A stretch of DNA of 61,426 bases, filler included. It is 12 parts of 12 records of this genome, joined end to end, with 100 filler letters (N's around TTAATTAATTAA, not from the genome) between each part and the next. Parts side by side here need not be neighbours in the genome. Positions count along the whole stretch, not along the records: positions 35,906 to 39,161 come from SRR7504441_17645; 11 more parts are not named here. The stretch is one strand, 5' to 3'. Under the pieces are notes generated by a model, which saw only the letters and a program-made list of their open reading frames with translations, was not told the origin of the DNA and searched no databases. Both the position numbers and the translations under genes were made by a program. Positions 1 through 61,426 of this stretch are shown piece after piece; the first letter of the stretch is position 1, and each line of letters starts with the position of its first letter.

Positions 1-76
1 GCGCCATCGCCCACGATGACGACCTGCCAAGGCCAGTCAGGCCCGTTCGCCTGGACCTTGCCTTTGCGAATGCCAT
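1..76 (-). CDS. Rho-family small GTPase, 5' end only (runs off window start)
   Basis: ATG at 76; removing a 38-nt GC-AG intron (24-61) gives MAFAK|VVIVGDGA, the Rho/Rac beta1-P-loop start (K-x-V-V-V-G-D-G-A). Confidence 0.65.
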   Translation of the reverse strand, partial: MAFAKARSRRTGLTGLGRSSSWAMA

Positions 77-380
77 TGCCGTTTGGACAGTTTGGAACAG
101 TCTGTGTCCGGTCTCATATTGTAACAGGTCACAACGAAACGCAGCCATGACCCATGCCTCAATGGCCATTTAGACAATATAAACCCACATGTAAATTTAA
201 TTCATTCAAAGAATGTGCCGTTTTCGTGGTATTTTCGTGGCACATCATGATTATACTCGTACATGTACACAGTTATCTGGAGTTGGCCAAATGCTCTCTC
301 TCTCTTGATGAGATCCCTTAATCAAAAACGCTATTAAAACGCTTAAAATGACACTTCATACCTGTAGGTCACCACTCAGT

Positions 381-2759
381 TCACCCGTGCCGAATCTTGT
401 TATCCAACACAACCTCGGCCGGCGCCTCCGGCTTGGCCTCCCAGAACCCCGCCGGCGGGGCAGGCAGCGGCCGGTCCGGATCCATGTTCTCATAAGTCGG
501 GTGAAGCACAGCCCTCGCCGGCTCGCCCTCCTTGCCGTCGCGCCGAAGCGGTCTAGTCATCTTCTCGATCGCAGCACGCGCCTTGGCCGACTTAGCCTCT
601 GCTTGTCGCCTGCGCTTCTCCTCGGCTTGAGCCTGCCGGGCTGCGATCTTGTCTGCTCGCGCCTGCCGCTGGTTCTCGTCGGTGCTGTTCCCGCCCTGCA
701 ACCGAGCCCGCAACCGGGCCGGGATCCTGGGCTTGCTTGGTGGCTCAACCACCAGCGTGCACTCTGCAGGCTCCTCCGGCGCAGCCGGCTCCTCGGCTCG
801 CAGCTCACCCACACCGTCCGCAGGCTCGGCACCCGGTGCAGCCTCGCCTGTGAGCTCTCTCCTCCGCTGGAGCAGCTGCTCTAGCCTCCGCCGTTCCGAC
901 TCTGCGCCACACAGCACGCTCTTTGTGATCATCCCGCCGCCATCACCAAACTCGTCAACAGCCAGCGGCTGCTCCACCAGCTCCCACCGCTCCTTATTCA
1001 CGATCAGCTCCTCACATGCTCTTACTTCATCATCCAGCGCTGCAAGCACCGCCTTCAGCCCACAGTCGGCCGCCACGGCGCTCGTTTGCACTGTGGCACA
1101 CTTTTCGCCAAACCGGAGCGCCTGCATGGTCTCGGTCGCGTGGCGCGGGTCGGCGCTCGCTGTCACAACGATGGCAGTCTTACAGTCACCTCCGAGGGCT
1201 GAAGAGAGTAGCATCGTCAGCTTGCTATTCTGATACGGCACATACTCGCGCTTCTCCACCAGGGCTGTTATGCACTCCTTGAGCGCAAGCAGCCCAAGGT
1301 TGATTTGGATCGCTTCGCACTTGCGCTCGCCTTCGGCCTGGCTCTTCTTCAGCTGCTCGGATCCGCCCAAGTCACACAAGCAAAGCTGAGAGGTGACGCC
1401 TTCAGTCCCACTCCAGCCCTTGGGCCACTGAGTCAGCTGGAGCATCAACAGCGAGTGTGCGCGCGACGACCGCTCGTTCATCGCAGTGGCCGCCCGGCGC
1501 TTATTCTCCTCTCCGGCACGGAGCAGACCCTCGAGGTGCTCGGCACTCGTTACTGTCACGCCGCATCGACCCTCAAGAGCGGCCCGGGCGGCCGTGCCTT
1601 GCCACGCCCCAACCGCCTCATCCTTCTGAAGCAAATCGGTCACGCGCTCGCCATAGACTTCCATAAACGAGAGCTGTAGCTCACTCCGAATCCCGAGCGC
1701 TGCACGCCTGACCACCGCCGCCATCACCTCGTGGCATGCTCGAGGGATGATCCCAGAGTCGCCCGTGAGCGCGAGAGAGCACGCCGAGTGCGCCGTCGGG
1801 CCCGCGATTGTGAAGGTCTTGCCGGATCCTGTCTGGCCGTAGCACATCAGAGTGGCGTTAAGCCCGTTGATAAACTGGCCGACTTGCTCGCGGGCGGCCG
1901 TCTCGTACACCAGGCCCTGCGTGCCGCCCTCGTTGAACACTCGGTCAAAGCACACAAACTCGCGCAGCCCAACCCCGTGCGCGCACATGGTCAGGTGCCG
2001 GGGACCGACCGAGACTAGTCCCTCGCTCGCCTCGGCCGCCGCACTCACCGCTGCCGAGGGCGCCACCGCCTGACGGGCTGCCAGGATCTGCTCGACTGCC
2101 TGCTCGGCCTCTTCGGGGATGAACGCCCCCTCGAACGGATCGCCCTGTGGCCCGAACAGCTGCAGCCGCGCCTCCCTCTCGTCGCACTGGCACTGCTCCC
2201 GTATCAGGGCCAAACGTTGGTGGAGTGGAAGCCGAACCACTCGGGCCGCCGAAGCGCCGTCCAGGGCTGCCGCGGCCAGGGGCTTGAGCCGTGCCACCAC
2301 GGACACGCTGAAGTCGTACCGTTTGGCGGGCGGGGCAGGGCCGTGCGCCAGCTCGAGATCCTGCTCGCCGGTCCGGGAGCGCTTGAGCCACTCGGAGACG
2401 GTGCCGCAGGTCTTGGCCGCGCGGATCTCGTCCTCGGTCGGGGGCACGAAGGTCCAGCGCTCGCGGAGCGGGAAGAACCGCTCGAAGGCCGCCCGCCAGC
2501 TCGAATCGACCAGCACGGGTGGGACGTAGACCGCCTCGGATTCTTCGAGCAGCTCGCAGAGAAGCCGCCAGAGCGGCGGGGCCCGGGCGAGCTGGGCCCA
2601 GTGCCGGTTGAGTTGGAGCAGCCGCCACCGGGCGGGCCAGTCGGCCAGCGCCCGGAGCAGCGCCTGCGCAATGTCCAGCTCGGGGTTCTGCATTGCTGTT
2701 TTGCAGCCAAAAATTCTCGATTCCCAGCTGTTGTCTGTTGAGCTCGAGGCGTCGGCCAT
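381..2759 (-). CDS. Kinesin motor protein with N-terminal F-box-like region
   Basis: Single 792-aa ORF; P-loop YGQTGSGKT, switch I NERSSRAH, switch II DLGGSE, VPYQNSKLT; N-terminal LLRALADWPARWRLLQLNRHWAQLARAPPLWRLLC resembles an F-box. Confidence 0.9.
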   Translation of the reverse strand: MADASSSTDNSWESRIFGCKTAMQNPELDIAQALLRALADWPARWRLLQLNRHWAQLARAPPLWRLLCELLEESEAVYVPPVLVDSSWRAAFERFFPLRERWTFVPPTEDEIRAAKTCGTVSEWLKRSRTGEQDLELAHGPAPPAKRYDFSVSVVARLKPLAAAALDGASAARVVRLPLHQRLALIREQCQCDEREARLQLFGPQGDPFEGAFIPEEAEQAVEQILAARQAVAPSAAVSAAAEASEGLVSVGPRHLTMCAHGVGLREFVCFDRVFNEGGTQGLVYETAAREQVGQFINGLNATLMCYGQTGSGKTFTIAGPTAHSACSLALTGDSGIIPRACHEVMAAVVRRAALGIRSELQLSFMEVYGERVTDLLQKDEAVGAWQGTAARAALEGRCGVTVTSAEHLEGLLRAGEENKRRAATAMNERSSRAHSLLMLQLTQWPKGWSGTEGVTSQLCLCDLGGSEQLKKSQAEGERKCEAIQINLGLLALKECITALVEKREYVPYQNSKLTMLLSSALGGDCKTAIVVTASADPRHATETMQALRFGEKCATVQTSAVAADCGLKAVLAALDDEVRACEELIVNKERWELVEQPLAVDEFGDGGGMITKSVLCGAESERRRLEQLLQRRRELTGEAAPGAEPADGVGELRAEEPAAPEEPAECTLVVEPPSKPRIPARLRARLQGGNSTDENQRQARADKIAARQAQAEEKRRRQAEAKSAKARAAIEKMTRPLRRDGKEGEPARAVLHPTYENMDPDRPLPAPPAGFWEAKPEAPAEVVLDNKIRHG

Positions 2760-3025
2760 TGGTTCAACCTAGCGGGGCCGAGAAGGCACCCCGTCGAGAC
2801 GAGGATGAGTCCGACAGACCGGCGGCCGGCGGCGGGGGATGGCATATGCATGGGGTGAAAAAGGACTCATGATTAAATCATGAGAACTTTCATGTTCATA
2901 TCATAATAATGATTTGAATATATTCGACGGTTTTTTCTACTGGCACCGCTTCGCTGTACTTGACCCGGCAGGTTGCAGATTTTGCACTCATTTTGGACGC
3001 ATGTATTGCGACTAGAAGTCATGCA

Positions 3026-3859
3026 TCAGAGCAACTTGGCGATCCCGTCTGCCACCTCCTGGGCAATCCACTCATACCCAGCCGAAGTGTAGTGATAGGT
3101 GCATGTGCCTCCAGGCCCCGCTGAGTCGCAGAACCCGGGGCACTTGGTGTAGCGCTGGCCGCACTTGGCCTTGACCCGCGAGTACAGGTCGATTGTGGGC
3201 ACCTGGGCTCCGGCCATCACGTCCAGAGCGCGGGTGTTGAGCTCATGCACAATTGGGTCGCTCATGTTGACCTCAAACTGCATCTGCGGAGTGGTCAAAG
3301 CGTACGCCACCCGCTTGGCCGCCCCGGTGGCGGTGAGAATACTGGTGACGTTCTGCAGACGGCGCTGATAGAGGTCGAGGGCCGCGGTGCTGTTGTCCCC
3401 GAGGTCGTGTAGTCCAAAGTTGAACGTGATGACGTCCCACTCGACCTTGACGTTCATTGCGGTGGTCAACCACGCCTCGACGCACGGCAAGGCGCCCGCC
3501 ACGTTGCCTGCCGAGCCGCCGCCGCACCACGGGCCGTGCTGCACCTTGCACTTGCTCCCCAGCAGCGAGGCGACGTGTCCCACGTAGCCTAAGCTGACGC
3601 TATCACCGATCACCAGGCAATTGGGCAGCGTCGTGGAGGGAGACTCCTTGGCCCCGGGCGAGCAGCACGCGCCCGAGGGCAGCTTGCAGCCCCAGCCGGC
3701 CACCGTGGCCGAACCGTCCGAGTAAAAGCTGTGCTCGCAGCACGCGTCGGCGCAGGTGTGCGTGGTCGGGGCGGAGTGGTTCGCAGGCGTGCCCGGGCAG
3801 ACCTGCAGGGCGTCAGCTGCGCACGCGAGCATCACTGCTCCCAAAGTCAGTCTCCACAT
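3026..3859 (-). CDS. Secreted SGNH/GDSL hydrolase
   Basis: Signal peptide MWRLTLGAVMLACAADA; block I VIGDSVSLGY, block III FNFGLHD, C-terminal His in CTYHYTSAGY; intronless. Confidence 0.85.
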   Translation of the reverse strand: MWRLTLGAVMLACAADALQVCPGTPANHSAPTTHTCADACCEHSFYSDGSATVAGWGCKLPSGACCSPGAKESPSTTLPNCLVIGDSVSLGYVGHVASLLGSKCKVQHGPWCGGGSAGNVAGALPCVEAWLTTAMNVKVEWDVITFNFGLHDLGDNSTAALDLYQRRLQNVTSILTATGAAKRVAYALTTPQMQFEVNMSDPIVHELNTRALDVMAGAQVPTIDLYSRVKAKCGQRYTKCPGFCDSAGPGGTCTYHYTSAGYEWIAQEVADGIAKLL

Positions 3860-4155
3860 GGTCAGGGGAGCGGCTCGTCGGTTTGACCGTTGATGAGTGC
3901 CGTTGGCAGGCACCGTCAGGCACGTGCAAGGAGCTCAGCGAAGCGCCCGCTTGGGCTGACGGGATTAGCAGTCCGCGTGGGACCCGAGCGGCCGCGGAAG
4001 GTGCCCCCCACTGCCCATTCGCCACCCAGCCCTCCCTCGCCCTCCCCCGGCCATCCCCCCGTCGCCTGAACTGCCTGTAACCCGGCGCCGCATTCGTGCG
4101 GACGAGAGCACCCTGGTGCGGCCTCTCACCGAGTCACGGGCGCAGGCGGGTCGAG

Positions 4156-5322
4156 ATGTTCATGTCCGGGGGCAAGAAGTTGGCCTCGAGCCGTCGGGAC
4201 AGCAACGCGAGCACCGCCAGTAGCGTCAGCAACGTCAGCGGCGGCTCGCCCAAATCCGATGGCCGCCGGGTGTCCGGTTCCGCAGCCTCGGCGCTCAAGG
4301 CTCGGTTAAGCGGGAGCAGCAAGAGTCCTAAAGCTGCCAGCCCGGGATCCCCGGCGTTCAAGAAAGGCTCACCGGTGGGCGGCAAGAAAGGCTCGCCGGC
4401 AAATCCCTCACGCGGGCGGCCTGGAGGGAAGGACGCGGTGGCTGCACTCAAGGCCCGGCTGGGGAGCCGGAGCCCCACAAGCACCCCCAGGGACAGCCAA
4501 CCGTCCAGCCCGGCCAGCATCCGGTCCTCCCCACCCGTCTCGCCCGGCTCGCAGCGCAGGTCACCTTCTGTTTCGACCGGCATCGGCGCTCCTGCCATTA
4601 CGCCGAGCTCGACTGTAAAAGGCAGCCTGGCCTCCAGGGAAAGCCCCGGCTCGGCTCTGCCGCCTAGGCCGCCCAGCTCTCCGGTGGTGTTTGGGAAGTC
4701 TGCAGCGGAAGGGTCCAGTGTGGCCGAGTCTCTGCGACGGGAACCGGATCAGCAGTCCCCCCGGGCAAGCGCTTCGCTGGCGATGCCGAGCCTGGGCGGG
4801 GACACGATGGATGTTGGGTCAAAGCCAAAGGCCAAGCTGCCCCGGGCGCGGTCGCAGTCAGGTGTGGGGCAGGAGGAGGCCAGGCGGAAAGCGGAGGAGG
4901 AAACGAGTCGGCTGGCTGATCAAGCGTTCTCTGCAGCAAAGGAGTCGGCGAGGGCATCAGCTGATAAGCAGGCAGCAGAAAAGCGGGCAGCCGAACAGAG
5001 GGCGGCCACGGAGGCTGCTGAGAAGAGCGCGGCTGAAAGGAAGGCTGCAGAACAGAAGGCGGCCCGGGAGGTTGCGGAGAAGAAGGCAGCAGATCAGAGG
5101 GCAGCCAAAGAGAATGCCGACCGGCTGGAAGCTGAGCTAAGGGCCGCTAGAGAGGAGCAAAGACTAGCCAAAGAGGCGGCTGATAGGTCCGCAGCGATGC
5201 TGGCAGCGGAACAGAAAGCAGCCAAAGAGGCCGCTGACAAATTGGAAGCAGAGCACAGAGCAAGGCGGGAGGCGACACAGAGACAGGCAGCGGAGAGGAA
5301 GGCAGCTGAGGAGGCAGCAGCC
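4156..5322 (+). CDS. Ser/Pro-rich plus Ala/Glu/Lys coiled-coil protein, 3'-truncated
   Basis: Open frame up to the contig end; SP-rich N-half, AAE(Q/R)KAA repeats in the C-half. Confidence 0.7.
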
Positions 5323-5422
5323 NNNNNNNNNNNNNNNNNNNNNNNNNNNNNNNNNNNNNNNNNNNNTTAATTAATTAANNNNNNNNNNNNNNNNNNNNNN
5401 NNNNNNNNNNNNNNNNNNNNNN
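5323..5422. other. Artificial contig linker N44-TTAATTAATTAA-N44 (also at 16444-16543, 20191-20290, 24696-24795, 31855-31954, 35806-35905, 39162-39261, 42571-42670, 46789-46888, 54176-54275, 58167-58266)
   Basis: Eleven identical 100-nt spacers with stop codons in all six frames; genes are cut at these points. Confidence 0.98.
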
Positions 5423-6341
5423 TGGCCCCGCACTCGGTGCTGGTCGAGCGGCTGGGGGCGGCCTTCACCACCAACCGGTTCGGGGACCGCGTGCCGGTGC
5501 TCCGCCCGCAGGCCGAGTCGGCCGGGCTGCTGCACCTCAAGTACATGGCGCTCCGCGGCCTGGGCGACCTGCCGGCCATGCTGCTCGAGGTCGGACAGCT
5601 GCCGCACCGCGCCAGCTACTTGAACCGGCCCGATTTCGCCGCGCTCAAGCCGAGCTTGCCAAACGGCCGGCTGCCAGTGCTCGAAGTCAACGGCTCGCTC
5701 ATCTCGCAGAGCAGTACCATCGTCCGGTGAGCGGCCTGCCACCCGGGGGCTGATGGTTGGTACAGCTACCTGGCAGTTCAGGCCGGGCTGGCCGGGGCTT
5801 CCGAGCTGGATCGGCTGAAGCTTGATGCGCTGTATGAGACCTTTAACGAGCTGTTCAAGGCCCACGGCAGCTGGGGCAAGACCTTCGACGTGGAGGCCCT
5901 CCGCGGTCCGCGCGAGCCGATGCTCAAATTCCGGGAGGTGAGTGGCCATTTGGGCGCCAGTGTGTGATGGCGGGCCAGACGTCGAATCGTGGCAACTACT
6001 CGGCGTTTCAAAAGTCTTCGGTCGGCCTGGCCAGCTTCGAGGAGCTGCTCTCAGGGGCGGACTACCTCGTGGGCGGCCGGCTGAGCTACGTGGACCTGGC
6101 ACTGTGGTCCAAGCTGCATGAGCTGGGCCAGGAGGACAACCTTGGACATGGCTGGGCTGACCGACTTGAGCTGCCCAACCTCGGCCGGTTTGTGACCAGG
6201 CTGTACGCGGGCAACCTCCAGCTGGCCAGCTTTGTGAGCTCCGGGCGGAGGATGCCCCGTGTCAAGCGGATTGACGGCGATTATGTTTACTTTGAGGACT
6301 CGCCGATTCCGCAGCCACACGTGCTCAAACTGGACCTGTGA
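5423..6341 (+). CDS. Glutathione S-transferase (sigma-like), 5'-truncated, 2 introns
   Basis: LKYMALRGLG...LPNGRLPVLEVNGSLISQSSTIVR|YLA...YLVGGRLSYVDLAL; GT-AG introns 5727-5765 and 5938-5978. Confidence 0.85.
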
Positions 6342-6555
6342 AGCGGGCAGACTGCGGGTTTTTTATTTATTTGTTGTCTCGATTTGTCGATACGGAATCC
6401 ACGGAATGTACCTAATGAGTGGACAACCTGTGCGAAATAGAGTAAAGAATACAGAATAAACATGTAGATTGTGAAACATGTAATGCTAAGACCATACATG
6501 TAATGAATAGTTGATTAACCCTTGGCTTGACTGCGAGGACGTTTCCTTATAAGAA

Positions 6556-7149
6556 TTAGCTGATAGATTTGCTCGGATTAACCCTCGGCTTCATATTCGC
6601 GGGCATAAAATTCTCGATCTTGGTGGCCCTCCGGCTCTGAATTAGCGTCTCGAAAAGCCTCTGCCGGGCCGCCGCCGTCTCATCCAGCGGCTCGGCTCGA
6701 CGGGTCCGGCCCGCCGGCGAAGGCCTCTCTCGCTGCCCGTCCAGCTGGTGTGCCGTGGACACCGCGCTGTGCCACAGCTGCCGGGCAGTCCGGGGCAGCG
6801 TGGCTGTGCGCACAGCACGTGCCCCGCCAGCGTGGCCCAGCCTGCCCTTGCACTGCTCGACGATCAGCGGCTGGGGCCTGAATGGCTCGCCCTGGGAGAT
6901 TACGAGCTCCACGCCCTGTTGGGCCGCGGCCAGCCCCTCGATCTGGTCCATCCCGTACAGCTCGTCCCCATACTTGGTGAACACCCGGTCGGCGTGCTTT
7001 GTGAGCCCGAGCTTCTGGGTGGCCGCCCCGAGCAAGTGCTCCCAGCTGTGCACCACCAGCGGCACCACCTCGTCCTGCCCGCGCAGATGGGCTAGCCCAC
7101 CGTCGTTCCGGAACAGCTGCACGTACGCCCGCCCCCCGCCTCCGGGCAT
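6556..7149 (-). CDS. Doublecortin (DCX)-domain protein
   Basis: VQLFRND...SWEHLLGAATQKLGL...RVFTKYG...LVISQGEPF matches the DCX domain pattern; ATG at 7149 preferred over the longer ORF start. Confidence 0.7.
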   Translation of the reverse strand: MPGGGGRAYVQLFRNDGGLAHLRGQDEVVPLVVHSWEHLLGAATQKLGLTKHADRVFTKYGDELYGMDQIEGLAAAQQGVELVISQGEPFRPQPLIVEQCKGRLGHAGGARAVRTATLPRTARQLWHSAVSTAHQLDGQRERPSPAGRTRRAEPLDETAAARQRLFETLIQSRRATKIENFMPANMKPRVNPSKSIS

Positions 7150-7372
7150 TGCCAGGCGCTGTTCACTGAGGGCGCCTGCCGCTGTGGCCGCAACGTCGTC
7201 AAGGCCGCAACGACAAAAAGTAAGCTGACTGTTGTCAGTGAGAGGGCGGATAACAAGCGTAACAAGCCGGAACCGAAGCAATTTATTGTTTGCAATGTTG
7301 TGAAAGCGAGATGTACAGAGACCTAGAATATTCCGTGCATGAATGCAACGCGATATATAGTAGATGTTAACA

Positions 7373-8661
7373 TTACGCGCTCTGTGCGCGCTCGGTCTGT
7401 ACTGGTAGGTCGTTGACACCCAAAGCGCCATGCTCAGTAGCGTCCGGTGCCGTGGGTTTCGCCCAATCGGGCACCGGGCTCTCGAACCGCCAGCTGTCGC
7501 TCTTATACCAAAGTGCGTGCAGCCAGATCCCCATCGCATGTACCCGACCGGTCGGATCTTGACTCACCAGCTCGTTGACCAACTGCGCCCGAGTCAGCCA
7601 GTCAACCCGTCCCCGCATACCGTGGTCTCGGCTGTCGGCTGGCTGGGCAGCGGGCTGGGCTGTATCTGGCCGCCATAGCATGGGTCGTTAGCGATCGGGA
7701 ACCCTAGCCACTGAAGGTGCAGCCTAATCTGGTGCGTCCGGCCTGTCAGCGGCTCACAGTGCACCACCGAGCTGTTGTCCGCCGAGTTGAAATGCGCCAG
7801 CCAGAACCGCGTGGTGGCCGGCTTGCCGTCCGGGTGGCATTCATGAACACTAGCGCGTGGGTCGGCACAGCGGACAGGCTGCTCCACTTCCACGGGCTCT
7901 GGCCCCGGGAACTTGCCAGCTACCCGAGCCAGGTAATGCTTAGTCAGCGCCCGGTCGGTCATCTGACGACTGAACTGGACCGCGGCTGGTTTGCTCAGCG
8001 CAAGAAGCAGCACCCCGGAGGTGAGCCGGTCCAGTCGGTGCACGGTGTGCAGCTCTGGGAGTTCCGGCTGCTCGTGCGCTAGAATCTTCTGGATAGAGTT
8101 GTAATGGTACTGCCCGCACGGGTGCACCTGCCCCCGGCTCAGGCCGAGCTCGGTCTGCTGCCCGGCACCGGGACCGAGCACGGTTTGTCCACCACCACCA
8201 GGTCGCCCTGGCGGCTGATCACCCGCACAGCACCCCCCAGCACGGGCGGCTCGCTCCGCTCCACTGCGTGGCAGATCTTCTCCCCATCGCTGCCCGGCCG
8301 TCCGCCCTATCCGCCGCGGGGCGCACCGGAGCTGATGTTCGGGCGGCACGCTGGCTCCGTTGACTGTGATGTTGCCCGCCTGGATGGCGGCTCTGTAGTA
8401 CTCTCCGTCCCACAACTTGAACTCGGCAGTGAACACCTGCAGCCCGGCTGGCCGCACGGCCGACCGCGCGGGCGCCTCGATCAGCGGCCGGTCGCACCAG
8501 CGCCGCTTGACGAAGGTCTCGAAGTTGTAGTTGTATGTCGCCAGGCGCCGGAGCCCGCCCCGCTGCTCCCAGCGCGGCGGGTCCGGCAGCCGGCGGCGCT
8601 TCGGTGCGGGCAGCTGCTGCTCCTCGGCTTCCCGCTTAGGGGTCGCCTCAGCCGCGGCCAT
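7373..8661 (-). CDS. RluA-family RNA pseudouridine synthase (RPUSD2/Pus8-9-like), 4 introns
   Basis: VVVDKP..VP|VHPCG, catalytic VHRLDRLTSG, PLTGRTHQIRLHLQWLGFPIANDPCY, C-terminal GIWLHA; includes GC-AG intron 8437-8475. Confidence 0.92.
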
Positions 8662-8838
8662 CACAGTCGGTCTGCTGCCCACCCCACACACCTCCCGGCA
8701 GAACGGACAGCGTCCGTTGTTGCACACATCGGCCGGGCCGGGCGCCGGAGTCAAGCCGGCGACTGGCATTGGATGGAAGAGATGGGCTCGTGCACCAGCA
8801 ACAACGGCCCACAGTCGCCACACGGACACCCGCTGCCC

Positions 8839-11800
8839 ATGGCTCCGGACGATGAGGGCTGTGCGGCTGGCGAAGCTGGAGACACCCAGATGGAACCAGC
8901 CGCGGCGGCCGAGTTCAACAACACGTGCGTGGCGGCTCAGTCAGAGGGGCCGAGCCTGGACTGCTACCCGTACAGCTTTTCACCGCTGCTGCTGTTCGCC
9001 CAGGCCAGTTACTTTGACAAAGGTCACTCCAACTTCAACTCGGTGGCCGAGTTCTTCCGGCCGGTGGTCCGGCTGGACATGCTGCACAACGTGCTGTACG
9101 ACCGCAAGAACATGCTGTACGAGGAGCTGATCGAGCACGTGACCGCCAACAGAATGCTGGTCACCTGCTGCATCGACAGCCACTTCACGGCCTTCCAGAT
9201 CCTGCGGAACCGGGCACTGATATACTACGATCCTCTCAAGCCAAGCCTGTTGTATATCAGCAGTAGCGACAGCTACCGCAAGTTCGTGAGCTACATGCTG
9301 CTCAAGTGCGGGTATGCGGACAACCAGCATATACAGGAGAACAAGGACTACTACACCGGCTCAGACGCCAACGCTACCCGGCGAGAGCTTTACAGGCTCT
9401 GGCGAGAGATCAATAAACTGGAGCCCAACCAGGTCATGTACTCGATCAAGTCGAGCAACGTGCACCTCGGGCTGCAGCGGTACCTGCTGTTCAATAGCCC
9501 TAACGATCCGCGTGCTATGTCGACCCAGCAGACTGGAAGCACTTGCTACTTCCAGACATACCTGTTTGGGCTAATGTGCAAAGCGGGCGTGCCGTCCGTT
9601 GAGGGCAACCAGGTGCAGCTGCAGAACGAGGAGCGGCTGGACGAGATGAGTGTGGTGATCAGCAAATATCTGCTGCAGTTCTTCATGCAGCGCGGCCAGC
9701 CAGGGACTATGCGGCCGCTCTCCAACAGCAATCTAGTGATCGACTTCAGGCGGTACAAGGACGCCTGCTACTACAAGCTGTTCGCGCAGTACCTCAAGCA
9801 GCGCAACCTGAGCGTTCCAGACTACGAGCTTCAGTACCAGACCGTGTGTGAATGGTACGCTTCGGCGCGTACGCTCCACCAGTATGGCAAGTTTCAGCTG
9901 AGTGGGACAATGGCCTCCACGCTCAATTCCAAGTCGCTCCAGGCAGTCACCAGCACCGACGACGGCGGCTACAAGCTTGGGCTGCACAATTACTACAAGT
10001 ACCGGGCAGCTAACCTCATGTTTGGATTTAATACCGGAGTGACGCGAGAGCTTCGGAGCTTCTGCCAGTTCAATGCGCTCAGGAAGAACCAATTGCTGGC
10101 CTTCTACGAGGAGTTGCAGCCAATAGTGGGCGAGCGGCACGCTGCTGTGACAAACAAGTACCGGGATTATTATTTCATACCGCAGTTTGAGATTGGGCAG
10201 CAGGAGCTTGTAGACCTGCACCATTACACATACGAGATAGACCTGAACGCGATGCTCGCCGACAGGAACTCGAGCCTGCAAGACCGTCTGCTCGCCCAAC
10301 GCGTGCAGCAAGTCAATTCATTCCTATCGGACAAGATCTATTGGTCGACCCAGCGGACAGCTGACTACGATAAGTTCTTGTCCACTGTTGATTTCCAGAG
10401 CAACAAGGGCGGGCACTTTGACTTCTTCACAAGCAAGTTTATGAGCACCGAGTTCTTCCAGGCCTTTGCAGGGCTCGGTGAGTGCTCCACACTTGATCTG
10501 CTTTGTGGGCCTGATTTGCTGGTCAGGGCTGAGCGATATCAACTTGAAAGAGAAGGAGATCAACTCGCTCACTCAGACGGTGCGGCTAGCCTGGACAGTG
10601 CACCTGATCACAGCTGCAGGCGTTCTATTCTAACCAGATGATGATGAGGCAAGCATGGCGAATGGAGTATGAGTTTGAGAAGGAGTGCATCAACCAGATG
10701 GCGCGCTCCACTATCCGGAAGCACGCCTCTGCATTTGAGGGTAATCAGGACATGGATCTCAAGTACAGCATCAGTCTAAAGATCGGTCTCGGCTACACTT
10801 ACTCCAAGTAGAACTGATGCTAACCGGATCTGACCGTTGGACAGGTACAACACATTGATGCATTTCCTCAACGTAGCCGAGTGCTATTGGCAGAATCCGG
10901 ATCTCAACAGCATCCAGGCCACCCGCCACGCTCGCCTGAGTAGAGCTGGCTGGACAGGTCTTTGGTAAGGACATTCGGGTGCTGCTCACAATCTCGTGCC
11001 AGAAGATCTTCTTTGAGGAAGGACATACATACTATCACTACGGGCCGATCGAGCACCCTTCCGGTGTGTACAGTCGGCACGAGATGGACTTGCAAGTGGC
11101 CAGCTCCAGCGGCGAAGTTCCGCCTTACGTGAGTTCTGAGAAGCGAGGGGGCATGAACACACTTGTGGTGACTGACCGATGCTATGAATACAACTACCTG
11201 CGGGGGATCCTCATCGGGCTGTTTGAGCGCATCGGCGACGTCCGGTTCAAGACGGATGACATTGTGATGAATTTGTGTCTGCTCTCTCTAGTGCTGGACT
11301 TTGGTAGCCCGCTCTGGCTTCAAAAGGCTAAAGTGTACTCTTGCAGGCTTGACTGAGCAGTATGCGAGGCTGTTGAATCTCCCATCTCTCCAGAGCCTCA
11401 AGAGTGGCGACTTGCTCGATAAGAGGCAGCTGCAAGTCGAGGTGAGCAATTGGATCAACGAATTCGACAAGAAGAATAACACCGACTCGGTGACGCGCCT
11501 CAAAGTCGAAGAGCTTATTTTCGAAGTTTCATACAAGTTTATGGTGAACAAAAACTTTTCTGTGCATTCAGAAGAATTTAAACTGATACGTCAGCTGAAC
11601 GCTGATCCTGTGTATCACCAGTACGTGCTGCTTTGCAAGATCTACATTTCACTGTGCCAGATCAACAAGTCTGTTGAGGTGGACTACTACAAAATCCGGT
11701 GCAACAACGACTTCCAAGTGATCATACCGCAGAAGTTCAGCAAGAAGATCAGTAACTACCTTGATCAAGTCACAAAGCGTTATACTTTCTCTGAAAGCGA

Positions 11801-14800
11801 TGGAGTTATGATGTACGACGAGTTACAACTGTTTGATCTGCGATCCCAACAGCCAGAGATCGACCTCTACAAGATTCGCTTCGACTCGGCAACACCGGTG
11901 CAGTCTATGGTGAAGTATATTGAGATATCAAATGTGTTTCGTGCCTACGACTCCGAGGAGCAGTTCCTTGTTTTCATTGCGGACAATGCTCTGCTCATTG
12001 ATGTTGGGGACGACAACAGCGTGACCATTCGCATTAACAAGATTGTCATCGAAATTGCAACAGTCTTCTTCAATGAAGCGATCTCGTTTGTTCCTTGCTT
12101 CAGCTATGCTGACAGTGAGGATGTGATCTTGTTTACCTCGCGTAATATACATTATCTTGTTGACAAATCTGGCCAGTTCAACGAAAATTACTATGGGATG
12201 AAGCATGAGCTCATTGAGAATATCCTCTCGGAGCAAGTATTCGTAGATCTCAACGACGAGCATGTTTTCAAATCTTTCAAGCTGTCCGAGCTGCTCACCG
12301 AGTCCAAGACTGTGATCTACTATCCAGATTACCTGCTTCAGGTTCACAGCCAGCAGCAGCTTATCAACTTGCTCGACTTGGCCATCTACATTCGCAACAT
12401 CTCGTTTTTCATCCTGGTGCTCTTTTACCTGCGCCGCGCCTCTGTCAGGTTGGATTACACTGAGAAGGACAGAAAAGTGACCAAGATTACTGGCCCTTGG
12501 AAACATGCAATCCTGTACGTCTTGAACAAGCAGCACAACCCGCACTACGACCAGATCTTTGAGCGACAATTCTTTGACCTTAACCAGTACGAGCATATGC
12601 CACTGCGAGAATTCATCGAACAGCTCTGCGAAAACTTTACTCATTACCAGCGTTTCACGGACGGACAGTACCAGATCATCCCCACACAAAAACAGAAGAA
12701 CTTCTTGGAGCGCATCATTACCGCTGAGGAGTGCTTCTACTTCTCGGAAGTCGGGTCAGGCAAGACCAAGGTGATACTCCCACTGTTGTGCCAGACCTTC
12801 CTCTCAAACAATATCGAGGCGCACGCGCAGCTTGCACGTGGTGGCAAGCCAAAGCACGTTCTCGTTATCCTTGTTCCCGAGCATCTTGTGCCAGATGCTC
12901 GAACACAGGTGTATCGGTACTGCCTCAATCTGAATTTTCGAGAGGAATACCGCATCTATGACGGTAGCCCTAGATCAATTAGGTGGCATGAGCCTGACGT
13001 TGTGTTTGGATGGCAGATATCTTTTCGCTGCTGCATGACGATGTCCAGCTGCGGGCTGCACCGGCTGCAAGCAAGAGGGGTTACAGCGGTTCCTCCACAC
13101 CTCGCCCGCCGATGAAGCAAATATTCATTACCTCCTTCAACCAATTCAAGAAAGCCCTCACTTATGATCATATATGTGCCAAGGTCCAGCCGTACCGTGA
13201 GCGGATTCTTGTGGTCGTGGATGAAGTCGACGACTTCCTTGATCGTGATAAGCTCGTCTTCAATATTTGCAGCAACAAGAACAACGATTTCCAGAAGCAC
13301 ATTCTTGAGCTCTACTTCCATGTGAGCCGAGCTGTCTATTATGGAGAGATGCCGTCGTCTGAATTGCTAGCCTCAGCAAACAATCCTGCTTACTGGGAGG
13401 AGCTCTATGAAAAATTTGTGGCCATCCACGCCGAGATCCAGGAGAAGTCGAAGTCTATCAACAAGAGCTTTGGGATTTTTAATGAGAAGACCCTACGTCA
13501 CTGCTCTACGAATATTGCTCACGATGTTGAGGGTTACAAATCGTTAATTGCACGTCCTTACGAGTCCGTGAATCGAGCGATGCCAGGTTCGTATTATAGC
13601 GACGTTGAACGCACGATATATCTCACATTCTACATCTTGATGGAAGATGTTGCAAAATACGACGACCTGTTCCAGCAAGAACGCAAGTTCATCAATTTCG
13701 AGTTTTTCACGGAGCACGTGCGTACGGTCGTGCCAACCAGCCCACGCCCAACGACGCCATCGAGCCCACCAGGCTCACACAGCCCACGAAGCCCCCCAAT
13801 GTCGCCTGGAAATCCACCGTTGGATTACGACGACCTGGTCTATGGCAGTATCCCGCTCTCTGCGTTGATGCAAAAGCACCCAGAAACAAAGGACGGGCTC
13901 ACTCGCTTCTTGTATGAAATCATCCTGAGGCGAATGGAGATTCGTGACAAGTCTCGCTCTGTCAACTCTATTGACATCGTCTTCAACTTTGACTGCATTG
14001 GTTTCACCGGAACGCCCTTCATTGACAATTATCCGACTTTTAGCTACATCCAAAACCAGCGCGAGGACCAGATCCCAGACTTGATTGACCGCAGCTTTTA
14101 TGTCTATGCCAACGAGGAGCTCCCCGACGCCGAATTCGAAGACCGCTTCCAGCGCTTTCAAGGCAAGAACAGTAATGTGCTTGTCGAATATGTGCCTTCG
14201 GATTTCATCCAGGCTGCCACTGATGAGTTGGCCATCCTTGCACAGATCTTCGACAGAGAAAGCCAAAGCGCGGGACAGATACCAATGCAGACTGAGACAG
14301 CTGGGGAACAAGCTCAGGAGAGCGTGGAGGAAGGCTTGGTGAGAATAAAATTGGCTGGGAGCGATCAACACGTTCAGCAGTCTTCTGGGTTCAACGCCCT
14401 TGTAGATCTGTGTGGCATCTTTAAAAAGACAACGATTCACGAGGTCCGTGACCTGGTATTGAAGCAATTTGGTCCGGACCGTTTCCATTACATCTATCAT
14501 ATTGATCAGAGCGACTGCAGTGATCGTGTGCTTTATCTCAACTCAAATAACGATGTCCAGTTTGATGAGGAATTTTACAAGTTTTTGTGCAAAACTTATG
14601 GGGCTGGACTGCGAGACAAGGTCTTTTTCTTCATCGACAATCGTAACGTCATTGGCAAAGACATTCCATTCCAGCTGGTCTATCAGCGCCACTTTCACCA
14701 GCCGCTGTTTTTCAAGAGTGTAGTACTTGCTCATGATGTCGAAGACTTCAGCAAGATCTGGCAAGCGATGGGTCGTTCACGGACCATGAACGAGACGCTC

Positions 14801-16218
14801 TTCACCATTTATAAGAGCGAAATTGAAGATGCAGTGAGCCAGGGTGTGCAAGACATCAAGAAGATCCCACTCACGAGGCGGCTCTACGTCCACAACTGCG
14901 ATTGCAGGATGGCTGGTAACATGTCCTCTATCTATCAAACACTCATCTCGCTATTCAACCTGTCGCAAGACCGGCTCTACTACACTGACGAGATCATCAA
15001 CGTGTTCCTCGAGAAGATGGAGATGACCATTTCAGCGAAGGTTCAAAAGCACGAACAAAACATTGGGACCATGATATTTGGCAACCCTGTGCCTTCTGGT
15101 ATTCTTCAGCACATTCTCCGGGATAAGTTTGCCAAAAGCTCGCATCCCGCGGTGTCCTCGGAGCAGCTCACCCCAGCAGTGGCACAGGCATTGCTTCATC
15201 ACATAGTCCAGCAGAAATTCGAGCAGCGCAAGCCGACTGGTGATATATACGATGATTTCCTGCTGTTTCTCTCTGGTGAGCAGCAAAGTCTGATGGAGAT
15301 CAGCTACACCAAGCAAAAGGCAAAGACGAGGGTACGGGAGGCAAAGAAAGATAAAGACAGCGATTCCATGGAGGCTTTTGACAAGAAGTATCAGCTGAAT
15401 ATGCACCAAGAGACCAATAATTACTTTCAGTACACCCTTTCTCCTGAGAGTGACTTTTCCAAGGTGTCACTCAATCTGCCGATTCCGGTGCCAGTCTTCA
15501 AGCTCGCGTATGTGTTGGACAGCAAGTTGCACTATATCAATGTGTACCCGACAGTGCAGTTCCTTTACTCCCACCATATTCAGCAGGAATACATCACTCC
15601 AGAGGTGAAGCAGATCGCAGGCAGCTCACATCCAGAGGTGTCGAGTTTGTACGCGGGATTCTTGGCAGCCATCGAGCAGATCAAAGACCAAGGTGAGCCT
15701 CCTGCCAATGCTGCGCTGTTTGCACTGACAACTTACCTGTTTCAGATGAGAGCCCAGTGATGGTGACGCACCCAACTCAGTTGGACGATACGACAACACA
15801 GCTCGGCATGGAGGTGTTGGTGAACCACGTCCGTCAGGGCCCACAATATACGCTCGCTGCTCTCTCGCAGGGTAAGTATATCATCGGTATGAAAGACCAA
15901 TTCAACATTCATGACCTGCAGACTTATCCTCTCAAGGAGCACATCGAATACATTTCCGACGAGATGGGGTTCATCCTCTTTGATAAGACTGGCCAGGACA
16001 CAAAAAGCGTCGATAGCTTTGGGCCATACTTTATCGAGCAATATATATTGATGGAGGTTCTCTCCAAACAAGAGGTGGCCCAGAATGTTCTGGACTATTA
16101 TGTGCACCACAAAGCCAAGCTCGAGCAAGGGCTTGCTCGATACGATGAAACGCAAGGCAAAGGATTCATTTGTTGGCGGTTCATCAACTCAGAAGCCATG
16201 CATCGCCTGAAACTATGA
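8839..16218 (+). CDS. Giant (~2,354 aa) protein: N-terminal CE-clan/Ulp1-like cysteine protease plus SF2-helicase-like (DUF3638-type) P-loop domain
   Basis: Introns 10478-10526, 10580-10619, 10808-10844, 10918-10957 (GC-AG), 11304-11346, 12964-13016 and 15693-15745 join the ORF fragments into one 7065-nt frame. Motifs SHF/YYDP/QQTGSTC and EVGSGKT, VVDEVD, GFTGT, QAMGRSR. Confidence 0.8.
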
Positions 16219-16677
16219 TTCGAGCTCGACATTAGATAAATACTTCAATGTACTCGTGAGTAAGACTTAGTACTCGGGGAAATAATTCGAGTTGCTTGTT
16301 ACAATAAGACGACGTCCAGTAGTCGTGCTCGTGCTCGAGTTCTTAACTTGTAACTTACTCGCAATCTACACAATGACGACGTTATGCTGATGACGTCGAG
16401 TGTCCGTCAAGTGCTAAGAATCATTAAGACTTTATGTAACTTTNNNNNNNNNNNNNNNNNNNNNNNNNNNNNNNNNNNNNNNNNNNNTTAATTAATTAAN
16501 NNNNNNNNNNNNNNNNNNNNNNNNNNNNNNNNNNNNNNNNNNNGGTGCAATACTGAGTATTTGGCCCACTATGGTCGTGCTAGAGACATGCAAGACACTG
16601 CGAGGACGCCGGAAGAGGTCATCCGTTCCTTCCTCTTAAAGTACTTGGATTATTAAACGTAATCATATGAAGAACCA

Positions 16678-17836
16678 CTATCGTGATCTCGGATCGTAGC
16701 TTACCCCACCCATGAATGTACGAGGGTCTGGACATTGACCCGAGAACTCGGCGCCCGAAAAATCGAAGTGTGGGTTCTGCCGGACATGCATATCAGTTGA
16801 GGGTAAGTCCCCCCATCTTTGGGTGGTTTTGAGAACAGGAAGCATGTCTGGGCACACCTCTTCTTGGAACCGTTCCCGCATAATCTGCTTCTGTACTTCC
16901 TGCAGACCTGGGGAGTCAGAATAATTCTGATAACTCATAATCCGACCTGCATGCTAAACGGGTCCATCTGGTCGTGGCCCACAAAGCATGCTGTCCAGGT
17001 TTCTGCCTTGCTCATCTTGAGCAGAGTGAAATGGATCTCGCCATCCTCTGCACCCAGGCCTCGGTTCAGCCTATCGATCACAGACAGCCTCGATGAACAT
17101 ACCCATTGTCCAAAAGCTCTCGTCGGTTTTGACCTTCTGTGGAAAGTCGTGCTGCAGACCACGGTGAGTTCAGGTTTGCGAGGGCGGATACTCACATTGA
17201 AATACTTCTCAGGAACCCCTTTGATGCCCATTGTCAAATGAAGAGGCTCGATCAAGCAGTCGATCATTGCCGCCCTGTACCACCGGCCTCACCGCCCGTT
17301 GGTCAGCTCGGAGGCGCACCTGACTCCGGGCGGCGGGGTGACCCATATGTGGATTTCTGTCAGGTTTTGCTCCCACTCGTACACCACGTGGCCTGCCACT
17401 CGCTCATCTGACGCTGCCCCGCTGAGTTCTGCCACCGTTGTGCGTGTACTGCTTGCGCATCTTTTTTATGTCTCCAACGTTACTGCCACCGGAGGGGTCG
17501 AGGGGCCGGCTGCGGTTCGGCACCCGACTTGCGATACGCCCAGTTTGGCTTGCATCTCGGGGTCGAGTGTGGCCGGGTCAATCTGCCAGCATTCGCTCCA
17601 TCATTGGGCGCGGCCGTAGTACCTGCTGCATTCCAGGCTGCGGGCCCTCGGCCTTGACGGGCTGTCAGCAGCCGGCGTGATCGGGGTCCGGCGGGCAGCA
17701 GCACCTTGACGGGAGGAGCGTACGGGAACTGAACTTGTTGCTCGGCGCTAGCGCTGTGCGGCTCATCCTGTTCGGCAGCTGCTGGGGCTTCCTCCTCGTC
17801 CGAGTCCACGATGTTGTCGAACTTGGAGTAATCCAT
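16678..17836 (-). CDS. NudC/CS-domain co-chaperone (NUDCD2-like), multi-exon
   Basis: Spliced YEWEQNLTEIHIWV...; C-terminus QIMRERFQEE|NPHFDFSGAEFSGQCPDP; N-terminus MDYSKFDNI. Confidence 0.85.
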
Positions 17837-18008
17837 CGTGAGTCAGCGCGGCCGCCCCGGTGGAAGTCTCCTGTACTTGGTACTGTACTCCGTAGCTAGC
17901 TTTATTACTACTGTACAGTACTTGTAAATACTGTAGTCTAGATCTATTTAGTACTGTATTATTACGCCGTACAAGTACCGGGTGTACTGACACAGCGCGC
18001 CCTCCGGC

Positions 18009-18325
18009 ATGGAAGCGGCCTCAGATGCTGAGATGGCCCGGCGGCTCCAGCACGAGGAGATGCAGCGCCAGCGGGGGGGTCACCACATGCCTGGCGCCGA
18101 CTTTGGTGGTCATCCAGAGCTCGGGGGCGATTTTGGAGGTCCCTCCCTGTGTGGCTTTTGGGCTGAAGCTTGTGCTCTCCCAGGCGAGAGAGTGGCGTTC
18201 AACGAAAAGGAGCTGGTGGACCACGGCTTCTACAACGGTGCGTGCCGACCTGTTCCAGACCTGTGCATTCCCCCATGACCCCCCGACCAGATTTCGCCGA
18301 TGACTTCGACGACGAGGACCTGTGA
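18009..18325 (+). CDS. COPS9: COP9 signalosome acidic peptide (COPS9/CSNAP-like)
   Basis: Removing intron 18238-18290 gives the C-terminus AFNEKELVDHGFYNDFADDFDDEDL*, resembling the CSNAP tail ([22 protein letters not shown]); a further in-frame 45-nt intron is likely. Confidence 0.7.
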
Positions 18326-18736
18326 GCCGTGGGGACCGGGCTCAGTCAACTCACAACGTCGCCACCGACCCCTGTGTAACAGTCAGCTGAATGCGCTGTC
18401 GTAGAGTTGCTGTCACACGGGCGTGTACTGAAGCGCGTGAGTTTGGGACACCTGGACCGTGCAAAAGTGAAAAATAGGTATCGTTTGTGTACTCGAAGTA
18501 CTCGTAGACTTTGAATAGATATCATACGTAGTCGCTCAGCCAATCACTTGGGCCAGAGCTCAATGTTCGAAATTTAATTTGCGATGTACAGTGACGAGAC
18601 GAAGGAACCTTCGAATTCACCTTCCAAGTACGAGTTAGATCTACTATGACCACTCGGAGTTGCCGGCCGTAGTGCAGGCTCGGCACTCATTGATGTGAGT
18701 TAGAGGCTGTATCTTTCGCATGATAAGCCATTTGGC

Positions 18737-20146
18737 TCATTGTGCTAATGCTTGATCAAATAGATCTTGGCACTGCCTCATCGCATCCCCCGAGAATCTG
18801 ACACGTTCTACTTCCGAGGGCAGGTCTCCAGCACTTGCCCAGCGTGGATTGAGGGCTTGAACTTGATCGAATTGCACTCCATAAACCACTCGCTTGATCC
18901 CATACAAACAAATGGCACCCTGTCAGCATCAGCGTAAATGGCTGGGAAGGAATACAGGCTCACCCAACACAGCATGTCGGGCTCAGCTGTGGTGTAGAGC
19001 ACACAGTCGGACAAATCTATTGATGTGTCGGCTGGCTCACGATTACACTTCTCGAGCGCAACCATGACATCACGCCACATCGGGCCCTGACGAACGGTCA
19101 CGTACTACCACGGACTGAAAAGCACCAGGAAGAGCTCTTCATTGTAATAGCCAGTGGCGAGCACATTTCCAGTCGATTCTTGCAATCTGCCGCCTTTGAT
19201 CAGAAGGCAGCCCGACCCACTGGACACAGAATACAACCAAACGGCATCCGGGGGCTCTTAGCAGCTTGCGCAACCGCCTGACGCATGCCTGCCGGTGCTG
19301 TGACAGGTCGCAGCGGTGGGACTCTCACAGTCCTCTTCGAAAGCGTGCGACATGAATGTCCCGACCCGGAAAAGCACAGTCTTTCCGTTTATCCAGGAGT
19401 ATGAATTGTCCTGGCCGGGATAGATCGGTCGCGGCACTCCCTGGGGGGTTCTCACCCAGATCAGTACCAGATGGCCAGGCTGGGTCGCGGTAGCTTCACC
19501 ATCGTATGACTGGCCCAAGCACTCAAGCTTGCCACTAGTCTGACAGCACCTGCTGATCTGCCTGACATCGCTCCATGGATACGTCGTCGCCACCGATCGG
19601 GTCGCCGGACGGGTCACACCACTGAATCTGCCAACCGCACCCTCTCACGGCTCCTGCACTTGATTGAGCACAGGCCCGCACCCCGAACCCGATATCTTGC
19701 GAGAGCGAGCGGAACGTCCAGGTGACTGTCAGCCCAGGGTGCACTCTCACCAGCTGGGTGTGCTTGGACGAGGCTTCGATGAATACCTCTGTCTCTTCCG
19801 CGAGGACCGCTGTGGGCCCGACCGCGGAGCTGCCCATCTGTTAGGGCTCGCACCACTGTGGATCACCTGGGAGTGGTGCATTGTGTCACTACTTCTGGGT
19901 GCATTGTGTCGGCTGGTGTGGTGCTGGAAGGCTGCGGATCGGCTGGTGGCTGGGACAGCTGCTCTGGGGCCGGCGGGTTCGCCTCAGCTCGCTGCCGCCT
20001 GAAATCCTGGTACTCTTGAGCCTCCAGTACTTTTTGCTGTGCGGCCTGCAACACACACATGACTTATCGTGGACGTGGTCGTGCCATGGCTAGCCACGCA
20101 CTTCCTTGGCCTCCTTCCGTGCCCTGCGGACGCTACCCTTCGGCAT
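18737..20146 (-). CDS. GOLD domain plus TadA/guanine-deaminase-fold (degenerate) protein, multi-exon
   Basis: GOLD: VTWTFRSLSQDIGFGV...LVLIW|DNSYSWINGKTVLFRV. Deaminase fold: EDCMRQAVAQA..PFGCIL...LSDCVLYTTAEPDMLCW|GAICLYGIKRVVYG. Confidence 0.75.
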
Positions 20147-20290
20147 GACCTACACTCCTCCACTAAACTTGATAGCAGTTAATTGCTTTANNNNNNNNNN
20201 NNNNNNNNNNNNNNNNNNNNNNNNNNNNNNNNNNTTAATTAATTAANNNNNNNNNNNNNNNNNNNNNNNNNNNNNNNNNNNNNNNNNNNN

Positions 20291-21388
20291 ATGGACGACG
20301 GGGTCCTTTCGCGGTTCCTGGCCCAGCCGGGCGGCGTGTGCATCCTGGACGGCGGCTTTGGCACCGCCTTGGGTGGCGGCGAGGCCCAGAAGGACGTGCT
20401 CTGGGGCACTCAGCAGATCATGACCCCGGCCGGGCGGGAGGACGTGAAGGCGGTCCACCGCCGGTTCGTCCTGGCCGGGGCGGAGGTTCTGGGCACCTGC
20501 TCCTACAAGCTGTCGCGACAGATGCTCGAGCAGCACCGGTTCTGGACGGACCCTCACCCGTGCGCCCCGGCGGGGCTCAAGACCCGCGAGCAGCAGAGCG
20601 AGTATGTAGAGCAGCTATTGAGAGATTCCGTCTCAATCTGCCGCCAAGTGATCGACGAGCACGCCCCGGCCGGCCGGCCCAAGCCGCTGGTGGCTGCAGC
20701 GGTCGGACCGGCCTCGGAGGTCTTCCCGTTCAATGGTGTGACGGATACCTCCAGCTCGTTGCCCGGCGGTGAGGCGGGCCGGGCGCTGTTTTGCGAGTAC
20801 TACCGGGAAAAGCTGCCGCCGCTGGCCGGTGCGGATATCATCGCGCTGGAGACACTGCCAGGGCTAGCCGAGGCCGAGATCGCGCTGGACGCTTTGGAGG
20901 AGCTTGTTCCTGGGGCAAAGTGCTGGGTGTCGTTCATATGCAGGGAGCCCGCCTGCACGATAGACGGGTCAGACCTGGCCGAATGCGTCCGCCGGGTGGA
21001 GCGGCGGGCGAGCGTGCTGGCGGTGGGGGTGAACTGCATCGCGCCGGAGCTGGCAGTTCCGTTGGTGGAGCTTGTGGCGTCGCAGACTAGCAAGCCGGTG
21101 CTGGTGTACCCAAACTCCGGTGAGCACTGGGACGCCAGTCAAGGCAAGCGCGAGTGGCACGTGTGCGCCGGCGACGACGGGCACCACCACCCGCTTCGGG
21201 TGCTGGACGGCAGCGACGCGCTGGCCTACCGCAGAGCGGGCGCTTCATTGATCGGAGGCTGCTGCAGAGTGAACGACGGCCAAATAAGGCAATTCCGGGC
21301 GGCACTCAAGCCGGAACGTCGCGAGCTGCCAGCGCAGCGGTGGGGTGATCGATTCTTGCTGCCCAGTGCGTTGCGTGGGCGGCTCTAA
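20291..21388 (+). CDS. Homocysteine S-methyltransferase (MmuM/HMT family)
   Basis: ILDGGFGT, IALETLP, VGVNC, VYPNSGE..W, LIGGCCR; begins at the contig edge, so the 5' end is uncertain. Confidence 0.92.
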   Translation: MDDGVLSRFLAQPGGVCILDGGFGTALGGGEAQKDVLWGTQQIMTPAGREDVKAVHRRFVLAGAEVLGTCSYKLSRQMLEQHRFWTDPHPCAPAGLKTREQQSEYVEQLLRDSVSICRQVIDEHAPAGRPKPLVAAAVGPASEVFPFNGVTDTSSSLPGGEAGRALFCEYYREKLPPLAGADIIALETLPGLAEAEIALDALEELVPGAKCWVSFICREPACTIDGSDLAECVRRVERRASVLAVGVNCIAPELAVPLVELVASQTSKPVLVYPNSGEHWDASQGKREWHVCAGDDGHHHPLRVLDGSDALAYRRAGASLIGGCCRVNDGQIRQFRAALKPERRELPAQRWGDRFLLPSALRGRL

Positions 21389-21467
21389 TAGGCTCTAAGC
21401 GAGTAGACAGTAGATCCGAGTATAAATGGTAGATCGTATAATTCAACCGTTTGGCTCACTTTTAATC

Positions 21468-22751
21468 TTAGTGGCTCGCTGCTCTCTCCTTGTGCCGTTG
21501 TTGCGCTCCATCTAGCTTCTCGAGCGTCCACTCCTCAGCCAGGGCCGCTCGCAGCGTGTCGGCCTGCGACTCGGGCGCCAGCCCATCCACCGGAGGGTCC
21601 GTGTCCAAGTTGGTAGGGAAAGAATAACCCTCAGCAGCTGCTGCAATCACGTTGCTCGTCATCTGTGCGGTCCAGCCCTCTCTCGCCTGGACCGCCCGCA
21701 GCGCAGGGTACACCACCCGGCACACGCGGGACCTGTCCACAGTCTCCATCGCCCGGCCGAACGCGGACGACACTTGAAGCAGGTTGGCCACCCTCCGTAT
21801 GTTTCGCGACGTGTTGGCTCCCGCCGCATGCAGCAGGGCTGGGTTAAAGAACAAGCCGTCACCCTTTTCGAGCGGCAGTTGCACCATCCGGTCGGCAAAA
21901 AGCTGCTGAAACTCCGGCCTCCTCCAGGCCAGGTACCCCGGTAGGTATTTCTGTGACCTAGGGAGCAGGCAGGTAGGCCCCGACTCAATTGGCATATCAG
22001 TGTGCGCCACAGCGCCTTGGAGCGTGAGCAGCGGACTGAGCGCGTGCACGTGCGCCGGGAATTGCTCGGCCAACGCGTCGGTGCAGAACCCTAGGTGGTA
22101 ATCCCGGTGAACTGCTTGCGCCTGGCCTCCCGGTAGCACAGCATTCAGCTGGGCTGTGACTTGGTAGTTCGGACCGAGCCAGCCGCGGGCGGCAGCCGCC
22201 AGGACTGGGTTGCTGTAGTACTCCACCCAGCTGGCCGGGTCCTCCACGGCGTGCTTCTCCAGAGCGTTCCATACCCGCTGATTGGTCCCAGGCGCCGCAA
22301 AGTGGTCGCCGGCCACCCTCTCGCCGGCCGCCTCGCGGGCAATCACCGCATCAAGCGCCGCGGATGCCCGATCCACTGTTGAATGGTCGAACGCGCCGCG
22401 GACCACTAGCACGCCTGGGCCGTCCAGTAGGGCCCGGGCCCACTCGGCGAGCAGCTCTTGACCGGTCAGGTTGAGCCGGGAGCGGTGGTAAACGAGCACC
22501 CCTTGCTCGACATCAGAGGCGAGTGGGTAGTCCGCCAGCCGAGTGGGCTGCTCTACCAGCCGGCTTAGCTCGGCGGCCTGGCACTGATCGGCGGAGAGGA
22601 ATCCGTCGAGTGGTCGCCTTGCCGGAATCGGGGTTGGGCTGGCCAGGAAGGAGCCGGCCGCCCGCTCGACGACGGGCGCAGGAGCCGGGCAGCCGGTGCG
22701 GGCGGCTGGTCTGGTCAGGGCGCACAGCGCTCGGCGGGCCGTCAGCCTCAT
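21468..22751 (-). CDS. Phytanoyl-CoA dioxygenase (PhyH)-family 2OG-Fe(II) oxygenase
   Basis: HRDYH (HxD), DMPIESGPT, FFNPALLHAAGAN; Arg-rich transit-peptide-like N-terminus; intronless. Confidence 0.88.
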   Translation of the reverse strand: MRLTARRALCALTRPAARTGCPAPAPVVERAAGSFLASPTPIPARRPLDGFLSADQCQAAELSRLVEQPTRLADYPLASDVEQGVLVYHRSRLNLTGQELLAEWARALLDGPGVLVVRGAFDHSTVDRASAALDAVIAREAAGERVAGDHFAAPGTNQRVWNALEKHAVEDPASWVEYYSNPVLAAAARGWLGPNYQVTAQLNAVLPGGQAQAVHRDYHLGFCTDALAEQFPAHVHALSPLLTLQGAVAHTDMPIESGPTCLLPRSQKYLPGYLAWRRPEFQQLFADRMVQLPLEKGDGLFFNPALLHAAGANTSRNIRRVANLLQVSSAFGRAMETVDRSRVCRVVYPALRAVQAREGWTAQMTSNVIAAAAEGYSFPTNLDTDPPVDGLAPESQADTLRAALAEEWTLEKLDGAQQRHKERAASH

Positions 22752-22951
22752 CACGGGCCACGCAATTTGCCGACGCAACGCGGAACGGTTCGACGCCTGA
22801 AGGGCTTTCACGCAACGGCAAAAGTTACAGGTACCCTCGTCTTAAGACGTCAACCTCCCTCCGACACTCGTCGGGCTTGCCTCCAACAGAGCAACCTGCC
22901 CGCAGCCCGGCCGAAGAAGAGTTCGGTCTCGGGGTACATCGCGATCCCAAT

Positions 22952-24593
22952 ATGTCTGTGGATATCGACCGGCTCGGCCGGGAGTCGACCGAGCCCGCGG
23001 AGCGCGGGCGCAAGTGGGGTGAGGACTTCGATCCGTCCTGCGTCCGGCGCAGCGGGTGCGTGGGCCAGCCCCAGCCGGAGCCGCTGCGCGAGCACCACTG
23101 GTGGCGGTTTATCGAGCACGGCGGTGGCACACGGGCCAGCTTCAACTGGACCTGCAGCTACTACTACAAGGCGCTTCACGGGCTGCTCGCCTGCCGGCAA
23201 GAGGACACCCAGTCCGGGCGCTGGAACGCCATGGCGCTAGGCGGGATGTGGGTAACTGCTGTAAGTCGCTCCTGGACTCACCTTGGCCGGCACAGGGCTA
23301 CCTTGTGACGGTGTTCACTGGGACATTCCATCGGGTCTATTCAAGGAACAGCCTCGTCTCGCCGATCATGTGCACGGTTGTGGCGCTGGCGGTTGGGATG
23401 AGTTGCGACCTTTGCCCAGGAGGCTGGACCTGGGCGCCTGAGAAGGTGACGCCGTTCCCGCAGCAGATCGCCGATAAAATGGACTCGCTCACGTGCCCTC
23501 AGCACCTTGTGTTTTACCAGCTGGCAGACAACTTCCAGACACTGACCAACTTCATATTGGGCCTCTACGTCACGCTGGTGCTAAGCAGGATCTACTATGC
23601 GCAGCGAATTATGCTGGGTACCTCGTTTGGAGGGATTCTGGGCTTCTGCATGCGGCTGCTCAGCTCATGCAAATCTCCCGATCAAAGCACCGACAGCGGG
23701 CAAGCGCCCGTGCTGCCGCCGAGAGTGAAGCAGGCGCAGCGTCGGATGATCAGGTGGGCGAACGCAATCTTCCGGCTTCTGTGGCTCGAATCGTGCGAAT
23801 ATGAGACACAAATCAACCGATCGATTCATGTCATGGAGGGCAATCTCGGGCCTCTGTTGACTAAAAAAGAATGGGCTCGCATCAAAAACGGTGCTTCTCT
23901 GTGCCAATTGAGGTCTGACCCCACGTGTCTGTTGCAGTGCCGAGCCGATGCACTCACATACTTTACTGGCTCAATCACTCTGTGGATGACTTGAAGCGAG
24001 CCGGCTATCTAGATAGCATGGCTGCTTCTGAGCTTGCAAATCAACTGAATGAAATCAGGAGCTCCAACAACTACGGCCTATCCTCACTCCCATATCCCTA
24101 TGTGTTCACAATAACCAGTATGACCAAACTAATGATGCTCTTCTTCACATTGGAAGCCTGCTTCCGGGTGAGCCTCGTCGCTAATGCGTCCAAGCATGCA
24201 GGAGACGAATGGAATCAGCCCCGCGTCTGGCTCGTGATCTGCTACATGCTTCAGCTAATGGTTGAAGTGTGGATGTATCAGGCTTTGCTCGACCTTTACA
24301 TTCTTCTCCGGAATCCCAACCAGGGCCGCCTTTGCGGGCACATGCCAACCCCCGACTTTCTGCAGTTCACTGAAGCAGTGACGTGTGAGATGATGATGCA
24401 GCAAGACACGGCGCCACGACCGCTTTTTGTGGATAGCGACGACGACACAGAGAACATCGAGAGCGCCGAGGAGAAAAATCCACTATCCCAATCCAAAGGT
24501 GAACCAGATACAGACCTACGAGTTTCTAGAGATACAGTCGCCGCAGATGATTGGGAGCCGCGGACCAGCTCGGCTCGCTGGCTCGCCATGTGA
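22952..24593 (+). CDS. Bestrophin-family channel, 2 introns
   Basis: NFILGLYVTLVLSR, LPYPYVFTI and LRNP align with bestrophin FVLGFYV/IPLVY/LINP blocks; two GT-AG introns near 23252 and 23891 join three ORFs. Confidence 0.75.
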
Positions 24594-25383
24594 TTGGCAT
24601 AGGTTTAACGCTCTCTCATCTATACTGTATGAATTGATTGTTCGTAGAGAGATCAATTCGTTTATTAGAGAAATCAATTCGTTTATTAGGTAAACNNNNN
24701 NNNNNNNNNNNNNNNNNNNNNNNNNNNNNNNNNNNNNNNTTAATTAATTAANNNNNNNNNNNNNNNNNNNNNNNNNNNNNNNNNNNNNNNNNNNNTGGGC
24801 AGACTGGGCTGAGCCCCAAGTACTGTAATCGGCCGCACCGAGACCAAGCGGGCGACTTGCTTGCGGACTTCTAGCGGAGTTTGATTTACTGTAGGCTATC
24901 CGTGCACTGTTGATCTCAGTGTTAACCGATACGTATGTACCCCCTACGTGTCGATGCGTCCGCGCATTGCATTTAAACTAATCTGAACGACAAACATTGT
25001 TATTAAATCAATGTCAGGTACTCGTCAGGTACTCATTCATTGTCTATCATCATCATCGATTATGATTGCATTAGTGTTATTCTCGCTCTTTTTGTAGACA
25101 CGTATACTAGTGAGTATACAATCATGCACCCTATTGTACGTACGCCGACGCTAGGATACTGCTCCCCAGGGCATGCCCAAGATACTGCTCCCCGAGGCAT
25201 GCGCATGCGGCGGCTTGTAGATCTATTAATTTTATCCAGACGCAAAATTATACTGAGCTGCCATAATTATAGCCATAGGCATTACTGCAACTACGGGGTT
25301 AATGAAGTTAACAAGTCATGTGAATCTGGTCTGAATCACAGGGGGCGACTTAGGTACGAGCACCTTACGAGCACCTAGAAACG

Positions 25384-26963
25384 TCATAGCTCCCTTTCTG
25401 AGTTGACCGCTTTAGCAAAAAAGTTGTTCATCTTTATCACAACGGCGAACACGATCCGCCATTGCTCCGGGTTTTCATCATCAGCCGTGGTGTATCCGGT
25501 ATAGTTGGCCGGGTACCCCAATTCATGCTCCCATGCGTCCTCGAACATGACCATGTCGCCCGCGCTGTACTGTCGGGTCTCAGTGCCCACTCTCAACCAC
25601 GAGCTATGAGGGCACTGCAATCCAAGCTGGAACACCATCTGGTTGGGTCGGCCTGCACCCACACTCCGCCCAGCCGAGCCCAGGCACGCACCCTCGTGCG
25701 GCACTAGCTGGGTCCCCGGCTTGACAAAGTACAGGATGGCGCTGCCAACCGGTTCCAGCCGATTCTCCTCAGCGTCAAGGGCTTGCTGCCACACTCGACA
25801 CGCCTCTGGCAGCAGATCGCAGTGCTCCTCTAGATACAGCAGCCGCCAGCCGGACTCGGGCCGGGCCAGCAGCCAGCCGTCCGGTCGCTCCCATGGCAGA
25901 TCCGGCTTTTTGAGCATTACAGCCAGCTCAGATTGCATGGCATCAAGCTGCGAGTACACAGTTCGTGCAAACCGGAACTGAGTTGGGTCCCACAAGCCTG
26001 ACAGCGGTGAGACGGCGCTGCCGGCACCGGCACCGCGGGTTATGCTGTGGTGCCGGATGGTCTGCAGGTGCAGTTTATTCTCGCTCTGCCAGTCTAGCGC
26101 CTGGAACAGCACTGATTTCTGCAGCTCTTTAAACTCGACAGCCGCCTCGCCTGCCAAACGGCTCGCCGACCCCAAACCCGCCCCACCCCGCGCCCCGGTG
26201 TGTTTAAGCATCTGTATCAGGCGCACGCCGCTCCAGAGCTGCCAGCCAGGGCTAAACCGAGCTAAAGCCGGCGGCTAGCACCAGAGTGGCGCAGTTGCGA
26301 GAGAGAAGGTTCCAGTACTGAATATCCTCGTCAGGCTTGGCCGCCTCCAGCTCAGCCAGGCACTCCGCCGGCGGGGCCACGCGCTCGAGCAGCCGCATCG
26401 ACCACTTGATATACGGCACCGTCTCTCGCTGGCCCCGGCTCCTCGCCCCGTGCGGCGGCAAGCGCGCACCATGCACTCGACCTCAGCGCAATGCATATAC
26501 TGCCAAGCCACCGGGAAGCGGGTGATGAACTCGGCCGGATCGACCCGCGCCCATCCGTCGGCCCAGGCGGACTCCCAGTCGGCCATCCAGTCGAGCACCA
26601 GCCGGAGCGCCTGCCATTGGGCCTCCCCCCACCCGAAGTCGTGTGTCTGATCCAACTGATCGCCCAGGTGCTGCACCGCCTTGGCCAGCTCCATCGTCAC
26701 ATCGTCCGCGTCCTCCGGCTCCAGCTCGCCCGGGTCGGCCCGCTTCACCATACGGAGGACGTACTCGAACACGCCTCGGGCCGAATCACTCAGCTCCTGA
26801 TGATAAATTCTCGCCCCCAGCCAGTCCTCGAGCTCGGTCTCGTGCCTGCCCCGACCGCTCAGCCGGCCGGCCGGGTGACGCACTGGTTGAACGGCGCGTG
26901 AAGCCCCGCCGCTGTCCCGCACAGGACGCCGAGCATCCCGAGCACCGCCGCCAGCCTCATCAT
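25384..26963 (-). CDS. Aspartyl/asparaginyl beta-hydroxylase-like protein with signal peptide, multi-exon
   Basis: PGTQLVPHE|GRPN, FQLGL, MFEDAWEHE, WRIVFAV; C-terminal EREL resembles an ER-retention signal. Confidence 0.8.
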
Positions 26964-27023
26964 GCCAGTGCCACAACCGCAGGTGTTGGTGCGGTGTGCC
27001 GTTATTCGGCGGGCTGGCGGGTC

Positions 27024-27583
27024 ATGAGTGGCCTGGACTCGTGGGAGGAGATCGACGAGGAGACAGACCTCGGGCTCCCACCAGCCGCCCCGCCAGCCCC
27101 AGCCGCCACCGAACCCTCAGTGGCGGTGGCGGCCCCAGCGGTGGCGGCGGCAGCGGCTGACGACCGACCCATGTATATCGTCGATCTTACACGCTGGTAG
27201 GCCTGCTGCAGGTGCGGCGAGTGCACACGCGGGGCAGGTCTGGCGGTGTGGTGCGCCGGCTGGCGGGTGACGGCAGCTGCAGCGACGACGACGCGCGCAG
27301 GCGGTGCGCGCGTGGTGGGGGTGCCGAGGGCAGCAGGCGGCCCAGGCTGATCAGGAGGCTCGAGGTGGACGAGGCCCAGTGGTACAGCAAGTGTCAGCAG
27401 CTGGTGCAGCAGTCGAGTGGACACCCGTGCAGCCAGGGTGTCTGGCGAGAGGTACTGGCTATCGGGAGAGCCACTGATTCCGGTGCTAGGCGCTGGCGGC
27501 TCTACGGGATGAGAGCCCAGGCCACTACTTTGCCCCAACATTTCCTCCGAAGGCAAAGGCTCACGAGCTATGATTTTAATTAA
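27024..27583 (+). CDS. Hypothetical protein, 1-2 introns
   Basis: MSGLDSWEEID start; a GT-AG intron near 27197 joins it to ORF 27212-27583. Confidence 0.55.
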
Positions 27584-27664
27584 ACCCCAATTAGTTGTCT
27601 AAGCTCGTGATCGTGTGTAAGCTTACAGCAAATGCCTATCCAGTGCCACAAGCACGTCGGCTCT

Positions 27665-29076
27665 TTAGACTACCGTACAACAATTCTCGTCAGTGCGCGT
27701 CGTTCTAGGCTCAGCATCCGGACTCATTTGCATCAGCACCTTGGCGACTGCCAGGTGCCAGGCGGCGCCCCTATCCGGGGTGAGCACAATCTTGAGTCGC
27801 TTCATGCTGCAGATCTTGTAAAAGTCCCAAGGAGTCTTGTCCCCCCGGGCAGGCCCGAAGATGAAGGCTCGCTTGTACACGGCGGTGTTGGAGAGCATGT
27901 AAGGGATCTTGACCAGGTCAAATCTATTCGCAATCTTCTGCAGCTGCACAAGAATACTCGCCTCCCTGCCAGGACATGTCACTCCCGGCCAACCCAGCCA
28001 GCCGCACCCGGCAGTGTCCTCGAACAGCTCGTCTGCAGCCGAGCAGATGGCCTGCACCAACGCGGCGTGGGTCGGTTTGAAGTCGTCTGGGCAGCTCCTA
28101 AGCTTTGCAGGGTCTGTCTCTACAGCCCAGACCGCCCGCGCAGCAGTGAGCGGCCCCTCAACCGCCGCCTTGTGCCGCAGCAGCGCCTGGAAGGCCTCCG
28201 AGTCGCGGGCGGCTGGGATGCCCGAGTAAAGCCCCTCGAGAAGTTGGATCACTTGGAATACTTTGGAGGCTCCGTAGTCTGTTAGCCCATAGTTGTCTGC
28301 CAAGTTGTCTTCGTGCCCAGCTTGTTTGGAACTGGCGTGGAAGGTGGAGGTCTCGACCACGAACAGCTTGGGGTCCTCCAGCAGCCCCCTCGCGCTGCAC
28401 TCTGAAAGGAACTCGTCGACCGTATCGTTGTTGGTCTTACATTGGCCATTGTCGCCCGTGTAGCCTAGCGTGTGAAAGATCACCGCATTGGTGTTTGGCC
28501 CTTTGAGGGCCATCAGCTTGTCCAGCGCCCCGGCCAGCGTGTTGCTGTGCGTATACCTATCGCCCAAGTCGCCGGGCGCAGCCTGAGGTTCGGTTCGCGA
28601 GTATGCTATAACTCTCAGCTCCTTCTGATCCACCAGCCGGTGGACGAGTTGATCCCCCACCCCACACAGCCCCTCGGTCAGCTTGCCGCCCACCACCAGC
28701 GCCACCGTCCCGGCCGGCAATTCGGTCTGGCCCGCCGCGCATTGCCCGGGCAGCTGTTCGTCCTCCATCCGCCATAGTATGCTGTTCCACAGGCAGTACA
28801 GCCGCTCCAGCGCAGCCAAGCCGTCCTCAACCTGCGTCTCCACCGCGCCGTTCAACTGCTCCACCGCCGCCGCCAGTTCCTTGGCGTCCGGCTCCTGCGT
28901 GGGCGACAGGAAAGCCTCCTGCGCCCGAGGGCTGGCACAGGCCTGGGGGGGGGCGGGGGCGCCTGGCAGATCTTCTGGCGCTGCTCCCGGGGAAAGCTGA
29001 GGTACTCGCTGAAGAAACTGTACTCCGACCGGAAGCGCATTGCCTCGGCAGGGGGGTCAGGACCGTCTGCCGCCAT
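27665..29076 (-). CDS. Atypical SDR/Rossmann-fold-like protein
   Basis: ALVVGG...GVG...VIAYSR and YGASK (YxxxK); first exon joined through a 44-nt GC-AG intron 28919-28962. Confidence 0.55.
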
Positions 29077-29135
29077 CACTGGCTGGTCCTCTCAGAGCGC
29101 AACGGCAACGAACTGAACTCGCTTGACCCTTGAAA

Positions 29136-29422
29136 ATGCTACGCATGCGGCGGACAGTAGCACTCTTAGCACTGCTTGTGGCGGGGCTCGCGCCGGTGCT
29201 GGCTTCGACGGCAGAGCGCCGAGCTGCTGCCGGGCCGCCGGTGCACCCCAAGCAGTTTGTCGCCGAGGGTGGCCCCGGCTCGCCGCGCTTGTGCGACGAC
29301 CCTCTGCTCTTCGAAGACTGTGTACATGTGGTACTTCTAAGAGTGCTAATCTAAATGAACTATTGGAGATCTCATATGGTCAGGAGTACGAACAAGTGAG
29401 CACCGGGCCATTGGACTCATAG
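29136..29422 (+). CDS. Small secreted hypothetical protein
   Basis: Signal peptide MLRMRRTVALLALLVAGLAPVLA; one probable GT-AG intron. Confidence 0.45.
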
Positions 29423-29563
29423 GCTTGGCGTAGCTTGGCGTGGCAGGCGTGCAGACGTGCCGAATAATCTTGGAAGGAAACGGCTTTTCAGCCGGGCTTC
29501 GCTATCAATCAGGAGGGTGAGAGCAGCCGGGCTAGCGCGCTGTGAGCCGGAGAGCGCTGCCCA

Positions 29564-30274
29564 ATGGGGGTGTGCGCATCGCAGCAGGAGAGCGGCCCGG
29601 AGTGGGCGCGGGAGGTGCTGGCCGGTGGGCCTCGCCTGAACGGCCGGCCAGGTGCCGATCAGTCAGCTGCTGGCCTGGGTCCAACGACCGGACCGGTCCA
29701 ACCTCGGGCGCTGGCTCGAGCATGCAGGCACCCGACTAGCGGAGCGGGTGACCTGCTGGCCCTACCCAGGCGATCGGGGAGGGACAGAACCCGGCGGACG
29801 GAGGCACGTTGCTGCACGCGGCGGTCTGCCGGGGGCGGCCGGGAGTCGCAAGCGACCTCGCCGAGGCTGGAGTGCCGCTGGAGGCCACCGACCGGGTGCG
29901 CCCGGCGGCAAGCGGATGAGGGGATTCAGGACGTAGGAGGGTTACACGGCGCTGCATCGGGCGGTGCAGTTAGACGCGCACACCGAGGACAATCCAGGTC
30001 TCGAGATCATCCGGCTGCTGATCAGTCTGGGCGCGGACATCAACTGCACCACTGGGGTGCGCCCCCGGGCCGGGCCGAGCAGGAGCCGGCGCAGGACTCG
30101 GATGCGGCCTGGTCGGCCCTTGACACGGCAGAGAGCGCCCGGGAGGAGTACGGGGGAGCGAATAGAGTGATCGAAGTTCTGCTCGAACATGGCGCCCAAA
30201 ACGCAAACTTCGCCCCGACGCCCAAAGGCGGCGAGACAGAGATTGAGCGGCCTGGGGCGGTCGACTTGGCATAG
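29564..30274 (+). CDS. Ankyrin-repeat protein with predicted N-terminal dual acylation, 4 introns
   Basis: MGVCAS start; spliced DGGTLLHAAV, EGYTALHRAV, LLISLGADIN, LLEHGA. Confidence 0.75.
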   Translation: MGVCASQQESGPEWAREVLAGGPRLNGRPGADQSAAGLGPTTGPVQPRALARACRHPTSGAGDLLALPRRSGRDRTRRTEARCCTRRSAGGGRESQATSPRLECRWRPPTGCARRQADEGIQDVGGLHGAASGGAVRRAHRGQSRSRDHPAADQSGRGHQLHHWGAPPGRAEQEPAQDSDAAWSALDTAESAREEYGGANRVIEVLLEHGAQNANFAPTPKGGETEIERPGAVDLA

Positions 30275-30611
30275 GTTTAGAGGCGGTTGTTCTGATTTGG
30301 TTCACAATTCGTTCGAGTTTGTTGATATTTATATAGATAGTGGTACGTTGAGATCTAGTGGCCTTGTGTCGAAGCTGTGGACTGTCTGACTGTACATGTC
30401 GAACAGCCGCACCGGTACACTAGTCCAGTACGAGTATTTACTACTCTCAATTCGTCAATTACAGTCAGTACACGTGTACGAATACGCAGTACTCGTCCCG
30501 AGTCTTGACATATACTAACCCGAGTCTTTACATTAAACCGCGTCATTTTAAAACGAATGGTGCGTGCACGCGAGCCGCGGTTGGAGCGGCCCAACGCTCT
30601 GGGTGTTCCTC

Positions 30612-30963
30612 CTACACCAACTGCAGCAGACCCCAGACCACCGCCCAGCCAGCATACCCCGCCACCAGCACCCCCGGCAACCCGGCCCGGTGCCTGCCCT
30701 CCATCCGCCGCCCCCGAGCCCGCAGCGCACCTCGCCGCCAGCCAGCCGGCCAGCGCGAACCCCAAAGTGGCTGCCACTCCCTTCACAACCTGGGCCATGA
30801 ACACGTCGAGTGCTCCCGCCCGACGGCTCCAGACCCAGATTGCCAGCGGCACCCCGGTGGGCAGAGTGGCTGCCACCGCCGCCAGCCCGGGGCTGCCTCG
30901 CTCGGCCGCCAGGCTCACCCCGAGCAGCACCGCCAGCGACACCCCGAGCTCTGCCCAGTACAT
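30612..30963 (-). CDS. Small four-TM membrane protein (DUF3147-like)
   Basis: MYWAELGVSLAVLLGVSLAAER..LAAVAATLPTGVPLAIW; one GT-AG intron restores a hydrophobic last helix ending LLQLV*. Confidence 0.6.
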
Positions 30964-31041
30964 GGTCCGTAGATTCCGCTGGGACTTTCTTTTGGGTTGG
31001 GCAAACGCTCGGCGGAGGTGTAACTCAAGTCCAAGAGCAGG

Positions 31042-31854
31042 ATGACCCACCAGAGCTCCGGACCCGTCCCGCCCGGGGTGCCGCCGGACGTGATCACGGC
31101 CTCGTTCCACTGGTCTAGCCCCGTCGGCAAGTGGCCCGGGCCCGGCCACAGCTGGCAACCGGCCAACCCTTCGCCGGTCGGCTTTGACAGGGCCATCGGC
31201 TCCGGCCGGCTCAACCCGCCGGACTTGCTAGAGACGGAGGACGACGAGTTCGCGGAGGACCTGAGCTTCTTCCTCGGTAGCGACCTGACCGACGACATGG
31301 ACATCGACGAGTTTGCGTCCTCCTTGGCAAACACTCCGCAGGGGTCCGCCGAGCGGGCGGCCGAGGCAGCCGAAGCGCGGAGGGCTGCGTCGCTGGGCGC
31401 ACCGGCCGCCGGTGCTTCGCTGGCCTCCGGAGGTCACGAACCGCTGGCGCCAACGAGCAGAGCGATGGTCGGGTTGCTCTTGATGGTGAACCTGCCCTTC
31501 CTGCTCTCCCTCTGGCGGCACCGGTCTCGATCCAGCCGACACATAATCGCCAGAGCCCGGCCCCAGGCCACACAAGCCACGGGACAGGACCCCAGCCTCT
31601 CCCTGGAAGGAGGGCCGGTGCTATGGCCGTGCAGCTGGGAAGCTGGCCCTGCCAACGGGCCGCCGCCATGCCGGCACAACGCCTCTACCGAGCTGCGCAC
31701 CGCCGCCGCCGAGAAGCTATGGCCGGCAAGCTCGCCTCTCCGTGTGAGCAGCACCCCGTTCGTCAGTCAGCAAACGCATGCCCCCCCCGCCAACTCCGCC
31801 GGCGCCGGCTCCAAACTTCTCATATGCCGCTGCCGCCAGGCGCCGAGCTTCGCA
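31042..31854 (+). CDS. Hypothetical single-TM protein, 3'-truncated
   Basis: Open frame to the contig end with an acidic patch and one hydrophobic segment. Confidence 0.5.
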
Positions 31855-31954
31855 NNNNNNNNNNNNNNNNNNNNNNNNNNNNNNNNNNNNNNNNNNNNTT
31901 AATTAATTAANNNNNNNNNNNNNNNNNNNNNNNNNNNNNNNNNNNNNNNNNNNN

Positions 31955-32887
31955 GCCGCCAGTGGATGCTCGGGGGGCGTCTATCCCGCGGTCGCTGTAG
32001 CTACCGGCTATCCGGCCCGTGACATTTTTGAGTACGTTGTCACCTTCATCGACGAGTGTGGCCAGAAGTCGTGGACCGGAGCCCTTTGGAACTACAATCA
32101 CTTCGCGAAGAAAGGCATCGATGCTTTCTGGCTGCAAGACTTCGCCGTCCACCAGCAAAGAATGACGAGGAAGACCCCGGCCGAGCTGTCCGGGAGCTTT
32201 GCCGTAGCGCTGACTAGACTGAGTGCAAGCCGCGGGCTGGAGGGCATGATCATCTCTGAGTGGGAATCGACTCGACAGATTGCAGAGGCCAACATCGCTA
32301 CCCATGCCATACCCGGACTGCTGGACCCGCCGTGGAGGCTTGGGCACAGGGTGGGAGGGGATCTGATGGTCGACGGAGGCTTGGGCGGGCTGGTGCAGCC
32401 CCGTGCGTTCGATGGCACCGTGCATTTAGCCATCCACCCCCAGTTATGGCGCGACTTCCCGGTCCACTGGTCGTGGCCATCTTGCGACAAGCGTTGGCTG
32501 GAATACTTGTACGAGCTTGGCCGTTCAGATTGCCATGCAAGGTTGCAGCTGTATGGCCCCCATGCAGACTTAGGCAAAGTGCTAGAACCTGAGCATCCCG
32601 ATTGCGAGATTCGGAGAACTTTTCCATCCTACTTGGGCGCAAGCATGGCTTGGCGCGTGTGGTTCAGTTTGAAGTTGCTGCCGCCGGGGTTAGTCTACAA
32701 CCCGGTCCAGATGGCTTGGCGTGTTGCTTTGCTCTTCGGTATCGTCCAGGTTGTATCGCGACGTTGGTGGGCGGCCTTGGTCAAGATGTGCCGGGTTACC
32801 ATAGGTGCTTGCTACTTGGCATGCCATTTGTGTCTCAAGACATGCCTTGATTGGCCACCGCTGCTCCGCCAACTCATCCGCGCCTGA
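31955..32887 (+). CDS. Patatin-like phospholipase, 5'-truncated
   Basis: Frame open from the contig start: GCSGG (GxSxG) and LMVDGGL (DGG). Confidence 0.85.
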   Translation, partial: AASGCSGGVYPAVAVATGYPARDIFEYVVTFIDECGQKSWTGALWNYNHFAKKGIDAFWLQDFAVHQQRMTRKTPAELSGSFAVALTRLSASRGLEGMIISEWESTRQIAEANIATHAIPGLLDPPWRLGHRVGGDLMVDGGLGGLVQPRAFDGTVHLAIHPQLWRDFPVHWSWPSCDKRWLEYLYELGRSDCHARLQLYGPHADLGKVLEPEHPDCEIRRTFPSYLGASMAWRVWFSLKLLPPGLVYNPVQMAWRVALLFGIVQVVSRRWWAALVKMCRVTIGACYLACHLCLKTCLDWPPLLRQLIRA

Positions 32888-33210
32888 GGTTTGAATTATC
32901 ATCGGCTCGACCGCACAGGACGGGCGTGCTCTTATGACTGCCAGCATGCCGTTTTGATTGTGTGTCAAATGCTACATATGATCGTGGAGAAGTATCGATT
33001 CAATGATTATCTACATGGTTCTATGGCATTATGATTATTCAATGAACATTAATTAATAATATTGATGATTGTGTGTATTGAAGACTTTCCACGTGAGCAT
33101 ACATGATTGTAAGTCAGAACTACGCAGTAAACTGTATGCCGCTACTATGCCGCGGCTCCGAGCTGCTTAGCCGATTCAAAGCGTATAATCAACGTGCTCG
33201 GAATTCCCAT

Positions 33211-35805
33211 TCATTTACGCACATGCCTTTGGCTGAGCATGATGGCTGATGCATAACGCGAAAAGTCAAACTTCGCCTGGCGCATATCGCCTGACCCCCC
33301 AATCAGCACGCGAGACCCGAGCGCTGAGGAACCTGCTTCGCTCTCGAGGGCCTGGAGAAGCCCAGTAATAGCTTGAATGTCCATCAGCAGGTGGAGCCCA
33401 GCGATCTGGGCAGCCCTTTGGAAGCCAGCGGCGATTGTACTGAATGGCAGCACGTTCGCGCCTTTCGGAAGGAGTGTCTGTTGCAGGAGAATCTGGAAGC
33501 TTTCATGCAGCTGCATTACTTGTGATCCGATTTCGTCAGCAGCTAGAGACATCTCCACCCGCATTGCCGAGTCGTAATCTCCTGCCTCCTTGCACTGCTG
33601 GGACATGTTTATCTTAGCATAGCATGTTTTCCAGCTTTGCTCATACGGAGCATCTAGTAAAGCTTGGACCGAAAGACCTTGAGTGCAAGATGCCGGGCAT
33701 GATGATTGCTGTGCGCGATCCGATTTTGGTAGCTTGCTAGGTGCAGACACCCTAGGCGTGTAATTGGGCAGATGCTCAGCTGCTGGACTAGGCACAGGCT
33801 CCTCTTCGTGGCTCCTTCTGGCTGCTGTGGCGAGTTCAGCTTCAAGCTGAGCAACTTTGTTCCAGGCGGTTGCCTTCTCGTCTCGCAGCTCCTCCATAGT
33901 AGTCTGTAGGAGTTTCTGTTCCTGACGAGCGAGCTTCTCAGCCTCCACCCGGGCCTGTTTCTGCTGCTTCAGACTGGTCTCTGCCTGCTGCCGGAGCTGG
34001 AGCTCCGCGTCCTTTTCCTGCCTAAGCCTCTGAAGCTCAAAACGGTCTGCATCCTTGGGCTGCTTTGCTGACATCTTGTTCAGTTCTGCCACCAGCTTTG
34101 CGTTCTCTTCGCGTAATTCTTTCTCGACTTGCCTCGAATACCGAGTGCTGTCAGTGTTCTCCTGTCGAAGCCGCGAGACCTCGGATTTCAATGATTTGAT
34201 CTCCTCTGGATCGCACACTGGCCTAGACTTTTCCAGCTGTGGTTGCTTCCTCGCCTGTTTCTCGAGGTCGACCTGTCGGGCTAGGAGGGCGTCGACCCGC
34301 CGAGTCAGATCACGCTTCTCGTCTTTGGCTGCCTCGAGCTCCCTTCGAAGTCGCGCTGGTTCGTCGGACGTCTTTGCCTCATTCTTTGGAGCTTGTTTCT
34401 TCAGCCTTTCAAGCTCTCCTTCGATGCGAGCACAGCGCATTTCGGCTTGCTCTGCCACTCGCTCTGCCTGACGGGCCTGCTGCTTGAGTTGGGTTTCCTG
34501 GTCCTTAGAGATCTTCTCTGTCTCGTTCTTGGAAGCTTTCCTCAGGCGGTCCAATTCAGCCTCAATTCGGGCCACACGGGTCTCGGCCTGCTGCTCTATG
34601 TGTCTCATCTGCTGTTCAGACTGCTTTTTAGCACTGACCACCTTGCGCTGGACCTCATCTGCGAGTTGTTTATCCATATCTGCCTTCAGCTTGGCCTCGA
34701 AGGTCTCTTTGACTTCCATCTCAATGATTCTCTTTAGCTTCTGCTCATCTAATGACTTGCCAGATTTGAGCTTTTCTTGTTCCTCCTTGAGAGTTCTCAC
34801 CTCCTTCTCTAGCTGCCTGTTCAACTTGGCACATTCATCCCTAGATATTTTCATCTGCTCCATTGCAGCCTGACTTTCCTGCCTGGCCCTTTCAGATGCC
34901 TGTATCGCAGACCTGCTTTCTGTCTCTTGTCGCTGCGACCTGTCCTTGCGGTCCACAAGACCCTCCAGCCGATTTAGCTGCTGCTTGAGATCACGCTCAG
35001 TCAAGCGATGCTGCTTAGCTTCGTCTTCGCGTGCTTGTTTCAACTGCATCAGCTTGGTCTCAAGGTCTGACTGTGCAAGTGCTTGCTTTCGTGCTTCATC
35101 GGCCTTTCGAGCAACCTGATCAAGCAAATCTTGCTTCTCCCGCCGCAATTTCTCAGTCTCATCCTCTTCAGTTTGTCCCCTGTGGCTGAGCTGGTTGCAG
35201 CTTCGAGCAGTTTTGACCTCCTGTGCACTGCACATGGACTGCGCGGATAGCTTTGGGGCATCTGCAGCACCTGCTAGAACGCATTAGATTGCAAGTGGTA
35301 TTAAGTGGGCACACAGACCTGTCGGAGCGCCCACTAGCACTGCTTCGAATGCAGCAAGGCTCTTCTTGAAGTCGTGCTGATTTTCTGGGAGGACGCCAGC
35401 AAAAACTAGCCCTCACTCAGTCAGCAAGTTACCGCCAGCTCTCACCTTGGACAAAGCGGTCTGCTGTAATCAGCCTGCTGTCGTTGCTTAACTTGGAGAG
35501 CGCACGGACTTGGACTAGTTCAGGCAGCCAGGCGTCGCCCGCCTTTTCATTGAGCATCTGCAGCCACAGATCAATCATCACTCGACTGGCTGAGTACCTC
35601 AATCTGGCGGAGGCTGGCACAGTCATCTTCTCGCTTTGCTGGAATGAGCTTGAATAGCCTAGCATATGTTGTCAGCAATGCAATTGGCAAACCACAGGCA
35701 CCGGTAGAGGGCTTCTTGTCGAGTCTCACCATCAATAAACGTCGGCTCTACCTTTGTTGCTGAAAACAAGTCTTCCTGCTCCTGTTGCGCTGCTGCTGCT
35801 GCTGC
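33211..35805 (-). CDS. Long coiled-coil protein, 5'-truncated, multi-exon
   Basis: 674-aa E/K/Q/R-rich ORF plus upstream exon fragments. Confidence 0.7.
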
Positions 35806-35905
35806 NNNNNNNNNNNNNNNNNNNNNNNNNNNNNNNNNNNNNNNNNNNNTTAATTAATTAANNNNNNNNNNNNNNNNNNNNNNNNNNNNNNNNNNNNNNN
35901 NNNNN

Positions 35906-36031
35906 AGCCAGTATGCCAGCGACCCTTATGCCAGCGACCCTTATGCCAGCGATCCGTACGGGGGCTCGCTGTTCAGAGGCAGCCCTTACGGCCGGGGCGG
36001 CTACCCGGGCGGCTACGGCGGCTACTACTGA
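35906..36031 (+). CDS. 3' end of a Gly/Tyr-rich low-complexity protein
   Basis: SQ(YASDP)3YGGSLFRGSPYGRGGYPGGYGGYY*, encoded by a 15-nt tandem repeat. Confidence 0.55.
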   Translation, partial: SQYASDPYASDPYASDPYGGSLFRGSPYGRGGYPGGYGGYY

Positions 36032-36281
36032 GCCACTGCTAGTAACGTCGACTGATGAGCGCCGGCGATGTACGATGTGGGAAAGCTCAAAAGCCGTGCC
36101 GTAAGGTAGATTTATCGCATTAAATGTTCAGCATAAAACAAATGATAAATATATACCGAGATCTCACTTAGTGCCTGTAAATGCTCTAATCTGGTCGCCC
36201 TAGTGGCCTTTGGGTGGGGTCACCGCCTCTAGTACTAGGGGTGCCGTCTAAGTGCCTGCCTCCATACGAGTTTGTGGCGTG

Positions 36282-36983
36282 TCAGCCCTGCGGTGCGTCG
36301 CGCTGTGCAGGGGCCGTTCGCAGGGCGGGCGATCCGATCAGAGGGTCCACCCGCCCTCGCTGCTCCCGCGTAGCCTCGCCCCACCACTCAAGTTGTGAGA
36401 GCGCGCGACCGGCGTACGCGCCCCACCGCTCGGCCTCGCCTAGCGGGCGTCCTGCTGCGTCGAAGGCGTCCTGCGCCTTGGGCACATGCAGCATCGCTGA
36501 AACGGGAAGGCAGCCCAGTTCGGAGAGCGTCGGCCGGAGCGCATGGGCCGCTCGGGTGCCTCCCCACTGGCCGGCCGAGTAGGACACGATCAGTGACGGC
36601 TTGAACGAGAACACGGAAGACCCGAAGTGGTTGAGCAGGTTGAGCAGCGCCGGGCTGGGCGCGTGGTTGTATTCGGGCGTCACGAACACGTACGCCTCCG
36701 CCGTCGCCAGCCTTGTGGCGAGGCCGTCGAGCCCGACCGGCGGGGTCCCGTAGGCAAAGTGGGGCCGACGGAGCAGCGGCAGGTCCTCGAGCACGGGGTC
36801 CACAGCATCCACCGCGTGGCCACGCTCCGCCAGTGCGGCCTCAATCCAGTGGCCCACCCGCGTTCCAAGCGCCGCCGGGTGCGGAGGGCCCTCCACGCGC
36901 GTCGAGCCGAGCACGAGTGCCACACGCAACGGCGCACCCGCGGAGGCGCTCGAGCAGAGCATCCGGACCGTTCTCGAGCGCAT
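36282..36983 (-). CDS. NADPH-dependent FMN reductase (SsuE/ChrR-like flavoprotein)
   Basis: LVLGSTR, FVTPEYNH, KPSLIVSYSAGQWGGTRA; intronless. Confidence 0.92.
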   Translation of the reverse strand: MRSRTVRMLCSSASAGAPLRVALVLGSTRVEGPPHPAALGTRVGHWIEAALAERGHAVDAVDPVLEDLPLLRRPHFAYGTPPVGLDGLATRLATAEAYVFVTPEYNHAPSPALLNLLNHFGSSVFSFKPSLIVSYSAGQWGGTRAAHALRPTLSELGCLPVSAMLHVPKAQDAFDAAGRPLGEAERWGAYAGRALSQLEWWGEATREQRGRVDPLIGSPALRTAPAQRDAPQG

Positions 36984-37130
36984 GGCCGAGCCGTTCACAC
37001 TCACAGACGTGCTCACAGTCGCAACCCACCCGGCCCGCCGCCCCTCGCTGTCGGTACGGAGCTGGCAACGGCACCATAACGGCTTGTGCACCGCGGCCCC
37101 CTTTGAAGCCGCCAGGGCGGAGAGCGGAGG

Positions 37131-38251
37131 ATGGCGGGCGGTCAGCACGACACCAAGACGGCGGCAGGGCGGGCCGGGTCGGGCCGACGGCTGGGCAGGT
37201 GATCGTGGGCGACGGAATGATCGGCAAGGTGGCCCTAGCGCCGTCAGGCTTGGCGAGGGCGGGACAGACGTGCCTGGTGAGCCGTTTCACCAAGAGCGGC
37301 TGGGACAAGCCGGTGGACCTCCGATGTGCGGCCGGGCTGGCGGTCGGGCTGACGGCCGGGCACAGACCAGCCGACCACGTTTGACAACACTTCGGTGCCG
37401 CTTGTGTTAACGGACGAGGAAAGCGGCGAGTGGGAGCACTACGACCCATCGAGAGAGGGGCACATCGAGGAGGACCGGGTCATGCTCGAGGCAACGGGAA
37501 TGTCCGTTGGAATCCGTTACCGTTGGTCAGGTGTGGGACACGGCCGGGCAGGAGTCGATGGATACGCTGAGGACGTTGGCATACGCCAAAACCCACCTGT
37601 TCCTGATAGGTAACGGACATTCCTACCCGAGCTGACGGATGGCAGGGTACAGCATCGACAACCCGACCTCACTCAAGAACGTGCTCGAGAGCTGGCAACT
37701 CGAGCTGAACGAGCAGGCGCTGACCACTCACCTGATCAGCACCACCGACCGGATGTGTTCAGGTGGCGAGCTGTCCCATCTCGAGGACCGCCCCGCGCAT
37801 CCTAGTCGGCACCAAGGTGGGGCGTCCGTTACATTCTATTAATAGCTGGGCAGCGCGACCTGCGCGAGGCCGCACTGGAGGCCGACAGCAGCGCGGCCTC
37901 ACAGTTTGTCTCCTACGAGCAGGCGTACGAGGTGTTGCTGTATGGCTGGGCGGCCAGACACCAGGGGGGCAGGTGGCGAGCAAGCTGGACCGTTGCGTGG
38001 GGCTGGTGGAGACCTCAGCGATCAGCAAGCACGGGGTGCATCAGCTGGTCCGCCTCATAGTGCAGGCCGGGATGGCGTACGCGCTCGACCCGAGGGAGCG
38101 ATGCCCTGTCAAACTAGAAGACTTCGCCCCAGCCGCCCCCGAGCAGCCGGAGCAGCCGGAGCAGCCGGAGCAGCCGGTGATTCGTAGGCAGACCAAGCGA
38201 AGCGAGTCGCAGAACGTGGACGAGGATGCGGGCTGCTGCGCGCTGAGTTGA
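37131..38251 (+). CDS. Rho-family small GTPase, 9 exons
   Basis: Introns 37161-37198, 37229-37267, 37326-37365, 37491-37530, 37610-37645, 37717-37762, 37817-37853 and 37932-37972 give VIVGDGMIGKTCL, YQPTTFDN, VWDTAGQE, ILVGTKRDLR, ETSA and a C-terminal CCALS prenylation motif. Confidence 0.9.
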
Positions 38252-38447
38252 GCCCCGCCACCATATAGTGATTACCAGTACAGCGATTGAGCCGTTGCCC
38301 GCCAATAAAAATGCTCACAATCAATAGTTTCGGCCGCGCATCGCAGGAACCTAGACGTAACTGACGAACTGAGTTGTACTGCCGGCGACGTGTGTCAACG
38401 GCATTGATCGACCCACCCGGCTTGGAGTGGGTGGCTGGGGGTGGAGG

Positions 38448-38772
38448 ATGGGGTTCTCATTCGGGGACCTTTACATCTGCGGGCTGATGGTGCTCAACGG
38501 CCTGGCCGTGCTGCACGAGCAAAAGTTCCTGGCCAAATGTGGCTGGCCGGCGGGCCTCTAGGCTGAGGATGGGGCAGACGGGCTGGTGGCAGACCAGATG
38601 GACCCGATGTTTGACCAGTCGAGCAGCAAGGCCAAGATGGTCAAGGTGATCAACGCGGTCCAGACCGTCATGCGCTGTGCCCCCCCCCCCCCCCGGGCCG
38701 GCCGGAGCGAGGGCAGGGCCGTTGGTGCTGGTGAACGTGCTGACTATACTCTACTTGCTGCTGCTCGGCTGA
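38448..38772 (+). CDS. YOS1: Yos1/IER3IP1 ER-Golgi transport protein, 2 introns
   Basis: Spliced MGFSFGDLYICGLMVLNGLAVLHEQKFLAK...KMVKVINAVQTVMRWPLVLVNVLTILYLLLLG*. Confidence 0.88.
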
Positions 38773-39561
38773 ACGGGCAGCTTTGTGTGGGAGCCCGGCG
38801 CTGGACTCGGCCTGCCGTACTATAGTTTAAATGATCGCGCCTGCTGACTATTCGAATCCATACGAGTAGCTTCGATCGACTGCTCGCAGCGTCACCCCCA
38901 AGTCCCCCCACCGACCAGGCTTCTCCCCACCGACAAGGCTCTCGCCGGTTACGGTGAACGCCCGGTCGGGCGCCAGGCGGAGCATCGCCGTGTCATTAAT
39001 GTTACTCGTACGCAGTATAATGTTTATTCACGTTTATTGCGCTAGGCTGAGATGCTCACACTCGTACTCGTAGTAACACTCGTAGCCGATCAACCATGCG
39101 ATCAGCTAAGCTTAGTCTTCAGCCCTACTTCAGCCCGGCCACTAGCCTCGGAGTCCCTTCGNNNNNNNNNNNNNNNNNNNNNNNNNNNNNNNNNNNNNNN
39201 NNNNNTTAATTAATTAANNNNNNNNNNNNNNNNNNNNNNNNNNNNNNNNNNNNNNNNNNNNGCCGTGGCGTGCAGCATTCGCTGCGAGGACCAAGCCGGG
39301 CACCTGGTTTTAGCGCGACCGGGTGTCTTGGAGCTGTCCGAGCCGGAGGTCGAGCGTCCTAGAGCGTCCGGATGCTCGAGCTGAAGAAGCTGCTGACGAC
39401 TAGGCGTGGGACCGTACAAGTCATGTACTCGTACATGTAATGTTACACGTAATACACTTACATATAATTCTAGGATTGTGTCGCACTCCAGAATGTTCAA
39501 TAGTTATAGTGGAGTAATAGTGTCCAGAGTGCTGTGCATTTTGAACTACTTACCTAGGCCC

Positions 39562-42500
39562 CTAAGTATCATGTCTGCATGCCATTGCTGCCCGGAAGGC
39601 TCCTGCTTGCAGATGACAGTCGACGTTGCATGTCATGCCTCCGCTTCTCATGAATGTTGTTATCCCACCTGCAGCCCAATCCATCAACCAAGCCACAACC
39701 AAGCAGCACGCTAACATCGACTCCAGTATATTATCACAAGACAGCAATACTCTGTCGACAGCACTTACTCAGAGGTCAGAGAATTCAGTCGTGAGTCGCT
39801 GGCCACAGGAGGGACCTCGCCGCTGCTCATGCCCTGCAGAAGTTCATAAAATGAAATAACACGACAGCTGGACACAAACCTGGTGGAACTCTCGCCGGTC
39901 AATCACGCCATCCTTGTTGGCATCAAGCTGGTTGAACAGAGACCCTGCCTGAGAACACCACAATTAGCTATTGATTGTCGGTGGAGCACCTGGTCCCTGA
40001 GCACTTGCTCGCCCAGCTTCTGGATCAGCAGCTCCTCCTCTCGCTCTTGTGCCAGCCGCCTGCCCCCAGCTCAATCACGATTGACGAGCCTTTATCCCGT
40101 TAGTACCGGTAGGCCTCCATCCCGAGCTGACGAACAAGATCATTCCTGACCTGATCATCCTCCGGCCTGCACTCACCATGATCTCATCATATTAGCTCAG
40201 CCAGCCCACCCTGGCTCTCCCTGCAGCCTCAACCGCTCGGCCACTCGCTGCCGCAGCGCTGCGCCTGCACGCACAGTCACTTGGGACTTGCTAACGGCTG
40301 GGGCACCGTTCAGACTGAGCCTTGGGTTAGCGTTATCCAGCTGAGGCTTACACATGCCCATCCCCATCTGCACCGCCTCAGCCCCTGCTGCCGGCCCCCA
40401 AAGTCACCGCTGCCCGCCCTGTCTCAGGGAAACCTGTCCACACTCAGTCAATCCCTTACTAACTAATAGTAGGCACCCAGGTGCTGGAGCATCTCGGTGC
40501 GAGCATCGTCGAGCCGCTCTGTCGTGCTTCGCTGTGCAGCGGCCTTAGCCCGGTGCTGGGCATTAGCCTCCTCCAGGGCAGCAACCCGCTGCTCAAGCAC
40601 AGCCTTCTCTGTGTTGGTCTTGTCAAGCTGTTCGTTGGTGGTTGCCAGGTTCTTGTTGGCGTCGGCCTCGGCCATCTTGGCCTTCTTGAGGGCCTCAATG
40701 TTGTTCATTGCCTGCAGAAGTTGGTGAGAGGCATTGGAGTTGGGTCTAAGTCGCCTGCGAAGCGAAGTCCTCCATGCTTTGCCTCGTCTCACCGAGTTCT
40801 CGCTCCAGCGCAAGTCGCGCCTCGTGCTCAGCGCATTGCGACCTGAGGCTGGGCTCGAATGCGATATCATATTATTATGGCCCGAAACCTCTCCAGTTCG
40901 GTGGCTCTCTGCTCGGACATTGCACGGAAGCCCTGCTCGGCGGCCAGCTGACTGTGCGCCTCCTGGCACTTGCCAGACCATTCGTTCAGCTCCCTTGTGT
41001 ACTGAGCTTCCCTGCAAGTGCTTGGTTAGACACGTTCCCCAACCAATGCTTTCAACAGACCAAATGGCTTGCTGCTGGCTGGCGTGCTCCTGGCTCTGCA
41101 CCTTGTGCTCCTCTAGGCTCCGTTGCAGCTGCTGGACCAGCAACTGCCGCCCCACCCTCAGTAATTAGTCCATAATCCCAAGTGACGCCTGTTCGTGCTC
41201 AAATCTCTGCCGCCAGTTGCCCTGCTCGGCCGCAGTGGCTGCTAGCTGTCGTTCAAGCCCGTCCTTGCACTCTGTCAGCCTGCCAGGACTCAACACTCCA
41301 TTCAATTGGAGCAGCAATCGGAGTACCGGCAGATCTCGCGCTCCATCATTGAGATTTTCTGCACCTGCCACAGGTGCTTAGCCAGGCCACACTAGACAGT
41401 TAATAATAGCAATGTTATCAGCGGCAGGGAGTACCTGCTCCAGGTTCGACTCGAGACCGTCCTGCGGGTGATAGGCCCGGCGTTGCGGTGAGATCTAAAC
41501 AGCAAGTCAGCACATGGCAGTCTGTTGGAGCCACTGAGCGCATCGGCGAAACAGACTTGCGCAGCTTGTTGATGGCAGGCGGCGGCTTTGTGGCGGCCAG
41601 CTCGTCCAACTGATCATGCAGCCTGGCTACGTTGGCCTGGCCTGGACCAACGCTCAGCCAGCTCGTTTGGTTGTCACACCTTGCGCAGCCCGGTCCATCG
41701 CTTGCTGGGTCTGGGCCATTGTCTCAAAGTGGAACGCCTTGCTTGCCTCCATCTCCTGCCCCGTCTTACAATTCTGTCGTACAGGGATGGTGTACCGCCG
41801 CCATCGGATCCGGCTGGGCGGAGTGGGGGTGGGGCACATGCTCGGCCCACTCGAGCGTCTGGGCACACAGTCACCCCTCGCATGCAACCAACGCTCACCT
41901 GGCGCATCTTCTGGACCATCTGCCGGCGCGCATTGATCGCAGGGCTCGGGTGCTCCCGGATCAGTGGTGGGGCCGCAACTCTCACAGGTTCCTGCAATCT
42001 AGCGCTGACTGGTACCGGCTCGATCTCGGGCTCCGGAGCCGGTTGCGGCTTAGTCCCACCGAGGGAATCGAGGCGGGACTGGGTCTCAGTTGGGCGAGCT
42101 GGGACTGTGCGGGGCTCCATGCTGCTAGCAACTGAGAGTGATCGAGACTTCTTGAAGATTTCACTCTTGCGCCGGTTGGCTTGCTCAATCATCGCTTCAA
42201 AATCTGCCCCCAATCTTCGGCCAATAGACCAGAAATTGACAAACCTTCGGCCTTATCTGCGAGCTCCACACTGGGTGGAACCATCACTGGTTCCTGCTGT
42301 GGCTCCTCGCTCTTACTGGGCTCGACGCTTTGGCCAGGCTCAGTGCTTGGTGTCGACTCTAGGCTCCCGCCGTGCACCGACTGGGTAACAGACAGGTCGC
42401 CCTCCCTGGCACTCTGGAAGGGTGTAATGCTTGGCTCCACGCTGGACAGCGCGCTCTTCCGGGGTCCAATGCTCTCAGACTGGGTACAGCGGTGCTCTGG

Positions 42501-42570
42501 CTCCTGCAAAGTAATGTCAGGTGATCAAATGCGTCTTAAGCGGAGGGTACCGTCGAATCAAGCTCAAAGA
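39562..42570 (-). CDS. Multi-exon coiled-coil protein with a C-terminal EF-hand; 5'-truncated, 3' end approximate
   Basis: Coiled-coil exons; exon near 39880-39945 reads LFNQLDANKDGVIDRREF, a canonical EF-hand loop. Confidence 0.55.
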
Positions 42571-42936
42571 NNNNNNNNNNNNNNNNNNNNNNNNNNNNNN
42601 NNNNNNNNNNNNNNTTAATTAATTAANNNNNNNNNNNNNNNNNNNNNNNNNNNNNNNNNNNNNNNNNNNNACCTCCCAAAACACCCCTTACGACTGCCCC
42701 TCGGTCAATTTGACAGCAATTTGACGTGATTGTGACTTTTGAAATTTCCGATTTCCGAGCCTAGGCTGGATCCATCAAAATTATTGACTTCGACGCATTC
42801 GCGATCTCGGACTCTAGAGAAAGCTCTTTATATTTAGAATGTACAAGTTATATCACAGAGTTGTACATGTTGTCCGTACTCATAGATGGTCCAGGTCGAG
42901 AAGCAGAATATAATGTTATATACATGACTAAGATGG

Positions 42937-45900
42937 CTATTCGTCCTCCTCTGGTTCTTCGGGTTTGATCTGCCAATCAAAAGATCAGTTCATGTAGGTA
43001 TGTACCTATAGCACAATACCTTGCACATATAGATCCAGGTTGAGTTGACACCACAGTAATACGGGGAGCAGCAGGCACCAAAGGCAAAAAAGAACTCTTC
43101 ATCCTCATCCATCATATCCATAATCCGCTCCTTCTCATCCACCTCCTCAGAATATGAGAAACGATCGATGATCCGGTTCTTGATCCGCTTCGCATCTGAG
43201 AATGAGAAATTGATGGGAATACCCTCGAAAGAATGATTCTTAGGAATAGTTCTCTGTATCTCAGCTTTCCAAAGCTGAATCCGGCGACGAACACGCTTCA
43301 GGTCCTCCTCCTCTTCCACCACCATTTCGTCCTCCATGAGCTTGAGCCCCTTTGACAACACCTGCTCAATGTTGCCTGGTTGCGGAGGGTCGGCCTCTGG
43401 GTCAAATTCCCAGATGTTGGTGTCAAGCATTTCCTTCTCACGTGCAAAACGGATACCCTCCTTAAGTATGTGCAGAATCTTCTTGGCCAGCTCATTAGCC
43501 TTACTCTGCTTGAGTCGCCCGCCAATCTGAGGTTCATCATAAAATACCTTCTTGGCGTCCTCGTCAGGTGTAAACCCTTCATCAAATGAGCAAAACGGCT
43601 TCCACTGAGATAAATCGTCCACCTCATACATGCATTTGGACGGGTTGACCGAAAACTGGATATTTGCCCACGTATTTTCAGCATTTGTGAGCGTGTGTAT
43701 CTGTGCATATGGCGGAAATCGCTCAGGCAGAGGCTCTGGGTATTCATCACCTGACCACCCTCAGCTCACACAGTGCTCGGTCAGGTCAGTGTACGTACCA
43801 GAGTCTGAGTCGTCATCTGCCAAATTCAGACCCTGCAGCATCGCCAACTCCTCTTGCAGCCCATCGTCTGGCTTGAGCATCTCGAAAGATAACCGCTCGT
43901 CGGGCTCAAAAAACGCCACAAACTTCTCATCCTCGCCTTCAGCCTCGGGATCTGAGGCAAGGCGTCAGCTACGCAGCTATGTTGGGCCAAAGCACCTCCC
44001 CCTTCACCCTCTGCACCAGCAGCCTCGTCTTCATCGTCTGAATCTTCTTCCTCACAACCGGCCCATCGCTCATCTAATCTATATATAAACCCTGTGATGG
44101 TTTCAAAGAAGGCTACTGAGCCATCTGGCCAGCGGACCAGCACCCAGACATGCTCGCCATCTGACTGCTTCACCACCAGCTCGTCAGTTTGCTCGTCCAT
44201 TTCTTGCACCAGTGCTCGGCCCGTGCAAAGGTATGAATCCAGCCCAAGTGCGAGCAGCATATTAACCAGCATGATAGCGTGGTCCTCACTGTCGCCCTTC
44301 TTCACGTCTAGAAAGAACTTTGGAGATGCCCATGAATTTCCTCCATCGGATGTTTGGAGCATCTCGTCGTCTGCTTCAAAAGTGATGGAGGACACCATTC
44401 GTGCAACCTCCTTGTAATTGGATAAGTCGAGAGGCATCCCCTGATACCAACATCAGCAAATCATACAGCTGGCCAATTTACCCCCATTGGAGCTACGTAC
44501 TCTGGTAAAAAGTGCTCTACCATTCGTTCATCCATCGCCTTCCATGTGTAACCTCCCCGTCTCATTACCTTCTTGTGTGCCCTGGGGGCCAAAGCCTGCA
44601 GGCAGAGCTCAGAGACCCAGCCAAGCTGGAGGCTGCACCTTGATGTTCCTAGACCATGAATCCGCACGCTCGTTGAACTCCAGAGGCAGAACCTTCTTCT
44701 CTGTATCTTTGGGCTTTTCCAGAAAGATCTCGTTCTCGTCCTCATCGAGCAGCACAGGGGTGAACCATGCGCGGAGCTCGAGTGTGGCTTTCTTGCTCGA
44801 GCATTGTTCGAGCTTGATGGTCTTCTGCAAGATTCTGGTGTCCTCTATGTCATCCACTGTGGTCTTTAGGTTCTCATTGATCTCCCAGAGACCTGCTCGA
44901 ACCGTCAGCCGAGGCATTTGCTACCCTGGCTACCAAATTCAGCATTTCCATGGAAATCACACGTGCCGTCCTCGTCCCAGTCAAACACAGAGATCTTGAC
45001 ATAAGGTTGCTGGCACAGGCTCACTAACTTCTAAAGCCTAGCAGCTTGCCTTTTGGCCTAGGGTCTCTTCATCAAATTTGGACAGTAGAATAGGAAAGAA
45101 CAACCGGTCCCCGAATTGTGGATTGAGACTTTTCTTCACCACACCAGTGCTCTGCTTCATAGACTCCCACTCACATGTCACGTAGCAGTCCGTGTATCTG
45201 CCAGCACAGCTCAACAAAAACTCAGGCCTAGCTCCAGCACCCGTTCTCATCAGTGGCAGGCAGGTTTTCACATTTCACGATCTCGATCGCCATGTATTTG
45301 ACTCCCGGCTTGAGCCTCACCGGGGCACCAGTTTGCATGTACCTGCAACCCCAGTTGGCAATACAAACCTTCAAGCAATCACCGTGGCATTGACTCTATT
45401 TCGGCATAGCCCTTGGCCTCACCCCATGGGATGCAACGGATTACCGTCTGGAACTGCCCTGCATACACCTCCTCCTGTACTTTCTCTGTGAAACTCAGTC
45501 CAGATTTGATGTATGCCCTCGCCCCTGAGCCTTTTTCGACCACAAAACAGCCATTCAGAGGCATAGACGCCCAACCAATCACCTAGACCCAGCTTAGACC
45601 GGCCGCCGCCCGGCTGCGCTGACCTTGTCGAAACCGAACATATCCCAGTGCCAGATCTTAATTTGGAGCATTTCATCGCTCAGCTCCGACCAAGTTCCGT
45701 TGTAGCGCAGCACGTCTGTCATCTCCGAGTACCTGCGTGCGGTCAGCCTCGAGGATCGGCTAGCGCTGGGAACTTTGGAAAAAGCGTGTTGAACTCAGTT
45801 TCTGATTTGCACTTCCGACCAAAGTGCCCTCCCGCTACAAAGAACTTCTTCCAGTCTCCTTGGATCTGACGCCCGGCTCGCGGGCGGGCGGGCCCGGAGG

Positions 45901-46788
45901 CGCACCGAGAACTCAATGAACGGATCCGAGGTACCCGAGTCGTCAGCTGGGCAAAGGTCCCTTCCCTGCTGCGCACTCAGACAGGGCTAGGGTTAGGGGG
46001 CGAGCCTGCCACTCAATGAAGCTGATCTCGAAATCAAACACCTCCTCGAAATAAATATTGAACTTGAGCCGCCCGTAGGTCACCTGCCCGGCCGCTCACC
46101 CTCCGAGCCCGGCGCCCGCACACCTCGCCCTCGCCTTTGATCGCTTGCTTCACGACGTGGGTCTGCTGCACTGAGTCGTTTGCCAGCTTCCGCAGCTTGA
46201 TCTCCTTATGGAACACTTCCTGTTTGAAGCAGCCACGGCCCTCGCGGCACTGGGTCCCCAGCCCGAAGCACTCGCAATTCTCGCACTTGCAGCACGGTGG
46301 TCGATGGATGCATTTAATCACCAAATTCTGCTCCTTCAGCTCATCGTAAGTCGCCTCGAGAGTCATGAGTCCAGATTCCTTCTCGAACCTGCGCAGCTCG
46401 CCCGTCTCGATACGCAGCAGCGTGTCCGTCTCGAAGCTTGGCCCGGGGCTGCCCTCGAGCTCGATCCCGCCTGCAGGCACCCTGAGCCAGTGCGTAACGC
46501 AGCAGCAAAAATACCGCCCTCCGCGCGCTTGTCCACCTCCGTAAACAGCCCGCCCAGCGTGAAGTTGAAGAACGGCGACCAGGTATCAGCAAACACGGAC
46601 TCGAACTGGATATCTTTAATGTAGCCCGCCCACTGCCGCTGCTTGTAGGGCTCCGGTGCACTCTTCTCTTTCTTCTTCTTCTTACGACCCTTCTTCGGGC
46701 CCTGCAGCAGCGTGATCGGACCCACCACGCCAGTCCGACGGGGCGTACCGCATCGCCACCCTCGTCGCCGCCCTCGTCGCCGCCCTCG
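42937..46788 (-). CDS. CEP76/CC2D2A-like C2-domain plus transglutaminase-like ciliary/centriolar protein, 5'-truncated
   Basis: C2 motifs GRDLCPADDSGTSDPF, KKSLNPQF, VFDWD; WASPKFFLDVKKGDSEDHAIML...EHVWVL...FFETITG; many short introns including GC-AG 45010-45049 and 45966-46005. Confidence 0.8.
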
Positions 46789-46888
46789 NNNNNNNNNNNN
46801 NNNNNNNNNNNNNNNNNNNNNNNNNNNNNNNNTTAATTAATTAANNNNNNNNNNNNNNNNNNNNNNNNNNNNNNNNNNNNNNNNNNNN

Positions 46889-48103
46889 AAAGAACGGGCG
46901 GCCACACTGGCAGCCATGTCACCCGAGGCGAGGGCAGCGGCACTGGACGCCATGACGCCCGAGGAGAGGGCGACGGCTGCTGCCGCCCTCGGCGAGCTGT
47001 TGCAGCTTGTCCATGAACTGCAAGAGAGAACTCCCAAGGCCGATGTCCATGAACTGCAAAAAGAACCTGCAACAGCTGGAGAACTCTCGTCAGGAGAACC
47101 TGCAACAGCTGCTGAACCGACTAAGGATCATGTGATTGAGCCCGACTTGACCCCAGAACGTGGCCCCTGGACCGATTACGACGTACTTCACGCAGCCTTC
47201 AGGGGCGACCCGCTTGAAGATGCTGACAGTTGCAAGTTGAGCAGCATGCTCAAGCAGGACACCCCTGCGGTGCTGGGGGCCAAGGACAAGGTTCGCTGGG
47301 GCTGAGAGAGTAGACTCACCTTTGAGGGGCAGAGTGGAGAAACTGCGCTGCATAAGGCAGCTGGCTTCGGGGTGGAGTTCAAGGTGAAGCTGCTGTTGAA
47401 TGCCAAGGCTGATGTCAATGCCAAGGACAAGGTGCGCTGGAGTTAGCGATGACGGGCTGAGAGGGCGGCTCGCTGGTCAGTGTGGGGGCACGGCACTGCA
47501 TAAGGCAGTCAGCAAAGGGCACGCTCCAACGGCTGAGCTACTGTTGAATGCCAACGCCGATGTCAATGCCAAGGATAAGGTTTGCCCCTCCTAGAGGCTA
47601 AAGGGAGAGGTGAGCTGAGGGCTGCTTGGGCAGAAAGGGACCACGGCACTGCACGCGGCAGCTCACTTTGAAATGAGTGAGCTGCTGCTGAAATCCAAGG
47701 CCGATGTCAATGCCAAGGATGAGGTGTGCGCCGGCAGGCTAGGGAGAGTCAGCAACCATAGTTGAATGATGGCTGGGTGGTTGGGCAGGAAGGGCTGATG
47801 CCGCTGCATCATGCCGCTCTGGACGGACAGACCACGACGGTGGACCTACTGCTGGCGGCCAAGGCCGATGTCCACGCCATGACCTCGTTCAACAATGCCA
47901 AGAAAACGGCGCTCCAGCTGGCCGAGATGCGCCACCACGTCGCTACTGCTAACGTGCTGCGCCTGGTGACGTCGACCTGCCTAGCCACCTTATCCAACCG
48001 GCGATGTGCAGGCGGCCAAGAATTCATCCCAAAAGCCCGAGGACTCTTGCTGCCAATGCGTGATCGCCTAAATCTAGGAGGACAACTGCCTGCATATCTT
48101 TAA
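46889..48103 (+). CDS. Ankyrin-repeat protein, 5'-truncated; 3' end approximate
   Basis: Repeated GxTALHxA...LLLNAKADVNAKDK units separated by phase-0 introns; N-terminal MSPEERAAAL-type repeats. Confidence 0.85.
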
Positions 48104-48302
48104 CGTTCGAATTGAGAAAGGCACACCGGAGGGCACACGATCTAGCATTATAATATGATTCTTGTTATATACTTGATAGTAAGTTCTTAATAATTTTCTA
48201 TAAAATCCAGTTTAGTAGAAGTCCTCCTCGAAATTTGGCATGTCATTCAAAGTTCTACAGGTACAGGTAGAAAGGCAGGCCTCAAAGCAAACCTCGAATG
48301 TG

Positions 48303-49937
48303 CTAGATCGAGGGCCGCAAGGCCACCACGAGCCCGGGTGGCGAGACATCATCGTTGCGGCTGCGTGCCATGGTGCCGACCTCTTGGATCAGGTCCCCGG
48401 GTAGCGTCAAAGCCTCGCCATCCCAGTGCACGCGACGAGTCACGTCTTCTGCCACATCGGATGCCAGATCCTGAGCCCACACCCGAAGGCTACTCCAGCT
48501 AGTGCGCCTGGCCGTACAATTGAATACAAGTGTGAGGTTCGCAAAGTGCCCGAACACGCCGATTGGATCTCGAGGCTCAAAGTTGGGCACTCGTTGCACA
48601 ACATTAGCAGCGGGCTCGGTGAAAGTGCGACCGCGAGTGCGTCCCAACGATGTGACTGACACCGCGCCATTCGGGTACCTTGTGGAGACAACAAAGGGAG
48701 GCTGATCCGCGTTGATGGCCACACTCGGTAGTGGCAGCCCGCCTCGCGTCACTCTGGCCGGAGCTGCTTGAAAAATAGTCTTGTTCTCTAGCTGGTGCCC
48801 AATCACCGCCGCGTCATCGCACAGCCGGAAGTGCCAAGAGTCGTCGAGCAGCGCCGTGTCGAGCAAGATTCGCTCCGGCCCGTGTTTGGCTACCCCGAAT
48901 GGCGGGGCGAGTCGGCCCCAGCGCGCGAGCCGCTCGACCTCGTCTTCGCGGTGCTGCCGGTGCCTGCTCCCGTCGCCCTCGCCTGCATAGGTCTGCAAGG
49001 CAGCCGGAAGCGGGAATCCGCGCAGATTCGACCGCATTGGTTGCAGCACGCCGCCGAGGGCCACGCTCACCGAAGGCTCCCCGCTGCCTCCCACAAGCCT
49101 TGCTGGGCCACCGGCCGGGAAGTTTGCAGCGTATTTAAGCAGCTGGGCCTGCCTGTCGAGCACTTCAGCAATAGAGAACACCCTCGCCGTGTCGTAAGTC
49201 CGGAGAATGTCGGTGCACGACAGCAGCTTGGCCTGACGGGCTACATCCTTCAGCGAGGTCCTCGTCCCGTTACGCGCTCCAGTGTTGAGAGGACAGCCCG
49301 ACACACAGAGGCCGTGCTCTACAAGCATCCCGGGGGCGTACTGCCGAGCAAGCGCGGTCTTTGCACAGCTGAGGTCGCCCCCGTCGGCCTTGAGCAGGCC
49401 CACCCGCGCGGCGTGCAGAATCTTCATCTCGCGCACGCCCATCGCGTCCCCGCCCACCGCCCACAGCCCGGCCCCCTTCCAGCCCTGCGCCCGGACATAC
49501 CCGGTGAACGCGCTGAGGGCAGCCACTGAGTCCTTGCCGAACATTGGCCACTTGGCACTGTCCCAGAGCAGCCTCTCCGAGTTGGTCTCCGGCCCGAGCT
49601 GCCAGCCGTTATCAAACATCATGAACATATCCCGGCGCGCCCGCGGGAAGAGCCAGGCCCAGCCGACCCGGCCGGTGTGGTTGGCGAACGCATTGGTCTG
49701 GTTGCATTGGTCCATCCAGCCTTGGTGGGTCCGGTTCCGCCAGAAGGCTTCGACGGCGGGGCCGTCAAGCCCAGCCGCCTGGCTCATCCAGGCCCGGCCC
49801 TGCGCCTGCCACGAGCACCAGTACCCAGGTCCCGAACTCGGCTCCTCCGGCACCAGCGAAAGCCCCGACGCACGCGGCAGCAGCCAGACCGCCAGCTGCA
49901 CCCACAGCATAGCCCACCACTGGAGCCTCCCGGACAT
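48303..49937 (-). CDS. Secreted GH27/GH36-like (clan GH-D) glycoside hydrolase
   Basis: Signal peptide; YWCSW, MFDNGW, GWKGAGLW, LLKAD (nucleophile-like), RTYD (acid/base-like); intronless. Confidence 0.6.
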   Translation of the reverse strand: MSGRLQWWAMLWVQLAVWLLPRASGLSLVPEEPSSGPGYWCSWQAQGRAWMSQAAGLDGPAVEAFWRNRTHQGWMDQCNQTNAFANHTGRVGWAWLFPRARRDMFMMFDNGWQLGPETNSERLLWDSAKWPMFGKDSVAALSAFTGYVRAQGWKGAGLWAVGGDAMGVREMKILHAARVGLLKADGGDLSCAKTALARQYAPGMLVEHGLCVSGCPLNTGARNGTRTSLKDVARQAKLLSCTDILRTYDTARVFSIAEVLDRQAQLLKYAANFPAGGPARLVGGSGEPSVSVALGGVLQPMRSNLRGFPLPAALQTYAGEGDGSRHRQHREDEVERLARWGRLAPPFGVAKHGPERILLDTALLDDSWHFRLCDDAAVIGHQLENKTIFQAAPARVTRGGLPLPSVAINADQPPFVVSTRYPNGAVSVTSLGRTRGRTFTEPAANVVQRVPNFEPRDPIGVFGHFANLTLVFNCTARRTSWSSLRVWAQDLASDVAEDVTRRVHWDGEALTLPGDLIQEVGTMARSRNDDVSPPGLVVALRPSI

Positions 49938-49951
49938 GATTATAACGGAAA

Positions 49952-51619
49952 ATGAGTCTAACGAACATGCCGGGAACATTGGCGAGCGTTTTTCTGCTGC
50001 TGCCAGTGTGGGCTGTGGCCGGCCAGCAGTGCCAGCCGGTCGACGGGATACACATCCACCAGCCGCAGTTTCACATCATCGGCTCGATCCAGCCGGGCGC
50101 CAACAGCACCAGCTGGCCCGGTGGCCTGAATGACGCCAATGCGGTCTACCAACACCACGGGCTGTTCCACGTGATGCATCAGTGCGATGGCGGGCCGGCT
50201 GGGCTGGCGTGCGGCGGTGGGCACGTCGGGCCCGGTCGACAGCCCGGCCAGACCTGGTGGCACAGCTGGGGTCACCTGGTGTCGCGAGATCTGATACATT
50301 GGCGGCGGCTGCCGGACGCGCTCTCTCCTCCGCCGTATGGGACCCCCGGCGATTATGACACTGGAGAGGATTGCGACGGCACGCTGAGCTTCACACCGGA
50401 CGGTCCAGTGATCATGTTCGGGCCAAGCTGCGACCCGCCCAAGCTGCTGGGCGACGCCCCGATCGTTGGTGTGGCCCGGGCAGCCAATGCCTCCGATCCG
50501 GAGATGGTGCAATGGGTGAAGGACCCGGCCAATCCTGTGCAATTCGACGGGGCCCCTTGCTCATTTCCCGGTAGCATTTGGCCAACGGCCAATCAGTCCC
50601 ATTGGAACATGATCTGTGCAGTCGGGTCTGGGGCATGGGGCAGGTACACCTCAGCCAGCCGTGATCTACACGGGCCGTGGAAACTGCAAGATGGGGCATT
50701 CGCGGCTCCACCGGGCGGCAAACCAGTCGGTGGCAGCTCAGGGCCATCGTTCCTGCCGCTGCCCAACGCCACAGCAGCTGCTACACACGTGATTTCTGAC
50801 GGATCAAACGCAGTTTTTCAGTATGGCACATATGACGCTCAGACCGAGAAGCTTTCACTGACAACTGGTTTGTATCCGCTCGACCATGGTACCTTTGCAT
50901 GGGCAGCTGCAGGGCTGGCAGATGACGACAGGGTGCTGGCTATTGGGTGGGTGCATGCAACTGACAGAGACGCAGCTGCGGAGATCGCAGCCGGCTGCCC
51001 CAGAGTGGGAGGGATCCAAGTCTGTGGCGTGCAGGCCATCTCAGCGGTTCGTGTTATCTCGTTCGATCCAACACTCGAGGTGCTCCTCGCTGATCTGGCT
51101 GAGGAGTACGCGAATCTCAGGAATGGCACGCTGTTTGAGCAGTCCGTCACGCTGCAGTCGGGCGAGACGCATCAATTCCCAGTACCGGCTGGCAAGGGTC
51201 TGGCCATGGACTTGGAGTTCAATCTGACCATACCAGAGGGCAACATGACGGCGCAACTCACAGTGCTCGCGGGGCCGGGGCATGGTGTGACTCTAGGCGT
51301 CAACGTGAGCGCTGGCGGCGACTCAAAGTGCCAGCACCTCGAGCATTGCGAGGATACTCGAACAGTGCTGGCGAGGGTGACGGGAAATGTTGCCCCGACC
51401 AGGTGGTTTGAGTTCCCTTTACCGAGCAAGCAGCAACGATTGCAGCTTCGGGTGCTGGTGGACCGCTCAATTGTGGAATTTTTCATTGCAAAAGGCAGGG
51501 CGGCGTTCACGGCCAGAGCCTACCCCACGTTGCAACAAACTGGAGTATCTATTTGGTCTGGGAGCGGACTGCGTGTGGAGCGCGGTGCGGCCTGGGAGAT
51601 GGGGTGTGGATGGGTTTGA
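49952..51619 (+). CDS. Secreted GH32-like beta-propeller plus beta-sandwich protein
   Basis: PQFH, LNDANA, FHVMHQ, WGHLVSRDLIHW, WVKDPANPV, LRVLVDRSIVEFF, FTARAYP. Confidence 0.88.
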   Translation: MSLTNMPGTLASVFLLLPVWAVAGQQCQPVDGIHIHQPQFHIIGSIQPGANSTSWPGGLNDANAVYQHHGLFHVMHQCDGGPAGLACGGGHVGPGRQPGQTWWHSWGHLVSRDLIHWRRLPDALSPPPYGTPGDYDTGEDCDGTLSFTPDGPVIMFGPSCDPPKLLGDAPIVGVARAANASDPEMVQWVKDPANPVQFDGAPCSFPGSIWPTANQSHWNMICAVGSGAWGRYTSASRDLHGPWKLQDGAFAAPPGGKPVGGSSGPSFLPLPNATAAATHVISDGSNAVFQYGTYDAQTEKLSLTTGLYPLDHGTFAWAAAGLADDDRVLAIGWVHATDRDAAAEIAAGCPRVGGIQVCGVQAISAVRVISFDPTLEVLLADLAEEYANLRNGTLFEQSVTLQSGETHQFPVPAGKGLAMDLEFNLTIPEGNMTAQLTVLAGPGHGVTLGVNVSAGGDSKCQHLEHCEDTRTVLARVTGNVAPTRWFEFPLPSKQQRLQLRVLVDRSIVEFFIAKGRAAFTARAYPTLQQTGVSIWSGSGLRVERGAAWEMGCGWV

Positions 51620-51871
51620 ATTAGGACTTCAAGAATTGATTTGGTATTCGACAATGTTAAATGCATGTTCTATGTACTCGTATATAATTATGATTGTACA
51701 CGTGTACGATACTGAATACGTGGTCTAAGTACAGGTCTAGATCTTTGTACGCTATTGCAACAATGACTAGGTACAAGGTTGCAACCTTAAAAATCGTATG
51801 TACGTGTGAAATAATATAAAGAGAACTAGATTCAGGCTTTAAAGTGACATTGCACTCTGATTAAGATCTGG

Positions 51872-54175
51872 TCAGAGTGCATGTACGTGATCATCAGCGG
51901 GACCGAGCCGCAGCCTTACCTCGGAGGCGTCTTCTTTGATTGGGTTGATATCTATCGCGTCTATTGTGCTTACCTGCACCGGCTTGTGCACACTGCTATT
52001 TGCGACCGTGCGCCCCTGTGGCCTCTGCAGTTTTACCACTATTCGCAGTATGAACACGACCTTCCGCCAGAGCCACTTTCGCCGCCGGTCGAGATGCTTC
52101 TCGAGATTCTTTTCATAGAGATCCATAGAATGAGAAGCGGCTTGCGGGGCGAGCATGTCGTCCATTGGGCAGGGCGAAAACACAATGTTGCCGCCCACTT
52201 TCAACAATACACGATGGCCTCCGTGCTGCCAGCACAAGACACGAACTCAGTCATCTGGGCAGTTCACCGAATGGGCTGGCACCTTATAGGCTCGATCTCC
52301 GCAGTAGATATGTGGACACATTGTGTCCAGATTTAAGCCAATCCGCTTTGGTACGTTCTCCACGAGGTCGCCTTCATTGAAAATCCGCCAGTAGTCCGGC
52401 ACAAGAAAGTCAAGAATTCGTGCAAATGCGGTATTGCCTACCCGGGGTTGACCAAACGTGACCAGCTTGACCGGAATATGGTCAGACTTCGGTGCGCAGA
52501 GCAAGGACCGGGCGCTGTACCGACATGCCATGAGCACAGCCAGAGCTCCACCGAGTGAGTGTCCTGTGAAGACTATTTCCATTCGAGTTTGGTCTGCCTT
52601 ATGGTTCACCTTGGTAACCTGTTCGTCCACCAAGGCGTCCAGCCTAGGAATAACCTGGGGGAGCATGTGGCGCATCAGCTTTCTGAATCCCTGGTGGACC
52701 ATGGGCACGTGTTTCTTTTGAGCCACCCCCATCTCTTCTAGGGTTTCGAGCATCTCGTGCGTCAGCCCATAGGCCGCTGAAGCATCTTCCCCGGCCCAGT
52801 CAACCATACTCGAATCTAGGTCAGTGAGTGCATTATCCACAGATTGGGTCCCTCTGAAAGCGACGATCACCCGCTTTACCCCTCTATTCGCCATGTGATG
52901 CGTAAAAATACCGACGTTGCCGTCGGCCTGCTCCTCGGTTTCGTCGTTCGAATGCAGCGAAACAAAGTGCCGCATCTTAACGCCTCTGAATCGGTCAGTC
53001 CGGTTATTTTTGTCACGGCAGTCCATGAGCTCGGGCAGATTTTTGCCTTTCCGCATCCATAGTGACTGCTGTACAGTCGTGACCTCACCACTTGATAAGC
53101 GCTCTTGATCGGAGACCCACCCATCATAAACTATGTTACTCAGCCGGGCCATACAGCGCACCGAGAAGGGATCGAATGTGCAATGCCAGTCGTCCATGCC
53201 GCCTGAGTAGTCTGACAATCTCCTGCACAACGCGTCAGGCAACGGCTGGGACTTGTACCCTCTTTCACTCTTTTGATTGGCCCCTTGGCCCGACAATTGG
53301 CTCGTAGTTTGCGTCTGCCGCTCTTGTTGCACTTGGCTTCTAGTGGGGTAGTGCATCGAATACGCCGAATACTCCACAGTGCGCAGTAAGCTGCCAGTAC
53401 CACCCTGAAGGGGCCTCCTCTCGATTACTGGGAAGGCACAGTATGCAAATGCCCAGCCAAACAAGGTGAGCACGATACTGTTTGCCGCAGTCAGCAAAAT
53501 GTTGTCTCGGGCAAACCACCACTCGAACTCGAACCAGACACTATTGTATAACAGTATCCGTTTCATCAGGTTGCAAAGAACGGCGAGAACAAAAGCACCC
53601 AGAGACGCGTTCCAAAAGAACAAGCGCGTCACGACCCATTCGCGCTCCCTTAGGTATTCCGACTCCAACAAGCGGACCGCTCGATGGGCGTACCAATAGT
53701 TGTTGAGCAGAGCATACCCCATCGCAAACATCAAGATCAAGCCTGCCCAGATCACTGGGCTCGCACTGCCCAGAGCTTCCTGGTACAGCTCACTATCATC
53801 CGACCTGTATGTAGCCATCGCAAAGGGATTCGTCCAAATGTGATCCGCGTGTGCAAACCAGGCCTCCAGCTCCAAAGCAAGCATGATACAAGGCGCTAAA
53901 AGAGCACAGAATCCGTGGACAGGATCTTGTAGATAAGAGCGTCTGGAGAAGCCGCACGGGAAGTTCAGAATAAGCAACACAGATCCCCAAAATGCAAACA
54001 GTCCGATACACTTCATTGAGGACTTTTCAGCTAGGGTCTTGCCAATAATCAGGAGTAAATCTGTTACCGTGTAGATCCAAATCACGAGAAGAAGCAGGAG
54101 CAGGTACCCTTGTAGTTTCAGCTCCCTGGCGTTCTTGTTGCACGTGTTTCTAAAGAACATGAACAGTTGGAGCTG
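51872..54175 (-). CDS. Multi-TM class 3 lipase, 5'-truncated
   Basis: IVAFRGT, VHQGF, FTGHSLGGA, TFGQPRVGN, DLVENVP; several N-terminal TM helices. Confidence 0.9.
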
Positions 54176-54620
54176 NNNNNNNNNNNNNNNNNNNNNNNNN
54201 NNNNNNNNNNNNNNNNNNNTTAATTAATTAANNNNNNNNNNNNNNNNNNNNNNNNNNNNNNNNNNNNNNNNNNNNGCTGAGGCATTCGAGTCTTGATAGA
54301 TACGAGTGCCGAACACGAGTCTCTGCTGAACAAATAATTCACTTTTCGAACGTTCTAAGCGTTTTACATGCAATGTCATGTAAATGTCATGTAGAAACTA
54401 GTCAGTGCTGTTACATGTACCTGGTAGTCACTAAAATAATATTAATGCCATCGCCGCTCAGCCTTGTCTCCACGAGGTGAGGCTCTAGAGTCTTATCTAA
54501 GTCTTATCTAGAGTCTGAGGTTAGCCCGAGGCGCGGTTGATCAGGCTAGATCAGGCTATGCGGTTGTAACGCGGTTGACGGTACTGTACTACATCATGTA
54601 CAATCATGGAGGAGTTTAAT

Positions 54621-54665
54621 ATTGATCCGCTTTGCTGGCTTCATTGATCCGCTTTGCTGGCTTCA
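54621..54665. repeat. Intergenic tandem duplication (about 22-nt unit x2)
   Basis: attgatccgctttgctggcttc repeated back-to-back. Confidence 0.9.
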
Positions 54666-54808
54666 AGCTTATTATAATTAACTAATAAATACTTGTAATT
54701 AATCATGCTGGCTTGAGCAGTGTACCACGCAAAATGCCGCGCACTTGGCTTTGCAGCTCGCGGCGTGACGAATCTTTAGGGTTTGCATCTCCCACCGTCC
54801 CGGACCTG

Positions 54809-57800
54809 TCAGAGCCCGCCAGACTCAAGCCTCGGTGTGCAACCTAGCACTAGGTACCGGCCCAATGCATTATTGATGCCCTGGGCTGCAGATCCGCTCC
54901 AGTCGGCTGAAGGATCGAGCACCCGCATGTGCCTGCCCACCCGATCAGTCACGCGCCAGCATTCGCTACTGACCGGAGCTCTTCGTTCACCCGCTCGATC
55001 TCCTGCTGGTGCGCGTCTCGCCACTGCTCCTGCGCCGAGCTATAAGACGGACCGGTGCCCATATTCGGGTTGCCTGTTGGACTTCGCTCACAAGCATCTC
55101 CAGCTCTCTTCTGCCCTCAAGCTCTGCAAGCTGACTCGCCACCTGCCACAAACCATCACTCGGCCGCTCCGCGCCGCCAGCACCTGCTGCCCAGCGGCCT
55201 GCAACTCGGCCTCGCGCTGCTGACCCGACCGACGTTCCTCCTCTCGCTGCCGGCACTGTCAGGCTCGGGCCATTCTGAGCTAGGCTCACTTGCTGCTGCC
55301 AGGCCTCCAGTCGGGCACAGCTATTCGAGTATTTGGACTCAGCAATCAGCCTGAGCCACTCTCAGCCACAAGCCTGCGAGCCAGCACCTAGCCGCCTCAT
55401 CCATATGGAGCTTGCTCGTGCACAGCTGGGCCAGCGCCGCCAAAGCAGCCCCGAGCGACACGGCCAGCGCATCGTGCTCGCCGCAGCCGGTGCTGGTGCT
55501 AATTGCAGCCGCCTCTAGCTCGAGCGCCTCGGCCACCATGTGCCGCAGCTCGACCCGGGCCGCCACCCCGCCCACTGTGGTGAGCACCTTCCTGTAGAAC
55601 TCGACCAGAGGCAGCGTGATCCACGGGCGTGCCCCAGCCAACGCCAGCGGAGTTAGCCGCCGCAGCGCGCTCTCTGTGTCCGCCATTGCGTCGCCCACTT
55701 GCTTCACGTGCTCCGCAAACTGGCGCTGCCCCACCAATTCTCAGCCATCGCCACAATCCCACTAACCTGTGATGTCAGCAGCTGGAGCTGGAGCGCTGTG
55801 TCGGGTTGCACCTCATCGTCGTCCTCGCGGCCAAATTGTTCAACGGCCATGATTGCGGCTGAGCGCTGTATTTGGTCCACACGGTTCTGATGCCGGCCGG
55901 TCGCATGCTTGACCTGTTTGCACGATCATTCACTAGCATCATAACGACTTGCCTCCTCGATCAGCTTCTGAGTGGACATTTTAGTTTCGGTAGCGTCGGC
56001 TGCCTCGGCAAGCACTAGTTCCTGCCGGTGACCCTCAGCCTCAGACATGTCAGGCAATCTCACCTGGATTTTGGATTCAAGCGCGTCCCAGTCCAACTTG
56101 CTTGTGTCCTTGTTGTGTCTGGATTGCACCGTAGCTAGCACAGCACGCTGCATCGCCTCGATCTCACTGCACTGGTGTTCAGCTCGCACCCGCCTGCCAT
56201 CCAGGAATAATTCTCAGCCACACTCAACCAGCTGTTCTCAGCGACACGCACCTCACCACTTCGGCTGCCCCACGCTGGTCGGCACGGGCGACTGTTGATC
56301 CGACCACCTGCCACAAGCCTTGTCAGCTAGATCAACCTTCTCAGCCGCAGCTGCACCTGGGCGGCGATGACTCTAGCTTCGGCCAGCAGAGTGTCCTGCT
56401 GACACTGAATCTTATTAGTCTGCCCCATTCCTCAGACGCGATCGGCGGCTCGCCCACCTGACACACTGCCTCCAGCCTAGCCTGATCCTTAAGCAGCTCA
56501 GCTTCTCTCGCCAGCGCCTCATGCCACGCCCGCTCGGTCCTGTCTAGCGTGGCTTCGACCCCCCTCATCTCCAGCTCTAGCATTGAACGCTGCTCAGCCA
56601 ACGCCTCTTGCTTGTCTTTGAGCAGAGCTGTTCGCTGCTCGAGCATGTCCCTGTCCTTGATCGAGCACTGACCCTCTAGCTCCTGCACTTGCTTAATCGG
56701 CACCAGCTCCCCGGGCCTGCTCACCTTGATTCGGCTCGAGTCAGCTTCCAGCTTGGCCTCCATCTCCTGCTGCCTACCCGATGCCTCCTGCACCCTCGTC
56801 AGATTCAGTCACAGCAACCAGTTGCCGCGAGTAGTTGCTCGTAACCAGCTGTCCCGGATTCCATCCGCTGGGTCACTCCGTTCAGCTCCACCCTTACCTC
56901 AGCTATCTCGTCGTCCTTAGCCTACCACCGGGTCTCTGCGACAACCAACCAGGGACTCGCCTGCAGCTCCTTGACCTTCTCGCTAAGCAGGTTAGAGCTC
57001 TCTTTCAGCTCCTTGCGCAAGTCAGTTGTCTCCTGTGCTCCCACCATCTCAGCTCGAGGCTAATATTAGAGCCAAATTATGCTCAGGGCTGAGGGTGGGT
57101 CAGTATCGGGTAGACTCACATCGCGTTGCTTCTTGATTTCCTCCTCTAGCTGACTCACCGCAGCTTCTAGCTCCTCCTTCTCCTTCTCCCTAGCGCTCTT
57201 CATTTTTTTAATCAGCAGCTCGTAACTATCTTTCTGCTCCTCCATCTCAGCAACGATTTTCTGTCTTTCTTTGTCGGACTCTTCGAGCTTGTCCGAGATG
57301 GTTTTGTCAATAGCCTTGGGCAGCGCATCACCAAACTCTGAAAGAAAGGCTTGGCGATCACGCCAATTGTTGCGCACCTTGCAGCTGCTCTGATGCTGGC
57401 AGTGGTGCTGTCACCGAGGGCTCGATTTTGGCTCCAAGACCTTTGACATTCTCCACTAACCTGTTGGCTATTCTCAGCCACATACAAAGTGCTTAAGCCA
57501 TGATCACTCACTGCTCGCCGTCCTTGACGAGCTGGTCATATCGTTCCTTCTCCTGTTCCACACTTGCCTCCAGGTCGCCCACCTGCGATTAAGTCACTCT
57601 CAGTCCTGATAATAGGCAAGCTTGCCTGTCCTGCAAGCTTCTTCAGGGCCTCCACAGCTGTCGAGTCAGCGAGCGTCTCAAGCACTTTCTCTAGTGCCTG
57701 TCAGTTGGTCAATCGCAAACAGTTGGTGTGAACTCGCCTGCACTTCGCCCATCAGTGAACGCTTCTTGACTTTGAGATCATTGATGATCTAAACCACAAG

Positions 57801-58166
57801 TCAGTCGATGGTCATCAGATGTGGCGTTCATCACAGCTGGGCTTGGTGATTATGCCAGCACAGCGACCACTCGTTTTTAGTGAGTTACACACCCGGTCCG
57901 AGCTGGTCTGAAGGTCGTCATATTGCACCACCACCACCTGCTTGTCTTCGTCCTTCTGGGCCACCTTAAGCCGCAAACTCAGCCAAGCACAGACCATACG
58001 CCCCAACTAGCCACAGCTTATTAGGCAGAGACCATGTTCGTAAAGTCCATGTTGGACCGGATCCCGAGCACCTGCCCACGCATCATCAGCTGGTGCGCCG
58101 CAAGAGAGCTGCTCACCGCGCCCTTGAGCATATTCTGCTCCATCCTCTTCTTCATGGCGTTGATGA
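54809..58166 (-). CDS. Multi-exon coiled-coil protein; 5'-truncated, 3' end approximate
   Basis: Series of E/K/Q-rich minus-strand exons with short GT-AG introns. Confidence 0.55.
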
Positions 58167-58575
58167 NNNNNNNNNNNNNNNNNNNNNNNNNNNNNNNNNN
58201 NNNNNNNNNNTTAATTAATTAANNNNNNNNNNNNNNNNNNNNNNNNNNNNNNNNNNNNNNNNNNNNGTGAATCGCATCCGGTCGATGGAATCATAGATCA
58301 TCAAGTGCTTATCAAGTGCTCAGCATTACTCGTAAAAGCACCAGCGCTCTCATGATGCGACTCGGATCATAGTATTTTATACATGTAAGTACTTGTAATA
58401 TAATTTCATGCTTGTACTCATAATTAATGCGTCCCGGATGTTCCATAGCACGACTATTTACTAACTATTTACTATGCGACATGCCGGCACGGCAGTGGCG
58501 TTGGCCATACTGAACCAGGGACAGTTACGCACAACACAATGATGGTACCATGCATGATTGCGATCGCACCTGTTG

Positions 58576-61224
58576 CTATAAAGACACGGCGGTGCTGAGC
58601 CTCAAGTCACTGGAGGAGCCGCCCACCGCGAGCTCGAACCGTCCCCTCACCACCACCCAGCTGTGCGACTCCACCGACCAGATCGAGAAGGCCCGGTCCT
58701 CGAGCTGCATCGACACGCTTGCGGACTCACCCGGGCCGAGCACAGCTGTCTTCTCAAACGCCTTCAACTGGGCTGGCGGCTCGCCCGCAGAGGCCGGGAA
58801 GGTGAGGTACAGCTGGGCTACTTCCGCTGCCGGCCGCGAGCCGTTATTTGTCACATCAAAAGACACCAAATTCTGCGAGGTGACTTCGAGCTGGCTGTAT
58901 CGGAAGGTGGTGAATGCCAGCCCGTGCCCAAACGCGAATGCAGGAGCGATGGACCTGGCGTGGTACCACCGGTAGCCCACCTGAAGCCCCTCGGTGTAGT
59001 TCGAGAATTGGCACCACTCCTCGCTTGGCTGCACGGCGCAGTTGTTGTCCGATCGGTCGGGGCAGTGCTCCTTGAACGTGCAATCCGTTGTCCCATTAGT
59101 ACCCACCACGCCTGGCCATTGCTCGCGGGTGAACTCGATCTCGTTGTCTCGGTTAGGCAATGTCACAGGCAGGCGAGCGCTGGGCGAGAACGGCGCACCG
59201 TCTTGGTCCTCGCCGAAGAGAACATCAGCGGCCGCATTCCCGTACTCCTGGCCCGGCATGAAGGCTGCAATGATTGCGGCAGCGCCTCCACGCCACGGCG
59301 TGAGTACCGCCCCAGGGTGCACCATAACCACCACCAGCCGCTCAGTTGATCCAGCCAGCGTTGCCACCAGCGCATTTGTGTCATCCCCCAGGCTGAGCGT
59401 GCTCCGGTCGCTGCCCTCGCCAGATTGAGTCGAGACAAACACCACAGTCACATCGGCCTTCGCAGCCAGTGCTGCAGCCGCCGCGGCGTCTTCACCGTCG
59501 TTGAAGTAGACGCACTTACCTGCTGAGCAGTTCGGAGCAGGCGGTGGCGGCGAGGACCGGATGATACCGGAGGTGGCCACTGAGCACGGGTACTGACTCT
59601 GGTCTGCTGTCAGGTTGACGCAGGACCGGTTGGGTGCCGGGACCGGGTTGGAGGCAGCGCCGTGCAGGTTGCAGGTGTAGATCAGCCCGCGACCGAGCCC
59701 GTGATCTCCGTTATTCCAAACTCCAACGTACGAAAACGCCTCGCACGCGCCCGGCCATCCGCGCGGGTCGCCTCGGCGCTGGCACATTGCACAGCATTCG
59801 GCTAAGCTGATGTTGGGCTGGCCGCAGTTGGGGCCTGCACCGCACTTGGAGGTTGCAGGGAAGGAAGTGGTGCCATCGCTGTTCGCTAGATCTGTTCCCT
59901 GCAATAGCTTCCCAGGGCAGCTCGACGGTGCGGGCGGCGGTGGCATAATCCCGGCGAACCGTTGTCGGATGGCAGCTAGCGGCGTGGATCTGTAATACGG
60001 GAAGCTGCCGCCGCTGCCGCCGCCGCCAGTCGTCGGGCTAAGAGCGTCTTTGCCGATCACTGCAATGCTGCTGAGCTTGCTCCTGTCCAGAGGCAGCAGT
60101 GACCCTGCATTCTTCAAAAGCACCATCGCAGTCCGGACCAGCTCCCGGGCCAGGGCGTTATGCGCAGGGCTGGTGACGTTGGTGGCTGTGCGGTTTAGAG
60201 GGAGCTGTGGCCTGTCGAACAGTCCGACCTTGAACATGGGCACCATGATCCGACTAACTGCATCATCAATCCGCGCCATAGTGACCGTCGGTGGGAAGCG
60301 CTCGCCCATACTGGAGGTGTACCCGAACACGGATCGGTTCAGGGTCTGTTCGGAGAAGAAGAGGCTGCCGGGCATTTCCTGATCCAGCCCCTGCATGATA
60401 CTCGTGCTGTGGCAAGCGCCCCAATCGCTCATCATCCAGCCGGTGAAATTCAGCCGCTCCCGGAGGTCGCGGTTCAAAGTCTCCGGGTGCTCGCAGCTCC
60501 AGTTGCCGAGTCTGTCCGTTGGTGTGGACAGCCGGTTGTAAGAGCACATCATCGATCCGACCTCGGCCTCGATCGCCCCTTCAAACGGTGGGTAATATAT
60601 CTCAAACCGAGTCCGCTCGTCCACCTGGGCCGAGACTGTGGTACGGTTGGTCTCCTGGTTGTTGTTGATGAAGTGCTTGGCGTTGGCAATCACGCCCTGA
60701 GACTGAATCCCCCGCACAGCCGGCCCGACCATCGCATACCCTAGCACAGGGTCCTCTCCCGACAGGTACTCAAAGTTACGGCCATTCAGCGGGAGCCGGG
60801 CGATGCACAGTCCCGGCCCGAGCTGAACATTAGCTCCTTTCCCGGCGAACTCTCGTCCCATCGCCTGGCCCCACAGCCCGGCCATCCGCCGGTCGAAGCT
60901 GGCCCCGATCGCCAGCCCGGACGGCCAGTTAGTTGTGGTGCCTGGGTGCTTCTGGTAGTCATTGTACCCCTGCGGGCCGTCGTTCATCCGCAGCCACGGG
61001 ATGCCCAGCCGCCTGGAGCCCTCCACCAGGCCGATGTAGAACCCCATCGCGTCGTCCTCCGAGTCGCGCCCGCTCAGCATCGCAGTCTTCTCGCTGAAGT
61101 TCATCCGCAGGAGCAGCGCGGCCGCCCGGCTCTCCGGCGGCGCGCCCGGGTCCATCCACGGCGCCACGGAGGATGCTGCGCGGCAGAGCAGAAACAGCGC
61201 GAGTCCGCGACTGCCTGCGACCAT
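58576..61224 (-). CDS. Secreted GH3 beta-glucosidase with an inserted PAN/apple-like module
   Basis: Signal peptide; NDGPQG, GRNFEYLSGEDP, KHFINN, MCSYN, MSDWGA (nucleophile), SGEGSDR, VGYRWY, FGHGL, FnIII-like tail; intronless. Confidence 0.95.
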   Translation of the reverse strand: MVAGSRGLALFLLCRAASSVAPWMDPGAPPESRAAALLLRMNFSEKTAMLSGRDSEDDAMGFYIGLVEGSRRLGIPWLRMNDGPQGYNDYQKHPGTTTNWPSGLAIGASFDRRMAGLWGQAMGREFAGKGANVQLGPGLCIARLPLNGRNFEYLSGEDPVLGYAMVGPAVRGIQSQGVIANAKHFINNNQETNRTTVSAQVDERTRFEIYYPPFEGAIEAEVGSMMCSYNRLSTPTDRLGNWSCEHPETLNRDLRERLNFTGWMMSDWGACHSTSIMQGLDQEMPGSLFFSEQTLNRSVFGYTSSMGERFPPTVTMARIDDAVSRIMVPMFKVGLFDRPQLPLNRTATNVTSPAHNALARELVRTAMVLLKNAGSLLPLDRSKLSSIAVIGKDALSPTTGGGGSGGSFPYYRSTPLAAIRQRFAGIMPPPPAPSSCPGKLLQGTDLANSDGTTSFPATSKCGAGPNCGQPNISLAECCAMCQRRGDPRGWPGACEAFSYVGVWNNGDHGLGRGLIYTCNLHGAASNPVPAPNRSCVNLTADQSQYPCSVATSGIIRSSPPPPAPNCSAGKCVYFNDGEDAAAAAALAAKADVTVVFVSTQSGEGSDRSTLSLGDDTNALVATLAGSTERLVVVMVHPGAVLTPWRGGAAAIIAAFMPGQEYGNAAADVLFGEDQDGAPFSPSARLPVTLPNRDNEIEFTREQWPGVVGTNGTTDCTFKEHCPDRSDNNCAVQPSEEWCQFSNYTEGLQVGYRWYHARSIAPAFAFGHGLAFTTFRYSQLEVTSQNLVSFDVTNNGSRPAAEVAQLYLTFPASAGEPPAQLKAFEKTAVLGPGESASVSMQLEDRAFSIWSVESHSWVVVRGRFELAVGGSSSDLRLSTAVSL

Positions 61225-61228
61225 GTCA

Positions 61229-61270
61229 GCTGGCTTCTAACGGCAATTGCTGGCTTCTAACGGCAATTGC
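61229..61270. repeat. Tandem duplication (21-nt unit x2) immediately upstream of the GH3 start codon
   Basis: gctggcttctaacggcaatt(g) repeated back-to-back. Confidence 0.9.
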
Positions 61271-61426
61271 AGCCTGTGCGTCGATCGATCGATACGCAAG
61301 TGGGCAATACAGCTAATGCAGTGGCGGCACGTCTACTATTAACCCATTTTATCAGATCACGGTAACGCAGATAAAGCCATGTGTGTGCATCACAAAGCTC
61401 TCGCCCTAGTCTCGCCATTTCAATAC

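Follow-up and report, generated by a model that had tools for sequence, protein, structure and literature searches.

GC-AG micro-introns in a GC-rich, telonemid-like protist: probably an expanded class of ordinary spliceosomal introns

A predicted small GTPase gene in a set of eukaryotic contigs raises the question of whether introns that begin with GC are common in the source organism and, if so, whether its spliceosome has to be unusual. The initial annotation had assigned GC donors to three of the eight introns of this gene and to nine sites in the window, which is the whole stretch of DNA that was analysed (61,426 nt). It consists of 12 eukaryotic contigs of 3-11 kb with artificial linkers between them, and all estimates given here come from this ~61 kb. 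The contigs have a G+C content of 0.53-0.64 (0.48-0.65 in 2-kb windows), and a homopolymer (C-run) lies near 38680. Judged by its contigs, the source organism appears to be a GC-rich, intron-dense, telonemid-like protist, and Telonema subtile was the closest relative found. A literature search found no nuclear-genome description for telonemids, an orphan phylum. The last exon of the Rho-like gene matched only its PEQ repeat when scanned against metagenomes, exon 5 had zero matches in viral sequences, a kinesin had zero matches in genome contigs, and an ESM Atlas search with a 590-aa ORF returned bacterial hypothetical clusters only.

The predicted gene and its introns are arranged as follows.

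37131-38251, plus strand: Rho-like small GTPase gene with 9 exons, 8 introns and 267 aa, ending in a C-terminal CCALS (CAAX-type) box
37161-37198, plus strand: intron 1, GC-AG, 38 nt, phase 0 (acg|GCGGCA...GGGCAG|gtg)
37229-37267, plus strand: intron 2, GT-AG, 39 nt, phase 0, in frame and stop-free, splitting the P-loop between GK and T
37326-37365, plus strand: intron 3, GT-AG, 40 nt, phase 1
37491-37530, plus strand: intron 4, GC-AG, 40 nt, phase 0 (gag|GCAACG...GGTCAG|gtg)
37610-37645, plus strand: intron 5, GT-AG, 36 nt, phase 1
37717-37762, plus strand: intron 6, GC-AG, 46 nt, phase 0 (cag|GCGCTG...GTTCAG|gtg)
37817-37853, plus strand: intron 7, GT-AG, 37 nt, phase 0
37932-37972, plus strand: intron 8, GT-AG, 41 nt, phase 0

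With three GC and five GT introns of 36-46 nt removed, the translation runs uninterrupted from ATG to stop over 267 aa, in agreement with the proposed share of three GC-AG introns in eight. The spliced protein contains, in order, a P-loop, a DTAGQ switch II, a Rho-type Trp helix, [LI]VGTK and the CAAX box. Its family was assigned from exon-level searches and not by scoring the whole spliced protein. Exon 5 corresponds to positions 52-77 of the Pfam Ras profile (E=6e-5), and exon 6 aligns, weakly (E about 0.5), to Rho-family chains alone in the PDB, RhoA among them; for single exons, Pfam and PDB otherwise gave mostly weak matches of little use.

Each GC donor of this gene was compared with the GT solutions available at its position. 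From the ATG at 37131, the VIVGDG exon can be reached by GC donors only and by no GT donor, and intron 1 shares its position with the GC-AG intron at 24-61 in a paralogue. Read-through of intron 2 would insert 13 residues into the GxxxxGK[ST] motif. Intron 4 has the highest gain among all GC calls of the gene finder described below (8.8), and its sole in-range GT alternative, 37479-37530 (52 nt), removes VMLE right before VWDTAGQE. Since exon 5 begins at Ras profile position 52, the preceding strand must lie in the upstream exon. When the last exon and a stretch of exon 5 served as queries in protein word searches, both gave zero matches, so that the VMLE junction is placed by the Pfam coordinates and general knowledge of the family. 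For intron 6, all solutions that retain both the Rho-conserved Trp stretch (exon 6) and the ILVGTK exon use a GC donor. One GT alternative with an intact ILVGTK exon is 82 nt long and loses the Trp stretch, and the remaining GT solutions shorten the ILVGTK exon.

Two further genes have homologues close enough for the boundaries to be placed without reference to splice signals. Frame-keeping removals were enumerated and scored against homologous proteins, the splice dinucleotides being ignored. By this comparison of sequences, GC-AG boundaries were demonstrated for two predicted introns.

45010-45049, minus strand: homology-validated GC-AG intron of a C2/CEP76-like gene, 40 nt, phase 0 (aag|GCAAGC...TGCCAG|caa)
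8437-8475, minus strand: homology-validated GC-AG intron of an RPUSD2-type pseudouridine synthase gene, 39 nt, phase 0, stop-free and in frame (gag|GCGCCC...GCTGCAG|gtg)

The CEP76-like gene is collinear with P0002, a transcript-derived protein of a relative with 70% identity. Among 1120 frame-keeping removals, the 40-nt ones at 45010-45049 scored highest against P0002 (124-127, with 53 for the best GT-AG solution), and GC-AG is the sole canonical-type boundary among these top-scoring 40-nt removals. At 8437-8475, splicing gave a higher score in 111 of the 111 RPUSD2-type homologues with a match. The GC-AG solution was first of 2553 (87.8 vs 64.8 for read-through and 71.8 for the best GT-AG), and a 13-residue gap falls exactly at the site in all four tblastn alignments that cover it. 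Being in frame and stop-free, this segment could, formally, also be a lineage-specific 13-residue insertion. The same test returned GT-AG introns as positive controls at 45198, 44893, 44596, 44441 and 43751 in the CEP76-like gene and at 8290 and 8128 in the RPUSD2-type gene, which brings GC donors to two of nine homology-validated introns.

These five introns belong to the nine GC-AG sites that had been listed at 24-61, 8437-8475, 10918-10957, 28919-28962, 37161-37198, 37491-37530, 37717-37762, 45010-45049 and 45966-46005. Inspection reproduced all nine, with lengths of 38, 39, 40, 44, 38, 40, 46, 40 and 40 nt, respectively. The donor hexamers were as listed, GC donors, AG acceptors, an exonic G at -1 and phase 0 were found in 9/9, and AG at -2/-1 in 8/9. 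The remaining four are given here.

24-61, minus strand: first intron of another Rho-like gene that is cut by the window end, GC-AG, 38 nt, phase 0 (aag|GCAAGG...TGGCAG|gtc)
10918-10957, plus strand: candidate GC-AG intron, 40 nt, phase 0 (cag|GCCACC), ab initio only, gain 5.5
28919-28962, minus strand: candidate GC-AG intron, 44 nt, phase 0 (cag|GCGCCC), ab initio only, gain 6.3
45966-46005, minus strand: ambiguous site, GC-AG of 40 nt, or of 37 nt via a CAGCAG tandem acceptor, gain just 0.6

For the sites at 37717-37762, 37491-37530, 37161-37198 and 24-61, support comes from conservation within the family, and none of them has a GT alternative that is viable. Splicing of 24-61 links MAFAK to VVIVGDG, with just 23 nt of the downstream exon in the window. 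The GT alternatives to 10918-10957 are 73-133 nt long, beyond the observed length range. The candidate at 28919-28962 relies on a hypothetical 38-codon first exon, and 45966-46005 has a plausible frame-keeping GT-AG alternative (45976-46012, 37 nt).

For the window as a whole, introns were called with a home-made gene finder. The training set for its splice matrices was its own first pass, where G at -1 and C at position -3 of the acceptor received bonuses set by hand. A flat-penalty version was dropped for the trained model because it over-called GC (54/115). Three GC introns from the untrained pass in the CEP76-like gene were also discarded as false, homology having given GT-AG solutions for them. 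The trained gene finder hit 8/8 frame-obligatory homology-validated junctions exactly and called 90 GT and 19 GC introns (109 in total). In control runs, any second donor dinucleotide was allowed in place of GC. The 14 control dinucleotides yielded 3-25 false introns each, so that the raw count of 19 for GC says little and some of the 19 are surely false. The excess of GC-AG over the control dinucleotides is shown by gain and by AG context, and not by that count. The total score gain was highest for GC (125, with 10-83 for the controls). Eight GC calls had a gain of at least 5.3, compared with nine among all 161 control calls (mean 0.64 per control). AG precedes 14/17 phase-0 GC calls vs 15/53 controls and 187/679 NNG|GCN codon pairs. 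With the null for AG before GC thus at ~28%, a binomial computed by hand is near 5e-6. The length spectrum of donor...CAG pairs had too high a background for a GC peak to be seen, with or without a crude coding filter.

Eight more candidates were added by the gene finder.

57583-57625, minus strand: candidate GC-AG intron, 43 nt, phase 0 (cag|GCAAGC), gain 7.8, 6/7 consensus, obligatory frameshift
57698-57737, minus strand: candidate GC-AG intron, 40 nt, phase 0 (cag|GCGAGT), gain 5.3, 6/7 consensus
55914-55952, minus strand: candidate GC-AG intron, 39 nt, phase 0 (gag|GCAAGT), gain 3.1, 6/7 consensus
56922-56960, minus strand: candidate GC-AG intron, 39 nt, phase 0 (cag|GCGAGT), TAG acceptor, gain 3.9, 6/7 consensus
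55030-55073, minus strand: candidate GC-AG intron, 44 nt, phase 0 (cag|GCAACC), gain 5.3
56788-56825, minus strand: candidate GC-AG intron, 38 nt, phase 0 (gcg|GCAACT), gain 5.6, CTGAC 15 nt before the acceptor
41144-41188, minus strand: candidate GC-AG intron, 45 nt, phase 0 (cag|GCGTCA), gain 5.5, CTGAG 17 nt before the acceptor
40712-40754, minus strand: candidate GC-AG intron, 43 nt, phase 0 (cag|GCGACT), gain 2.2

An in-frame stop codon was found at 55914-55952 when the unspliced sequence was read by eye. Six of the candidates lie in coiled-coil genes with many Gln/Glu/Lys-Ala codon pairs, where chance AG|GC is frequent.

Most of these calls could be modelling artefacts, caused by misplaced start codons, by GT sites used instead, by insertions that are read through or by AG|GC...CAG pairs that arise at random in coding sequence with much Gln, Glu, Lys and Ala, with a true fraction of only a few percent. 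The spurious introns of every control run point in this direction, as do the three wrong GC calls of the untrained pass, the GT alternative at 45966, the hypothetical first exon for 28919 and the six candidates within coiled-coil genes. However, homologues validated 45010-45049 and 8437-8475, the three GC introns of the Rho-like gene are without a workable GT solution, GC exceeded every control in total gain, high-gain calls and AG context, and the trained model was exact at the junctions fixed by homology. Artefact on this scale is therefore unlikely. The earlier estimate of roughly one GC-AG intron in seven is consistent with the 19/109 calls and the 2/9 validated introns, and these two fractions, together with the excess over the 14 controls, uphold the view that GC-AG introns are far commoner here than the ~1% of model eukaryotes.

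The properties of the introns bear on how such donors may be recognised. As had been proposed, the introns are very short and tightly sized: GT introns have a median of 41 nt, with 78/88 within 36-48 nt and a mode for intron length of 40-41 nt, and the GC-AG lengths of 38-46 nt are in line with this distribution. They are GC-rich (mean G+C 0.63). The GT donors carry little information beyond G|GTR. All 17 listed GC candidates have GC at +1/+2 and AG at the 3' end, none has a U12-type [AG]TATCC donor, and G follows the acceptor in 74-86% of GC candidates. The expectation that GC introns nearly always follow exonic AG was borne out (88% of the 17 candidates), and all credible ones follow G. The branch motif CTRA within -32..-7 failed to separate GT (0.50), GC (0.37) and control (0.38) introns.

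One part of the initial annotation finds no support. It described the GC donors as degenerate, whereas the 17 GC candidates agree with canonical CAG|G.AAGT at more positions than the 88 GT introns do (4.24 and 2.91 of 7, respectively; p=1.9e-4 in a one-sided Mann-Whitney test). A is found at -2 in 88% of GC and 43% of GT donors, and at +4 in 65% and 23%. This compensation pattern is shown by the alignment of candidate donors, of which just 5/17 have three or fewer consensus matches. These five (e.g., GCGCCC, GCGGCA), one of them homology-validated, indicate that compensation is not universal. As GC donors are nearer to the canonical consensus than GT donors, the pattern is one of ordinary compensation and gives no pointer to altered snRNAs.

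It is quite likely that these are ordinary U2-type spliceosomal introns, among which a GC-AG class tolerated through compensation has expanded in a GC-rich, intron-dense protist. We infer splicing itself, intron definition, pairing with U1 and U5 and an origin by GC bias from the patterns above. Tiny introns with weak GT donors (G|GTR) are probably recognised as whole units (intron definition), the unit being read from donor, branch region, CAG acceptor and length jointly. In about 10-17% of introns, C would replace T at donor +2. Such introns would be tolerated because the rest of the donor pairs above average with a normal U1 5' end and U5; the better pairing would nearly always involve exonic AG and often A at +4. 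Since AG| must be coding and the genome is GC3-rich, GC introns would occur almost only after NAG codons, that is, in phase 0. The likely driver is a GC bias in mutation or gene conversion, a cause that has also been suggested for other protists rich in GC.

The initial reading of the same features was different: U1, U5 or U6 RNAs or proteins have changed, +2 is effectively free, and exonic AG together with intron length defines the donor. The weakness of GT donors past G|GTR, the poor GCGCCC donor in the homology-validated intron 8437-8475, the exonic G before all credible GC introns (AG in 88%) and the tight constraint on intron length all fit this proposal. A free +2 position also predicts GA and GG donors, but the GA control run gave 9 calls with a maximum gain of 3.1 and 0 after AG, and the GG run gave 12 low-gain calls with 1 after AG. 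Moreover, GC donors fit the U1-pairing consensus better than GT donors, as a normal U1 predicts. According to Iwata & Gotoh 2011 (PMC3033335), Aureococcus anophagefferens and Micromonas pusilla, both rich in GC-AG introns, have a putative U1 with a canonical 5' end. Changed spliceosomal components are thus improbable. A search of the window for snRNA genes gave no Rfam match at gathering score and two chance-level matches only at E<=1. Finally, sequencing or assembly errors that turned T into C are highly implausible even with short (3-11 kb), possibly low-coverage contigs and homopolymer runs, because they would not hit +2 in about 15% of introns across six contigs, track exonic AG and +4 A, or recur at the same intron position in two paralogous Rho-like genes.

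If ordinary U2-type introns are assumed, they can be placed among known systems. GC-AG introns of model eukaryotes have a stronger flanking consensus. The likeness lies in the GC...AG boundaries, the exonic AG with a better match at +3 to +6 and the lack of a U12-type motif, whereas here the frequency is about tenfold higher, all credible cases are in phase 0 and several donors, including the validated GCGCCC, are far from the GCAAGT type. Dinoflagellate nuclear introns have GC and GA donors and G after the acceptor. They share with the present introns the exonic AG before the donor and, in most GC candidates, the G after the acceptor, but here there is no sign of GA donors, GT still accounts for about 85% and the length is ~40 nt. 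Chlorarachniophyte nucleomorphs also have a micro-intron system. In the ciliate Paramecium, introns are ~25 nt long (PMC5014332). Narrow lengths and weak signals, which suggest whole-intron recognition, are common to these systems, but the introns described here are 36-48 nt and GC-rich (0.63), compared with 15-30 nt and AT-rich.

The closest parallel in composition comes from high-G+C protists. According to PMC3033335, GC-AG introns make up 1.3% of ~2.46 million introns across 61 species, 39.6% in Aureococcus anophagefferens, 22.2% in Micromonas pusilla and 7.7% in Chlorella sp.; that study left the cause of the high share in these protists open. What they have in common with the present case is a GC-rich, unicellular host in which U2-type GC-AG introns are 10 to 40 times as frequent as usual. 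The contigs here are less GC-rich (0.53-0.64, against about 66-70% in the published genomes), the introns are micro-introns of ~40 nt in a telonemid-like host and not in a pelagophyte or green alga, and the fraction of about 15% comes from 61 kb of sequence alone. A high GC-AG share in GC-rich microbes is already known, and a distant lineage with 40-nt introns is here added to those with at least 10%.

A further idea is that the contigs give an initial view of nuclear gene architecture in a telonemid-like lineage, marked by ~40-nt introns, G|GTR donors, ~15% GC-AG and phase 0 after NAG, with some donors of almost no U1 complementarity and one intron position common to paralogous Rho genes. This can be put forward only tentatively and is rather unlikely. 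If GCGCCC, GCGGCA and GCGCTG are spliced efficiently, the 5' site would be chosen mainly by exon-end AG (U5 loop 1) and measured length, and not by U1 pairing, which would amount to a distinct recognition mode.

The finding is of interest to specialists in intron evolution and protist genome annotation, and no long-standing question is opened by it. With gene finders that allow GT only or expect longer introns, roughly a third of the genes here would come out broken or truncated. The GTPase needs three GC donors, and two introns of 39 nt that are in frame would pass as insertions. For intron evolution, the data support a repeated expansion of GC-AG introns by GC-biased sequence evolution combined with the tolerance of a normal spliceosome, and the strict phase-0, post-NAG placement suggests that codon usage restricts where GC donors persist.

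Removal of eight predicted introns from the Rho-like GTPase gene at 37131-38251(+) leaves an open 804-nt frame. Its 267-aa product carries a P-loop followed by DTAGQE, a Rho-type Trp helix, ILVGTK, and, at the C-terminus, a CCALS box.

Predicted introns of the Rho-like GTPase gene
37161-37198, + strand, intron 1, GC donor, 38 nt
37229-37267, + strand, intron 2, GT donor, 39 nt
37326-37365, + strand, intron 3, GT donor, 40 nt, phase 1
37491-37530, + strand, intron 4, GC donor, 40 nt
37610-37645, + strand, intron 5, GT donor, 36 nt, phase 1
37717-37762, + strand, intron 6, GC donor, 46 nt
37817-37853, + strand, intron 7, GT donor, 37 nt
37932-37972, + strand, intron 8, GT donor, 41 nt

Exon 5 corresponds to positions 52-77 of the Pfam Ras profile (E=6e-5). 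In the PDB, exon 6 matched only Rho-family chains (52 sequences), each weakly (E ~0.5 or worse), in alignments spanning the helix with the conserved Trp. For this gene, all possible introns that begin with GT or GC, end with AG, and keep the frame were enumerated. Intron 1 is workable only with a GC donor when translation starts at the ATG at 37131. The sole GT alternative of plausible length for intron 4 (37479-37530, 52 nt) would delete VMLE just before VWDTAGQE. Because exon 5 starts at Ras profile position 52, the preceding strand must lie in the upstream exon. The VMLE residues presumably fit the strand pattern of small GTPases. For intron 6, one GT alternative (82 nt) spares the ILVGTK exon and removes the RhoA-aligned stretch, while three others cut into that exon; all solutions that keep both conserved flanks have a GC donor. 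The C-terminal tail holds a perfect PEQ-type tandem repeat at 38139-38175(+), GAGCAGCCG x4, which caused all five spurious metagenome matches.

The gene lies on the contig at 35906-39161. An intronless NADPH-dependent FMN reductase gene (36282-36962(-), Pfam E=9e-24) stands head-to-head with it, and the two start codons are only ~170 nt apart, implying that the bidirectional promoter region between them is very compact. About 15 consecutive C lie inside a predicted 40-nt intron (38677-38716(+)) of a small gene at 38448-38772; such homopolymers may be prone to assembly error.

The window is made up of 12 contigs of 3.2-11 kb with G+C of 0.53-0.64 per contig, joined by 11 identical spacers (44 N, TTAATTAATTAA, 44 N, the linker being a six-frame stop) at 5323-5422, 16444-16543, 20191-20290, 24696-24795, 31855-31954, 35806-35905, 39162-39261, 42571-42670, 46789-46888, 54176-54275, and 58167-58266. 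Contig order and orientation are meaningless. Long ORFs encode eukaryotic-type proteins, including a kinesin motor, GH3 glycosidase, homocysteine S-methyltransferase, PhyH, FMN reductase, and class 3 lipase. Relatives of the C2 plus CEP76-like gene (42990-45564(-)) carry Pfam PF00168, PF24656, and PF24652. In a word search with its last exon, the best relatives were transcript-derived proteins with 70-71% identity, one of them labelled EukProt EP00656 Telonema subtile, followed by proteins at 44-46%. This single gene is the sole taxonomic lead and points to a putative telonemid source for the contigs. Metagenome, genome-contig, and viral scans with exon or kinesin queries found no DNA of a close relative. 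A predicted protein of ~2,300 aa (8773-15760(+)) has very long exons, a GSGKT P-loop-like motif, and G+C of ~0.49 vs 0.6+ nearby. Five of its large exons had no match in Pfam. The gene may stem from a mobile element or a virus, or encode a giant protein specific to the lineage.

GC donors were also recovered by homology tests that are blind to splice signals. In the junction test, every removal of 15-150 nt was allowed, with any boundary dinucleotides, and those leaving an open frame were scored as peptides against a homologue. At 45010-45049(-) in the CEP76-like gene, the best of 1120 solutions are 40-nt removals, which score 124-127 and among which GC-AG is the sole canonical-type boundary; the best GT-AG scores 53. 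In the same gene, GT-AG is among the top solutions at 45198-45240, 44893-44933, and 44596-44638, and lies 6-7 points below the top at 44441-44481 and 43751-43798. The catalytic exon of the RPUSD2-type pseudouridine synthase gene was used to gather 150 homologues. Removal of 8437-8475(-) raised the BLASTP score in all 111 homologues giving a match and ranked first of 2553 solutions (87.8 vs 64.8 for read-through and 71.8 for the best GT-AG, a 21-nt removal). The segment is a 13-residue gap in 4/4 tblastn alignments spanning the site. Two other junctions of this gene, 8290-8326 and 8128-8168, proved to be GT-AG. In total, two of nine homology-validated introns are GC-AG, one with the poor donor GCGCCC. 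The junction test also showed that four introns proposed by a first, untrained gene finder, three with GC donors and one with GT, were wrong.

Window-wide statistics are based on 61 kb and a self-trained model, a Viterbi gene finder with frame-specific codon log-odds and explicit introns of 30-60 nt, whose splice matrices and length prior were trained on its first-pass GT introns. It recovered exactly 8/8 frame-obligatory homology-validated junctions; in-frame, stop-free introns (8437-8475, 37229-37267) are invisible to it. Both of the latter are 39 nt, and ORF-based or prokaryote-style callers would turn them into 13-residue insertions, one within the P-loop. The GT-only run gave 88 introns (median 41 nt; 36-48 nt in 78). 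When one extra dinucleotide was allowed, GC gave 19 introns and the 14 control dinucleotides 3-25 calls each (161 in total), so the raw number of frame-rescuing GC sites is no evidence. Even so, GC stood apart from all controls. The total score gain was 125 for GC vs 10-83 for controls, and an individual gain of at least 5.3 was seen for 8 GC introns vs 9 of the 161 control calls. AG precedes the donor in 14 of the 17 phase-0 GC calls that follow G, compared with 15/53 controls and 187/679 NNG/GCN codon pairs in predicted coding sequence (binomial ~5e-6, computed by hand). A simple mixture reading of these counts suggests that ~14 GC calls, or ~15% of introns, are real, in line with the share of about one in seven proposed in the initial annotation.

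The trained finder also gave new candidates.

Further candidate GC-AG introns, all phase 0
57583-57625, - strand
57698-57737, - strand
55914-55952, - strand
56922-56960, - strand
55030-55073, - strand
56788-56825, - strand
41144-41188, - strand
40712-40754, - strand

Several have AG/GCAAG or AG/GCGAG donors; six are less secure because they lie in coiled-coil genes, where AG/GC codon pairs are common. Four further GC introns come from the initial annotation. Splicing of 24-61(-) joins MAFAK to VVIVGDG. A second Rho-like gene begins in this stretch (1-75(-)) and is cut by the window edge; its first intron matches intron 1 of the GTPase gene in position and phase, with a GC donor in both. Support is solely ab initio for the candidates 10918-10957(+), where GT alternatives are 73-133 nt, and 28919-28962(-), which depends on a hypothetical first exon. 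The site 45966-46005(-) is ambiguous, as a 37-nt GT-AG intron (45976-46012) keeps the frame as well as GC-AG does. The CAGCAG tandem acceptor at 45966-45971(-) offers two in-frame choices 3 nt apart (37 or 40 nt) and is possibly a NAGNAG alternative-splicing site.

GT donors show G at -1 (86%), G or A at +3 (88%), and little else, and the acceptor is CAG in 93%. The 17 GC candidates match CAG/G.AAGT at 4.24 of 7 positions vs 2.91 in the GT set (p=1.9e-4). A is found at -2 in 88% vs 43% and at +4 in 65% vs 23%, the training matrices giving no preference for A at +4. Such compensation would be expected if a normal U1 and U5 tolerate C at +2 where the neighbouring pairs are good. The GA and GG controls lack such a signal, and position +2 is therefore not free. 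Phase 0 holds for each of the 14 best GC calls vs 42/88 GT introns; we estimate that most of this bias arises because a preceding AG is needed, 12.6% of codons end in AG, and third-position A is expected to be uncommon, as real ORFs have high third-position G+C.

GC-AG introns made up 1.3% overall across 61 species. Their share was higher in Aureococcus anophagefferens (39.6%), Micromonas pusilla (22.2%), and Chlorella sp. (7.7%), whose genomes have the highest G+C of that set, with the canonical 5' end retained in putative U1 RNAs (Iwata & Gotoh 2011, PMC3033335). Rfam searches (gathering score and E<=1) found no snRNA genes within the window. No description of telonemid nuclear introns was found in the literature searched, including the parts of PMC12432456 consulted, though one may exist. 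The weak GT donors, tight lengths, and CAG acceptors may mean that the whole short intron is recognised as a unit. The GC-AG introns here are of the same kind as those of GC-AG-rich, high-G+C protists, occurring in a different lineage and together with 40-nt introns.
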